In this document: positions 1 through 32,216 of the stretch, piece after piece
How the letters are laid out: every line of letters starts with the position of its first letter
How positions within the stretch are numbered: position 1 is the first letter of the stretch
Assembly (NCBI GenBank): GCA_019348335.1
Contig: JAHWJR010000006.1
Location: 1 to 32,216, forward strand
Direction: 5' to 3'
DNA from: Actinomycetota bacterium
GTDB taxonomy: Bacteria; Actinomycetota; Acidimicrobiia; Acidimicrobiales; CADCSY01
DNA length: 32,216 nucleotides
Notes under the pieces: generated by a model
The model's input: the letters and a program-made list of their open reading frames with translations, nothing else
What the model was told of the DNA's origin: nothing
Database searches by the model: none
Made by a program: the position numbers and the translations under genes

Positions 1-355
1 GGCCGGCGTCCGCCGGCGGCTCGGCGGTGTCGTCGCCCTCGCCACCCTGCACGGCGGGAGCAGGAGCACCCCCCGGCGGCGGCGGTGGGGGTGCGGGTCC
101 GGGCTGGGCGTCAGGCGGCAGCGTCATGCCCGGGCTGGGCGGCGGCGGCGGAGGCGGCGGCGGCGGCGGTTCGCCCTCCGGCGGCGGCGGCGGAGGCGGA
201 GGTGGCGCCGTGGTGGTGGTCGAGTCTCCGACGCACACCCCGAGCACGCACTGCGAGGAGGCGGCGGCCGACCACGTCCCCGCGCCGGTGAGGGCGGCAG
301 CGAGAATCGCCACCACGGCCAGAGAACGGCCTCGGGAAACCAAAGGAGGCGACAT
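1..355 (-). CDS. Proline-rich secreted or membrane-anchored protein, N-terminal part only (continues past the left edge)
   Basis: ATG at 355-353 (minus) opens a frame with no stop down to position 2. It is absent from the ORF track because it has no in-window stop. Own translation: MSPPLVSRGRSLAVVAILAAALTGAGTWSAAASSQCVLGVCVGDSTTTTAPPPPPPPPPEGEPPPPPPPPPPPSPGMTLPPDAQPGPAPPPPPPGG... This is a basic N-terminus plus hydrophobic helix (signal peptide or anchor), then poly-Pro tracts. The Gly-rich plus-strand ORF 27..476 is its antisense shadow. Only a weak SD is present. Confidence 0.45.
   Translation of the reverse strand, partial: MSPPLVSRGRSLAVVAILAAALTGAGTWSAAASSQCVLGVCVGDSTTTTAPPPPPPPPPEGEPPPPPPPPPPPSPGMTLPPDAQPGPAPPPPPPGGAPAPAVQGGEGDDTAEPPADAG
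138..206. repeat. Two interrupted (GGC)n/(GCC)n trinucleotide tracts
   Basis: GGC GGC GGC GGA GGC GGC... spans 138-170 and 180-206. The 17-mer GGCGGCGGCGGAGGCGG occurs twice (141-157 and 183-199). These tracts encode the poly-Pro runs of the minus-strand protein. Confidence 0.7.
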
Positions 356-441
356 GGGCGTTCCGCTTTCTACACGATCCGCTCACGTCATCGCCACTAC
401 ATGCAGTGAACGACTACCGGCTGTCGCCGGCCGGGCAGTGC

Positions 442-1308
442 TCAGGCGGCCCACTCGCCGGCCCGCAACCGGCTGATGCGCTCCTCGGTCGGCGGGTGCG
501 TCCGAAAGAGGTTGGCGAACTGGGCCCGACGGCCGGTCAGCGGGTTGACGATGTAGGCCTGGGCCTGAGCCGGCTGCACGTCCATGGGGATGGCCTGCAC
601 GCCCCGCTCCATCTTCTGGAGGGCCCGGGCGAGGGGCTCGCCCGACCCGACGAGGCGAGCGCCGCTGCGGTCGGCCTCGAACTCCCGGCTCCGGCTCAGC
701 GCCGCCTGGAGCAGGCCGGCGGCCAGCGGCGCCAGCAGCGCGGTGGCGATCAGGGCCAAGGGGTTCTGATCGCGGTCGCGCCCGCCCCCGCCGAAGATGG
801 CGGCGAAGCGGGCCATGAAGGCCAGGTAGGTGATGGCGGTGGCGATGGCGGCCGCAACCGAGCCGATGAGGATGTCGCGGTTGCCGACGTGGCTGATCTC
901 GTGGGCCAGCACGCCCCGCAACTCTTCCCAGTCGCAGATCTCGAGGATGCCCCTCGTCACTGCCACGGCGGCGTGGTGGGGATTGCGCCCGGTGGCGAAG
1001 GCGTTGGGCTGGCGGTCCGGAGTCACGTAGAGCTTGGGCATGGGCATGCCCGCCGCCTGGGTGAGCTCGCGCATGATGGCGAAGTACTGCGGCATCTCCG
1101 CCTCCGACGCCGGCACCGCCCGGGCCGCCTTGATGGCGAGCTTGTCGGAGAACCAGTAGGAGGTCCCCACCATGACCAGGCTCACCCCGAGCATGACGGT
1201 GGCGCCGACGCCGCCCTTGACGGCGCCCCCGATCACCACCAGCAGGCCGGTCAGCCCGGCCAGCAGGACGAAGGTCTTCGCGGTGTTCTTGCTCAACATC
1301 GGTGCCAT
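442..1308 (-). CDS. htpX: Zinc metalloprotease HtpX (peptidase M48)
   Basis: Carries the [10 protein letters not shown] (HExxH) motif, N-terminal TM helices ([17 protein letters not shown]) and overall HtpX-like sequence. The track ORF starts at 1416 but its first 36 residues are Arg/Gly/Pro-rich junk. I chose the internal ATG at 1308 (MAPMLSKNT...). The ATG at 1299 is an alternative, with AGGAG 9 nt upstream. Confidence 0.85.
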
Positions 1309-1382
1309 CTCCTGGCGCCCGCGGGCGGGGCGTCCACTGGGCAACGATACCGGTGCTCGGCCACGCCCCGGGGTGCCGTGCC

Positions 1383-1412
1383 TTGACTTTTCGAGTCCTC
1401 GAAAAGTAGGTT
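1383..1412 (+). promoter_or_regulatory. Putative hppA promoter with a perfect 22-bp palindromic operator in the spacer
   Basis: TTGACT (1383-1388) and TAGGTT (1407-1412, fits TANNNT) are separated by 18 nt. ACTTTTCGAG-TC-CTCGAAAAGT (1386-1407) is a perfect inverted repeat filling the spacer. AAGGAGG lies about 11 nt upstream of the hppA ATG at 1494. The site is also about 80 nt upstream of the divergent htpX. Confidence 0.35.
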
Positions 1413-1493
1413 TCATCGCCTTCCTGACCGCCTCGGCAGCCAGGACAACCCCCGAAACCCCCCAGGAACACCAAGAAGGAGGCAGCGGTCCCG

Positions 1494-3965
<2,472 letters not shown>

Positions 3966-3984
3966 CCGGCGTCCCGTCCCCCAT

Positions 3985-4044
3985 CCCCTCTTCTTTGTCG
4001 GATCGCCCTCCCTCAGAGGGGCTGAGCCGACAAAGAACGAGGGG
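3985..4044. terminator. Long hairpin between convergent hppA and acs (bidirectional terminator candidate)
   Basis: CCCCTCTTCTTTGTCGG (3985-4001) pairs with CCGACAAAGAACGAGGGG (4027-4044), giving 17 bp with one bulge. A nested CCCTC/GAGGG stem sits in the loop. The hairpin lies between the hppA stop (3965) and the acs stop (4047). Confidence 0.55.
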
Positions 4045-4046
4045 GG

Positions 4047-6014
4047 TCAGTCGTCCTGGGGGGCGGCCTCCGCCCGCCGGCGGATCTCGTCGACCACCGA
4101 GGCGTCGGCCAGCGTGGTGGTGTCGCCCAGGTCGCGTCCGTCGGCCACGTCCCGCAGGAGACGGCGCATGATCTTGCCGCTGCGGGTCTTGGGCAGGTCG
4201 TCGGTGAAGATCACGGTCCGGGGCCGGGCAGTGGGCCCGATCTTGGTGGCGACATGGGCCCGCAGCTCCTGACCCAGCTCGTCACCGGGCGTCTGGTCCC
4301 CCTTGCAGGTGACGAAGGCCACGATGCGCTGACCGGTGACCTCGTCCTTGGCCCCCACCACCGCCGCCTCGGCCACGGCGGCGTGGGCCACCAGGGCCGA
4401 CTCCACCTCGGTGGTCGACACGCGGTGGCCGGAGATGTTCATGACGTCGTCGACCCGGCCCAGCAGCCAGAAGTAGCCGTCGTCGTCGACACGGGCGCCG
4501 TCGCCGGCGAAGTACCGACCCTCGAAACGGCTCCAGTACGTGTCGTGGTAGCGCTGGGGGTCGCCGTAGATGCCCCGCAGCATCGACGGCCAGGGCCGGG
4601 TCAGGGTGAGGTAGCCACCGCCCCGCTCGACCGGCTGGCCCCGGTCGTCGACGACCTCGGCGGCGATGCCCGGGAGGGGGAAGGTGGCCGAGCCGGGCTT
4701 GGTCGTGGTGGCGCCGGGCAGGGGCGAGATCATGATGGCGCCGGTCTCGGTCTGCCACCACGTGTCGACCACCGGGCAGCGGTCGCCGCCGATGTGGCGG
4801 CGGTACCACATCCACGCCTCGGGGTTGATGGGCTCGCCCACGCTGCCCAGCACCCGCAGCGACGACAGGTCGTGGGAGGCGGGCTCGGTCGTGCCCCACT
4901 TCATGAAGGTGCGGATGGCGGTGGGCGCGGTGTAGAGGATGGTGACCTTGTAGCGCTCGACGATGTCCCACCACCGGTCGCGCCCGGGGTGGTCCGGGCT
5001 TCCCTCGTACATGACCGAGGTGGCCCCGTTGACCAGGGGCCCGTAGACGATGTAGCTGTGGCCGGTCACCCAGCCGATGTCGGCGGCGCACCAGTACACG
5101 TCGGTGTCGGCGTGGAGGTCGAAGACGTACTTGTGGGTGAAGGCGGCTTGGGTCAGGTAGCCGCCGGTGGTGTGCATGATCCCCTTGGGACTGGCCGTGG
5201 TGCCCGAGGTGTAGAGCAGGTAGAGCAGGTCCTCGGCCTCCATGACCTCGGCGGCGCACTCGGTCGACGCCCCGGCCATGACGTCGTGGTACCAGTGGTC
5301 CCGCCCGGCAGCCATGGCCACCTCGTCACCGGTGCGGCGCACCACCACCACGTGCTCGATGGAGGGCGTGTCCTCCAGGGCGGCGTCGGCGCTGGCCTTC
5401 AGCGGCACCGCCTTGCCCCGCCGCCACCCGCCGTCGGCGGTGATCAGCACCTTGGCCTGGGCATCGACGATCCGGCCCCGCAACGACTCGGCGGAGAAGC
5501 CCCCGAAGACCACCGAGTGGGCGGCGCCCACCCGGGCGCAGGCCAGCATGGCCACGGGGAGCTCGGGGATCATCGGCATGTAGATGGCCACGCGGTCGCC
5601 CTTGGCCACCCCGAGGTCGCGCAGCACGTTGGCGAAGCGGCACACCTCGGCGTGGAGCTCGCGGTAGGTGATGGTGCGGGTGTCGCCCGGCTCGCCCTCC
5701 CAGTGGAAGGCCACCTTGTCGCCTCGCCCGGCCTCGACGTGACGGTCGAGGCAGTTCTCGGAGGCGTTGAGCTGGCCGCCGACGAACCACCGGGCGTAGG
5801 GCAGGTCCCACTCCAGGACCGTGTCCCACTGCCTTCGCCACGAGAGCAGGTCGGCGGCCTGGCGGGCCCAGAAGCCCTCGTGGTCCCGCGCCGCCTCGTC
5901 GTGGAGCTCGCTCCCCCGGACCAGGGCGGAGGCCCGGAACTCCTCGCTCGGCGGGAACGAGCGGTCCTCCAGGCCGTAGACCTCGATGGCAGGGTTCTCC
6001 GTCGGCTCGGTCAT
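4047..6014 (-). CDS. acs: Acetyl-CoA synthetase (AMP-forming)
   Basis: [15 protein letters not shown]..., then [41 protein letters not shown] and [16 protein letters not shown]. Length is 655 aa. Only the C-terminal part of the 1152-aa track ORF 4047..7505 is real; the ATG at 6014 is in frame with it. Confidence 0.95.
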
Positions 6015-6091
6015 GGCGCGAGAGTACCGCCGGGGCCCTGCTCGTTCCGCTGGCTGGGCGGCGGCGGCCCGGGGCCGGCGCCGGCTACCGG

Positions 6092-7537
6092 CTACCGGCG
6101 GGTGAGCAGCTGGTCGGCGGGGGCGAAGTCGTCGGTGAGAGCACGGGCGCCGGCGACGAAGGCGTCGACGTCCTCGCCGGTGAGCACCACGCCGTCCTCG
6201 GGCGGGATGTCGTCCGGCGTGAGGGCGAGCGGGGCGGCGGAGGCCACCAGCACGTGGTTGGCGGGGCCGCTGCTCGCGCCTGGAGGCGGAGCGATGACCG
6301 CCACGTTGGCGAACACCTCGGCGAGGGTGGCGGTCTCGGCCCGGACCAGCCGGCGCTCGCCGCCGTCGATGACGTTGACCAGGTAGATCCCCTCCGGGCG
6401 CAGCGCCCGGGCCAGCTCCTCGGCCACCTCCACGGTGGCCAGGTGCCAGGGCACCGACAGGCTCCCGAAGGCGTCGCCGACGGCCACGTCGTAGGAGTCG
6501 GCGGCCAGTCGAGCCAGGGCGGTGCGGGCGTCGCCCACCTCGACGCGCAGCCCGGGCCCCTGTTCCAGCCCGAGTTGCTCCTCGGCCAGCGCCACCAGAG
6601 CAGCGTCGAGCTCGAGCACCAGGCTGGTCGAGCCGGGTCGGGTGGCGGCCAGGTACCGGGGGAAGCTGAAGCCGCCGCCTCCGAGGTGGAGGGCGTCGAC
6701 GGGCCGGGCCGGCGGCACCTCGGCGGCCAGGGCGGCGGCGAACAGCCGCACATAGCGGAACTCGAGGTGGGTGGGGTCGTCGAGATCGACGTAGCTGTGC
6801 CGCAGGTTGTCGAGCAGCAGCACCCGCCCGGAGGGACGGGCCGGGTCGGCCTGCACCTGCACGCAGTAGTAGGTGGTGTGCTCCTGGCAGGGCCCGGGGA
6901 CGGCGGCCGCCACCCCGCCCAGCGCCAAGGTCCCCGCCGCCACCCCGCCCAGGGGCCGGTGGGGGCCGCTGCGCCACCACAGCACCAGGCCGGCGCCGAC
7001 CAGGGCGGCGCCCAGGCCGATCACCAACGGCCGGGTGGGCACGGCGGCCACGAGCACGAAGCCGGTCACGAAGGTGCCCACCAGCGCACCGGCGGTGCCG
7101 GCTGCCGAGAGCCCGCCCACCACCGAGCCGGTCTCGTCCAGGCTGGCCAGGCGCAGCTTGGCCGCCATGGGCGCCACCGCGCTGAGCACGGCGGCCGGGG
7201 CGAAGAAGGCGCCGGCGGCCAGGATCACGACGGCTGCCGGGCCACCGCCGGCCACAGTCGGGCCCACCGCCGTCACCACCGGGAGCGATGCCAGCGCCAG
7301 GGCGCCGCCGGCCACGACCGTGGGGCCGAGCAGCCGGCGGGGGTCGCGACGGTCCGCGAGACGCCCGCCGGCGGCGCTGCCCAGGGCGATGCCGGCCAGC
7401 ACGGTGCCGATGACCCCGGTGAAGGTCTCGATCGACACGCCCACGTAGGGCGCCACCAGCCGGCCGGCCAGGATCTCCAGCACCAGCACCGCCGCCGAGG
7501 TGCAAAAGACCAGCGTGGCCGCCGCCCGGGTGGTCAT
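6092..7537 (-). CDS. Fused polytopic membrane domain / spermidine synthase-like protein
   Basis: Starts [27 protein letters not shown]... The N-terminal half has multiple hydrophobic helices. The C-terminal half has a class I methyltransferase/spermidine-synthase-like fold ([45 protein letters not shown]). The ATG at 7537 is in frame with track ORF 6092..8158. Confidence 0.8.
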
Positions 7538-7546
7538 CAATCCGCC

Positions 7547-7597
7547 CTTCTGGCGGCGGGAACGGTGCGGTAACCGCCCCCTTTGCACCGCCAGAAG
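7547..7597 (-). promoter_or_regulatory. Intercistronic stem-loop overlapping the SD of the spermidine-synthase-like gene
   Basis: A perfect 10-bp inverted repeat: CTTCTGGCGG (7547-7556) and CCGCCAGAAG (7588-7597), with a 31-nt loop. On the minus-strand RNA the downstream arm reads CCGCCAGAAG followed by GGCGGATTG-ATG, so it contains the GAAGG SD. Confidence 0.4.
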
Positions 7598-7604
7598 CGT
7601 GGAG

Positions 7605-8729
7605 TCACGGTCCGGCCACCCACTCCAGCACGCGGAACGCCCCCAGCCCGGTGGGGTCGCACAGGGCCTGGCCCTCCCCCACCCGGCTGCGGGCGGCCAG
7701 GGCAGCCAGGTCGCCCACGTGTGCCCGCTCGTGCCACTCGGCGCGGGCCGCCTCGACCAGCTGGTCGAGGCCGTGCCGGCGCAGCCAGTCGGCCTGGGAC
7801 AGGTCGCCAGCCGGGGGGCCGAGGCGGGCGGCGAGCTGGTCGACGCCGACCTCACAGGTGATGTCCTGGGAGCCGGGCGCTTCGAGGGGGGAACCGCCCG
7901 GCCCGTGGGCGCGGTAGGTGCGCACCCATTCCCGCCACGGGCGAGCAGCCAGAGCCGGCGTGGTGCTGGCGAAGTCGACGACCACGACCCGGCCCCGGTC
8001 GAGCACCGCCCGCGCCCGCCGCAACCAGCCGGCGGCGGAGCCCTGGAGCGGGATGCGGCTGCCGGCGGCGGCGGTGGGAACGAGCTGCTCGGCCACGGCG
8101 GCGGCGTCCGAGGGCGCCGAGGCCAGGACCTCGACGGGCGCACCGTCGTCGCCCACACCGACGAGGACCTCGGCCCAGTCGCCGTCCCGGCGCTCGAGCA
8201 GCCGGAACGGCAGGTTGTCGAGAAGCTCGTTGGCCACGACCACGCCGGTCACCTTCAGCGCCGGCAGGTCGGACAGCACGGTGACGATCGGTCCCTCTCC
8301 GGGGACGAAGGGCGACGCCGCGTCGGGATCACCTCCGCCGGCGGCCCCGAACACGTTGGCCGGCGGCTCGACGGGCAGTCGCTCCGCCGCTCGCTCGCGC
8401 AGGGCCGGCGAGTGCTCCACGCACACGTAGCGCAGGGCACCTCCGCAGGACGGACCGGCGTCGAGGATCGACCGGGCCAGGGCACCACGGCCGGCCCCGC
8501 CTTCCACCACCACGAACGGGTCGGGCCGGCCCAGCCGCTGCCACTCGGCGTCGATGGCCCGGGCCACCACCGCCCCGAACAGCGGACCCACCTCGGGGCT
8601 GGTGAGGAAGTCGGCGCGGCGCCCGGCGCCCCGGCCGGTGGAGAAGAACCCGTCCTCGCCATAGAGGGCGTCGTCGACGAACTCGTCGAAGCGGACGGGG
8701 CCGAACCGCCGGATGCGCTCGACCAGCAC
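7605..8729 (-). CDS. SAM-dependent methyltransferase, MidA/NDUFAF7 family (DUF185, COG1565)
   Basis: FDEFVDDALYGEDGFF, ADFLTSPEVGPLFG, FVVVEGGAGRGALARSIL and YVCVEHSPALRE match the family signature (TSPE...FGE, VE-G-G-G-L, VE-SP-L). The GTG at 8729 lies 2 nt after the nuoN stop (TAG-GG-GTG) and is in frame with track ORF 7605..9026, whose upstream part is Arg-rich junk overlapping nuoN. Confidence 0.8.
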   Translation of the reverse strand: MLVERIRRFGPVRFDEFVDDALYGEDGFFSTGRGAGRRADFLTSPEVGPLFGAVVARAIDAEWQRLGRPDPFVVVEGGAGRGALARSILDAGPSCGGALRYVCVEHSPALRERAAERLPVEPPANVFGAAGGGDPDAASPFVPGEGPIVTVLSDLPALKVTGVVVANELLDNLPFRLLERRDGDWAEVLVGVGDDGAPVEVLASAPSDAAAVAEQLVPTAAAGSRIPLQGSAAGWLRRARAVLDRGRVVVVDFASTTPALAARPWREWVRTYRAHGPGGSPLEAPGSQDITCEVGVDQLAARLGPPAGDLSQADWLRRHGLDQLVEAARAEWHERAHVGDLAALAARSRVGEGQALCDPTGLGAFRVLEWVAGP

Positions 8730-8731
8730 CC

Positions 8732-10234
8732 CTACGGGAGGGCGCCGAACAACGCCACGTCGCCGAGCCGGGCGGCGAGGTTGGGAAAGAACCCGAACGC
8801 CACGGTGGCCACCGCGCAGAGGGCAAGCGACGCGGTCAGCGCCGCCGGCACCTGCACCCGGGTGGTGTCGCCGTCGGGCACGGGGTCCATGAACATCTGC
8901 CGGGCCACCGAGGCGTAGTAGAAGAGCGCGATCACCGAGTTCACCGCGGCGACCACGGCCAGGGCGACGGCGGCGCCCGTGCCGGCGTCGAGCAGTGACT
9001 TGAACACGACGAACTTTGCGTACCACCCCCCCAGGGGCGGGATGCCGGCGAGGGCGAACAAGAAGACGGCCATCAACACGGCCAGCCCCGGGGCGTAGTC
9101 GAACAGGCCCCCGTAGGAGCCGATCTCGCCTGATCGGGTCTTGCGGGCCACGGCCATGACGACGGCGAAGGCGCCCAGGTTCATGGCCGCGTAGATGATC
9201 AGGTAGGTCACCACCGCCTCGGTGGCGTTGGCGATGCCGCCCCGCTCAGCGGGGATCGAGGCGGCCACGGCCAACGGCGCCAGCATGAACCCGGCCTGGG
9301 CCACCGAGGAGTAGGCCAACAGGCGCACGATGTTGGTCTGGCGCAGGGCGATGAGGTTGCCCACCGTCATGGTCAGGGCTGCGAGCACCCAGAACAACGG
9401 CGCCCACACGTCGTCCTGGCCGAGGAAGGCGATGAACACCAGCTGGAGCAGGGCGACGAAGCCGGCGGCCTTGGACGCCACCGACAAGAAGGCGGTGATC
9501 GGCGTGGGGGCACCCTGGTACGTGTCGGGCGCCCAGGTGTGGAAGGGCACCGCCGAGACCTTGAAGCCGAAGCCCACCACCACGAAGACGATGCCGACGG
9601 TCACCACCGGCACGGTCGACGAACCCCCTGCCAACGCATCGCCGATCTCGCTGAGCACGGTGGACCCGGTGACGCCGAACACCAGCGACATCCCGTAGAG
9701 CATCACCGCCGAGGCGAACACCCCGAGCAGGTAGTACTTGAGCGACGCCTCGTTGCCCCGCAGGTCGCGCTTGCGCCAGCCGGCCAGCAGGTAGGCCGGG
9801 ATGGAGAGCAGCTCGAGGGCCACGAAGATGCTGATCAGGTCGCGAGCCGAGGCCATCACCGTCATCCCCAGCAACGACGAGAGCAGCAGGAAGTAGTACT
9901 CGCCCTCGTAGTAGTCGCCCTCGGCCACGTAGTCGGTGCTGATGAGCACGGTCACGTAGCCGGCGACGAGGAACAGGCCCTTGAGGACCAGGGCGAAGTC
10001 GTCGACGACGTAGGCGCCGTCGAACAGGCTGCGGTCGCCGCCGGCGACGGCCAGGGTCAGCACCGGCACCAGCGAGGCCAGCAGCCCGATGCCGGCGACG
10101 GTCGAGGTGGCCCAGCGGCCCCGCTCCTCGAACACCAGGTCGACGAAGAGCAGCACCACCAGCACCAGCACCAGGACGATCTCGGGCGCGAAGGCGTGGA
10201 AGTCGACCGAGGGAGAGCGGAACAGCGTCTCCAC
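8732..10234 (-). CDS. nuoN: NADH-quinone oxidoreductase subunit N
   Basis: A 500-aa polytopic protein with the antiporter-like motif FKVSAVPFHTWAPDTYQGAPTPITAFLSVASKAAGF. It sits last in the nuo order, 4 nt after the nuoM stop. Confidence 0.95.
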   Translation of the reverse strand: METLFRSPSVDFHAFAPEIVLVLVLVVLLFVDLVFEERGRWATSTVAGIGLLASLVPVLTLAVAGGDRSLFDGAYVVDDFALVLKGLFLVAGYVTVLISTDYVAEGDYYEGEYYFLLLSSLLGMTVMASARDLISIFVALELLSIPAYLLAGWRKRDLRGNEASLKYYLLGVFASAVMLYGMSLVFGVTGSTVLSEIGDALAGGSSTVPVVTVGIVFVVVGFGFKVSAVPFHTWAPDTYQGAPTPITAFLSVASKAAGFVALLQLVFIAFLGQDDVWAPLFWVLAALTMTVGNLIALRQTNIVRLLAYSSVAQAGFMLAPLAVAASIPAERGGIANATEAVVTYLIIYAAMNLGAFAVVMAVARKTRSGEIGSYGGLFDYAPGLAVLMAVFLFALAGIPPLGGWYAKFVVFKSLLDAGTGAAVALAVVAAVNSVIALFYYASVARQMFMDPVPDGDTTRVQVPAALTASLALCAVATVAFGFFPNLAARLGDVALFGALP

Positions 10235-10238
10235 CGCG

Positions 10239-11765
10239 CTACCCCCCCGCCCCGAAGGACGACAAGGCGTTGCCCACGGCGCCGTCGGTCAGCCCGAAGA
10301 GCAGGCCGGGGAAGATGCCGAGCACGAGGATGAGCACGAGCATCGGCACCCAGGCGACGTATTCCGGCCAATGCATGTCGGCGATGGGCGCCTCGGCGAA
10401 CTCGGGCTTGGGGGTGCCGAAGGCGGCCCGCTGCAGCATCCACAGGAGGTAGCCGGCGGCGAGGACGGTGCCCAGGGCAGCGATCACCATGTAGGTCCGG
10501 AACAGCGCCTCGGACAGGCCCTCCGCCGGGCTGTAGGCGGCCAGGATGGCGGGGAACTCACCCCAGAAGCCGGCGAGGCCCGGAAGGCCCAGCGAGGCCA
10601 TGGCGCAGAACCCGAGGATCCAGCCCATGCGGGGGGCCTGGAGGAGCAGGCCACCGAGGCGGGACAGCTCGAGGGTGTGAAAGCGGTCCTTCACCGAACC
10701 GGCGACGAAGAACAGCATCCCGGTGATGAGCCCGTGGGCCACCATGCCGAACACGGCGGCGTTGATGCCGAAGTCGGTGAGCGTGGCGATGCCCAGCATC
10801 ACGAAGCCCATGTGGGCCACCGAGGAGAAGGCGATGAGCCGCTTCATGTCGCTCTGGGCGAGGCAGCCGAGGGCGCCGTAGATGATGCCGACCACCGCCA
10901 GGCCGCCGATCACCGGCGCCCAGGCCATGGCCGCCTCGGGCAGGATCGGGATGGCGATGCGGATGAACCCGTAGGTGCCGAGCTTCAGCAGGATGGCGGC
11001 CAGGATGACCGACCCCTGGGTCGGGGCCTGGGTGTGGGCGTCCGGGAGCCACGTGTGGAACGGGAACATGGGCACCTTGATGGCGAAGCCCATGAACAGG
11101 CCCCCGAAGATGATCAGCTGCGTCGAGCGGGGGATGTTGTCGGCCGCCACCGCCACCAACTCCTGGATGGAGAAGGTCTGACCGCCCGAGAAGTACAGGG
11201 CCAGGAAGCTGAGGATCATCAGGGCCGAGCCGAACAGGGTGAACAGGAAGAACTTGATGGCGGCGTACTGGCGCTGCTCGCCGCCCCACACGCCGATCAT
11301 GAAGTACATCGGCAGGAGCACGACCTCGAAGAACACGAAGAACAGGATCAGGTCCTGGGCCACGAAGGTGCCGTTCATGCCGGTTTCGAGCACCAGGATG
11401 AGGATGAGGAACGCCTTGGGGTTGTGCGGCTCAGGGAAGTGGTTCCAGCTGTAGACCACGACCAGCACGCACACGAACATCGACAGCACCAGCAGGGGCA
11501 GGGAGATGCCGTCCACCCCGAGCAGGTAGCGACTGTTGATCACGTCGATCCACGGCGCGTCCACCCGGAACTGGAGTTGGTCGCTGGCGCCGTAGTCGAA
11601 GCGGGCCAGGATCAGCATTCCGACGGCGAAGGTGGCCAACGTGGCGCCCAGGGCCATGAGCTTGTGGGCGGTCTCGTTCTCCCTGGGCACGAGCAGCATG
11701 GCCGCGGCGACGACCAGGGGCACGAACACCGCCAGGCTGAGAGCCGAATCGTCGAGGGATTCCAT
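10239..11765 (-). CDS. nuoM: NADH-quinone oxidoreductase subunit M
   Basis: 508 aa, with FFVFFEVVLLPMYFMIGVWGG, KVPMFPFHTWLPDAHTQAPTQGSVILAAILLKLGTYGF and VAHMGFVMLG. Confidence 0.95.
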   Translation of the reverse strand: MESLDDSALSLAVFVPLVVAAAMLLVPRENETAHKLMALGATLATFAVGMLILARFDYGASDQLQFRVDAPWIDVINSRYLLGVDGISLPLLVLSMFVCVLVVVYSWNHFPEPHNPKAFLILILVLETGMNGTFVAQDLILFFVFFEVVLLPMYFMIGVWGGEQRQYAAIKFFLFTLFGSALMILSFLALYFSGGQTFSIQELVAVAADNIPRSTQLIIFGGLFMGFAIKVPMFPFHTWLPDAHTQAPTQGSVILAAILLKLGTYGFIRIAIPILPEAAMAWAPVIGGLAVVGIIYGALGCLAQSDMKRLIAFSSVAHMGFVMLGIATLTDFGINAAVFGMVAHGLITGMLFFVAGSVKDRFHTLELSRLGGLLLQAPRMGWILGFCAMASLGLPGLAGFWGEFPAILAAYSPAEGLSEALFRTYMVIAALGTVLAAGYLLWMLQRAAFGTPKPEFAEAPIADMHWPEYVAWVPMLVLILVLGIFPGLLFGLTDGAVGNALSSFGAGG

Positions 11766-11789
11766 GTCGTCCCGGTTCTCCTTGGTGAC

Positions 11790-13907
11790 TTAGACGAAGA
11801 TGATGAGGCCGAGCGCCAGCACCGTGGCGGCCCCGAACAACAGGGCGGCGTACTGCTGGACCCGCCCGGTCTGGATGGTGCGGAGGATGCCGCCGAAGCC
11901 CTCGGCGCCGAAGCCGGCGCCGTTGACCGCGCCGTCGACCACCGCCTGGTCGATGTGGCGGTAGGTCCAGTCGCCGGAGCGCCGGGCGGCGATGCCCACG
12001 GCGTTGACCACGCCGTCGATCACCTTCTGGTTGAACCAGTAGGCGGCCCGGGCGATGGCCCCCTTGACGGACCCGACGATGACCCCGGTGTAGAGGTGGT
12101 CGAGGTAGTACTTGTTGGTAAGCAGCGTGTAGCCGGATCGCGCCAGGGCGTTGCGGCGGGTGAGACCCCGCGGGAGGCGCCGCTCGAAGAACAGCAGGTA
12201 GGCGAAGGCGATGGCCGCCAGGACCACCACGGTGGAGACCACCGCGGGGAAGACCTCGAAGCTGTGATGCTCGACCCCGGCGAGCAGGAACACCCGGTTC
12301 TCGGTGATCTCGAAGAACTTCTCGACCCCGGGAGCGTTGAGCAGGCCGGCGCCCACCGAGAACACGGCCAGGACCATCAGCGGGATGGTGATGGGACGAG
12401 GTGACTCGTGGGGGTGCGCGTGCCCCCGGTACTCGCCGAAGAAGGTCAGGTAGACGCAGCGGGTCATGTAGGCGGCGGTGAGGAAGGCGCCCACGATGCC
12501 CACCAGCTCGAACACGGGGTAGCCGTTCTCGGCGGCGCCGACGAGGATCTCGTCCTTGGACCAGAAGCCGGCCAGCGGGAACAGCCCGGCCAGGGCCACC
12601 GAGCCGATGAGGAAGGTGACGAACGTCGTCGGCATGTACTTCCGCAGCCCGCCCATGTCGGCCTTCATGTCGAAGCTGTGGACGGCGTGGCTGACCGAGC
12701 CGGCCCCGAGGAACAGCAGGCCCTTGAAGAAGGCGTGGGTGAACAGGTGGAAGATGCCGGCGGTCCACGCACCCACGCCGAGTGCCATGACCATGTAGCC
12801 GAGCTGGCTCACCGTGGAGTAGGCCAGCACCTTCTTGATGTCGTCCTGCACGAAGGCCAGGGCGGCGGCGATGAGCACGGTGATCCCGCCGACGACGGCG
12901 ATGGGGTTGACCCCGCCGGCGCCGATGTCGAACGCCTCCCAGAACACCCCGTAGAGGCGGGCGACGAGGTAGACGCCGGCGACGACCATGGTGGCGGCAT
13001 GGATGAGCGCCGACACCGGCGTGGGACCGGCCATGGCGTCGGGGAGCCACGTGTGCAACGGGAACTGGGCTGACTTGCCGATCACCCCGATGAAGAGCCC
13101 GACGGCGCCGACCACCAGGGCGGTGTGGCCGATGGCCCCGGTCAGGGCCCGCTCGTTGATCAAGGCGATGTCGAAGGTCTGGCCGGCGGCGAAGAACAGC
13201 GTGACGATGCCGACCAGCAGGCCGACGTCGCCCGTACGGGTGGTGAGGAACGCCTTCATGGCGGCGTTGGAGTTCTCCGCCTTCTCCCACCAGTGCCCGA
13301 TCAACATGAAGCTGCACAGCCCCATGAGCTCCCAGCCGAACAGGGCCTGGAGCGTGCTGCTGGAGACCACCAGCAGCAGCATCCCGGTGGTGAACAGCGA
13401 CAGGGCGGCGAAGAAGTAGGTGAAGCGCACGTCACCGTGCATGTAGTTGGTGGAGAAGACGTGCACCAGCAGGGAGATGAGGGTGACGGTGAAGAGCATC
13501 ACCACCGTCAGCCCGTCGACGGCCGTGCCCGCGGTCACCTCGACGTCGCCGATGGTGAACCAGGTGACGTTGCGCTCGACCGCCGAGCGGATGGGGGTCT
13601 CCTCCCCGTGCCCACCGGTCTCCACCGCGGTCGCCACGACCTGGCGGTCCTCGCCTCGTTGCCCGCCCGCAGCCCCGTGTTCCTCTTCCTCCTCGCCGTG
13701 GACCTCCTCGCTCGTCCCGTGCGGCACCACCTCGGTGGCCGGACGGTCGACCCACTGGACGACGGCCACGCACGACAGCACGAAGGCGAGGCCCAGGGCG
13801 CCGATGCCGATCTCGGCACCGTGCCCCGGCAGGCGCTTGCCGAAGAAGAGGATGAGCCAGAAGGAGACGAAGGTGAGGGTGGGGATGACCCACGCGTTCT
13901 CGAGCAC
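11790..13907 (-). CDS. nuoL: NADH-quinone oxidoreductase subunit L
   Basis: GWELMGLCSFMLIGHWW, KSAQFPLHTWLPDAMAGPTPVSALIHAATMVVAGVYL, and a C-terminal lateral-helix region (YYLDHLY...). I chose the GTG at 13907 (VLENAWVIPTL...), 2 nt after the nuoK stop and in frame with track ORF 11790..14246. Confidence 0.9.
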   Translation of the reverse strand: MLENAWVIPTLTFVSFWLILFFGKRLPGHGAEIGIGALGLAFVLSCVAVVQWVDRPATEVVPHGTSEEVHGEEEEEHGAAGGQRGEDRQVVATAVETGGHGEETPIRSAVERNVTWFTIGDVEVTAGTAVDGLTVVMLFTVTLISLLVHVFSTNYMHGDVRFTYFFAALSLFTTGMLLLVVSSSTLQALFGWELMGLCSFMLIGHWWEKAENSNAAMKAFLTTRTGDVGLLVGIVTLFFAAGQTFDIALINERALTGAIGHTALVVGAVGLFIGVIGKSAQFPLHTWLPDAMAGPTPVSALIHAATMVVAGVYLVARLYGVFWEAFDIGAGGVNPIAVVGGITVLIAAALAFVQDDIKKVLAYSTVSQLGYMVMALGVGAWTAGIFHLFTHAFFKGLLFLGAGSVSHAVHSFDMKADMGGLRKYMPTTFVTFLIGSVALAGLFPLAGFWSKDEILVGAAENGYPVFELVGIVGAFLTAAYMTRCVYLTFFGEYRGHAHPHESPRPITIPLMVLAVFSVGAGLLNAPGVEKFFEITENRVFLLAGVEHHSFEVFPAVVSTVVVLAAIAFAYLLFFERRLPRGLTRRNALARSGYTLLTNKYYLDHLYTGVIVGSVKGAIARAAYWFNQKVIDGVVNAVGIAARRSGDWTYRHIDQAVVDGAVNGAGFGAEGFGGILRTIQTGRVQQYAALLFGAATVLALGLIIFV

Positions 13908-13909
13908 GG

Positions 13910-14218
13910 TCAGCCCTTCATGAGGTCGACCTCGTCGAGGTCGACGCTCGCCCGGTTGCGGTAGATGAGCAGGACGATGGCGAGCCCCACGCCGACCTCG
14001 GCGGCGGCGATGGTGATGACGAACAGGGCGAACACCTGCCCGGTCACCGCCCCGGAGGCGCCCTGGAGCGCCCCGAGGGCCACCAGGTTGATGTTGACGG
14101 CGTTCAGGATGAGCTCGATGGACATCAGCACCAGGACGCCGTTGCGCCGGGCCAGCACGCCGTAGACGCCGATGGAGAACAGCACCGCCCCCAGCACGAG
14201 GAACTGGTTGACCAGCAT
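13910..14218 (-). CDS. nuoK: NADH-quinone oxidoreductase subunit K
   Basis: 102 aa with three TM helices: MLVNQFLVLGAVLFSIGVYGVLARRNGVLVLMSIELILNAVNINLV...AAAEVGVGLAIVL. GGAGGAGGGAG lies upstream. Confidence 0.95.
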   Translation of the reverse strand: MLVNQFLVLGAVLFSIGVYGVLARRNGVLVLMSIELILNAVNINLVALGALQGASGAVTGQVFALFVITIAAAEVGVGLAIVLLIYRNRASVDLDEVDLMKG

Positions 14219-14273
14219 CAGCTCCCTCCTCCGGCGGAGACCGCAAGGCGCGGTCGCCTCGATGACGGCACGG

Positions 14274-14792
14274 TCACTCCCTCCTCGCCAGGACGATGGC
14301 TCCCACCAGTGCGGCGAGCAGGAGCACGGAGACGACCTCGAAGGGGACCAGGTAGGTGGAGAAGATGGCGTCGCCCACCGCGCCGGTGCCCCGTTCGGCG
14401 GTCAACGCCTCCCGGTCCAGGCCCTCGAGCCGGGGCAGGCGCTCGTCGCCGAAGGCCTCGACCAGGACGTAGGACAGCACCCCGAACAGGAAGAGGCCGG
14501 TGATGCCCGCCAGCCAGCGCTGGTCGTTGTCGAGGCCCGACTCGCGACCGAGCGTCGGGCGGGTCAGCATGATCCCGAACAGGAACAGCACCACGATGGC
14601 CCCGATGTAGATCAGGACCTGCACCGCGGCCAGGAACTCGGCGGCCAGCAGGACGTACAGCGCTCCCACGCTTCCCAGGACCGCCACCAGGTAGAGCGCG
14701 GCGTGCACCACGTTGCGGGTGGTGACCACCCGCAGGGCGGCGAGCACGGCCACCACGGCGAGGACGGCGAACACCAGGTTCTGCGCGGCCAT
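14274..14792 (-). CDS. nuoJ: NADH-quinone oxidoreductase subunit J
   Basis: 172 aa, with RNVVHAALYLVAVLGSVGALYVLLAAEFLAAVQVLIYIGAIVVLFLFGIML. Its position between nuoI and nuoK fits. Confidence 0.9.
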   Translation of the reverse strand: MAAQNLVFAVLAVVAVLAALRVVTTRNVVHAALYLVAVLGSVGALYVLLAAEFLAAVQVLIYIGAIVVLFLFGIMLTRPTLGRESGLDNDQRWLAGITGLFLFGVLSYVLVEAFGDERLPRLEGLDREALTAERGTGAVGDAIFSTYLVPFEVVSVLLLAALVGAIVLARRE

Positions 14793-14798
14793 GGGCGA

Positions 14799-15275
14799 TT
14801 ACCTCTTGCCCGCCTGGGCGCCCGCCTCGAGCGGCTCGGGTTCGGGCACGCCGTCCATCCACTCGCCGAGACGCTCCTTGTCGTGGAGCAGATCGGCGAT
14901 GCGGGGCTCGGAGTACTCGTACTCGGGACTCCAGAACAGCGCGTCGAAGGGGCAGACCTCCACGCAGATCCCGCAGTACATGCACAGTGAGTAGTCGATG
15001 TCGAAGCGGTCGAGCAGCTGGACGGTGCGGGGCTTGCCCCCCGGGCGCCGGGGCGGTGCCTTGGTCTTGTGGCCCTCGATGTAGATGCACCAGTCGGGGC
15101 ACTGGCGGGCACACAGCATGCAGACCGTGCAGTTCTCCTCCTTGAGGGCGATCACGCCCCGGGCCCGCGTGGGGGGCGCCTCCTTGACTCGCGGGTACTG
15201 CGTGGTGACCGCCGGCTTCAGCATGGTCCGCAGGGTCACGCCGAGGCCCTTCATCAGGCCGGGTAGCTCTGGCAC
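14799..15275 (-). CDS. nuoI: NADH-quinone oxidoreductase subunit I (2x[4Fe-4S] ferredoxin-type)
   Basis: Two CxxCxxCxxxCP motifs ([12 protein letters not shown] and [12 protein letters not shown]). The GTG at 15275 is preceded by GGAAGGAGG with a 6-nt spacer and follows the nuoH stop. It is in frame with track ORF 14799..15920. Confidence 0.9.
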
Positions 15276-15289
15276 GAGTGACCTCCTTC

Positions 15290-16321
15290 CTAGAAGAGAA
15301 CCTTGAACACGCCGGTGGCCAGGATGTTGACCAGGGCGAGGGGGATGAGGAACTTCCAGGCGAACGTCTGGAGCTGGTCCTCCCGCAGGCGAGGGTAGGT
15401 GAAGCGGATCCAGAAGATCAGGAAGGCGACGAGCATGGTCTTGACGAACAGCACCGCGGGCCCGACCAGGTTGGAGATCAGCCCGCCGTCGACGTCGAGG
15501 CCGGGGACGTACCAACCGCCCAGGAACATGGTGGCGGCCAGGGCCGAGAAGGCGAAGGCGGCCCCGAACTCGCCGAGGTAGAAGAACAGGAACTGGAGGC
15601 CGCTGTACTCGACCTGGTAACCGGCCACCAGCTCGGACTCGGCGATGGGCATGTCGAACGGCGGCTGGGTGAGCTCGGCCTGGGTCGCCACCAGGAACAG
15701 GGCGAAGCCGATGAACTGGGTGAAGATGAAGGGCTGGCCGATGAGGCCGACCCCGAAGATGGCGCCCTCGGCTTGGGCCCGCACGATGCCCTGCAGGCTC
15801 AGCTCGCCCGACTGGATGACCACGCCGACCACGGCGAGCACCAGGGGCAACTCGTAGGCGATGAGCTGGCCGGCCGCCCGCAGGCCGCCCATGAGGGCGT
15901 ACTTGTTGGCCGAGGCCCAACCCGCCATGAGGATGCCCAGCACCGAGATGGAGGACACGGCCAGAGCGAAGAAGATGCCGATGTCGAGGTCTTCGGCCAC
16001 CACGTTGGGCCCGGCGGGGATGACGACGAACAGCAGGAACGTCGACAACAGGACCACGACCGGCGCCAGGAAGAACACCCTGCGGTCGGCCCGCTCGGGC
16101 GCCAGGAGCTCCTTCTGCACGAACTTGGCCCCGTCGGCCAGCAGCTGGAGGGCGCCGTGGGGCCCAGCCTCCATGGGACCGAGCCGGCTCTGCATGTGGG
16201 CCATCATCTTGAACAGGAAGGTCTGCACGATGACGGCCGTGGCCGTGGGCACGATCACCATCACGGCCAGGACCTTGATGACCAGCAGCTGCCAGTACGC
16301 CAACTCGACCGCGAGGATCAC
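15290..16321 (-). CDS. nuoH: NADH-quinone oxidoreductase subunit H
   Basis: 343 aa, with [48 protein letters not shown] and [14 protein letters not shown]. It has a GTG start 28 nt after the nuoD stop. Confidence 0.95.
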
Positions 16322-16349
16322 CGGGGGGACCCCCGCTGCACGGGTGCTG

Positions 16350-17522
16350 TCATCGGTCGATGTCCCCGAGGATGAAGTAGAGGGAGGCGAGGATGGTGAT
16401 CACGTCGGGAACGTAGACGCCCTTCATGACCCAGGGCACGATGGAGATGTTGTTGAACGAGGGCGTGCGGATCTTGACCCGGAAGGGGCCGAGGTCGCCC
16501 TTGCTGACGACGTAGTAGCCCATCTCGCCCAGCGGGTTCTCGGTGGATACCCAGGCCTCGCCCGCCGGCACCTTGATGATGCGGGGCACCTTGGCCATGA
16601 TCGGGCCCGACGGGAGCCCGTCGAGCAGCTGGTCGACGATGTGCGCCGCCTCTCGCGTCTCCTGGAGACGCACCCAGTACCGGGCGAAGCTGTCGCCGTC
16701 GGGGTGGGTCCACACCTTCCAGTCCACCTCCGACCACGCCAGCGGGTTGGGGCTGTCGCGGCGAAGGTCCCAGTCGACCCCGGACGCCCGGAGGTTGGCT
16801 CCTGACAGCCCGTAGCTGAGCGCGATCTCGGGAGGGATGACCCCGATGCCCCTCGCCCTGGTCTCGAAGATCTCGTTGCCGAGGAGCAGCGTCTCCATCT
16901 CGTCGCAGAAGCGGCGCACCTTGTCCATGGCCGATTTGGTCTCGGCCACCCATCCCTTGGGCAGGTCCTCCTTCAGGCCGCCGATGCGGTCGTAGTTGGG
17001 ATGGAACCGGCCGCCCGTGGCCGCCTCGATCTGGTTGAGCACGTGCTCCCGGTCACGGAAGGCGTAGAAGACGGCGGTGATGGCCCCGAGCTGCACCCCC
17101 ATGTCGCCCAGGAAAAGGGTGATGTTGGCGATGCGCGACATCTCGAACAGCACGGTGCGGATCCACTGCGCCCGGGGTGGGGCCTCGATCTCCATGAGCT
17201 GCTCGGCGGCGAGGATGAAGGGCACCTCGTTGGCGAAGCTGCCGAGCCAGTCGATGCGGTTGATCAGCGTGGTGACCTGGGGGTAGGTGCGGACCTCGAC
17301 CAACTTCTCGTAACCACGGTGCATGTAGCCCATGACCGGCTCGGCGGAGATGACCTGCTCACCGTCGAGGCGGGTGATGATCCGTAGGGTGCCGTGGGTG
17401 GCCGGGTGCTGCGGCCCGATGTTCAGGGTCATCCCGTCGGTCTCCAGCTCGACGTTGACCCGGGCGTCGGCGGCCTGGCCGGTGACGTACGCCCGCTGCT
17501 GGTTCTGGGGGACGGCGCTCAT
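16350..17522 (-). CDS. nuoD: NADH-quinone oxidoreductase subunit D (49-kDa/NDUFS2 homolog)
   Basis: 390 aa, with LNIGPQHPATHGTLRI, GYMHRGYEKLVE, and a C-terminal ILASLYFILGDIDR. Confidence 0.95.
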   Translation of the reverse strand: MSAVPQNQQRAYVTGQAADARVNVELETDGMTLNIGPQHPATHGTLRIITRLDGEQVISAEPVMGYMHRGYEKLVEVRTYPQVTTLINRIDWLGSFANEVPFILAAEQLMEIEAPPRAQWIRTVLFEMSRIANITLFLGDMGVQLGAITAVFYAFRDREHVLNQIEAATGGRFHPNYDRIGGLKEDLPKGWVAETKSAMDKVRRFCDEMETLLLGNEIFETRARGIGVIPPEIALSYGLSGANLRASGVDWDLRRDSPNPLAWSEVDWKVWTHPDGDSFARYWVRLQETREAAHIVDQLLDGLPSGPIMAKVPRIIKVPAGEAWVSTENPLGEMGYYVVSKGDLGPFRVKIRTPSFNNISIVPWVMKGVYVPDVITILASLYFILGDIDR

Positions 17523-17536
17523 GCGGACATCGTCCT

Positions 17537-18685
17537 TCAGGACCCGTCACCTTCGCCGGGCATGGCCTCGACGTCGACCAACCCCGGCCAGGGCTTGACC
17601 TCCCGGGACAGCAGGGGGAAGTCCTTGCGCAGGGGGTTCCCCTCGAACGCGCCCGGCAGGTAGAGGTGGATGAGGTTGGGGTGGCCGTCGAAGGTGATGC
17701 CGTACATCTCCCACGCCTCGCGCTCGTGCCAGTCGGCCCCGGCGTACACCCCCACCAGCGACGGGGCCCGCAGGTCGTCGTCGGGCAGGTCGGCCTTGAG
17801 GATCAGGCCCACCGAGGTGACCGGCGCCATCAGCCGGGCGAACAGCTGGAAGCGGGTCTCGCCGCCGGCGTAGCCGTGCTCGATGGCAGCGGGTGACTCC
17901 TCATCACCACCCTGCTCGGCATCGTCGGCGTTCTCGTCACCGGCCGCCGGCTCCTCACTGCGACCGTAGGGCGACGGCATCCAGTCGATGGCGGAGAGGA
18001 AGCAGAAGTAGGTCAGGCCGAGCTCGTCTCGGCACACCTCGGCCGTTCGGCGCCACGCGTCGACGCTCACCCGGGCCCACAGCTCGCGCCCGTGGGCCAC
18101 GTGGGTCTGCTGCAGGTCGTCACCCAGCGCCGACCTCAGCGTGTCGAGCAGGCGGCCGGCGGCCTCGTCGACCTCGGGGGTCTCGGCGCTGTCCACCACC
18201 TCGGCCACCTCGTCGGCCCGAGCGGCCTTGTCGGCCCGGGACCGCTCCGCCGCCGCGCCCTCGCGCACGGCGGCGGTGGGCGTGGGCGGGGGTTGCTCGG
18301 GGACCACCGCGGAATCGGTGCCCGACGCCGGAGCACCTGCGGCCGGGGCCGTCGCCGCCGGCGCCGTGGTGTCGGGTGAGCCGGCGTCCCCGCCGGGGAC
18401 CTGGGCCACGTCGTCGGCTGCGGGGGAGGCCGAGCCGCCCCGCTCCTGGCCCTGGGAAGGGGTCTGGTCACTCGACAGCTCGCCCGGAGCACCCGGCGCC
18501 GGCACCGGCTCGTCGTCCGCCGCCGTGGTCCCCTCCCCCGGCGCCGCCGATGACCCCGTCGGCTGGTTCGAGTCGGCCGGGTTGGCGATCTCGCTCTGGA
18601 GCCCCGGGTCGTCGATGTCGTCGGCCGACGGGGCCTGTCCCTCGGCGTCCGGCTCCTCCCGACCGTCCGGATCAACCGACGACAA
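17537..18685 (-). CDS. nuoC: NADH-quinone oxidoreductase subunit C with a long disordered N-terminal extension
   Basis: The core is [12 protein letters not shown] ... [29 protein letters not shown] ... PLRKDFPL. The TTG start at 18685 overlaps the nuoB end by 14 nt. The first 170 or so residues are Asp/Pro/Ala-rich but keep high third-position GC. Internal GTG starts cannot be excluded. Confidence 0.8.
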
Positions 18686-19172
18686 TGGGCTCCCCTCTCC
18701 AGCGCTCGGACATGTCCTCGTTGCGGATGCGCTCCTGGAGCAGCACGATGCCCTCCAGCAACGCCTCCGGGCGAGGCGGGCAGCCGGGAACGTAGACGTC
18801 GACGGGCACGATCTGGTCGACCCCCTTGGTGACCGAGTAGGAGTCCCAATAGGGGCCGCCGCAGTTGGCGCAGCTGCCCATGGAGATCACGTACTTGGGT
18901 TCGGGCATCTGCTCGTAGAGCCGGCGGATGGCCGGGGCCATCTTGTCGGTCACCGTGCCCGAGATCACCACCAGGTCGGCTTGGCGGGGGCTGACGGGAA
19001 AGGGGATGACGCCCAGGCGCATGACGTCGTAGCGGGGGGAGCCGAACGTCGCGCCCATCTCGATGGCGCAGCAGGCGAGGCCCCACTGGTAGACCCACAG
19101 CGAGTAGCTGCGGCTGAGGTTGAGCAGATGGCTGAGAGGCTTGGGTATCTTCGCCCGTTCGACTAGACCCAC
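18672..19172 (-). CDS. nuoB: NADH-quinone oxidoreductase subunit B
   Basis: [25 protein letters not shown] and [11 protein letters not shown] (ligands of cluster N2). I chose the GTG at 19172 ([10 protein letters not shown]...), which overlaps the nuoA end by 10 nt and is in frame with track ORF 18672..19442. Confidence 0.9.
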
Positions 19173-19528
19173 CGCAGGACTCCCTTCCGCCAGGCGTACA
19201 CCAGACCGAGGGCGAGTATGACGATGAAGATGCCCATCTCCACCAAGCCGAACAGGCCGTAGCTCTCCAGCCGCAGGGCCCACGGGAAGATGAACACCGC
19301 CTCCACGTCGAACAGCACGAAGAGCAGGGCGAAGATGTAATAGCGAACCTGGCTCTGACCGAACCCGGGGCCCACGGGGTCGACGCCACTCTCGTAGGCG
19401 ATCGACTTCTGGGCGGTGGGACGGGAGGGCCGGATCAGCCACCCGGCGCCCAGCATGAGGGCGACCAGCAGGCCCGCAGCTCCGGCGAAGACGGCCACCG
19501 TGAGGTAGGCACGCAGGAACTCGGACAC
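19163..19528 (-). CDS. nuoA: NADH-quinone oxidoreductase subunit A
   Basis: 121 aa with three TM helices: YESGVDPVG...[23 protein letters not shown]. It has a GTG start and is the first gene of the operon. Confidence 0.9.
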
Positions 19529-19596
19529 TTGCTCAGACTAGTGATCCCGTTCACCCGGGGCGAGTCCTCCCCCGGCTCGCCCTACCATCCGCCACT
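19529..19596. promoter_or_regulatory. Divergent promoter region between nuoA and the redoxin gene
   Basis: The spacer is 68 nt with no SD on either side. TACCAT (19583-19588, plus) ends 8 nt before the GTG at 19597. TAGTCT (complement of 19535-19540) ends 6 nt before the nuoA GTG at 19528. Both fit the TANNNT -10 spacing of leaderless transcripts. A 7-bp inverted repeat, GGGCGAG (19558-19564) / CTCGCCC (19576-19582), lies between them. Confidence 0.3.
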
Positions 19597-20142
19597 GTGC
19601 CCCCGGCCGCACCCAACGCCACCGACCTGGGCGGCCTGGTGGTGCCCGACGCCCGGACCGGTGAGCCCGTCGACCTCGGCGCCACGCCCGCCTTCGGCGT
19701 GCTGACGATCATCCGCCACCGCTACTGACTGCCCTGCCAGCAGCACCTGGTCGAGGTGCGGAACCGCCGGGAAGCGCTCGAGGCACTCGGGGCCACGGCG
19801 GTGGCCGTGGGCTTCAGCCCGCCCGACGCCCTGGCCCACCTGGCCGACCACCTCGAGTGGCCCTGGCCCTTCCTGGCCGACACCGAGCGGACGGTCTACG
19901 CCCGGCTGGGACTGCCCCGCGCCTCGCTGCGGGACGTCTACTCCACCGGGACGATGCAGCGGTACCGGCAGGCCGCGGCCGCCGGCGAGCCCGTCCACGC
20001 CCCGGTCGAGGACGCTCGCCAGCTGGGGGGCGACGCCGTGGTGCGGGCCGGGCGGGTGGTGCGGCTGTTCCGGCCGGCAACCCCCGACGACCGCCCGCCG
20101 GTGGACGTCCTCGTCGGCGCCGTGGCCGAGGCCGCCCGGTAG
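19597..20142 (+). CDS. Thioredoxin-fold AhpC/TSA (PRXL2-like) redoxin with an in-frame TGA at the first Cys of CxxC: candidate selenoprotein, or a pseudogene
   Basis: Track ORF 19756..20142 continues in the same frame upstream through one TGA (19726-19728) to the GTG at 19597, the first start codon after the stop at 19501. Own translation: (M)PPAAPNATDLGGLVVPDARTGEPVDLGATPAFGVLTIIRHRY[TGA]LPCQQHLVEVRNRREALEALGATAVAVGFSPP...WPWPFLADTERTVYARLGL... The family motif is xRHxGCxxC, so the TGA falls on the first Cys. Confidence 0.5.
19743..19759 (+). promoter_or_regulatory. Short hairpin downstream of the in-frame TGA (possible bacterial SECIS apex)
   Basis: GCACC (19743-19747), loop UGGUCGA, then GGUGC (19755-19759). 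The loop starts about 20 nt after the UGA and contains GGU. The stem is only 5 bp plus one further C-G pair beyond a mismatch. Confidence 0.2.
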
Positions 20143-20153
20143 CCTCCCTGGCC

Positions 20154-21776
20154 ATGGCGCCGCCGCCCCCGTTCCCGGGCGAGCAGTCCGGCGCCGGCGT
20201 CCGGGCGCTGCTGGAGGAGCGGGCCCGGCGGCTCGGGCCCCACCGATTCCTGACCCTCCCGGGTGCATCGCTGACCTACGCCGAGACCGACGAGGTGGCC
20301 AACCGGGCGGCCAACGCGCTGGCCGCCCTCGGGTGCGGCGCCGGCGACGTGGTGATGGCCCGGTGCGGGAACGGGCTGCCGCTCGTGGCGACCTGGTTCG
20401 CCTGCATGAAGCTGGGCGCGGTGTTCATGCCGGTCAACCCCCTGCTGCGGGGTGAGCCCCTGCGCCGGGTGATGGCCCACGCCGGCGGGCAGGTGGTGGT
20501 GTGCGATGCCGGTCTCCACCCCGAGCTGGCGGTGGTGGCGCCGGGGCTTCCCGAGCTGCGGCACACGCTGGTCGCCGGCGGGCCGGCGCCGGCCGGCACC
20601 TCCTCGTGGGAGGCGGTGGTCGGCGCCGCCCCGTCCACTGCACCCCCTCCTCCACCGGACGACCCGGCGGCGCCGACCAAGCTCATGTACACCTCGGGCA
20701 CGACCGGGGTGCCCAAGGGCGTGGTCTGGAGCCGGGCGTGCGAGGCGACCTGGGCCCGGTGCTACGGCGACGAGCTCATTCCCCTCGCCGAGGGGGAGAC
20801 CGTCTACTCGTGCCTGCCGCTGTCCCACGTGACCTGCCAGGGCACCACCCTCGCCGCCCTGTGGAACGGCGCCTCCGCCAGCATCGACGCCTCGTTCGAC
20901 CCCTACGGCTTCTGGCGCCGGGTACGGGCGGCGGAGGCGGTGGCCTTCAGCTTCGTGGGCACGATCCTGTCGGTGCTGGGCCGGCGCCCGCCCCAGCCCG
21001 ACGACGGCGACAACCCCGTGCGCCGGGCCCTCGGCGCCGGCGCGCCGGCGTCGGGCTGGCGGACCTTCGAGCGCCGTTTCGGCCTCACCATCGTCGACGT
21101 GTGGGGCCAGACCGAGACGGCGTCGTGCTGGACGATGCCCGAACGCCTGCCCCAGCGCCCGGGAACGGTGGGCCGGCCGGCGCCTCGCTTCGCCGCCCGC
21201 CTGGTCGCCGACACGGGTGCCGAGGCGGCGGGAGGCGAGGTCGGCGAGCTGTGGATCCGGCCCCACCGGGCACTGGCCATGTTCAGCGGCTACCTGGGCG
21301 AGGACGGACGGCTGCTCCCGCCCGGGGACGGCGAGGGGTGGTACCACACCGGTGACCTGATGCGCCGCCACGACGACGGTGAGCTGTCCTTCCTCGGGCG
21401 CCGGCGCGACGCCATCCGCCGGCGGGGGGAGATGATCGCCGCCGACGACGTCGAGGCCGGGGCCCTCGCCCATCCCGGTGTGCTGGAGGCGGCCGCCGTA
21501 GGGGTCCCCGCCGAGGACGAGGCCGACGAGGACGTCAAGCTCTCCGTGGTGCCGCGGCCCGGCGCCGTTCTCGACCCGGTCGAGCTCCACGGGTTCCTGC
21601 GAGCGCAGCTTCCCCGCTTCATGGTGCCCCGGTTCCTCGACGTGCGGGCCGAGCTGCCCAAGACCCCCACGACCCGGGTCCAGAAGTACCGGCTCCAGGA
21701 AGAGGGCACCGCCGGCTGCTGGGACGCCCGGCCGGCGCTCAGGAGGCGAGGACCCGCTCGAGCACCTGGACCTTGA
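20154..21776 (+). CDS. AMP-dependent acyl-CoA synthetase/ligase (class I adenylate-forming enzyme)
   Basis: MAPPPPFPGEQ..., LMYTSGTTGVPKGVVWS (AMP-binding motif), GQTETAS, YHTGDL and PKTPTTRVQKYRL. The ATG at 20154 is in frame with track ORF 19857..21776 and lies 11 nt after the redoxin stop. Confidence 0.85.
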   Translation: MAPPPPFPGEQSGAGVRALLEERARRLGPHRFLTLPGASLTYAETDEVANRAANALAALGCGAGDVVMARCGNGLPLVATWFACMKLGAVFMPVNPLLRGEPLRRVMAHAGGQVVVCDAGLHPELAVVAPGLPELRHTLVAGGPAPAGTSSWEAVVGAAPSTAPPPPPDDPAAPTKLMYTSGTTGVPKGVVWSRACEATWARCYGDELIPLAEGETVYSCLPLSHVTCQGTTLAALWNGASASIDASFDPYGFWRRVRAAEAVAFSFVGTILSVLGRRPPQPDDGDNPVRRALGAGAPASGWRTFERRFGLTIVDVWGQTETASCWTMPERLPQRPGTVGRPAPRFAARLVADTGAEAAGGEVGELWIRPHRALAMFSGYLGEDGRLLPPGDGEGWYHTGDLMRRHDDGELSFLGRRRDAIRRRGEMIAADDVEAGALAHPGVLEAAAVGVPAEDEADEDVKLSVVPRPGAVLDPVELHGFLRAQLPRFMVPRFLDVRAELPKTPTTRVQKYRLQEEGTAGCWDARPALRRRGPARAPGP

Positions 21777-22521
21777 GCTCGACGAAGCGGGGATCACGCA
21801 GCGTGGCCCGGCCCCGCTCCGCACCGAAGGAGATGCGGCTGGACTCGATCACCCGGCTGGGCCGCCGGCCGAGCAGTGCCAACCGGTCGCCCAACAGGAG
21901 GGCCTCCTCGACGTCGTGGGTCACCAGCACCACGGTCGTGGGTCGCTCGGCCAGCAGGCCTCGCAGCCACTCGTGCATGCGCAGACGGGTCTGGGCGTCG
22001 AGGGCCCCGAAGGGCTCGTCGAGCAACAGCACCGGTGGCCGGTTGGCCAGGACCTGGGCGATGGCGGCGCGCTGGCGCATGCCGCCGGACAGCTGGCGGG
22101 GCAGGGCGTCGGCGAAGCCGGTCAGCCCGGTGGCCACCAGCAGCTCGTCGGCCACGGCATCGGCGTCGGATCGGCGGGCAGCCGATGGTCCCCACGCCAG
22201 GTTGTCCCGCAGCGACAGCCAGGGGAACAGCGTCGCACCCTGGGCGACCATGGGGTGCGTGGGCGAGGGGCCACGCAGTGGCTCGCCTCCCAGGGTGATG
22301 GTGCCGTCGTCGGGCTCCTCCAGGCCGGCCAGCAGCCGGAGCAACGTCGACTTGCCGCAGCCGCTGGGCCCCAGCACGGCGGCCACCTCCCCGGCGGCCA
22401 CGCTCAGGTCGACACCGTCGAGCACCTGCACGGCGCCGTAGGACTTGCGCAGCCCCCGCACCTCCAGGTCGGTGGCGACGGCCGTCAGCCCCCCGGCGGA
22501 GCGGACCGGCGAGGGGCTCAC
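21739..22521 (-). CDS. ABC transporter ATP-binding protein (NitT/TauT family: nitrate/sulfonate/bicarbonate-type)
   Basis: Walker A GPSGCGKST, signature LSGGMRQR, Walker B LLLDEPF. The GTG at 22521 overlaps the permease stop (GTGA) and is in frame with track ORF 21739..23673. Confidence 0.9.
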   Translation of the reverse strand: MSPSPVRSAGGLTAVATDLEVRGLRKSYGAVQVLDGVDLSVAAGEVAAVLGPSGCGKSTLLRLLAGLEEPDDGTITLGGEPLRGPSPTHPMVAQGATLFPWLSLRDNLAWGPSAARRSDADAVADELLVATGLTGFADALPRQLSGGMRQRAAIAQVLANRPPVLLLDEPFGALDAQTRLRMHEWLRGLLAERPTTVVLVTHDVEEALLLGDRLALLGRRPSRVIESSRISFGAERGRATLRDPRFVELKVQVLERVLAS

Positions 22522-23420
22522 CGGTCGCTCCACGCCACGAAGGGGCGGGCGGCGGCACGCAGGATCAGGTCGCCGGTCAGGCCCACGAGGGCGAAGGTGG
22601 CCATGCCCACGATGATGTGGTCGAGCCGGCCCACCTCCCGGGCGGCCCACATCATGGCCCCCACCCCCGACGTGGTGCCGGTGAGCTCGCCCACGATCAC
22701 GCTCATCCACCCGAGGGTCAGCCCCAGGCGCAGGCCGGTGACGATGGCCGGCAGCGCCGCGGGAAGGTAGACCTTGCGGCCCAGGTCCCGCCTGCGGGTG
22801 CCCAGCATGACGGCGCCGTCGACCAACGCCCGTGGCACCCGCGAGGCGCCGTCGGCGGTGGCGATCACGATGGGGAACAGCGCGCCCACGAACACCAGGT
22901 AGCGGGCGGCGCCCTCGCCCAGCCCGAACCACACCAGGGCGATGGGCAGCCAGGCGGTGATGGGGATCGACCGGAGGGCCTGCACCAGCGGGTCGAGCAG
23001 CTCGGCGGTGCGCCGGGACAGCCCGATCGCCGCCCCCAGGGGCACGCCCACGGCCACCGCCAGGGCGAAGGCCACCAGCCACCGGCCCACGCTGGCGCCG
23101 ACGTGGCGGCCAGCGGCGCCGTCGAAGGGCGTCACGCCCGGCAGCGTGGCGCCCCCACCACCGGCCACGAACGCCCACCCGGCCTCCACGACCCTGCCCG
23201 GCGACGGCAAAAGGCGGGGCGACACCCAGCCGGCGGCGCTGGCCAGCGCCCAGACCGTCACCAACAACGCCGGCACCACCAGGCCGAGCAGGCGGCGCCG
23301 GCGGCGCCGGGGACGACCGCTCGGGGTGATGACCGGTTCGCGCTCGTCGAGACCGCCGGGATCGTCCGGGCCCGGGGCGGTGTGCTCGGCCACGGCGGCC
23401 GTCCCGGATGTGGTGCTCAC
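22518..23420 (-). CDS. ABC transporter permease (NitT/TauT family)
   Basis: Has about six TM helices and an EAA-like loop (ADGASRVPRALVDGAVMLGTRRRDLGRKVYLPAALP). The GTG at 23420 overlaps the binding-protein stop (GTGA) and is in frame with track ORF 22518..23624. Confidence 0.85.
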   Translation of the reverse strand: MSTTSGTAAVAEHTAPGPDDPGGLDEREPVITPSGRPRRRRRRLLGLVVPALLVTVWALASAAGWVSPRLLPSPGRVVEAGWAFVAGGGGATLPGVTPFDGAAGRHVGASVGRWLVAFALAVAVGVPLGAAIGLSRRTAELLDPLVQALRSIPITAWLPIALVWFGLGEGAARYLVFVGALFPIVIATADGASRVPRALVDGAVMLGTRRRDLGRKVYLPAALPAIVTGLRLGLTLGWMSVIVGELTGTTSGVGAMMWAAREVGRLDHIIVGMATFALVGLTGDLILRAAARPFVAWSDR

Positions 23421-24481
23421 CGGTCGGGGAGGTGGTCGAGCAGGTAGAGGGACTCGTAGTCGGGCTCGCGGCTGAGCACCCCGGTGGAGAGCATGATCTC
23501 GCCGGCGCCCTCGACCTGGGACCGCCGGCGGTCGTCGAAGTCCCACTCGGCGCCGATGTTGGACAGCACCTCGCCGGCCACGTCCTCGGCGTAGCCGAAC
23601 TGGCCCACCAGCAGGTCGTGCCACACCTCCTCGTCGTTGTCACCGCCCGGGGTGAGGTGCTCGGCGGCGTCACGTTGCATCCGCACCACCGCGGCGAGCA
23701 GATCGTCGTCGTCCTGCACGTGGGGCGCGGCCCACATGGCGGTGTTGAAGTCGCCCACCGGCGTGGTGTACACGTCGAGGCGCCGCGCCACCCCGTCGAC
23801 CACGCTCTGGGTCACAGGCGGCTCAGTGCCCATGTAGGCGTCGACGTCGCCCCGCTCCAGGGCAGCGGCGTGGTCGGCGTACCCGAGAGGGATGGCGGTG
23901 ACGTCACGGTCGAGCTCGAGGCCGGCCTGGGCCAGCAGGGTGGTGAGCACAAGGACCTGCACGCCGGGCGGCGGCACCGCCACCCGCTTGCCGGCCAGGT
24001 CCTCGACGCTCTCGATGCCCCGGTCGGTCCGGGCGGCCAGGCCGATCCCCTGGCGCGAGCACATGCAGATGATCTTGGAGCGGAAGCCCTGCTCCGCCTC
24101 GATGAGGGTGTTGTAGGGGCCCATGAGCCCGAAGTCGAGGTCGCCGGCGTCCATGGCCCGGTTGATGTCGCTGGCGCTGGTGAAGATCTGCGGCTCGACG
24201 GTGAGGCCCTCGGGGGCGAACTGCTGCCAGAACAGCGGTGACGAGGCGTGGTTCTTGGCGTAGAGGGCCACGCTGATGGTGCGGCCGGCGAACGACGTGC
24301 CCCGGTCGTCGGTGGGGCCGGGGGCCGGCGCCCCACTCGAGGCGTCGCCGCCGTCTCCGCACCCGGCCAGGGCCAAGCCGGCGACACCGGCGCCCGCCCA
24401 GCCGAGGAGGCGACGCCGGGACACGCGAAGAGCGAGGTCGGGCGGGGGGCCTTCCGTCGACGCCGGCGGGCGATGGTCCAT
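23417..24481 (-). CDS. ABC transporter substrate-binding lipoprotein (NMT1/SsuA-like) with a Tat-type signal
   Basis: Twin-arginine motif SRRRLLGWAG followed by the lipobox LAGC. The mature domain resembles sulfonate/nitrate-type binding proteins. A strong SD, GGGAGGAA, precedes the ATG at 24481. Confidence 0.85.
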   Translation of the reverse strand: MDHRPPASTEGPPPDLALRVSRRRLLGWAGAGVAGLALAGCGDGGDASSGAPAPGPTDDRGTSFAGRTISVALYAKNHASSPLFWQQFAPEGLTVEPQIFTSASDINRAMDAGDLDFGLMGPYNTLIEAEQGFRSKIICMCSRQGIGLAARTDRGIESVEDLAGKRVAVPPPGVQVLVLTTLLAQAGLELDRDVTAIPLGYADHAAALERGDVDAYMGTEPPVTQSVVDGVARRLDVYTTPVGDFNTAMWAAPHVQDDDDLLAAVVRMQRDAAEHLTPGGDNDEEVWHDLLVGQFGYAEDVAGEVLSNIGAEWDFDDRRRSQVEGAGEIMLSTGVLSREPDYESLYLLDHLPDR

Positions 24482-24584
24482 GGTTCCTCCCGAGTGCCGT
24501 GGTCCCGCGCTGACGGGATCACTTCAACCTCTGTTTGAACCTAGCGGCCCCGCTTCCGCCGGGCACCAGCGCCGCGCGAAGGCC

Positions 24585-26114
24585 TTAGGGGGCGCTCAAC
24601 AGGACGGGAACGGCGTCGCGGGCGAAGTCGACGACGGGTGACGGGAGTATCCCCACGACGATGGTGAAGGCCACGGCCACGCCCAGGGCCAGAGCGGCGC
24701 CGGGCGGCACTCGCACGGCCGGTCTGGTGACGGCTTCGGCTCCCTCGGTCTCGTCGCCCATGTACATGGCGACGGTGATGCGCAGGTAGACGAAGGCGGC
24801 GACCACGGCCGACAGCATGGCGATCAGGGCCAAGGCGTAGCTGTCGGCCTCCACGGCGGCGCCGATCACGTAGAACTTGGCCAGGAACCCGGAGGTCAGC
24901 GGCACCCCGGCCTGGGCCAGCAGCAGCACGGTGAAGGCCAGCGCCAGGAGCGGTCGCCGGCGCGACAGGCCCCGGTAGGCGGACAGGCCGTGATCGGCGT
25001 CACCCCGGCCCCCGACCAGGGTGGCCACCCCGAAGCTGCCCACCACCATGAACGTGTAGGCCAACAGGTAGAACAGGGCGCCGGCGATGCCTCGGTCGCT
25101 GGCCGCCTCGGCGCCCACGAGGATGAAGCCGGCGTGGCTGATGGAGCTGTAGGCCAGCATCCGCTTCACGTCGCTCTGGACGACGGCCAGGAACGAGCCC
25201 ACGAGCAGGCTGAGCACGGCCAGCCCCCACATGAGGGGCCGCCAGTCGAGGCGGTAGACGTCGAAGGTCGACACGAACACCCGCAGCAGGGCGGCGAAGC
25301 CGGCCGCCTTGGAGGCTGACGCCATGAAGGCGGTGACCGGGGTGGGCGCTCCCTGGTAGACGTCGGGCGTCCAGACGTGGAAGGGCACGGCGGCCACCTT
25401 GAAGCCCAGCCCCACCAGCAGCAGGGCGAACCCGGCCAGCAGCAGGCCGTTGGAGGCCAGCACGTTGCCGCTCAGGAAGCCGGCGATGGCCCCGAAGTTG
25501 GTGGACCCGGTGGCGCCGTACACCAGGGCGATGCCGTAGAGCAGGAAGGCCGACGAGAACGAGCCCAGCACGAAGTACTTGATGGCCGACTCCTGCGACT
25601 CGAGGCGTCGCAGGTGGAGCCCGGCCATGACGTAGAGGGCGATGGAGAGCGTCTCGAGACCGAGGAAGACCACGATCAGGTCGTTGGCCATGGCCATCAC
25701 CACGCCGCCGGTGCCCGACAGCAGCATGAGCACGTAGAGCTCGGGACCGTCGAGGCCCTCCCGGCGCAGGTAGTCGTCGGCCAGGAGTGCGCCGAGGGCG
25801 ATGGCGGCGGTGATGGTCACGGCGAAGAAGACGCTGAAGCCGTCGATGGTGATGGCGCCGCCGATGGCGGTGAACGGGCCTCGGCCAGGGTCGGTCACCC
25901 GCTGCCAGAGCAACGCCGAGCACGCCACCGCCAGCGCCGCGGTCACCACGGTGAACAGGGCGTAGAAGCCCCGCGGGGGCCGGCTGCGGGCCAGGGCGGC
26001 GGCGGTGAGCAACACGAGGGCTCCGCCCACCAGCACCAGCAGGGGGGAGACGGCGAACCACTCGATCTCGGGGGTGGCGATGGGCTCGATCTGGGCGATG
26101 ACCGCCGGCGTCAT
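24585..26114 (-). CDS. nuoN: Second NuoN-like antiporter subunit (orphan nuoLMN set)
   Basis: 509 aa, with FKVAAVPFHVWTPDVYQGAPTPVTAFMASASKAAGF. Its ATG overlaps the preceding gene's stop (ATGA at 26111-26114). Confidence 0.9.
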   Translation of the reverse strand: MTPAVIAQIEPIATPEIEWFAVSPLLVLVGGALVLLTAAALARSRPPRGFYALFTVVTAALAVACSALLWQRVTDPGRGPFTAIGGAITIDGFSVFFAVTITAAIALGALLADDYLRREGLDGPELYVLMLLSGTGGVVMAMANDLIVVFLGLETLSIALYVMAGLHLRRLESQESAIKYFVLGSFSSAFLLYGIALVYGATGSTNFGAIAGFLSGNVLASNGLLLAGFALLLVGLGFKVAAVPFHVWTPDVYQGAPTPVTAFMASASKAAGFAALLRVFVSTFDVYRLDWRPLMWGLAVLSLLVGSFLAVVQSDVKRMLAYSSISHAGFILVGAEAASDRGIAGALFYLLAYTFMVVGSFGVATLVGGRGDADHGLSAYRGLSRRRPLLALAFTVLLLAQAGVPLTSGFLAKFYVIGAAVEADSYALALIAMLSAVVAAFVYLRITVAMYMGDETEGAEAVTRPAVRVPPGAALALGVAVAFTIVVGILPSPVVDFARDAVPVLLSAP

Positions 26115-27646
26115 CGTTCGCCCTCCGTCGCCGCCACCTCGGGCTGGCTGAAGTCGGAGCTGGCCTCGACGTGGGCGATCAGGCGGTCGACGGCGGGCTC
26201 GATGCGCTCGAGCACCGGCTTGGGGTACACGCCCAGGAACACGATGGCCGCCAGCAACGGCGCCATGATCAGGCGCTCACGCCGGTCCATGTCCGGGGTC
26301 CCGGCGTTGGCCTCGTCGGGAGCGCCGTGGAACACCCGCTGGTAGGCCCACAGCAGGTACACCGCGGCGAGGATGACGCCCACCGTGGCCACCACCGCCC
26401 ACCACCGTCGGGTGGGGAAGCTGCCGAGGAGGATGAGGAACTCACCCACGAAGCCGTTGAGCCCGGGCAGGCCGATGGAGCTCAGCATCACCACGGTGAA
26501 CACCCCGGCCAGCACCGGCGCTGCCTTCTGCAGCCCCTTCAGCTCGGCGATCTCCCGCGTGTGGCGGCGCTCGTAGATCATGCCCACCAGGAGGAAGAGG
26601 GCACCGGTGGAGATGCCGTGGTTGACCATCTGGATCACCCCGCCCTGGAGCCCCTGGGTGGTGAAGGCGAAGGTGCCGAGCACGATGAAGCCGAGGTGGG
26701 CCACCGACGAGTAGGCCACCAGGCGCTTGAGGTCGCGCTGCATGGCCGCCACCACGGCGCCGTAGATGATGCCGATCACTCCGAGCGTGACGAGGAAGGG
26801 GGCGAAGTACGCCGCCGCCTCGGGGAACAGGTAGAGCCCGAAGCGGAGGAACCCGTAGGTGCCCAGCTTCAACATGACACCGGCCAGGATCACCGAGCCG
26901 GCGGTGGGGGCCTGGGTGTGGGCGTCCGGCAGCCAGGTGTGGAGCGGGAACAGCGGCACCTTCACGGCGAAGGCCACGGCGAAGCCGAGGAACAGCCACC
27001 GGGCGGTGGTCTGGGCGATGCTGCCCTGGGCCTCGGCGATGGTGACCAGGTCGAAGGTCAGCTCCCCGGTGGCCTGCTGGTGCAGGAACGCCAGCGCCAC
27101 GATCCCCACCAGCATGAAGGCCGAGCCGGCCATGGTGAACAGGAAGAACTTGAGGGCGGCGTAGACGCGGTCGCCGTAGCCCCAGCCGCCGATCAGGAAG
27201 TACATCGGCACCAGCACGATCTCGAACATCACGAAGAACAAGAAGAGGTCGAGCGAGAGGAAGACCCCGATGCACCCCGCCTCCAGCAGCAGGAGCCAGG
27301 CCAGGTAGGGCTTGGGATCGTGGTGGGGCCGGACCCCGATCACGGCGATGGGGTACAGCAGCCCGGTGAGCACCACCAGGAACAAGGAGATGCCGTCGAC
27401 GCCCAGGTTCCAGGCGATGCCGAAGTCGGCGATCCAGGTGTACTTCTCACCCAGCTGGAACCCGGCGTCGTTCCCGTCGAAGACCACGAGCAGCCACACG
27501 CTCAGCGCGGCCACCACCAGCGTGGTGGCGACGCCCACGCCCCGCACGAGTGCAGCGTTGCTCCGGGGCACCAGGGCCACGGCCAGCGCACCCAGCACCG
27601 GCACGACGATCAGGGCGGTGAGCAGGGGAAAGCCGAGGTCGTTCAC
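26111..27646 (-). CDS. nuoM: Second NuoM-like antiporter subunit (orphan nuoLMN set)
   Basis: FFVMFEIVLVPMYFLIGGWGYG, KVPLFPLHTWLPDAHTQAPTAGSVILAGVMLKLGTYGF and VAHLGFIVLG. The GTG at 27646 overlaps the nuoL-like stop (GTGA) and is in frame with track ORF 26111..29143. Confidence 0.9.
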   Translation of the reverse strand: MNDLGFPLLTALIVVPVLGALAVALVPRSNAALVRGVGVATTLVVAALSVWLLVVFDGNDAGFQLGEKYTWIADFGIAWNLGVDGISLFLVVLTGLLYPIAVIGVRPHHDPKPYLAWLLLLEAGCIGVFLSLDLFLFFVMFEIVLVPMYFLIGGWGYGDRVYAALKFFLFTMAGSAFMLVGIVALAFLHQQATGELTFDLVTIAEAQGSIAQTTARWLFLGFAVAFAVKVPLFPLHTWLPDAHTQAPTAGSVILAGVMLKLGTYGFLRFGLYLFPEAAAYFAPFLVTLGVIGIIYGAVVAAMQRDLKRLVAYSSVAHLGFIVLGTFAFTTQGLQGGVIQMVNHGISTGALFLLVGMIYERRHTREIAELKGLQKAAPVLAGVFTVVMLSSIGLPGLNGFVGEFLILLGSFPTRRWWAVVATVGVILAAVYLLWAYQRVFHGAPDEANAGTPDMDRRERLIMAPLLAAIVFLGVYPKPVLERIEPAVDRLIAHVEASSDFSQPEVAATEGER

Positions 27647-29595
27647 GCCACCCCGGTCCGGAGGAGGAAGAAGGCCAGCAGCAGCACGGCGCCACCGCCC
27701 ATGAACAAGGCGTAGTTGCGCACGTAGCCGGTCTGGGTGAGGCGCAACCGGGACCCGCCCCCGCGGACCAGGGTGGCGATGCCGTTGACGGCGCCGTCGA
27801 TCCCCCGCCCGTCGAGGACCCGCGAGGTGAAGTTGGCGAAGGCCCGCCCGGGACCCCCGAAGAACCCGGCCAGGGCCTGGTCGAACCCCCACGCCCGGCG
27901 CAGCAGCTCCGGCTCGAAGCGGTCGGCGGGTTGCGTGCTGCGCAGGTAGATGGCCCGGGCGGCGAGGATCCCGATCACCACACCGACGCCGGTCACGGCG
28001 GCGAGGCTGAGCAGGATGCCGGCGGGGATGTCGAGCTCGTGCAGGCGGTCCTCGAACACCGGCTCGAGGAAGTGCTCGAGGGTCAGCACCCCGGGCAGGT
28101 TGAGCAGGCCCCCGCCGGCGGCCAGCACGGCCAGCACCACCAGGGGCACGGTCATGGTGGGCGGCGACTCGTGGGGCGTGGCCGGAGCGGCCTGGGCGGC
28201 GGCGGGCTCGTGCTCGGGCTCGGCCAGGGCCTCCTCCGAGGTTGCGCCGGCGTGCGCCTCCTGCCAGCGGGGCGGGCCGAAGAAGACCAGGAAGACCTGG
28301 CGGCTCATGTAGTAGGCGGTGAGCAGGGCGGTGATGACGCCCACCAACCACAGGAGCCGGTTGGAGTCCCAGGCGGCGGCGAGGATCTCGTCTTTGGACC
28401 AGAAGCCGCTGAACGGCGGAATGCCGGCGATGGCCAGCCAGCCGACGATGAACGTACCGGCGGTGATGGGCATGAGCTTGCGCAGGCCGCCCATGCGGCG
28501 CATGTCCTGCTCGTCGTGGAGGCCGTGGATGACCGAGCCGGCTCCGAGGAACAGCAGGGCCTTGAAGAAGGCGTGGGTGATCATGTGGAAGATGGCGGCC
28601 ACGTAGGCGCCCACCCCGATGGCCAGGAACATGTAGCCGAGCTGCGACACCGTCGAGTAGGCCAGCACCTTCTTGATGTCGCGCTGGGCCACCGCGCAGG
28701 TGGCGGCGAACAGGGCGGTGGCGGCGCCCATCACCGAGATGACGGTCAGGGCGGCGGGGGCGGCGTCGAGCAGGGGGTTCACCCTGGCCATCAGGTACAC
28801 GCCGGCGGTCACCATGGTGGCGGCGTGGATGAGCGCCGAGACCGGCGTCGGGCCCTCCATGGCGTCGGGTAGCCACACGTACAGCGGGAGCTGGGCCGAC
28901 TTGCCGGCCGCCCCCACGAACAGCAGCAGGGCGATGCCGAGGGCAGTGGCCTCGGGCAGGGCGCCGGCGTTCTCCAGGAAGCCCTCCTCGCCGGCGTAGG
29001 TGAGCGTTCCCAGCGAGGCGAAGGTCAGGAAGATGGCGACCATGAAGCCCCAGTCGCCCACCCGGTTGGTGACGAAGGCCTTCTTGCCGGCCACCGCCGC
29101 CGAGTTCCGCTCGAACCAGAACGACACCAGAAGGTAGGAGCACGCCCCCACGCCCTCCCAGCCGAGGAAGGTGATGAGCAGGTTGTCACCCAGCACCAGC
29201 ATGAGCATGGAGAAGGCGAACAGGTTGAGGTACAGGAAGAAGGTGTGGAAGCGGGGGTCGCCGTGCATGTAGCCGATGGAGTAGAGGTGGATCAGCGCCC
29301 CCACCCCGGTGACGAACAGCACCATGGCCATCGACAGCGGGTCGACCAGGAAGCCCACGTCGACCGAGAAGCTCCCCGACGGCAGCCACTCGAAGACGGT
29401 GAACACGAACTGGCGGTGGTGCTCGTCCTCGCCCAGAAGCCCGGCGAAGGTCACCAGCCCGGCCACGAACGACCCGGTCACCATGGCGGTGGCCAGCCAT
29501 CCCGCCGCCGGCTCGCCCAGCTTTCGCCCCGCCGCCAGGAGGATGAGGAACCCGGCCAGGGGCAGGGCGGGAATCAACCAGACGGCGCTCAGCAT
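27643..29595 (-). CDS. nuoL: Second NuoL-like antiporter subunit (orphan nuoLMN set)
   Basis: 650 aa, with GWEGVGACSYLLVSFWF and KSAQLPLYVWLPDAMEGPTPVSALIHAATMVTAGVYL. The C-terminal lateral-helix-like segment plus a final TM helix is retained (...IDGAVNGIATLVRGGGSRLRLTQTGYVRNYALFMGGGAVLLLAFF). Confidence 0.9.
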   Translation of the reverse strand: MLSAVWLIPALPLAGFLILLAAGRKLGEPAAGWLATAMVTGSFVAGLVTFAGLLGEDEHHRQFVFTVFEWLPSGSFSVDVGFLVDPLSMAMVLFVTGVGALIHLYSIGYMHGDPRFHTFFLYLNLFAFSMLMLVLGDNLLITFLGWEGVGACSYLLVSFWFERNSAAVAGKKAFVTNRVGDWGFMVAIFLTFASLGTLTYAGEEGFLENAGALPEATALGIALLLFVGAAGKSAQLPLYVWLPDAMEGPTPVSALIHAATMVTAGVYLMARVNPLLDAAPAALTVISVMGAATALFAATCAVAQRDIKKVLAYSTVSQLGYMFLAIGVGAYVAAIFHMITHAFFKALLFLGAGSVIHGLHDEQDMRRMGGLRKLMPITAGTFIVGWLAIAGIPPFSGFWSKDEILAAAWDSNRLLWLVGVITALLTAYYMSRQVFLVFFGPPRWQEAHAGATSEEALAEPEHEPAAAQAAPATPHESPPTMTVPLVVLAVLAAGGGLLNLPGVLTLEHFLEPVFEDRLHELDIPAGILLSLAAVTGVGVVIGILAARAIYLRSTQPADRFEPELLRRAWGFDQALAGFFGGPGRAFANFTSRVLDGRGIDGAVNGIATLVRGGGSRLRLTQTGYVRNYALFMGGGAVLLLAFFLLRTGVA

Positions 29596-29926
29596 GGCGG
29601 GCTGGACCCTACCGCAGCCCGCTTCGCGCAGGGAGCTTGCAAATGACCAGGCGGCCGGGCAGCGCTACACCGGAACAGCCGGCGGTTGGTTCGACGACCG
29701 GGCCAGTGCGACGTGCACAGTGGCCAGGGGCGCTTGGGGACCGGCCCTGGGTGATCGCTACGTCAGCGTGAAGGTGCGGGGACGGCCCGGCTACGCCGCC
29801 GTGCCCACCGCCGAACCCACACGCCTGGCCCGGCTGCTGGCCGACCCCGTGAACGGAGCCGACGACGCCCGACGAGAATGAACCCAAGTGCGGGCGAAGC
29901 CGCCCATGGTGGCGGTCAGCCTCGAG

Positions 29927-30395
29927 CGCCGCAGGTCCCACACCGGCTTCACCGGCGTCTCCTCCTTCTGCTCGGCGTCGTCGAAGGTGATCGTGCACGC
30001 TCCCAGCAGCGCTGCTCAGCAGGGCGGCCCCGACGTGCCGCCTCATCGGCCCGGCTCCGGAGCCCACCAACCTGACCCAGGCCGGGTACATGTCGTCTCG
30101 GATCCACTTCCAGCGCTTCTCGAAGATCGACACGTTGTCGAGAGGCAGGCCGACGCCGATGTGGTCCGGGGTGCCCACATGGACGCCCTCGCTGCCGGGG
30201 ATGCGCACGTCGGTGAAGGGGAGCCGGTCGGGGACGAGCCAGCCGGGCACGACCGGGATGCGATCGGGGGCTCAGGGTCTACAGCCAGGAGTCCTCGCTG
30301 TGGTGGCGGATGGCGTCGTCGTCGGCGACGGGGCTCTGCCGCTGTTCGTAGCGCTGCAGGTTCGAGGTTGCCCCGCTCGGCCGGGCACGGGTCAT
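29927..30395 (-). pseudogene. Decayed tandem copy of the junction between the unknown gene (3' part) and the lipoprotein gene (5' part)
   Basis: By eye, 29927-30395 aligns with 30935-31590 at roughly four-fifths identity. Examples: PGWLVPDRLPFTDVRIPGSEGVHVGTPDHIGVGLPLDNVSIFEKRWKWIRDDMYPAWVRLVGSGA versus PGWLVPDRVPYTDVRIPGGEGVHVDTPDQIRVGLPINNVSVFEKRWQWIRDDMYPAWVRLVGSGA, and CTITFDDAEQKEETPVKPVWDLR versus CTISFEEGEQTDQRKEVPVKPVWDLR. The copy has two deletions of about 85-90 nt, a 1-nt insertion, an in-frame TAG (HSEDSWL*) and a frameshift between the signal peptide and the lipobox Cys. Confidence 0.6.
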
Positions 30396-30454
30396 GCGAC
30401 GGCGCTGACCCCCGCGGACTTGGCGGCGTCAACCCTCAGCTCGGCCGGGCATCC

Positions 30455-31063
30455 TCAGGTCTCTTGGCTCTCGTCGTACCAGGAGACGGTGACGCTCAGG
30501 TAGGACTCGCCGGTGCTCAGGGCCCGGGCGTCGATGCTGAGCGAGGGCCCATCCTCGGTCGGCCGCTGCGAACCGGTGGTCGCCATGGAGCCCCCCGGAC
30601 TGTTGTCTCTGCCGTCGGCGTTGCGGGCAGCCCACTCGGCAAGACGCGAGGCGTCGAGGCCCCACTGGCGGGCCAGCTCGGCAGCCCGCCGGGCGGCGTC
30701 ACGCACCGGCTCCCGCGGGTAGTTGACAACGATGTAGTCCAACTGCCCATGGTCGGCGCTGGTGTCGAAGTCGAACGGCCGGCTGGGTATGGCGGTGATG
30801 GGGCCCTCCGGGGGCGGCTCGATGACCACCCCGGCAGGGAGCAGGATCTTCAGCTCGCCCGGCTCGGCCTCGACGTGGTACAGGTCGAGGTCGTTGTCCT
30901 CGGGCCAGCCCACGTCCTCGATGCGATGGCTGTTGCGCAGGTCCCACACCGGCTTCACCGGCACCTCCTTCCTCTGGTCGGTCTGTTCGCCCTCCTCGAA
31001 GGAGATCGTGCACCCGGCCACCAGCGCGGCCAGTAGCAGGGCCACGACCAGGAGCCGCTTCAT
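30455..31063 (-). CDS. Lipoprotein of unknown function
   Basis: MKRLLVVALLLAALVAGCTISFEEGEQ... is a signal peptide plus lipobox (LVAGC). Length is 202 aa. The ATG at 31063 overlaps the upstream gene's stop (ATGA) and is in frame with track ORF 30455..32188, whose upstream part is junk. Confidence 0.7.
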   Translation of the reverse strand: MKRLLVVALLLAALVAGCTISFEEGEQTDQRKEVPVKPVWDLRNSHRIEDVGWPEDNDLDLYHVEAEPGELKILLPAGVVIEPPPEGPITAIPSRPFDFDTSADHGQLDYIVVNYPREPVRDAARRAAELARQWGLDASRLAEWAARNADGRDNSPGGSMATTGSQRPTEDGPSLSIDARALSTGESYLSVTVSWYDESQET

Positions 31064-32216
31064 CGGCCGGGCTCGTAGCGCAACCACGAGTCGGGGATGG
31101 TACGGCGCTCGGCGGCCAGGTCCCCGAGCGGGGTGGCCACCAGGTCGCCGGCGGCGCCGGAGCCCACCAACCTGACCCAGGCCGGGTACATGTCGTCCCG
31201 AATCCACTGCCAGCGCTTCTCGAAGACCGACACGTTGTTGATGGGTAGGCCGACCCGGATCTGGTCGGGGGTGTCGACATGGACGCCCTCGCCGCCGGGG
31301 ATGCGCACGTCGGTGTAGGGCACCCGGTCGGGGACGAGCCAGCCGGGCACGACCGGGATGCGATCGGGGGTGTTCAGCCCCACCTCGTAAGGCACCACCT
31401 CCCGGAACGGGCGACCGCCGGGGATGGGGCTCTCGGCGACCACCGACATGCCGAGGGTCAACAGCCAGGTGACCTCGCTGTGGTTGCGGATGGCGTCGTA
31501 GTCGTCGCCGATGATCTGCTTCTGCTCGTAGCGCAGCAGCTCCAGGTTGCCCTGCTGCACCCGAGCGGGGTCGCCCGAGTCGATGTGGCGCCAGGCTCGG
31601 ATGTGCTCGTCCTTGATGGCTCTGCTCGCGTGCAGGGCTGACAGCGCCTCCATCCCCCCTTCCTGGTAGGCCAGATGCTGCCAGGCCAGATCGTCGAAGA
31701 TGTTCTGCTGCATGTCGAGGAACGTGGTCTCGACGAAGCGCAGCTCGCCGGCCAGGCCGGCGAGGTCGTCGGCGCCGAGGTCGACCAACCGGCGCACGAC
31801 CGGGTCGGGCAGCCCCGGGTACAGCTTCTCCAGGGCCTCCTCGACCTGGTCGGCGGTCATGGCCCCGTCCTCGATGGCCCGGCGCAGCACGTGGACGTCC
31901 TGGAACCCGGCGTAGAAGGTGGCACCGGCCAGCTTGGCCATGCCGGCCCACAGGAACTGGTCGGGGTGGTCGGCGTAGAGCCGAGCGTAGAGCTCCCAGG
32001 CGGCCTGCACCGGGGCGTCGTCGCTGACCGCGGTGGTGGCCGCCCGGTCGCGGATCTCGAGCGCCTCGTCCAACAGCCGCCGGGCGGCTTCGAGGTCGGC
32101 CTCGGCGCCGGCCAGCAGCGCCGGCCAGTCGGGCCCGCTCCACGGGTCGGGCGGGTGGGGTGGGGCATCGGGCCGGGCGGCGTTCCACTCCTCGGCGTGG
32201 CGGCGGGTGGCGGTGT
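31060..32216 (-). CDS. Conserved-looking protein of unknown function (possibly partial, frame open to the right edge)
   Basis: Track ORF 31060..32073 starts at a TTG, but the frame has no stop up to the window edge (...EWNAARPDAPPHPPDPWSGPDWPALLAGAEADLEAARRLLDEALEIRD...). Distinctive segments include DHPDQFLWAGMAKLAGATFYAGFQD, IFDDLAWQHLAYQEGG and NLELLRYEQKQIIGDDYDAIRNH. I cannot assign a family with confidence. Confidence 0.6.
   Translation of the reverse strand, partial: TATRRHAEEWNAARPDAPPHPPDPWSGPDWPALLAGAEADLEAARRLLDEALEIRDRAATTAVSDDAPVQAAWELYARLYADHPDQFLWAGMAKLAGATFYAGFQDVHVLRRAIEDGAMTADQVEEALEKLYPGLPDPVVRRLVDLGADDLAGLAGELRFVETTFLDMQQNIFDDLAWQHLAYQEGGMEALSALHASRAIKDEHIRAWRHIDSGDPARVQQGNLELLRYEQKQIIGDDYDAIRNHSEVTWLLTLGMSVVAESPIPGGRPFREVVPYEVGLNTPDRIPVVPGWLVPDRVPYTDVRIPGGEGVHVDTPDQIRVGLPINNVSVFEKRWQWIRDDMYPAWVRLVGSGAAGDLVATPLGDLAAERRTIPDSWLRYEPGR

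Follow-up and report, generated by a model that had tools for sequence, protein, structure and literature searches.

A MidA/NDUFAF7-family methyltransferase gene follows nuoN of the NuoEFG-less complex I-like operon in sampled Acidimicrobiia

Introduction

The Pfam family PF02636 (Methyltransf_28, formerly DUF185) corresponds to the MidA/NDUFAF7/COG1565 family of methyltransferases. Complex I assembly requires NDUFAF7 at an early step, and the enzyme symmetrically dimethylates Arg85 of NDUFS2 (PMC3829151; reviewed in PMC9006661). The arginine of the HRGxE motif lies 3.7 Å from the iron-sulfur cluster N2; its mutation removes N2, and the residue is needed for N2 stability (PMC8042128). In Paracoccus denitrificans the equivalent residue, Nqo4 Arg65, is a symmetric dimethylarginine (sDMA) (Carroll et al. 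2013, PMC3750175). The equivalent arginine is also modified in Pichia pastoris, is unmodified in E. coli and is replaced by threonine in Thermus thermophilus (PMC3750175). The function of MidA in prokaryotes has been described as ‘only inferred in silico’ (PMC12455994).

The closest described gene arrangement is that of Ca. Actinomarina, where an 11-subunit complex I operon, NDUFAF7 and htpX were reported together (Bulzu et al., bioRxiv 10.1101/2021.02.01.429150). The published cluster reads afuABC – heliorhodopsin – nuoABCDHIJKLMN – NDUFAF7 (K18164/PF02636) – htpX – pspE (10.1101/2021.02.01.429150). That study of 2021 dealt with heliorhodopsin neighbourhoods, and the methyltransferase was mentioned in passing and for one order (10.1101/2021.02.01.429150). 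In the literature that we searched, no other paper was found that ties PF02636 to a nuo operon. Here we analyze a 32,216-nt stretch of DNA from an Acidimicrobiales genome, referred to below as the window, in which a methyltransferase gene of this family (MT) stands directly behind a nuo operon, and compare it with related loci.

Results

The window carries eleven nuo genes on the reverse strand in the order nuoABCDHIJKLMN, and the MT gene follows them as the twelfth cistron. The operon begins with nuoA (19163–19528), while genes on the forward strand start at position 19756, beyond nuoA. Next comes nuoB (18672–19172), which encodes the carrier of cluster N2; the CC...C...C ligands are kept and its start codon is uncertain. 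It is followed by nuoC (17537–18685), by nuoD (16350–17522), which encodes the predicted MT substrate, by nuoH (15290–16321), by nuoI for the 2x[4Fe-4S] ferredoxin-like subunit (14799–15254), by nuoJ (14274–14792) and by nuoK (13910–14218). The last three nuo genes are nuoL (11790–13913; NF005141, 591 bits), the exact start of which is uncertain, nuoM (10239–11765) and, after a gap of 4 nt, nuoN (8732–10234; TIGR01770, 396.8 bits, cut-off 332.6). By position, nuoC, nuoI and nuoJ correspond to the PF00329, Fer4 and PF00499 genes, respectively, of the long metagenome contig L010. Neighbouring genes of the operon overlap by at most 14 nt or are at most 55 nt apart (–14 to +55 nt).

The original prediction had described this operon as nuoA-N, which is wrong. 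In the window nuoD is followed after only 28 nt by nuoH, and neither nuoE, nuoF nor nuoG was found between them. The operon is of the 11-subunit, NuoEFG-less complex I-like type, without the NADH-oxidising module. We take this set of 11 genes to be the ‘ancestral’ complex I-like operon of the Moparthi and Hagerhall type.

Two of the subunits have unusual sequences. NuoC carries a low-complexity N-terminal extension of about 170 amino acids that is rich in Ala, Pro, Asp and Glu, and NuoL contains an acidic stretch inserted close to its N-terminus (the profile match begins at residue 112 of the protein versus position 59 of the profile). Either of these might serve the NuoEFG-less complex as a docking element specific to the lineage. 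The window contains a further set of antiporter-like genes on the reverse strand (span 24585–29595), namely NuoL2 (27643–29595), NuoM2 (26111–27646) and NuoN2 (24585–26114), which score 729, 608 and 418 bits with the NCBIfam NuoL, NuoM and NuoN models. No nuoA–K genes lie beside this trio, and upstream of NuoL2 nothing was noticed besides a lipoprotein-like ORF at about 30455–31050. The trio may be surplus antiporter modules or what is left of a second complex.

The arrangement in the window resembles that in Ca. Actinomarina, which belongs to the same class and to another order of Acidimicrobiia. In both, a NuoEFG-less 11-gene operon leads directly into a PF02636 gene, and htpX comes at some distance behind it. 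The surroundings differ: heliorhodopsin is absent from the window, and nuoA is not immediately preceded by an ABC transporter, as two forward-strand genes (19756–21776) separate nuoA from the ABC genes, unlike in Ca. Actinomarina. On the other side of the operon, an MFS/spermidine-synthase fusion, acs and an H+-pyrophosphatase gene stand between MT and htpX (Peptidase_M48; 442–1416, reverse strand). In many Acidimicrobiia loci htpX is found 3–9 kb downstream of MT in the same orientation. This synteny, as in Actinomarinales, suggests a larger conserved neighbourhood.

The MT gene spans positions 7605–8729 on the reverse strand and encodes 374 amino acids of a putative SAM-dependent methyltransferase. 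As had been proposed, it starts with a GTG located 2 nt past the nuoN stop: the nuoN TAG (8734–8732) is followed by GG (8731–8730) and by the GTG of MT (8729–8727). The reading frame is uninterrupted from there to the TGA at 7607–7605 (374 codons), and the closest homologues are likewise 374 amino acids long with a query coverage of 100%. Between 8729 and 8900 there is no in-frame ATG, GTG or TTG besides GTG 8729, which rules out an alternative upstream start overlapping nuoN. A forward-strand ORF of 472 amino acids at 7500–8918 was rejected as a shadow ORF of high-GC DNA; the Pfam match lies in the reverse-strand frame only, and the GC3 of that frame is 0.92.

A consensus scan of the nuoN–MT junction detected no promoter- or terminator-like site, where the promoter scan used the sigma-70 consensus and is of limited value in a high-GC actinobacterium. 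Two terminator-like matches, against 1.1 expected by chance, fell inside coding regions and were discarded. The common strand, the gap of 2 nt and the conserved adjacency support the earlier placement of MT in the nuo transcription unit, with which it would be co-transcribed. No Shine-Dalgarno sequence was found at a usable spacing before the MT start. Given this and the 2-nt gap, ribosomes that terminate at the nuoN stop probably reinitiate on MT, and the two genes would then be translationally coupled.

Downstream of the MT stop lies a spacer of 67 nt with a stable hairpin (7547–7597, reverse strand; dG –46.1 kcal/mol, z –4.7). None of 200 shuffled sequences folded equally well. The hairpin lacks a U-tract, and an Rfam scan of positions 5800–10400, which include it, gave no match. 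The closest relative (L001) has a homologous hairpin. In L002, L012 and L018 the next gene directly adjoins MT and the hairpin is missing, which rules out that it is a conserved operon terminator. It is possible that the hairpin is a terminator without U-tract or a stabiliser of the mRNA end; it may mark the transcript end in this genome as a local, not conserved, feature. The gene directly 3′ of MT is the MFS/spermidine-synthase fusion (6092–7537, reverse strand; NF037959, 319.8 bits), which occurs only in the closest relatives (L001–L003, L011, L012, L018 and L034). Elsewhere acs directly follows MT.

To place MT within known families we compared it with Pfam and with solved structures. MT matches PF02636 with an E-value of 2.5e-35 and 122.6 bits (cut-off 23.3) and has no other match; likewise, all 19 tested members of its subfamily match PF02636 and nothing besides. 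A search of the solved structures with the single MT sequence returned 4f3n, 1zkd and Dictyostelium MidA (5ztz). A subfamily profile built from the 19 members matched the same three PDB entries with E-values of 2.4e-42 for 4f3n, 1.7e-33 for 5ztz and 7e-31 for 1zkd. The alignments are near full-length, with profile positions 7–337 of 375 on MidA 23–363 and positions 5–330 on 4f3n 63–379. The AlphaFold2 model of MT (pLDDT 92.9, pTM 0.91) was compared with the PDB by Foldseek, where ranks 1–6 were taken by 4g67, 4f3n, 5ztz, 5zu0 and two chains of 1zkd with TM-scores of 0.73–0.78. The next matches were generic class I methyltransferases with TM-scores of about 0.3. Pfam, the profile search against the PDB and the predicted fold all agree with the original prediction, and the membership of MT in the MidA/NDUFAF7 family is confirmed by sequence and predicted fold.

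The sequence motifs of the family are kept as well. The SAM-binding GxGxG motif reads E-G-G-A-G-R-G (residues 76–82), and MT further contains ANELLDNLP at 165–173, D252 and QDIT at 288–291. The GxGxG, ANE..D..P, DY and (Q/A)D(I/L)T motifs are common to MidA, 1zkd, 4f3n and MT. We used family-invariant columns in place of published catalytic-residue assignments, defined over MidA, 1zkd, 4f3n, an Acidobacteriota homologue (L009) and the Acidimicrobiia sequences. All 22 of these columns are intact in MT and across its subfamily. A variable loop at about residues 118–147 of MT is specific to the subfamily.

The family is large, with 7502 clusters at E ≤ 1e-3 in a representative library of 1.84 billion proteins, and only 315 of these clusters reach E ≤ 1e-30 with the window MT. 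Its identity is 22–23% to MidA and 1zkd (about 22% for MidA) and about 32% to 4F3N/4G67. In a neighbour-joining tree of 31 sequences the Acidimicrobiia MTs form their own split in 200 of 200 bootstraps, and the alpha-proteobacterial and dictyostelid/mitochondrial sequences are separated from them as another split with the same support (200/200). Within this tree MT does not group with the alpha-proteobacterial/mitochondrial NDUFAF7 clade. Judged from its sequence, MT is a member of the family that lies outside the mitochondrial lineage and is not an NDUFAF7 orthologue in the strict sense.

To assess how widespread the linkage is, we examined related loci in three scans with one genome per GTDB species. 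The scans returned only genomes of the class Acidimicrobiia, a few of them in evidently mislabelled bins. After removal of duplicates 136 distinct loci were left, 122 of them with at least 1.6 kb of upstream DNA. In all 122 Acidimicrobiia loci nuoN lies upstream of MT on the same strand, with MT identities to the window protein of 38–95%. The adjacency noticed in the window is therefore not unique to its genome, and its recurrence in 122/122 distinct related loci puts it far beyond chance. The gap between the two genes has a median of 34 nt and is at most 300 nt in 111 loci. Since the remaining 11 loci have 0.3–3.5 kb between nuoN and MT, tight coupling is not universal.

The operon type is shared, too. 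nuoD and nuoH are directly adjacent in 73 of the 75 loci that reach that far. In the genomes represented by L032/L136 and by L086/L114, each pair being one contig, an insertion of 1.3–1.7 kb separates nuoD from nuoH, which is too short for nuoEFG. Pfam gene tables of two long metagenome contigs, L010 and L243, confirmed the layout of the 11-gene operon (nuo11) followed by MT and contained no 24-kDa, 51-kDa or 75-kDa subunits. L243 encodes the most divergent member of the subfamily (P0259), and here, too, MT stands behind nuoN; this contig also carries a DUF4178-PspA-PspAA cassette (2557–4205), which is inserted within the operon and separates nuoI from nuoJ. The same layout was seen in a cultured organism, Aquihabitans daechungensis DSM 27986 (L128). 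Five loci (L012, L013, L081, L116 and L161) come from species-representative MAGs labelled as Rubrobacter, Acidobacteria, Burkholderiales, Bordetella parapertussis and Bifidobacterium. Their nuo11–MT contigs are typical of Acidimicrobiia, and they were probably mis-binned or the MAGs mislabelled.

As a control, alpha-proteobacterial loci were collected with MidA and the R. palustris protein (1zkd) as queries. None of 80 alpha-proteobacterial loci had a nuo gene within 8 kb of MidA. One beta/gamma-like locus had no nuo neighbour either, as the gene adjoins folB/folK and an SDR gene, and one Acidobacteriota locus was also without a nuo neighbour. The phyla sampled were thus Actinomycetota, Pseudomonadota (mainly alpha-proteobacteria, with the one beta/gamma-like locus) and, with one locus, Acidobacteriota; a broad family profile search for other phyla returned almost only alpha-proteobacteria and dictyostelids. 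Because 122/122 loci are linked versus 0/80 in alpha-proteobacteria, the linkage is a fixed trait of the sampled Acidimicrobiia subfamily, and it is absent from the clade ancestral to the mitochondrial enzyme.

Finally, we looked at the presumed substrate. The 3′ end of nuoD lies 7.6 kb ahead of the MT start codon, and the arginine pointed out in the original prediction is present: the protein reads MGYMHRGYEKL, with H68-R69-G70-Y71-E72 and the Arg69 codon at 17318–17316 (reverse strand). GYMHRGYEK is invariant in 73 of 73 distinct NuoD sequences from MT-linked operons. As E. coli keeps this arginine unmodified, its presence is necessary but not diagnostic, and it is weak evidence when taken alone.

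Discussion

We propose that MT would act as a SAM-dependent protein arginine methyltransferase made from the last cistron of the nuo11 operon. It would methylate Arg69 of NuoD, in the HRGYE motif beside the Fe-S cluster N2 of NuoB, before or during the assembly of the quinone module formed by NuoB, NuoC and NuoD. This would be the same reaction that eukaryotic NDUFAF7/MidA carries out on Arg85 of NDUFS2, at the residue equivalent to Arg65 of Paracoccus Nqo4. Taking family, operon position and the conserved motif together, we consider it fairly likely that Arg69 of NuoD is methylated by MT while the NuoB-C-D module is being assembled; the family and the place in the operon are shown here, the substrate and the type of methylation are inferred.

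The described members of the family differ from MT in several respects. With human NDUFAF7 and Dictyostelium MidA (5ZTZ) it shares the Pfam family, the predicted fold (TM-score 0.78), full-length homology and the SAM motifs, and in each case the partner subunit bears the HRGxE arginine. In contrast to these enzymes, MT belongs to a separate clade at about 22% identity, has no targeting peptide, shares an operon with the gene for its presumed substrate and would serve a complex without the NADH-oxidising module; its activity is predicted. Alpha-proteobacterial MidA, such as R. palustris 1ZKD, is a bacterial member of the same family as MT. There, however, the gene has no nuo gene within 8 kb (0/80), the partner is the canonical NADH-oxidising complex I with 14 core subunits, and modification of the NuoD homologue is proven in P. 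denitrificans (PMC3750175), whereas it is predicted for the window. The best solved match of MT is the COG1565 protein of Burkholderia thailandensis (4F3N/4G67; profile E 2.4e-42, TM-score 0.77–0.78, about 32% identity), and a related beta/gamma-like locus lies beside folB/folK and an SDR gene, not nuo.

With an identity of only about 22% to MidA and a clade of its own, MT could differ in substrate specificity. MT might thus act on the Nuo11 complex and yet have another target, e.g. NuoB, NuoC or NuoI, or yield another methylation state such as monomethylarginine. The subfamily-specific loop at residues ~118–147 would fit such a divergence, as would the 22–23% identity to MidA and 1zkd, and the unusual extensions of NuoC and NuoL could serve as lineage-specific substrates. 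However, the only known substrate of the family is the HRG arginine of NDUFS2/Nqo4 (PMC3829151, PMC3750175), and none of the 73 linked NuoD sequences departs from this motif, so that we regard another target or methylation state as unlikely. Alternatively, MT may owe its place behind nuoN to regulation or to history and have a substrate unrelated to complex I. The unrelated genes acs and htpX are likewise syntenic downstream, and other clades of MidA are unlinked (the 80 alpha-proteobacterial loci, the beta/gamma-like locus and the Acidobacteriota locus). Yet in P. denitrificans Nqo4 is modified although the alpha-proteobacterial homologue is unlinked (PMC3750175), and lack of linkage elsewhere is therefore no argument for another substrate. 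In addition, the same-strand order of nuoN and MT is kept class-wide, down to 38% MT identity, and we think it quite improbable that the placement is unrelated to complex I.

NDUFAF7 is counted among the assembly factors and makes direct contact with NDUFS2 (PMC9006661), which could also be read to mean that MT is mainly a non-catalytic assembly chaperone of NuoD, with a methyltransferase activity that is dispensable or lost. This is hard to reconcile with the GxGxG SAM motif and the 22 invariant columns, all of them intact in MT and its subfamily, and with the observation that methyltransferase-deficient MidA fails to rescue the Dictyostelium knockout (PMC9006661); we give it hardly any weight. 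Methylation of NuoD Arg69 by MT thus stays our preferred reading.

What does the locus say about the age of this modification? The original prediction held that an operonic link in a bacterium implies a modification that predates mitochondria. That the modification itself is older had already been shown by Arg65 of P. denitrificans Nqo4 (PMC3750175), and, as its title indicates, the 2018 PDB entry 5ZTZ apparently made the pre-mitochondrial point on structural grounds. The operon link alone, on the other hand, cannot date the partnership, because the Acidimicrobiia MTs form a clade apart from the alpha-proteobacterial/mitochondrial one. The gene arrangement was described before in Actinomarinales and the modification was proven before in Paracoccus, and the gain made here is incremental. 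New is that all sampled Acidimicrobiia share the linkage and that it is specific to the NuoEFG-less enzyme, that it is absent from alpha-proteobacterial loci, and that the linked MTs form their own clade.

A specialist would not be surprised by the arrangement of nuo genes and MT. It is useful because the prokaryotic function of MidA has so far been ‘only inferred in silico’ (PMC12455994), and the class-wide position of MT as the last cistron is the strongest evidence from genomic context so far for a role of MidA in prokaryotes. The link to an 11-subunit enzyme suggests that tuning or stabilising the N2 site by a nearby arginine matters also without the NADH module. Whether arginine methylation by the operon-encoded MidA is an obligatory step in the maturation of the nuo11 enzyme throughout Acidimicrobiia is, in our estimate, an evenly balanced question. 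If it is, the partnership of MidA and NuoD would be tied to the quinone/N2 module and not to the NADH-oxidising complex I, and it would extend beyond the ‘proteobacterial origin’ that was proposed from alpha-proteobacterial and mitochondrial data, in breadth and possibly also in age.

Follow-up and report, generated by a model that had tools for sequence, protein, structure and literature searches.

A conserved in-frame UGA in a PRXL2-type redoxin gene of soil Actinomycetota is predicted to encode selenocysteine

Organization of the redoxin locus

The window referred to throughout is the entire 32,216-nucleotide stretch analyzed, taken from contig JAHWJR010000006.1 of an Acidimicrobiales assembly (GCA_019348335.1). 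The features of interest are listed below in order of position.

19163..19528, minus strand: nuoA, an ORF that is the first gene of the divergent nuoA-N (complex I) operon
19597..20142, plus strand: predicted full-length selenoprotein gene (from translation), 181 codons plus TAG, with Sec as codon 44
19726..19728, plus strand: UGA predicted to be read as Sec (U44), the putative N-terminal nucleophile of a U-L-P-C motif
19735..19737, plus strand: Cys47 (TGC), the putative resolving Cys of U-x-x-C, a Cys in all 67 Sec forms
19743..19759, plus strand: candidate SECIS-type hairpin inside the ORF, GCACCU-GGUCG-AGGUGC, 17 nt
19756..20142, plus strand: truncated 128-aa ORF with a GTG start, the version called by gene finders
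20154..21776, plus strand: AMP-binding acyl-CoA ligase-like gene (Pfam AMP-binding and AMP-binding_C)

Translation of positions 19597-20142 on the plus strand encounters one internal stop only, the TGA at 19726-19728 (context ...LTIIRHRY*LPCQQHLVEV...), before the gene terminates with TAG at 20140-20142. The original prediction had described this single open frame, running from GTG 19597 and interrupted once, and had proposed that the ORF beginning at 19756 is merely the rear part of the gene. Both descriptions are confirmed by translation, with the shorter ORF corresponding to the C-terminal 70% of the full-length redoxin. GTG 19597 appears to be the start codon, and start codons across the compared loci cluster 40-48 codons 5' of the UGA. 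The redoxin mRNA may be leaderless, because no clear Shine-Dalgarno-like sequence is found upstream of 19597.

The 128-aa ORF is an annotation artifact that arises when the Sec codon is not recognized. More than 100 protein clusters of ~125-140 aa span just the C-terminal ~70% of the query, and assembly GCA_019348175.1 carries an identical 128-aa call. At two loci (L085 and L086), the N-terminal 43-aa piece has been annotated as a separate orphan ORF. The tblastn alignments nevertheless cross the stop in most of 71 loci.

In the 68 nt that separate nuoA from position 19597, the two genes share a divergent promoter region, and Oxidored_q4 (Pfam) is found at the syntenic nuoA position in L072 and L085-L088. 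On the other side, the acyl-CoA ligase-like gene begins 11 nt past the redoxin stop and is probably co-transcribed with it. The same type of gene lies directly 3' of the redoxin in 15 loci, and also in L072, L087 and L088. A full-length FAD-dependent pyridine-nucleotide-disulfide oxidoreductase is present in 22 loci, in ~14 of which it is adjacent to the redoxin. In some lineages, the redoxin resides beside a TIGR04283 glycosyltransferase/Rv1681-like radical SAM cluster.

Profile searches place the encoded protein among the thioredoxin-fold redoxins. The full-length translation matches PF13911 (AhpC-TSA_2; PRX-like2 in CDD, cd02970) at 39.4 bits and the 128-aa part alone at 40.3 bits (cutoff 27). 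For PF00578 (AhpC-TSA; cutoff 26), the score is 18 bits and reaches 33.6 bits only if the 43 N-terminal codons are added. The best NCBIfam match is NF040769 ('SelL-related redox protein'; residues 32-175), whose score of 95.1 bits falls below the curated cutoff of 120 bits and marks the redoxin as a relative rather than a member. A PDB sequence search with the redoxin returned nothing significant. The AF2 model of P0008, a Cys homolog 57% identical to the redoxin, has a pLDDT of 94.4 and includes a strand at 31-36, the motif C42-L-P-C45 and a helix at 43-54, which places this motif at the N-terminal end of helix alpha-1. A structure search with this model gave human PRXL2B as the top PDB neighbor (TM 0.71/0.79, 23-25% identity), bearing out an earlier assignment to PRXL2-like proteins that had been made from the sequence alone.

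Cys47 aligns with the peroxidatic Cys of Mycobacterium tuberculosis BcpB and U44 occupies the Prx Thr position, but the peroxiredoxin motif PxxxT/SxxC(U) is absent from the redoxin, whose site reads R-H-R-Y-U-L-P-C. The UxxS motif is likewise not matched, since UxxC is found in 67 of 67 Sec forms. Judged by these residues, the predicted chemistry is that of a Trx-like CxxC protein, not of a classical Prx.

Conservation of the UGA codon and the downstream hairpin

The ortholog set comprised 71 species-representative genomes (one per species), among which 69 loci are alignable at codon 44. This column holds TGA in 67 of the 71 loci, TGC in one and TAG in one (L057), with the N-terminal part missing in the other two. 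TGA is thus kept in 67 of the 69 alignable loci, which derive from two classes of Actinomycetota and represent Acidimicrobiales, Pseudonocardiales, Propionibacteriales, Geodermatophilaceae, Terrabacter and Solirubrobacterales. Carriers of the UGA form include GCA_030448135.1 (JAUJNM, with a 1.16-Mb contig of identical synteny), GCA_019348175.1, Actinomycetospora cinnamomea DSM 45771 (NZ_QEKW01), A. atypica (NZ_JBHSIV01), Pseudonocardia nigra DSM 104088 (NZ_JAHKRK01) and Terrabacter carboxydivorans JCM 16259 (NZ_BAAARE01). Protein identities across the loci range from 35 to 98% (tblastn), and the alignment indicates that retention of TGA at the identical codon is far above chance.

Cys at this position is the minority state. 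TGC is found at codon 44 in L071, L073, L074 and L075, and proteins P0008, P0009, P0108 and P0109 carry Cys at the U44 position in the context RHRH/N-C-[LI]PC. Full-length Cys homologs show IRHRHCLPCQQHL around the site, and the leading Cys of their CxxC falls in the TGA column. The original prediction that the TGA falls exactly on the first redox Cys was therefore well founded, as RHRH-C-LPC homologs make evident. At position 44, W or R is seen in two metagenome proteins, the Trp being that of P0113.

A reassigned genetic code can be ruled out as the basis for this pattern, because TGA terminates at least 6 of the 15 other genes in the window. Since TGA is a normal stop codon in this genome, any read-through must be site-specific.

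Codon-position entropies for the N-terminal 43 codons reveal constraint at the second position and free variation at the third, as expected for the protein-coding segment that had been predicted there. For example, Arg is present at -4 in 66 of 67 sequences with a third-position entropy of 1.59 bits. Upstream of the UGA, all 63 loci of 63 keep frame 0 free of stops over at least 42 codons, versus 20 of 66 and 53 of 66 for the other frames, and GC3 is 0.88 in frame versus 0.77 and 0.50 in the others. Downstream, LPC-Q-x-H-L-V is among the most conserved segments of the protein. By these sequence measures, both flanks of the UGA are under protein-coding constraint in one frame.

The hairpin begins 14 nt after the UGA and consists of a 6-bp stem (19743-19748 with 19754-19759) closed by the loop GGUCG (19749-19753). 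Counting from the U of UGA, the loop starts at +24, which places its G and U at +25 and +26. This structure is present as originally described, and its initial characterization as weak was fair for one sequence, given that a single-sequence fold of the region is not better than shuffles (z = 0.59). Comparison among relatives provides a clearer view. The 5-nt loop has the consensus N-G-U-N-N, in which the G never varies and the U is shared by 65 of 66 distinct sequences. All six stem pairs can form in 65 of the 67 Sec forms, RNAalifold yields the same 19743-19759 hairpin as its consensus, and 94.8% of stem cells are paired, compared with 28-53% if the partner strand is slid. A C:G pair of the stem is replaced by U:A in five sequences, without half-changes and with at least three independent origins. 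In all five loci this double change couples a His CAC-to-CAU substitution with a change from Val GUG to Met AUG. Furthermore, the third-codon positions at +18, +30 and +33 show little or no variation, whereas neighboring third positions vary.

The natural Cys forms serve as controls for this RNA element. Four of them retain only 4-5 of the 6 pairs and have loops without GU (Val at +8 is replaced by C, G, A or A). Their stem energies range from -0.7 to -5.1 kcal/mol, versus a mean of -7.7 for Sec forms, and their covariance-model scores are 22-41 bits, versus 62-71 bits. Thus the downstream RNA combines a conserved hairpin, a compensatory change and frozen synonymous sites with degradation in Cys forms. 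Part of the hairpin conservation could derive from the conserved H-L-V-x-V peptide. Rfam SECIS models gave no match to the hairpin at E values up to 10, and in a control the fdhA SECIS of L080 matched RF01989 at 35.6 bits. A secondary covariance-model match in the window at 6845-6893 on the minus strand has no UGA or hairpin, resembles a PCQEH...VQVQ-like coding string and was dismissed as a chance hit. The 17-nt hairpin, together with its Cys-form controls, would offer a compact and well-sampled actinobacterial SECIS element that might help to refine SECIS models for high-GC genomes.

Decoding of the UGA and alternative explanations

Searches of the window and of ~1.05 Mb of flanking loci turned up no selA, selB, selD or tRNA-Sec. 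SelA and SelB are encoded in the same-series metagenome-assembled genomes JAHWKA and JAHWJP, which differ from those that bear the redoxin, and the SelA-bearing genomes are not among the identical-NuoD matches. Additional sel operons are found in related metagenome-assembled genomes, and the fdhA gene of L080 adjoins selD-tRNASec-selA-selB. SelA is widespread in Actinomycetota, with matches dominated by Streptomyces, Microbispora, Amycolatopsis and Mycobacterium, and SelA, SelB and SelD are expressed in Actinomycetospora chiangmaiensis, which also possesses a Se-dependent FDH (PMC7176365). A search of PLSDB for the redoxin on large selDAB-bearing actinobacterial plasmids gave no match. Overall, Sec machinery exists in the lineage, as seen in related organisms rather than in the redoxin-bearing genomes themselves.

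Three other explanations for the interrupted gene must be weighed against recoding. The first is a pseudogene, in which a TGC/TGT-to-TGA nonsense mutation killed a Cys redoxin, as the original prediction had offered as its alternative in the form of a recent mutation. TGC and TGA differ by one base, annotation sees only a truncated ORF, and the TAG of L057 and the W/R residues of the two metagenome proteins reveal that the site does mutate. However, a dead gene would not be expected to keep TGA in 67 species-level lineages whose proteins are at ~35-50% identity, nor to have both halves coding-constrained, other lesions absent and a covarying downstream hairpin. Recent horizontal copies of one dead allele are excluded by the 35-98% identities and the diverse neighborhoods. 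With the TGA column extending across orders, the probability left to this explanation is close to negligible. A second explanation would treat the UGA as a true stop that separates a 43-residue peptide from a 128-residue domain started at GTG 19756, the two perhaps reassembling. There is a GTG 27 nt 3' of the stop, and L085 and L086 are annotated as exactly these two ORFs. Such a split would nevertheless cut the thioredoxin fold within its active-site motif, leaving residue 44 absent and C47 untranslated, because a restart at 19756 skips LPCQQHLVE and with it a segment that ranks among the best conserved in the protein. In addition, GTG 19756 lies within the hairpin as a conserved Val codon that is ATG (Met) or a non-start codon elsewhere, and Cys homologs are contiguous single proteins with a one-domain fold. 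Production of two separate polypeptides is therefore extremely improbable.

The third explanation is read-through that does not involve SECIS function, wherein a leaky UGA is read as Trp, Cys or Arg by a near-cognate tRNA and the hairpin acts as a generic stimulator or pause. UGA followed by C is reputed to be a weak termination context, and this context is present in 63 of the 66 distinct sequences. Likewise, the Trp of P0113 at position 44, the failure of Rfam SECIS models to match and the detection of sel genes in related genomes but not in the window or the flanking loci would all be compatible with simple leakiness. Yet Trp or Arg at the catalytic Cys of a CxxC motif would abolish its chemistry, and if Cys were the intended residue, TGC would be a cheaper way to specify it than the UGA that 67 of 69 loci retain. 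Features of a SelB element are evident in the hairpin (a small loop, an invariant G-U and fixed spacing), which resembles the fdhA SECIS found in the same phylum, and Cys forms have lost exactly the GU. Sec machinery is also common in these orders. Nonspecific read-through thus appears very unlikely.

The locus is best explained as one ~19-kDa PRXL2-type redoxin gene spanning 19597-20142, in which the UGA at 19726-19728 is very probably recoded as Sec. The UxxC selenoprotein originally proposed is supported by the conserved TGA, the coding constraint on the N-terminal segment and the conserved hairpin, and from these features we infer selenium incorporation at U44. During translation, the hairpin at 19743-19759 would present its small apical loop, with a G followed by a U, to a complex of SelB, GTP and Sec-tRNA(Sec), which would deliver Sec to the ribosomal A site in place of release factor 2. 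Once the protein has folded, the U44 selenolate at the N-terminus of helix alpha-1 might attack an oxidized substrate (a disulfide, sulfenate or peroxide), after which C47 would resolve the intermediate to form a selenenylsulfide. A thiol system would then presumably re-reduce this bond, for which the FAD disulfide oxidoreductase that neighbors the gene in many relatives is a likely partner.

By its sequence, the redoxin gene would add a bacterial selenoprotein of a known recoding type. A broader, tentative possibility, somewhat short of an even chance, is that it represents an uncatalogued and Sec-dominated selenoprotein family, a UxxC PRXL2-type redoxin of aerobic soil Actinomycetota (Acidimicrobiales, Pseudonocardiales, Propionibacteriales, Geodermatophilales and Solirubrobacterales) for which annotation always gives a truncated protein labeled 'hypothetical' or 'AhpC/TSA'. 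Selenoproteins are rarely retained by aerobic bacteria according to a 2026 review (PMC13188914), and in Actinobacteria they are generally taken to mean formate dehydrogenase (PMC13449736). If the family is real, actinobacterial selenoproteomes would extend beyond formate dehydrogenase, and obligate aerobes would possess a Sec-based thiol/selenol relay that is often paired with an adjacent FAD disulfide reductase. The dominance of UGA over Cys, which is 67 to 1 among species representatives from aerobic soil lineages, and, in the window's lineage, the location of the gene with the complex I operon on one side and an acyl-CoA ligase on the other suggest that abundant soil Actinomycetota need selenium and rely on Sec for a redox function. 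Recognition of the Sec codon would also correct more than 100 protein clusters, and ~67 species representatives in which the truncated ORF lacks the active site.

Comparison with known selenoproteins and SECIS elements

Several characterized systems share features with the redoxin. The closest in fold are the eukaryotic SelU proteins SelU1-3, which we take to be PRXL2A/B/C. These belong to the same Pfam family (AhpC-TSA_2) and have the same fold (human PRXL2B, PDB 9usa and 9us9), and the C44xxC47 of PRXL2B (prostamide/prostaglandin F synthase) occupies the place of U44xxC47 in the redoxin. Both Sec and Cys versions are likewise known for SelU (PMC3316567). However, identity is only ~23-25%, and the redoxin is bacterial with a hairpin inside its ORF, whereas SelU relies on a SECIS in the 3'-UTR.

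Among bacterial selenoproteins, the catalogued 'AhpC/TSA family protein' is in the same Pfam/CDD family and likewise has an N-terminal Sec in its redox motif. It is defined as a pfam13911 protein with a UxxS motif (PMC9312934, PMC13188914) and comes from a marine deltaproteobacterium, in contrast to the UxxC motif and aerobic soil Actinomycetota described here. Compared by description, the two would constitute separate subfamilies, because these reviews separate proteins that share a domain and differ in Sec motif. The 'Prx-like thiol:disulfide oxidoreductase' selenoproteins (pfam00578, UxxC/UxxU) can also have UxxC, a Prx-like thioredoxin fold and a bacterial SECIS after the UGA. They are known from anaerobic Deltaproteobacteria and Clostridia such as Geobacter and Syntrophus (PMC1794560), and differ, again by description, in that the best Pfam match of the redoxin is PF13911 and not PF00578. 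Proteins of the NF040769/SelL type are thioredoxin-fold redox proteins with Sec in a CxxC-type motif, but selenoprotein L of fish and invertebrates carries two Sec residues as UxxU (PMC3316567), compared with one in the redoxin.

The RNA element has its nearest counterpart within the phylum. Mycobacteria have been reported to contain FDH as their sole selenoprotein (PMC13449736), and the SECIS of actinobacterial fdhA genes (RF01989, SECIS_3) resembles the redoxin hairpin in having a 5-nt loop with GU at positions 2-3 that starts 22-24 nt from the UGA. In L080, for example, a 7-bp stem carries a 5-nt GGUCU loop from +22. The fdhA element serves an unrelated protein, and the redoxin hairpin is shorter at 6 bp, without a bulge or a detected lower helix.

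Conservation of the in-frame UGA

Translation of the redoxin gene at 19597-20142 (+) gives 181 codons that close at TAG 20140-20142 and include a single internal stop, TGA 19726-19728, preceded by GVLTIIRHRY and followed by LPCQQHLVEV. The frame, its lone TGA, and the surrounding context are therefore as originally predicted. The gene-caller ORF begins at GTG 19756 and ends at 20142 (128 aa). With Cys put in at the stop, the protein scores 39 bits with PF13911 (AhpC-TSA_2; cutoff 27), and its PF00578 (AhpC-TSA) score, 18 bits without the N-terminal 43 codons, reaches 34 bits with them. TGA also terminates at least six of the 15 other window genes; the genome thus uses TGA as a stop, and read-through in the redoxin must be site-specific.

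A protein search with the redoxin gave over 100 clusters (52-98% identity), nearly all of them 125-140 aa in length and spanning just the C-terminal ~70% of the query. The few full-length homologues (P0008, P0009, P0108, and P0109) read IRHRHCLPCQQHL, and thus the window TGA aligns with the first Cys of CxxC. Scanning GTDB representatives, with one genome per species, yielded 71 loci from Acidimicrobiales, Pseudonocardia, Actinomycetospora, Propionibacteriales, Geodermatophilaceae, Terrabacter, and Solirubrobacterales. The codon aligned with the window TGA is TGA in 67 of these, TGC in one (L071), and TAG in one (L057), and the N-terminal part is missing in the remaining two (L058 and L063). 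This distribution among species representatives excludes a recent nonsense mutation as the source of the stop, and the TGC codon and the Cys of the full-length homologues agree with the Sec/Cys column proposed in the original prediction.

In the genes carrying TGA (Sec forms), the codons 5' of the UGA have the usual coding pattern, as expected if the N-terminal 43 codons are translated. Arg at codon -4 is present in 66 of 67 Sec forms with a third-position entropy of 1.59 bits, and His at -3 is invariant. In all 63 of 63 loci the frame upstream of the UGA stays open for 42 codons or more, whereas the other frames do so in 20/66 and 53/66; its GC3 is 0.88 compared with 0.77 and 0.50. Start codons cluster 40-48 codons 5' of the UGA across loci.

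At L085:1234-1365 and L086:796-927, gene callers give the 43-residue N-terminal piece an ORF of its own, an orphan without a Pfam match, directly 5' of a truncated redoxin ORF (128 and 124 aa, respectively). The MAG JAHWJI01 has two UGA-containing paralogues, L001 and L009, with 94% and 64% identity to the window protein. Pseudonocardia nigra DSM 104088 has three loci (L040, L047, and L058), of which two are UGA copies and the third is a fragment without the N-terminal part. Two JGI metagenome proteins carry other residues at the Sec/Cys position: Trp in P0113 (RHRH-W-LPC) and Arg in P0047 (RHRY-R-LPC), for which TGG and CGA, each one base away from TGA, are candidate codons. Both look like decaying copies, given the long C-terminal extension of P0113 and the scrambled C-terminus of P0047.

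A covarying hairpin downstream of the UGA

19743-19759, + strand: SECIS-type hairpin, GCACCU(GGUCG)AGGUGC, with a 6-bp stem and a 5-nt loop

This hairpin, the same one noted in the original prediction, is the consensus that RNAalifold gives for 67 in-register sequences. When the window sequence is folded alone, the hairpin region is not significant (z = 0.59). In the alignment, 94.8% of stem cells are paired; shifting the 3' partner 1-3 columns lowers this to 28-53%. Every sequence has the G of the N-G-U-N-N loop, and 65 of 66 distinct sequences have its U. Synonymous third positions within the stem (+18, +30, and +33 from the U of UGA) are invariant or nearly so, whereas third positions just 3' of there are free. 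Furthermore, five loci have U:A in place of C:G at pair +21:+31, and no half-changed intermediate is seen; the switch couples a silent His CAC-to-CAU change with a Val GUG-to-Met AUG replacement. Judging from the nearest relatives of these loci, the switch had at least three independent origins. A hairpin first considered weak thus shows both compensatory change and frozen synonymous sites, and has the properties set for a bacterial SECIS.

Four Cys-form genes (L071, L073, L074, and L075) provide natural controls, and these behave as expected. They retain just 4-5 of the six pairs, substitutions at Val +8 (to Cys, Gly, Ala, and Ala) remove GU from their loops, and their hairpin energies are -0.7 to -5.1 kcal/mol versus a Sec-form mean of -7.7. 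A covariance model built from Sec forms and then used to score all forms gave 62-71 bits for Sec forms, 51 for the TAG variant, and 22-41 for Cys forms.

None of the Rfam SECIS models matches the redoxin hairpin, and the window has no Rfam matches at gathering thresholds; an fdhA control matches RF01989. This in-phylum calibration came from a related MAG (L080), in which a TGA-split fdhA adjoins selD, tRNA-Sec (5897-5991), selA, and selB. Its formate dehydrogenase alpha gene (L080:8980-12276) has an in-frame TGA (9547-9549) at which annotation breaks it into ORFs of 189 and 876 aa, a further case of selenoprotein mis-annotation in an actinobacterial MAG. The fdhA SECIS scores 35.6 bits with SECIS_3 (RF01989), under the gathering score of 63, and has a 7-bp stem with a 5-nt GGUCU loop from +22, compared with +24 for the redoxin loop.

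The TAG at L057:10106-10108 (Geodermatophilus maliterrae WL48A) is accompanied by an intact hairpin (6/6 pairs, GGUCC loop) and probably reflects either a sequencing error or very recent inactivation by a TGA-to-TAG change. Elsewhere in the window, 6845-6893 (-) matches the covariance model weakly (20.6 bits, rough E 1e-4), but was judged a chance match because it has no preceding TGA and no hairpin, just a coding string resembling PCQEH...VQVQ. It falls in the long open 5' extension (~520 codons) of an acetyl-CoA-synthetase-like ORF, 4047-7505 (-), whose Pfam domains start only at residue 533.

Gene neighborhood and Sec machinery

442-1416, - strand: M48 peptidase
1494-3965, + strand: H+-pyrophosphatase

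In the window lineage, an Acidimicrobiales population, the redoxin lies between a divergent nuoA-N operon (~8.7-19.5 kb in the window) and an AMP-binding acyl-CoA ligase whose start is 11 nt past the redoxin stop. The same synteny is found on the 1.16-Mb contig JAUJNM010000001.1, and the ligase is directly 3' of the redoxin in 15 loci. The window also holds a second complex I/Mrp antiporter-like set (Proton_antipo_M, Proton_antipo_N) at 24585-29595 (-), downstream of an ABC transporter.

Across the clade, a class-I FAD pyridine-nucleotide-disulfide oxidoreductase (MerA/Lpd-like, redox motif CTFVGC) recurs near the redoxin: 22 loci have a full-length copy within 8 kb, and in ~14 the two genes are next to each other. 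The association spans several orders and both orientations. Gene adjacency alone suggests this enzyme, encoded outside the window, as the most plausible reductant. Also recurrent are a TIGR04283-family glycosyltransferase, which occurs in 25 loci and scores 210 bits (curated cutoff 182), an Rv1681-like radical SAM-metallophosphoesterase fusion in 18, a second FAD oxidoreductase, and a VTT/DedA protein. In Pseudonocardiales and Solirubrobacterales, the redoxin is within 8 kb of the TIGR04283 'arsenosugar biosynthesis' glycosyltransferase, the radical SAM-metallophosphoesterase, and FAD oxidoreductases (L023, L025, L027, L030, L034, L035, L039, L040, L044, L045, L051, L061, and L064-L070). A similar set (DUF2064/TIGR04282-like, GT2, Rv1681-like radical SAM, and AhpD/CMD-family proteins) is directly upstream of selD-selA-selB on a Miltoncostaea oceani replicon (L078:786-5366), and the Cys-form locus L075 neighbors CMD, radical SAM, and DUF2064 genes. 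The glycosyltransferase/radical SAM set may represent a selenium-linked pathway.

No selA, selB, selD, or tRNA-Sec was found in the window, which has no tRNA genes, or in ~1.05 Mb of flanking loci. ARAGORN reports tRNAs of tRNA-Sec length with other anticodons in GC-rich flanks (L027:840-934, 95 nt, tRNA-Thr GGT; L058:522-618, 97 nt, tRNA-Asp GTC), which may be false positives. Evidence for the machinery is indirect: SelA is very widespread across Actinomycetota, and sel operons with tRNA-Sec occur in related MAGs and actinobacterial replicons. SelA and SelB are on contigs of MAGs JAHWKA and JAHWJP, of the same series as the redoxin-bearing JAHWJZ, JAHWJI, and JAHWKL, but these are different MAGs. 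Three UGA redoxin loci are from Actinomycetospora, and A. chiangmaiensis, which has Sec-FDHs that depend on selenium, expresses SelA, SelB, and SelD (PMC7176365).

Protein fold and relation to known selenoproteins

An AlphaFold model of the Cys homologue P0008, 57% identical to the window redoxin (pLDDT 94.4, pTM 0.89), places C42-L-P-C45 at the N-terminus of helix 43-54, after strand 31-36, which in the model is a canonical thioredoxin-fold active site. Its best PDB neighbor is human PRXL2B (9usa, 9us9; TM 0.71/0.79, 23-25% identity), a prostamide/prostaglandin F synthase with active site C44xxC47, and thus the original 'PRXL2-like' label holds. BCP/PrxQ peroxiredoxins and ResA/TlpA-type thiol-disulfide oxidoreductases are the next neighbors. 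Unlike true peroxiredoxins, the redoxin lacks PxxxT; U44 stands where they have Thr, and the counterpart of C47 in M. tuberculosis BcpB is the peroxidatic Cys. These differences argue for Trx-like U/C-x-x-C chemistry, in which selenolate attack would be followed by resolution to a selenenylsulfide and re-reduction.

The conserved UGA, its alignment with Cys, the coding sequence upstream, and the covarying hairpin all support the UxxC selenoprotein reading, and the redoxin is very probably a genuine Sec-decoded gene. The decoding mechanism itself is textbook; what is noteworthy is how broad and how systematically mis-annotated the family is, and that in aerobic soil Actinomycetota it has mostly Sec rather than Cys. 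FDH is reported as the sole selenoprotein of mycobacteria (PMC13449736), and our literature search linked no selenoproteins other than FDH to these taxa. Recent catalogues include a pfam13911/cd02970 'peroxiredoxin-like (AhpC/TSA) family' selenoprotein from a marine deltaproteobacterial symbiont (PMC9312934, PMC13188914), which by its published description is UxxS whereas the redoxin is UxxC. A pfam00578 'Prx-like thiol:disulfide oxidoreductase' (UxxC/UxxU) and a PF08534 'Redoxin family' UxxC protein are also catalogued; these two reviews do not mention Actinobacteria for these redoxin families. The best NCBIfam model is NF040769, 'SelL-related redox protein' (95 bits, under the cutoff of 120). 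Overall, the redoxin can be classed as a subfamily, which could already be catalogued elsewhere, within the thioredoxin-fold UxxC selenoproteins with an in-ORF bacterial SECIS, and it has its fold and Sec/Cys dichotomy in common with eukaryotic SelU/PRXL2 (PMC3316567 for SelU forms).

Follow-up and report, generated by a model that had tools for sequence, protein, structure and literature searches.

The closest described counterparts of the locus analysed here are the complex I genes of M. smegmatis (8e9g) and Paracoccus denitrificans (8qby), with which it shares the domains, the channel residues, the C-terminal extension of L, the L-M-N order and the coupling of the genes, although 40-60% of the residues differ and the three genes lie apart from nuoA-K. 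Split nuo operons, for example in Bdellovibrio, have been catalogued by Degli Esposti 2015 (PMC4758237), and these, like the scattered cyanobacterial ndh genes, also have the complex I set in sub-clusters at several loci. Whereas the Bdellovibrio-type examples in our own set of loci (L059 and L060) carry a membrane-arm sub-cluster A-H-J-K-L-M-N, the break considered here lies between K and L, and what has come away is the distal antiporter-like module alone. A further group comprises the NUO11 enzymes (e.g. Desulfitobacterium, PMC11238625); the evolution of 11-subunit complex I-like enzymes without NuoEFG is discussed in PMC3144371.

The window, that is, the whole 32,216-nt stretch of DNA that was analysed and to which all coordinates refer, contains two sets of nuo genes. 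The copies of L, M and N in the triplet are termed L2, M2 and N2 and those of the 11-subunit operon L1, M1 and N1.

27643..29595, minus strand: nuoL, canonical 14-subunit type, 650 aa, with a C-terminal lateral-helix/TM16 region; Pfam Proton_antipo_N and Proton_antipo_M
26111..27646, minus strand: nuoM, 511 aa, with a GTG start in the L stop overlap (GTGA); Proton_antipo_M
24585..26114, minus strand: nuoN, 509 aa, with an ATG start in the M stop overlap (ATGA); Proton_antipo_M
8732..19528, minus strand: paralogous 11-subunit nuo operon (A, B, C, D, H, I, J, K, L, M, N; Pfam), without nuoE/F/G

The coordinates and both overlaps given for L, M and N in a first-pass annotation, made from the sequence alone, correspond exactly to three minus-strand ORFs, and the 4-nt stop/start overlaps (L/M, GTGA at 27646-27643; M/N, ATGA at 26114-26111) agree with its description of the triplet as intact and translationally coupled. 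An exact-protein search with L2 returned no identical record. We consider it likely, with good confidence, that the canonical 14-subunit complex I of the organism, an NADH-oxidising NDH-1, takes its NuoL, NuoM and NuoN from this triplet, and that its operon has been split, with nuoA-K residing elsewhere in the same genome.

All three products belong to the Nuo families. L passes the cut-offs of the NCBIfam NuoL equivalog NF005141 (729.4 bits, cut-off 556) and of TIGR01974 (711 bits, cut-off 407.5), M those of the NuoM equivalog NF004500 (581.4 bits, cut-off 550) and of TIGR01972 (608 bits, cut-off 264), while N passes the NuoN subfamily model TIGR01770 (417.9 bits, cut-off 332.6) and falls 4 bits short of its best equivalog, NF004441 (472.8 bits, cut-off 477). 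The best PDB matches of L and N are the M. smegmatis NuoL (8e9g, E 2e-149) and NuoN (E 3e-95), and M matches the NuoM of Paracoccus and M. smegmatis (E about 1e-116). Residues 470-644 of L align to 451-624 of the M. smegmatis protein, comprising the lateral helix and the terminal TM anchor, and from this alignment, which pairs it with the lateral-helix/TM16 region of NuoL and NdhF chains of known structure, L appears, as was initially supposed, to keep the C-terminal lateral-helix segment.

The catalytic signatures that had been read from the sequence (GWEGVG, WLPDAM, WLPDAH and the TM7 Lys) were all found, as was the TM12 Lys/Glu. In L, aligned to 8e9g_L and 6hum_F, the channel residues comprise the TM5 Glu (GWEGVG), the TM7 Lys (GKSAQ), the TM8 His, the TM11 Lys and the TM12 Lys-Asp; in M the motifs FEIVL, FAVKVP, MLKLG and GFVGEF correspond to the TM5 Glu, TM7 Lys, TM8 Lys and TM12 Glu, and in N the motifs GLETLS, GFKVAA, SASKAAG and FLAKF to the TM5 Glu, TM7 Lys, TM8 Lys and TM12 Lys. 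Inactivating substitutions, which the first-pass annotation had named as a reason to doubt its own reading, are absent: in a leave-one-out conservation test there were no deviations at columns invariant in the canonical orthologues (L 0 of 140, defined over 21 orthologues; M 0 of 107; N 0 of 64), and on this lack of unique deviations decay or relaxed selection in the triplet was rejected.

The triplet is anciently diverged from the L, M and N of the neighbouring operon, in keeping with the earlier view that it is not a recent duplication, although the identities (L 41%, M 44%, N 37%) are lower than the 'about half' estimated by eye. Nor is the neighbour the 'main' nuo operon for which it had been taken; it lacks nuoE/F/G and is therefore a secondary paralogue of the 11-subunit type described above for NUO11 enzymes, not the canonical enzyme, and the triplet is not part of it but belongs to the NUO14 lineage. 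The gap of roughly 5 kb between them was estimated correctly (about 5.06 kb from the N stop at 24585 to the nuoA start at 19528), and it contains an insert peculiar to this lineage (19756..24481), which comprises the following genes.

19756-20142, plus strand: AhpC/TSA_2 gene
about 20200-21776, plus strand: AMP-binding enzyme gene
21739 to about 22560, minus strand: ATPase of a NitT/TauT-type ABC transporter
about 22518-23450, minus strand: permease of the NitT/TauT-type ABC transporter
23417-24481, minus strand: SBP of the NitT/TauT-type ABC transporter

Comparison with related loci places the triplet in an operon. In 78 of 80 such loci the best matches of L2, M2 and N2 are the final three genes of a cluster ordered A-B-C-D-[4.7 kb]-H-I-J-K-L-M-N, immediately preceded by nuoK; the 4.7-kb gap encodes NuoE, NuoF and NuoG, and the remaining two loci are without upstream sequence. 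Against the canonical L of Acidimicrobiia L2 shows 53-76% identity, compared with 41% against L1. The canonical cluster is then followed directly by the orthologue of the 11-subunit operon in L002, L004, L007, L009, L011, L017 and others, with only 150-350 nt between nuoN and the nuoA of the second operon in most relatives. This tandem head-to-tail order, NUO14 then NUO11, occurs in many Acidimicrobiia, and the window keeps the neighbourhood minus nuoA-K; the 11-subunit operon is thus the ancestral downstream neighbour of the canonical nuoN. In the window L-M-N does not follow a contiguous nuoA-K, and neither nuoK nor nuoJ is found upstream. The earlier statement that the triplet has no A, H, J, K, B, C, D or I partners accordingly stands insofar as none adjoins it in the window, but the term 'orphan' fails, since the orthologues end nuoA-N operons: wherever the upstream sequence suffices, the triplet recurs in relatives as the tail of such an operon and never on its own. 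Because 78 of the 80 relatives are unsplit at this point, the K-L break is specific to one lineage within the Acidimicrobiales.

The position of the break can be read from the DNA upstream of L.

29596..29620, minus strand: remnant of the nuoK-nuoL spacer (..GCTGCGGTAGGGTCCAGCCCGCC-ATG), with the breakpoint at its upstream edge (blastn against L001)
29621..30454, minus strand: non-coding or pseudogenic debris in place of nuoA-K, with a weak codon-position GC signal
30455-31063, minus strand: up1, a lipoprotein gene, an unrelated upstream gene
31060 to past the window end (32216), minus strand: up2, with a weak DUF2515 match, coupled to up1 by an ATGA overlap

Homology by blastn to the closest relative, L001, runs from the N stop across all three genes and about 22 nt beyond the L ATG, ending at 29617. 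What is kept there, GCGGTAGGGTC..CCCGCC-ATG, is the K-L spacer of relatives; the same motif comes after nuoK in L001 and likewise in canonical K-to-L unitigs of low depth. Beyond it, the debris contains a truncated extra copy of up2/up1 (30050-30386 corresponding to up2 aa 217-355, and 29902-30015 to up1 aa 7-47, frameshifted; tblastn), together with direct repeats, 91% identical at a spacing of 1100 nt. The region varies, with strain indels and with alternative upstream sequences in other runs. A unique stretch of about 285 nt (29618-29900) has no homologue by blastn or tblastx in the fetched loci or the rest of the window, and a tblastx search for nuoK or nuoJ remnants upstream of L with the upstream 10 kb of 15 relatives gave only matches at the noise level of this high-GC DNA. 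A consensus scan for promoters and terminators over 24300-31200 found none, which is uninformative for an actinobacterium of 70% GC, and a handful of very small RNA runs contained none of the sequence.

Public soil runs belonging to five studies contain the junction again, which is hence not a one-off assembly error. Unitigs covering 29263-29613 and 29588-29959 were found in X1, X2, X3 and X5, and an L start with non-nuoK sequence upstream in X7, X9, X10 and X14, from other studies. In seven runs the depth of canonical nuoD-like unitigs, about 85-89% identical to L001, tracks that of the L2 start over an about 40-fold range (nuoD-like depths 30-1372).

X1: nuoD-like 342; L2 start 254
X2: nuoD-like 470; L2 start 476
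X3: nuoD-like 1372; L2 start 1129
X7: nuoD-like 746 / 784; L2 start 757
X10: nuoD-like 757; L2 start 688-805
X14: nuoD-like 56 / 30; L2 start 44 / 34
X9: nuoD-like 60; L2 start 79-108

In the four runs checked, depths were similar for nuoG-like and nuoH-like unitigs (X1, 283; X3, 1522) and for nuoK-like ones. The high-depth 3' end of nuoK is followed in four runs by 'CGAGGTCGGGCCGCCCCAGGCGGTCG' and not by L. Its unitigs, spread over two haplotypes, have about half the depth of L (X1, 113; X2, 274; X3, 660; X5, 71), for which the two haplotypes are a plausible, though not proven, reason. Canonical K-to-L unitigs in X1, X2, X3 and X5 reach depths of only 2-31, and the sole high-depth L start is that of the window. 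Judged from this covariance of unitig depth in metagenomes, nuoA-K are very probably still present in the same genome, although in principle a co-abundant close relative could carry the canonical nuoA-K genes. Of the roles initially suggested, 'partner of an unlinked redox module' appears essentially correct, given canonical nuoA-K/EFG at matching depth in the runs bearing the window; and membership in a larger split operon, which the first-pass annotation had entertained as the counter-case to its own proposal, is what this depth and the nuoA-N synteny together indicate. The 30-mer after the nuoK stop had no exact match in metagenome_contigs or genome_contigs and is absent from the window and from L081-L083. 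A 9-mer, 'GGCGGTCGG', found following nuoK and again ahead of L in X7, was considered as a hint of inversion and rejected as a chance match, because the flanking sequences diverge at once.

A sequence of events consistent with the synteny can be outlined. The Acidimicrobiales ancestor would have had nuoABCDEFGHIJKLMN with a second nuo operon, of 11 subunits, behind it in head-to-tail order, and in the lineage of the window a rearrangement would have broken the first operon within the short nuoK-nuoL spacer. L-M-N would then have kept its place beside the 11-subunit operon, with a hypervariable cassette region now preceding L, whilst nuoA-K either moved to, or stayed at, another site of the same genome. 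L, M and N would presumably still join NuoA, H, J and K in the enzyme and form its distal proton-pumping arm, the lateral helix of L clamping M and N, and L-M-N would be transcribed from a putative promoter of its own. The kept 22-nt spacer could provide translation initiation for L, with M and N remaining translationally coupled.

A different reading of the same arrangement is that the triplet is a true orphan or remnant, such that nuoA-K were deleted and L-M-N serves as an alternative or exchangeable distal arm for the 11-subunit core. In its favour, the genes are intact, 5 kb separates them from the 11-subunit operon, which is on the same strand, and nuoA-K is missing from the 2.6 kb upstream in the window and from about 8 kb in the L082-type arrangement. 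Yet the runs checked, from five studies, contain canonical nuoC/D, G, H and K sequences at a depth that agrees, and closeness to the 11-subunit operon is no evidence of a new partnership because the tandem order in relatives makes it ancestral. The 11-subunit operon moreover possesses a complete L, M and N of its own, and an identity of only 37-44% between L2/M2/N2 and L1/M1/N1 renders interface compatibility with its core doubtful. We therefore regard this reading as unlikely, and the exchangeable pump module proposed at first is not supported, given an operon with its own L, M and N and a triplet whose orthologues end nuoA-N operons. The parallel with the swapping of NdhD and NdhF in cyanobacteria (NDH-1L / NDH-1MS) extends to the presence of multiple antiporter-like paralogues per genome, but here there is no sign of swapping; each core has, by orthology, its cognate L, M and N, and the NdhF3 cut-off is failed.

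It could also be argued that a complete canonical nuoA-N exists elsewhere and that the triplet is an extra, displaced copy of L-M-N. The MAG YX2bin15 speaks for this, holding a canonical K-L-M-N contig (L001) as well as a contig that ends in the window-type junction (L082, with an up1'-L junction and 99-100% identity over the last 485 nt). This pair reflects either contamination of the bin or a genome with two copies of L; however, the mosaic identity of L082 (89.7%, then 99-100%) suggests a chimeric or contaminated bin. In addition, X1, X2, X3 and X5 contain one high-depth L-start unitig, the high-depth nuoK end leads into sequence other than L, and the canonical K-to-L unitigs are 10-100 times shallower. 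The window L-M-N is 82% identical to L001 at the nucleotide level against 78-90% for other shared genes, a divergence that fits orthology. To this possibility, too, we assign only a small chance.

It is highly improbable that nuoL and the cassette region were brought together by chimeric assembly. The unitig graph does branch around 29588-29641, with several alternative upstream sequences, but the same junction unitigs occur in X1, X2, X3 and X5 and an L082-like form in X7, every upstream variant of comparable depth is non-nuoK (one ending in an up1-like C-terminus), and the junction is also on the independent MAG contig L082.

Least credible is a function of L-M-N alone as an Mrp-like cation/proton antiporter, one of the roles first proposed, or as a DabB- or NdhF3/D3-like partner in CO2 hydration, for, notwithstanding an antiporter-like fold in common with MrpA and MrpD and the NitT/TauT-family ABC transporter just downstream, the triplet passes the Nuo equivalog or subfamily cut-offs and fails by far those of the MrpA (best score 297, cut-off 937), MrpD (204, cut-off 542) and NdhF3-family TIGR01960 (274.7, cut-off 588.7) models, as well as those of the Fpo family, the Pfam scans found no mrpB/C/E/F/G among the window ORFs scanned and no CupA or DabA partner domain in the flanking ORFs, and the orthologues are always embedded in nuoA-N.

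The split canonical operon bears on annotation as well as on the evolution of the enzyme. Seen by itself the triplet could be taken for an exotic orphan pump module, whereas gene order in relatives identifies it as the detached end of a housekeeping complex I. The break separates precisely the proximal membrane core (A, H, J, K) from the distal antiporter-like module (L, M, N), and so fits the modular origin of complex I; the split, if true, would indicate that the enzyme tolerates unlinked expression of its distal module. It is conceivable, but very unlikely, that the K-L break has become fixed in a widespread soil Acidimicrobiales lineage with the distal module under its own promoter, allowing independent regulation of pump stoichiometry or the sharing of L-M-N between the NADH-dependent NUO14 and the EFG-less NUO11 cores. 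The cassette array directly upstream of the triplet is hypervariable and may be linked to type VII secretion, and in the relative L082 the up1/up2 genes follow an EssC/EccC-like FHA-FtsK/SpoIIIE ATPase. The tandem NUO14-NUO11 arrangement of the Acidimicrobiia and the hypervariable breakpoint region may be of use for studies of actinobacterial respiration and of type VII-associated polymorphic loci.

The coordinates that the first-pass annotation had given for the triplet are exact by ORF listing and codon-position GC, as are the stop/start overlaps (GTGA at 27646-27643 between L and M, ATGA at 26114-26111 between M and N). The genes concerned, and what follows them, are these.

27643-29595, minus strand, nuoL (Pfam Proton_antipo_N and Proton_antipo_M)
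26111-27646, minus strand, nuoM (Pfam Proton_antipo_M)
24585-26114, minus strand, nuoN (Pfam Proton_antipo_M)
Between nuoN and the second nuoA, a 5-kb insert (NitT/TauT-type ABC transporter, AMP-binding enzyme, AhpC-like gene)
8732-19528, minus strand, 11-subunit nuo operon (A, B, C, D, H, I, J, K, L, M, N)

The triplet had been described as an orphan, a description that does not survive comparison with relatives, of which the nearest are Acidimicrobiales. We fetched 80 loci with relatives of L and placed all window proteins on them by tblastn; in 78 of them the best matches of L-M-N are the final three genes of a cluster A-B-C-D-(about 4.7 kb)-H-I-J-K-L-M-N with nuoK directly 5' of L, the other two being without upstream sequence. 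Since the 4.7-kb D-H gap codes for NuoE (2Fe-2S thioredoxin-like), NuoF (51K FMN) and NuoG, this cluster can be identified as the canonical operon of 14 subunits. In many Acidimicrobiia (loci L002, L004, L007, L009, L011, L017 and others) an orthologue of the 11-subunit operon, with its nuoA 66-90% and its nuoD 73-83% identical to those of the window, lies 150-350 nt past nuoN, and the window order of L-M-N and then the 11-subunit operon is therefore the ancestral neighbourhood, from which the window differs in the missing upstream nuoA-K and in the 5-kb insert. We consider it likely that the triplet is a split canonical nuo operon. L-M-N would then stay the distal proton-pumping arm of a putatively assembled NADH-dependent complex I while being transcribed apart from nuoA-K; translation initiation for L would be supplied by the old K-L spacer, and M and N would remain coupled.

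The closest relative (L001, the canonical K-L-M-N contig of MAG YX2bin15; 82% nucleotide identity over 5.1 kb) is homologous to the window from the N stop as far as position 29617, 22 nt 5' of the L ATG, and no further. The GCGGTAGGGTC..CCCGCC-ATG motif before L is the spacer between K and L both in L001 and in a metagenome relative of low abundance. Searches upstream of L in the window found no nuoK or nuoJ remnants, and none found a homologue of the 285 nt next to the breakpoint. Past this stretch lies an extra truncated copy of the pair formed by up2 (a weak DUF2515 match) and up1 (a lipoprotein gene); this breakpoint-proximal debris has a weak coding signal and strain-specific 1-nt indels.

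30050-30386, up2 fragment (up2 aa 217-355, 91% nt identity)
29902-30015, up1 fragment (up1 aa 7-47, frameshifted)

A promoter consensus scan of 24300-31200 gave no match, which is uninformative for an actinobacterium of 70% GC (the value for the window).

Does the window organism itself carry nuoA-K? Public soil metagenome runs (X1, X2, X3, X5, X7, X9, X10 and X14) mapped on the L001 canonical operon at at least 80% identity yielded unitigs, pieces of the assembly graph with a depth, that are 84-89% identical to L001 nuoC/D, nuoG, nuoH and nuoK, and their depth tracks the window organism run by run.

Depth of nuoD-like unitigs, then of unitigs with the start of the triplet's nuoL, by run
X1: 342; 254
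X2: 470; 476
X3: 1372; 1129
X7: 746 / 784; 757
X9: 60; 79-108
X10: 757; 688-805
X14: 56 / 30; 44 / 34

A nuoH-like unitig reached depth 1522 in X3 and a nuoG-like one 283 in X1. The window's own 11-subunit paralogues were considered as the source of these unitigs and ruled out, matching the L001 canonical genes at only 72-75% over about 100-200 nt. The 3' end of nuoK likewise occurs at high depth (113 in X1, 274 in X2, 660 in X3, 71 in X5), in two haplotypes. The sequence past the nuoK TAG is CGAGGTCGGGCCGCCCCAGGCGGTCG.. and not L; this post-nuoK 30-mer was not found in the window, in L081-L083 or in two public collections (metagenome_contigs, genome_contigs). Unitigs leading from K to L have a depth of only 2-31, the sole high-depth L start being that of the window. 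The unitig depths are strong, if indirect, indication that nuoA-K and L-M-N belong to a single genome, L-M-N at the window locus and nuoA-K elsewhere.

That L-M-N is a third copy beside a complete canonical set is argued against by this single high-depth L start. The case is raised by MAG YX2bin15 alone, which contains both L001 and a mosaic contig, L082, ending in the window-type junction, a double occurrence more probably due to contamination of the bin or to a chimeric join. L082, which stops 32 nt into nuoL, is 89.7% identical to the window over up2/up1 (6176-7925) and then 99-100% over its last 485 nt (8004-8488); this pattern, with L001 in the same MAG, points to one of three origins: a chimeric join, a bin contaminated by another strain, or recombination in the recent past.

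An assembly artefact at the junction is unlikely, because the junction recurs across runs: the window sequence occurs in public soil metagenomes, and unitigs 29263-29613 and 29588-29959 were found in X1, X2, X3 and X5 (two studies). In X7 (study P1, as are X1 and X2) and in X9, X10 and X14 (three further studies) the L start stands at high depth behind variant upstream sequence, namely an L082-like form without 29662-29892, a locally diverged form, and a form in which an up1-like gene with the C-terminus "..GVEQGET*" terminates about 45 nt short of L; nuoK is not among the comparable-depth upstream variants in these four runs. Given this recurrence and these variants, the nuoK|nuoL split is shared population-wide within a lineage, and the sequence 5' of L is hypervariable.

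The triplet had also been proposed as an exchangeable pump module for the 11-subunit core, an operon in which D and H are adjacent with zero genes between them and which is therefore of the type without NuoE/F/G. The two sets are indeed diverged, at identities (L 41%, M 44%, N 37%) somewhat lower than the half first estimated. The proposal is unlikely because the 11-subunit operon already encodes an L, M and N, because its closeness to the triplet is ancestral, and because a cognate core, nuoA-K, very probably exists for L-M-N.

A stand-alone cation/proton antiporter, also suggested at first, or a CO2-uptake role is excluded by family scores and genomic context. L exceeds the NCBIfam NuoL equivalog cut-off (729 vs 556) and M that of NuoM (581 vs 550), while N exceeds the NuoN subfamily cut-off (418 vs 333), its best equivalog scoring 472.8 vs 477; all three fall far under the NCBIfam cut-offs for MrpA, MrpD, NdhF3, FpoL and Hyf. 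The top solved-structure matches are M. smegmatis NuoL (8e9g, 2e-149), Paracoccus and M. smegmatis NuoM (about 1e-116) and M. smegmatis NuoN (3e-95). In alignments the catalytic signatures are intact as claimed, with all channel residues present (TM5 Glu, TM7 Lys, TM8 Lys/His, TM12 Lys/Glu), and the C-terminal region of L does align with the part of solved NuoL/NdhF chains that forms the lateral helix and anchor. At columns identical in all other sequences of the alignment (about 20 canonical orthologues) deviations number 0/140 in L, 0/107 in M and 0/64 in N, a match as good as, or better than, that of any relative, and inactivating decay was thus not seen.

Cyanobacterial ndh genes are scattered. 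Split nuo operons are a recognised category, for example in Bdellovibrio (Degli Esposti 2015, PMC4758237), and 11-subunit complexes lacking EFG are well known (PMC3144371, PMC11238625). The likeness to the split sets lies in the divided gene set; here the break falls at K|L in a soil Acidimicrobiales lineage, which is a new instance of a known phenomenon. Its chief value is the corrected annotation of L-M-N, and it provides a tidy example of a complex I module boundary tolerated as a genomic break.

Several further features of these loci may be recorded. In the window, up2 and up1 are joined by an ATGA overlap upstream of nuoL (29902-32216). Units of this pair are tandemly repeated, with three copies in L081 (1-3877) and, in the window, the additional unit that is truncated and frameshifted, and the sequence of the region differs between strains. 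In L082 (137-8488) they come after a 1453-aa FHA + FtsK/SpoIIIE (EssC/EccC-like) ATPase and two small ORFs, which are what the 5.7 kb 5' of up2 encodes in place of nuo genes. The array looks like polymorphic toxin/immunity-type cassettes, with an orphan module and a link to type VII secretion.

On the other side of the triplet, the NitT/TauT-family transporter (21739-24481, minus strand; NMT1/THI5-like binding protein, BPD_transp_1 permease, ABC ATPase) has the orientation of nuoN and begins 103 nt past the nuoN stop; a terminator between them was looked for and not found, so nuoLMN transcription may possibly run into the transporter genes. A Methyltransf_28 (NDUFAF7-like family) gene (7605-8700, minus strand) lies directly 3' of the nuoN of the 11-subunit operon, and the window also carries genes for a membrane H+-pyrophosphatase (1494-3965, plus strand) and an M48 peptidase (442-1416, minus strand).

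Among the relatives, the head-to-tail tandem of a nuoEFG-bearing 14-subunit operon and then an EFG-less 11-subunit operon (NUO14-NUO11 supercluster) is conserved in many Acidimicrobiia and Actinomycetota MAGs (L002, L004, L007, L009, L011, L015, L017, L037, L045; about 1-22000). Its nuoN-nuoA2 gap, usually 150-350 nt, is an insert hotspot, with 1.4-5.4 kb inserts in L003, L005, L008, L010, L015, L022 and the window. Several 1-2-nt indels in nuoM and nuoN of L001 (12573-14684) break the frames in tblastn relative to the window organism, whose genes are intact, and are probably assembly errors of a hybrid (OPERA) MAG. NuoL reaches about 780-807 aa in five Acidimicrobiales (L017, L018, L021, L025, L026; about 10001-12400), with roughly 1 kb extra past residue about 450, an insertion that separates the antiporter core from the C-terminal helix region.
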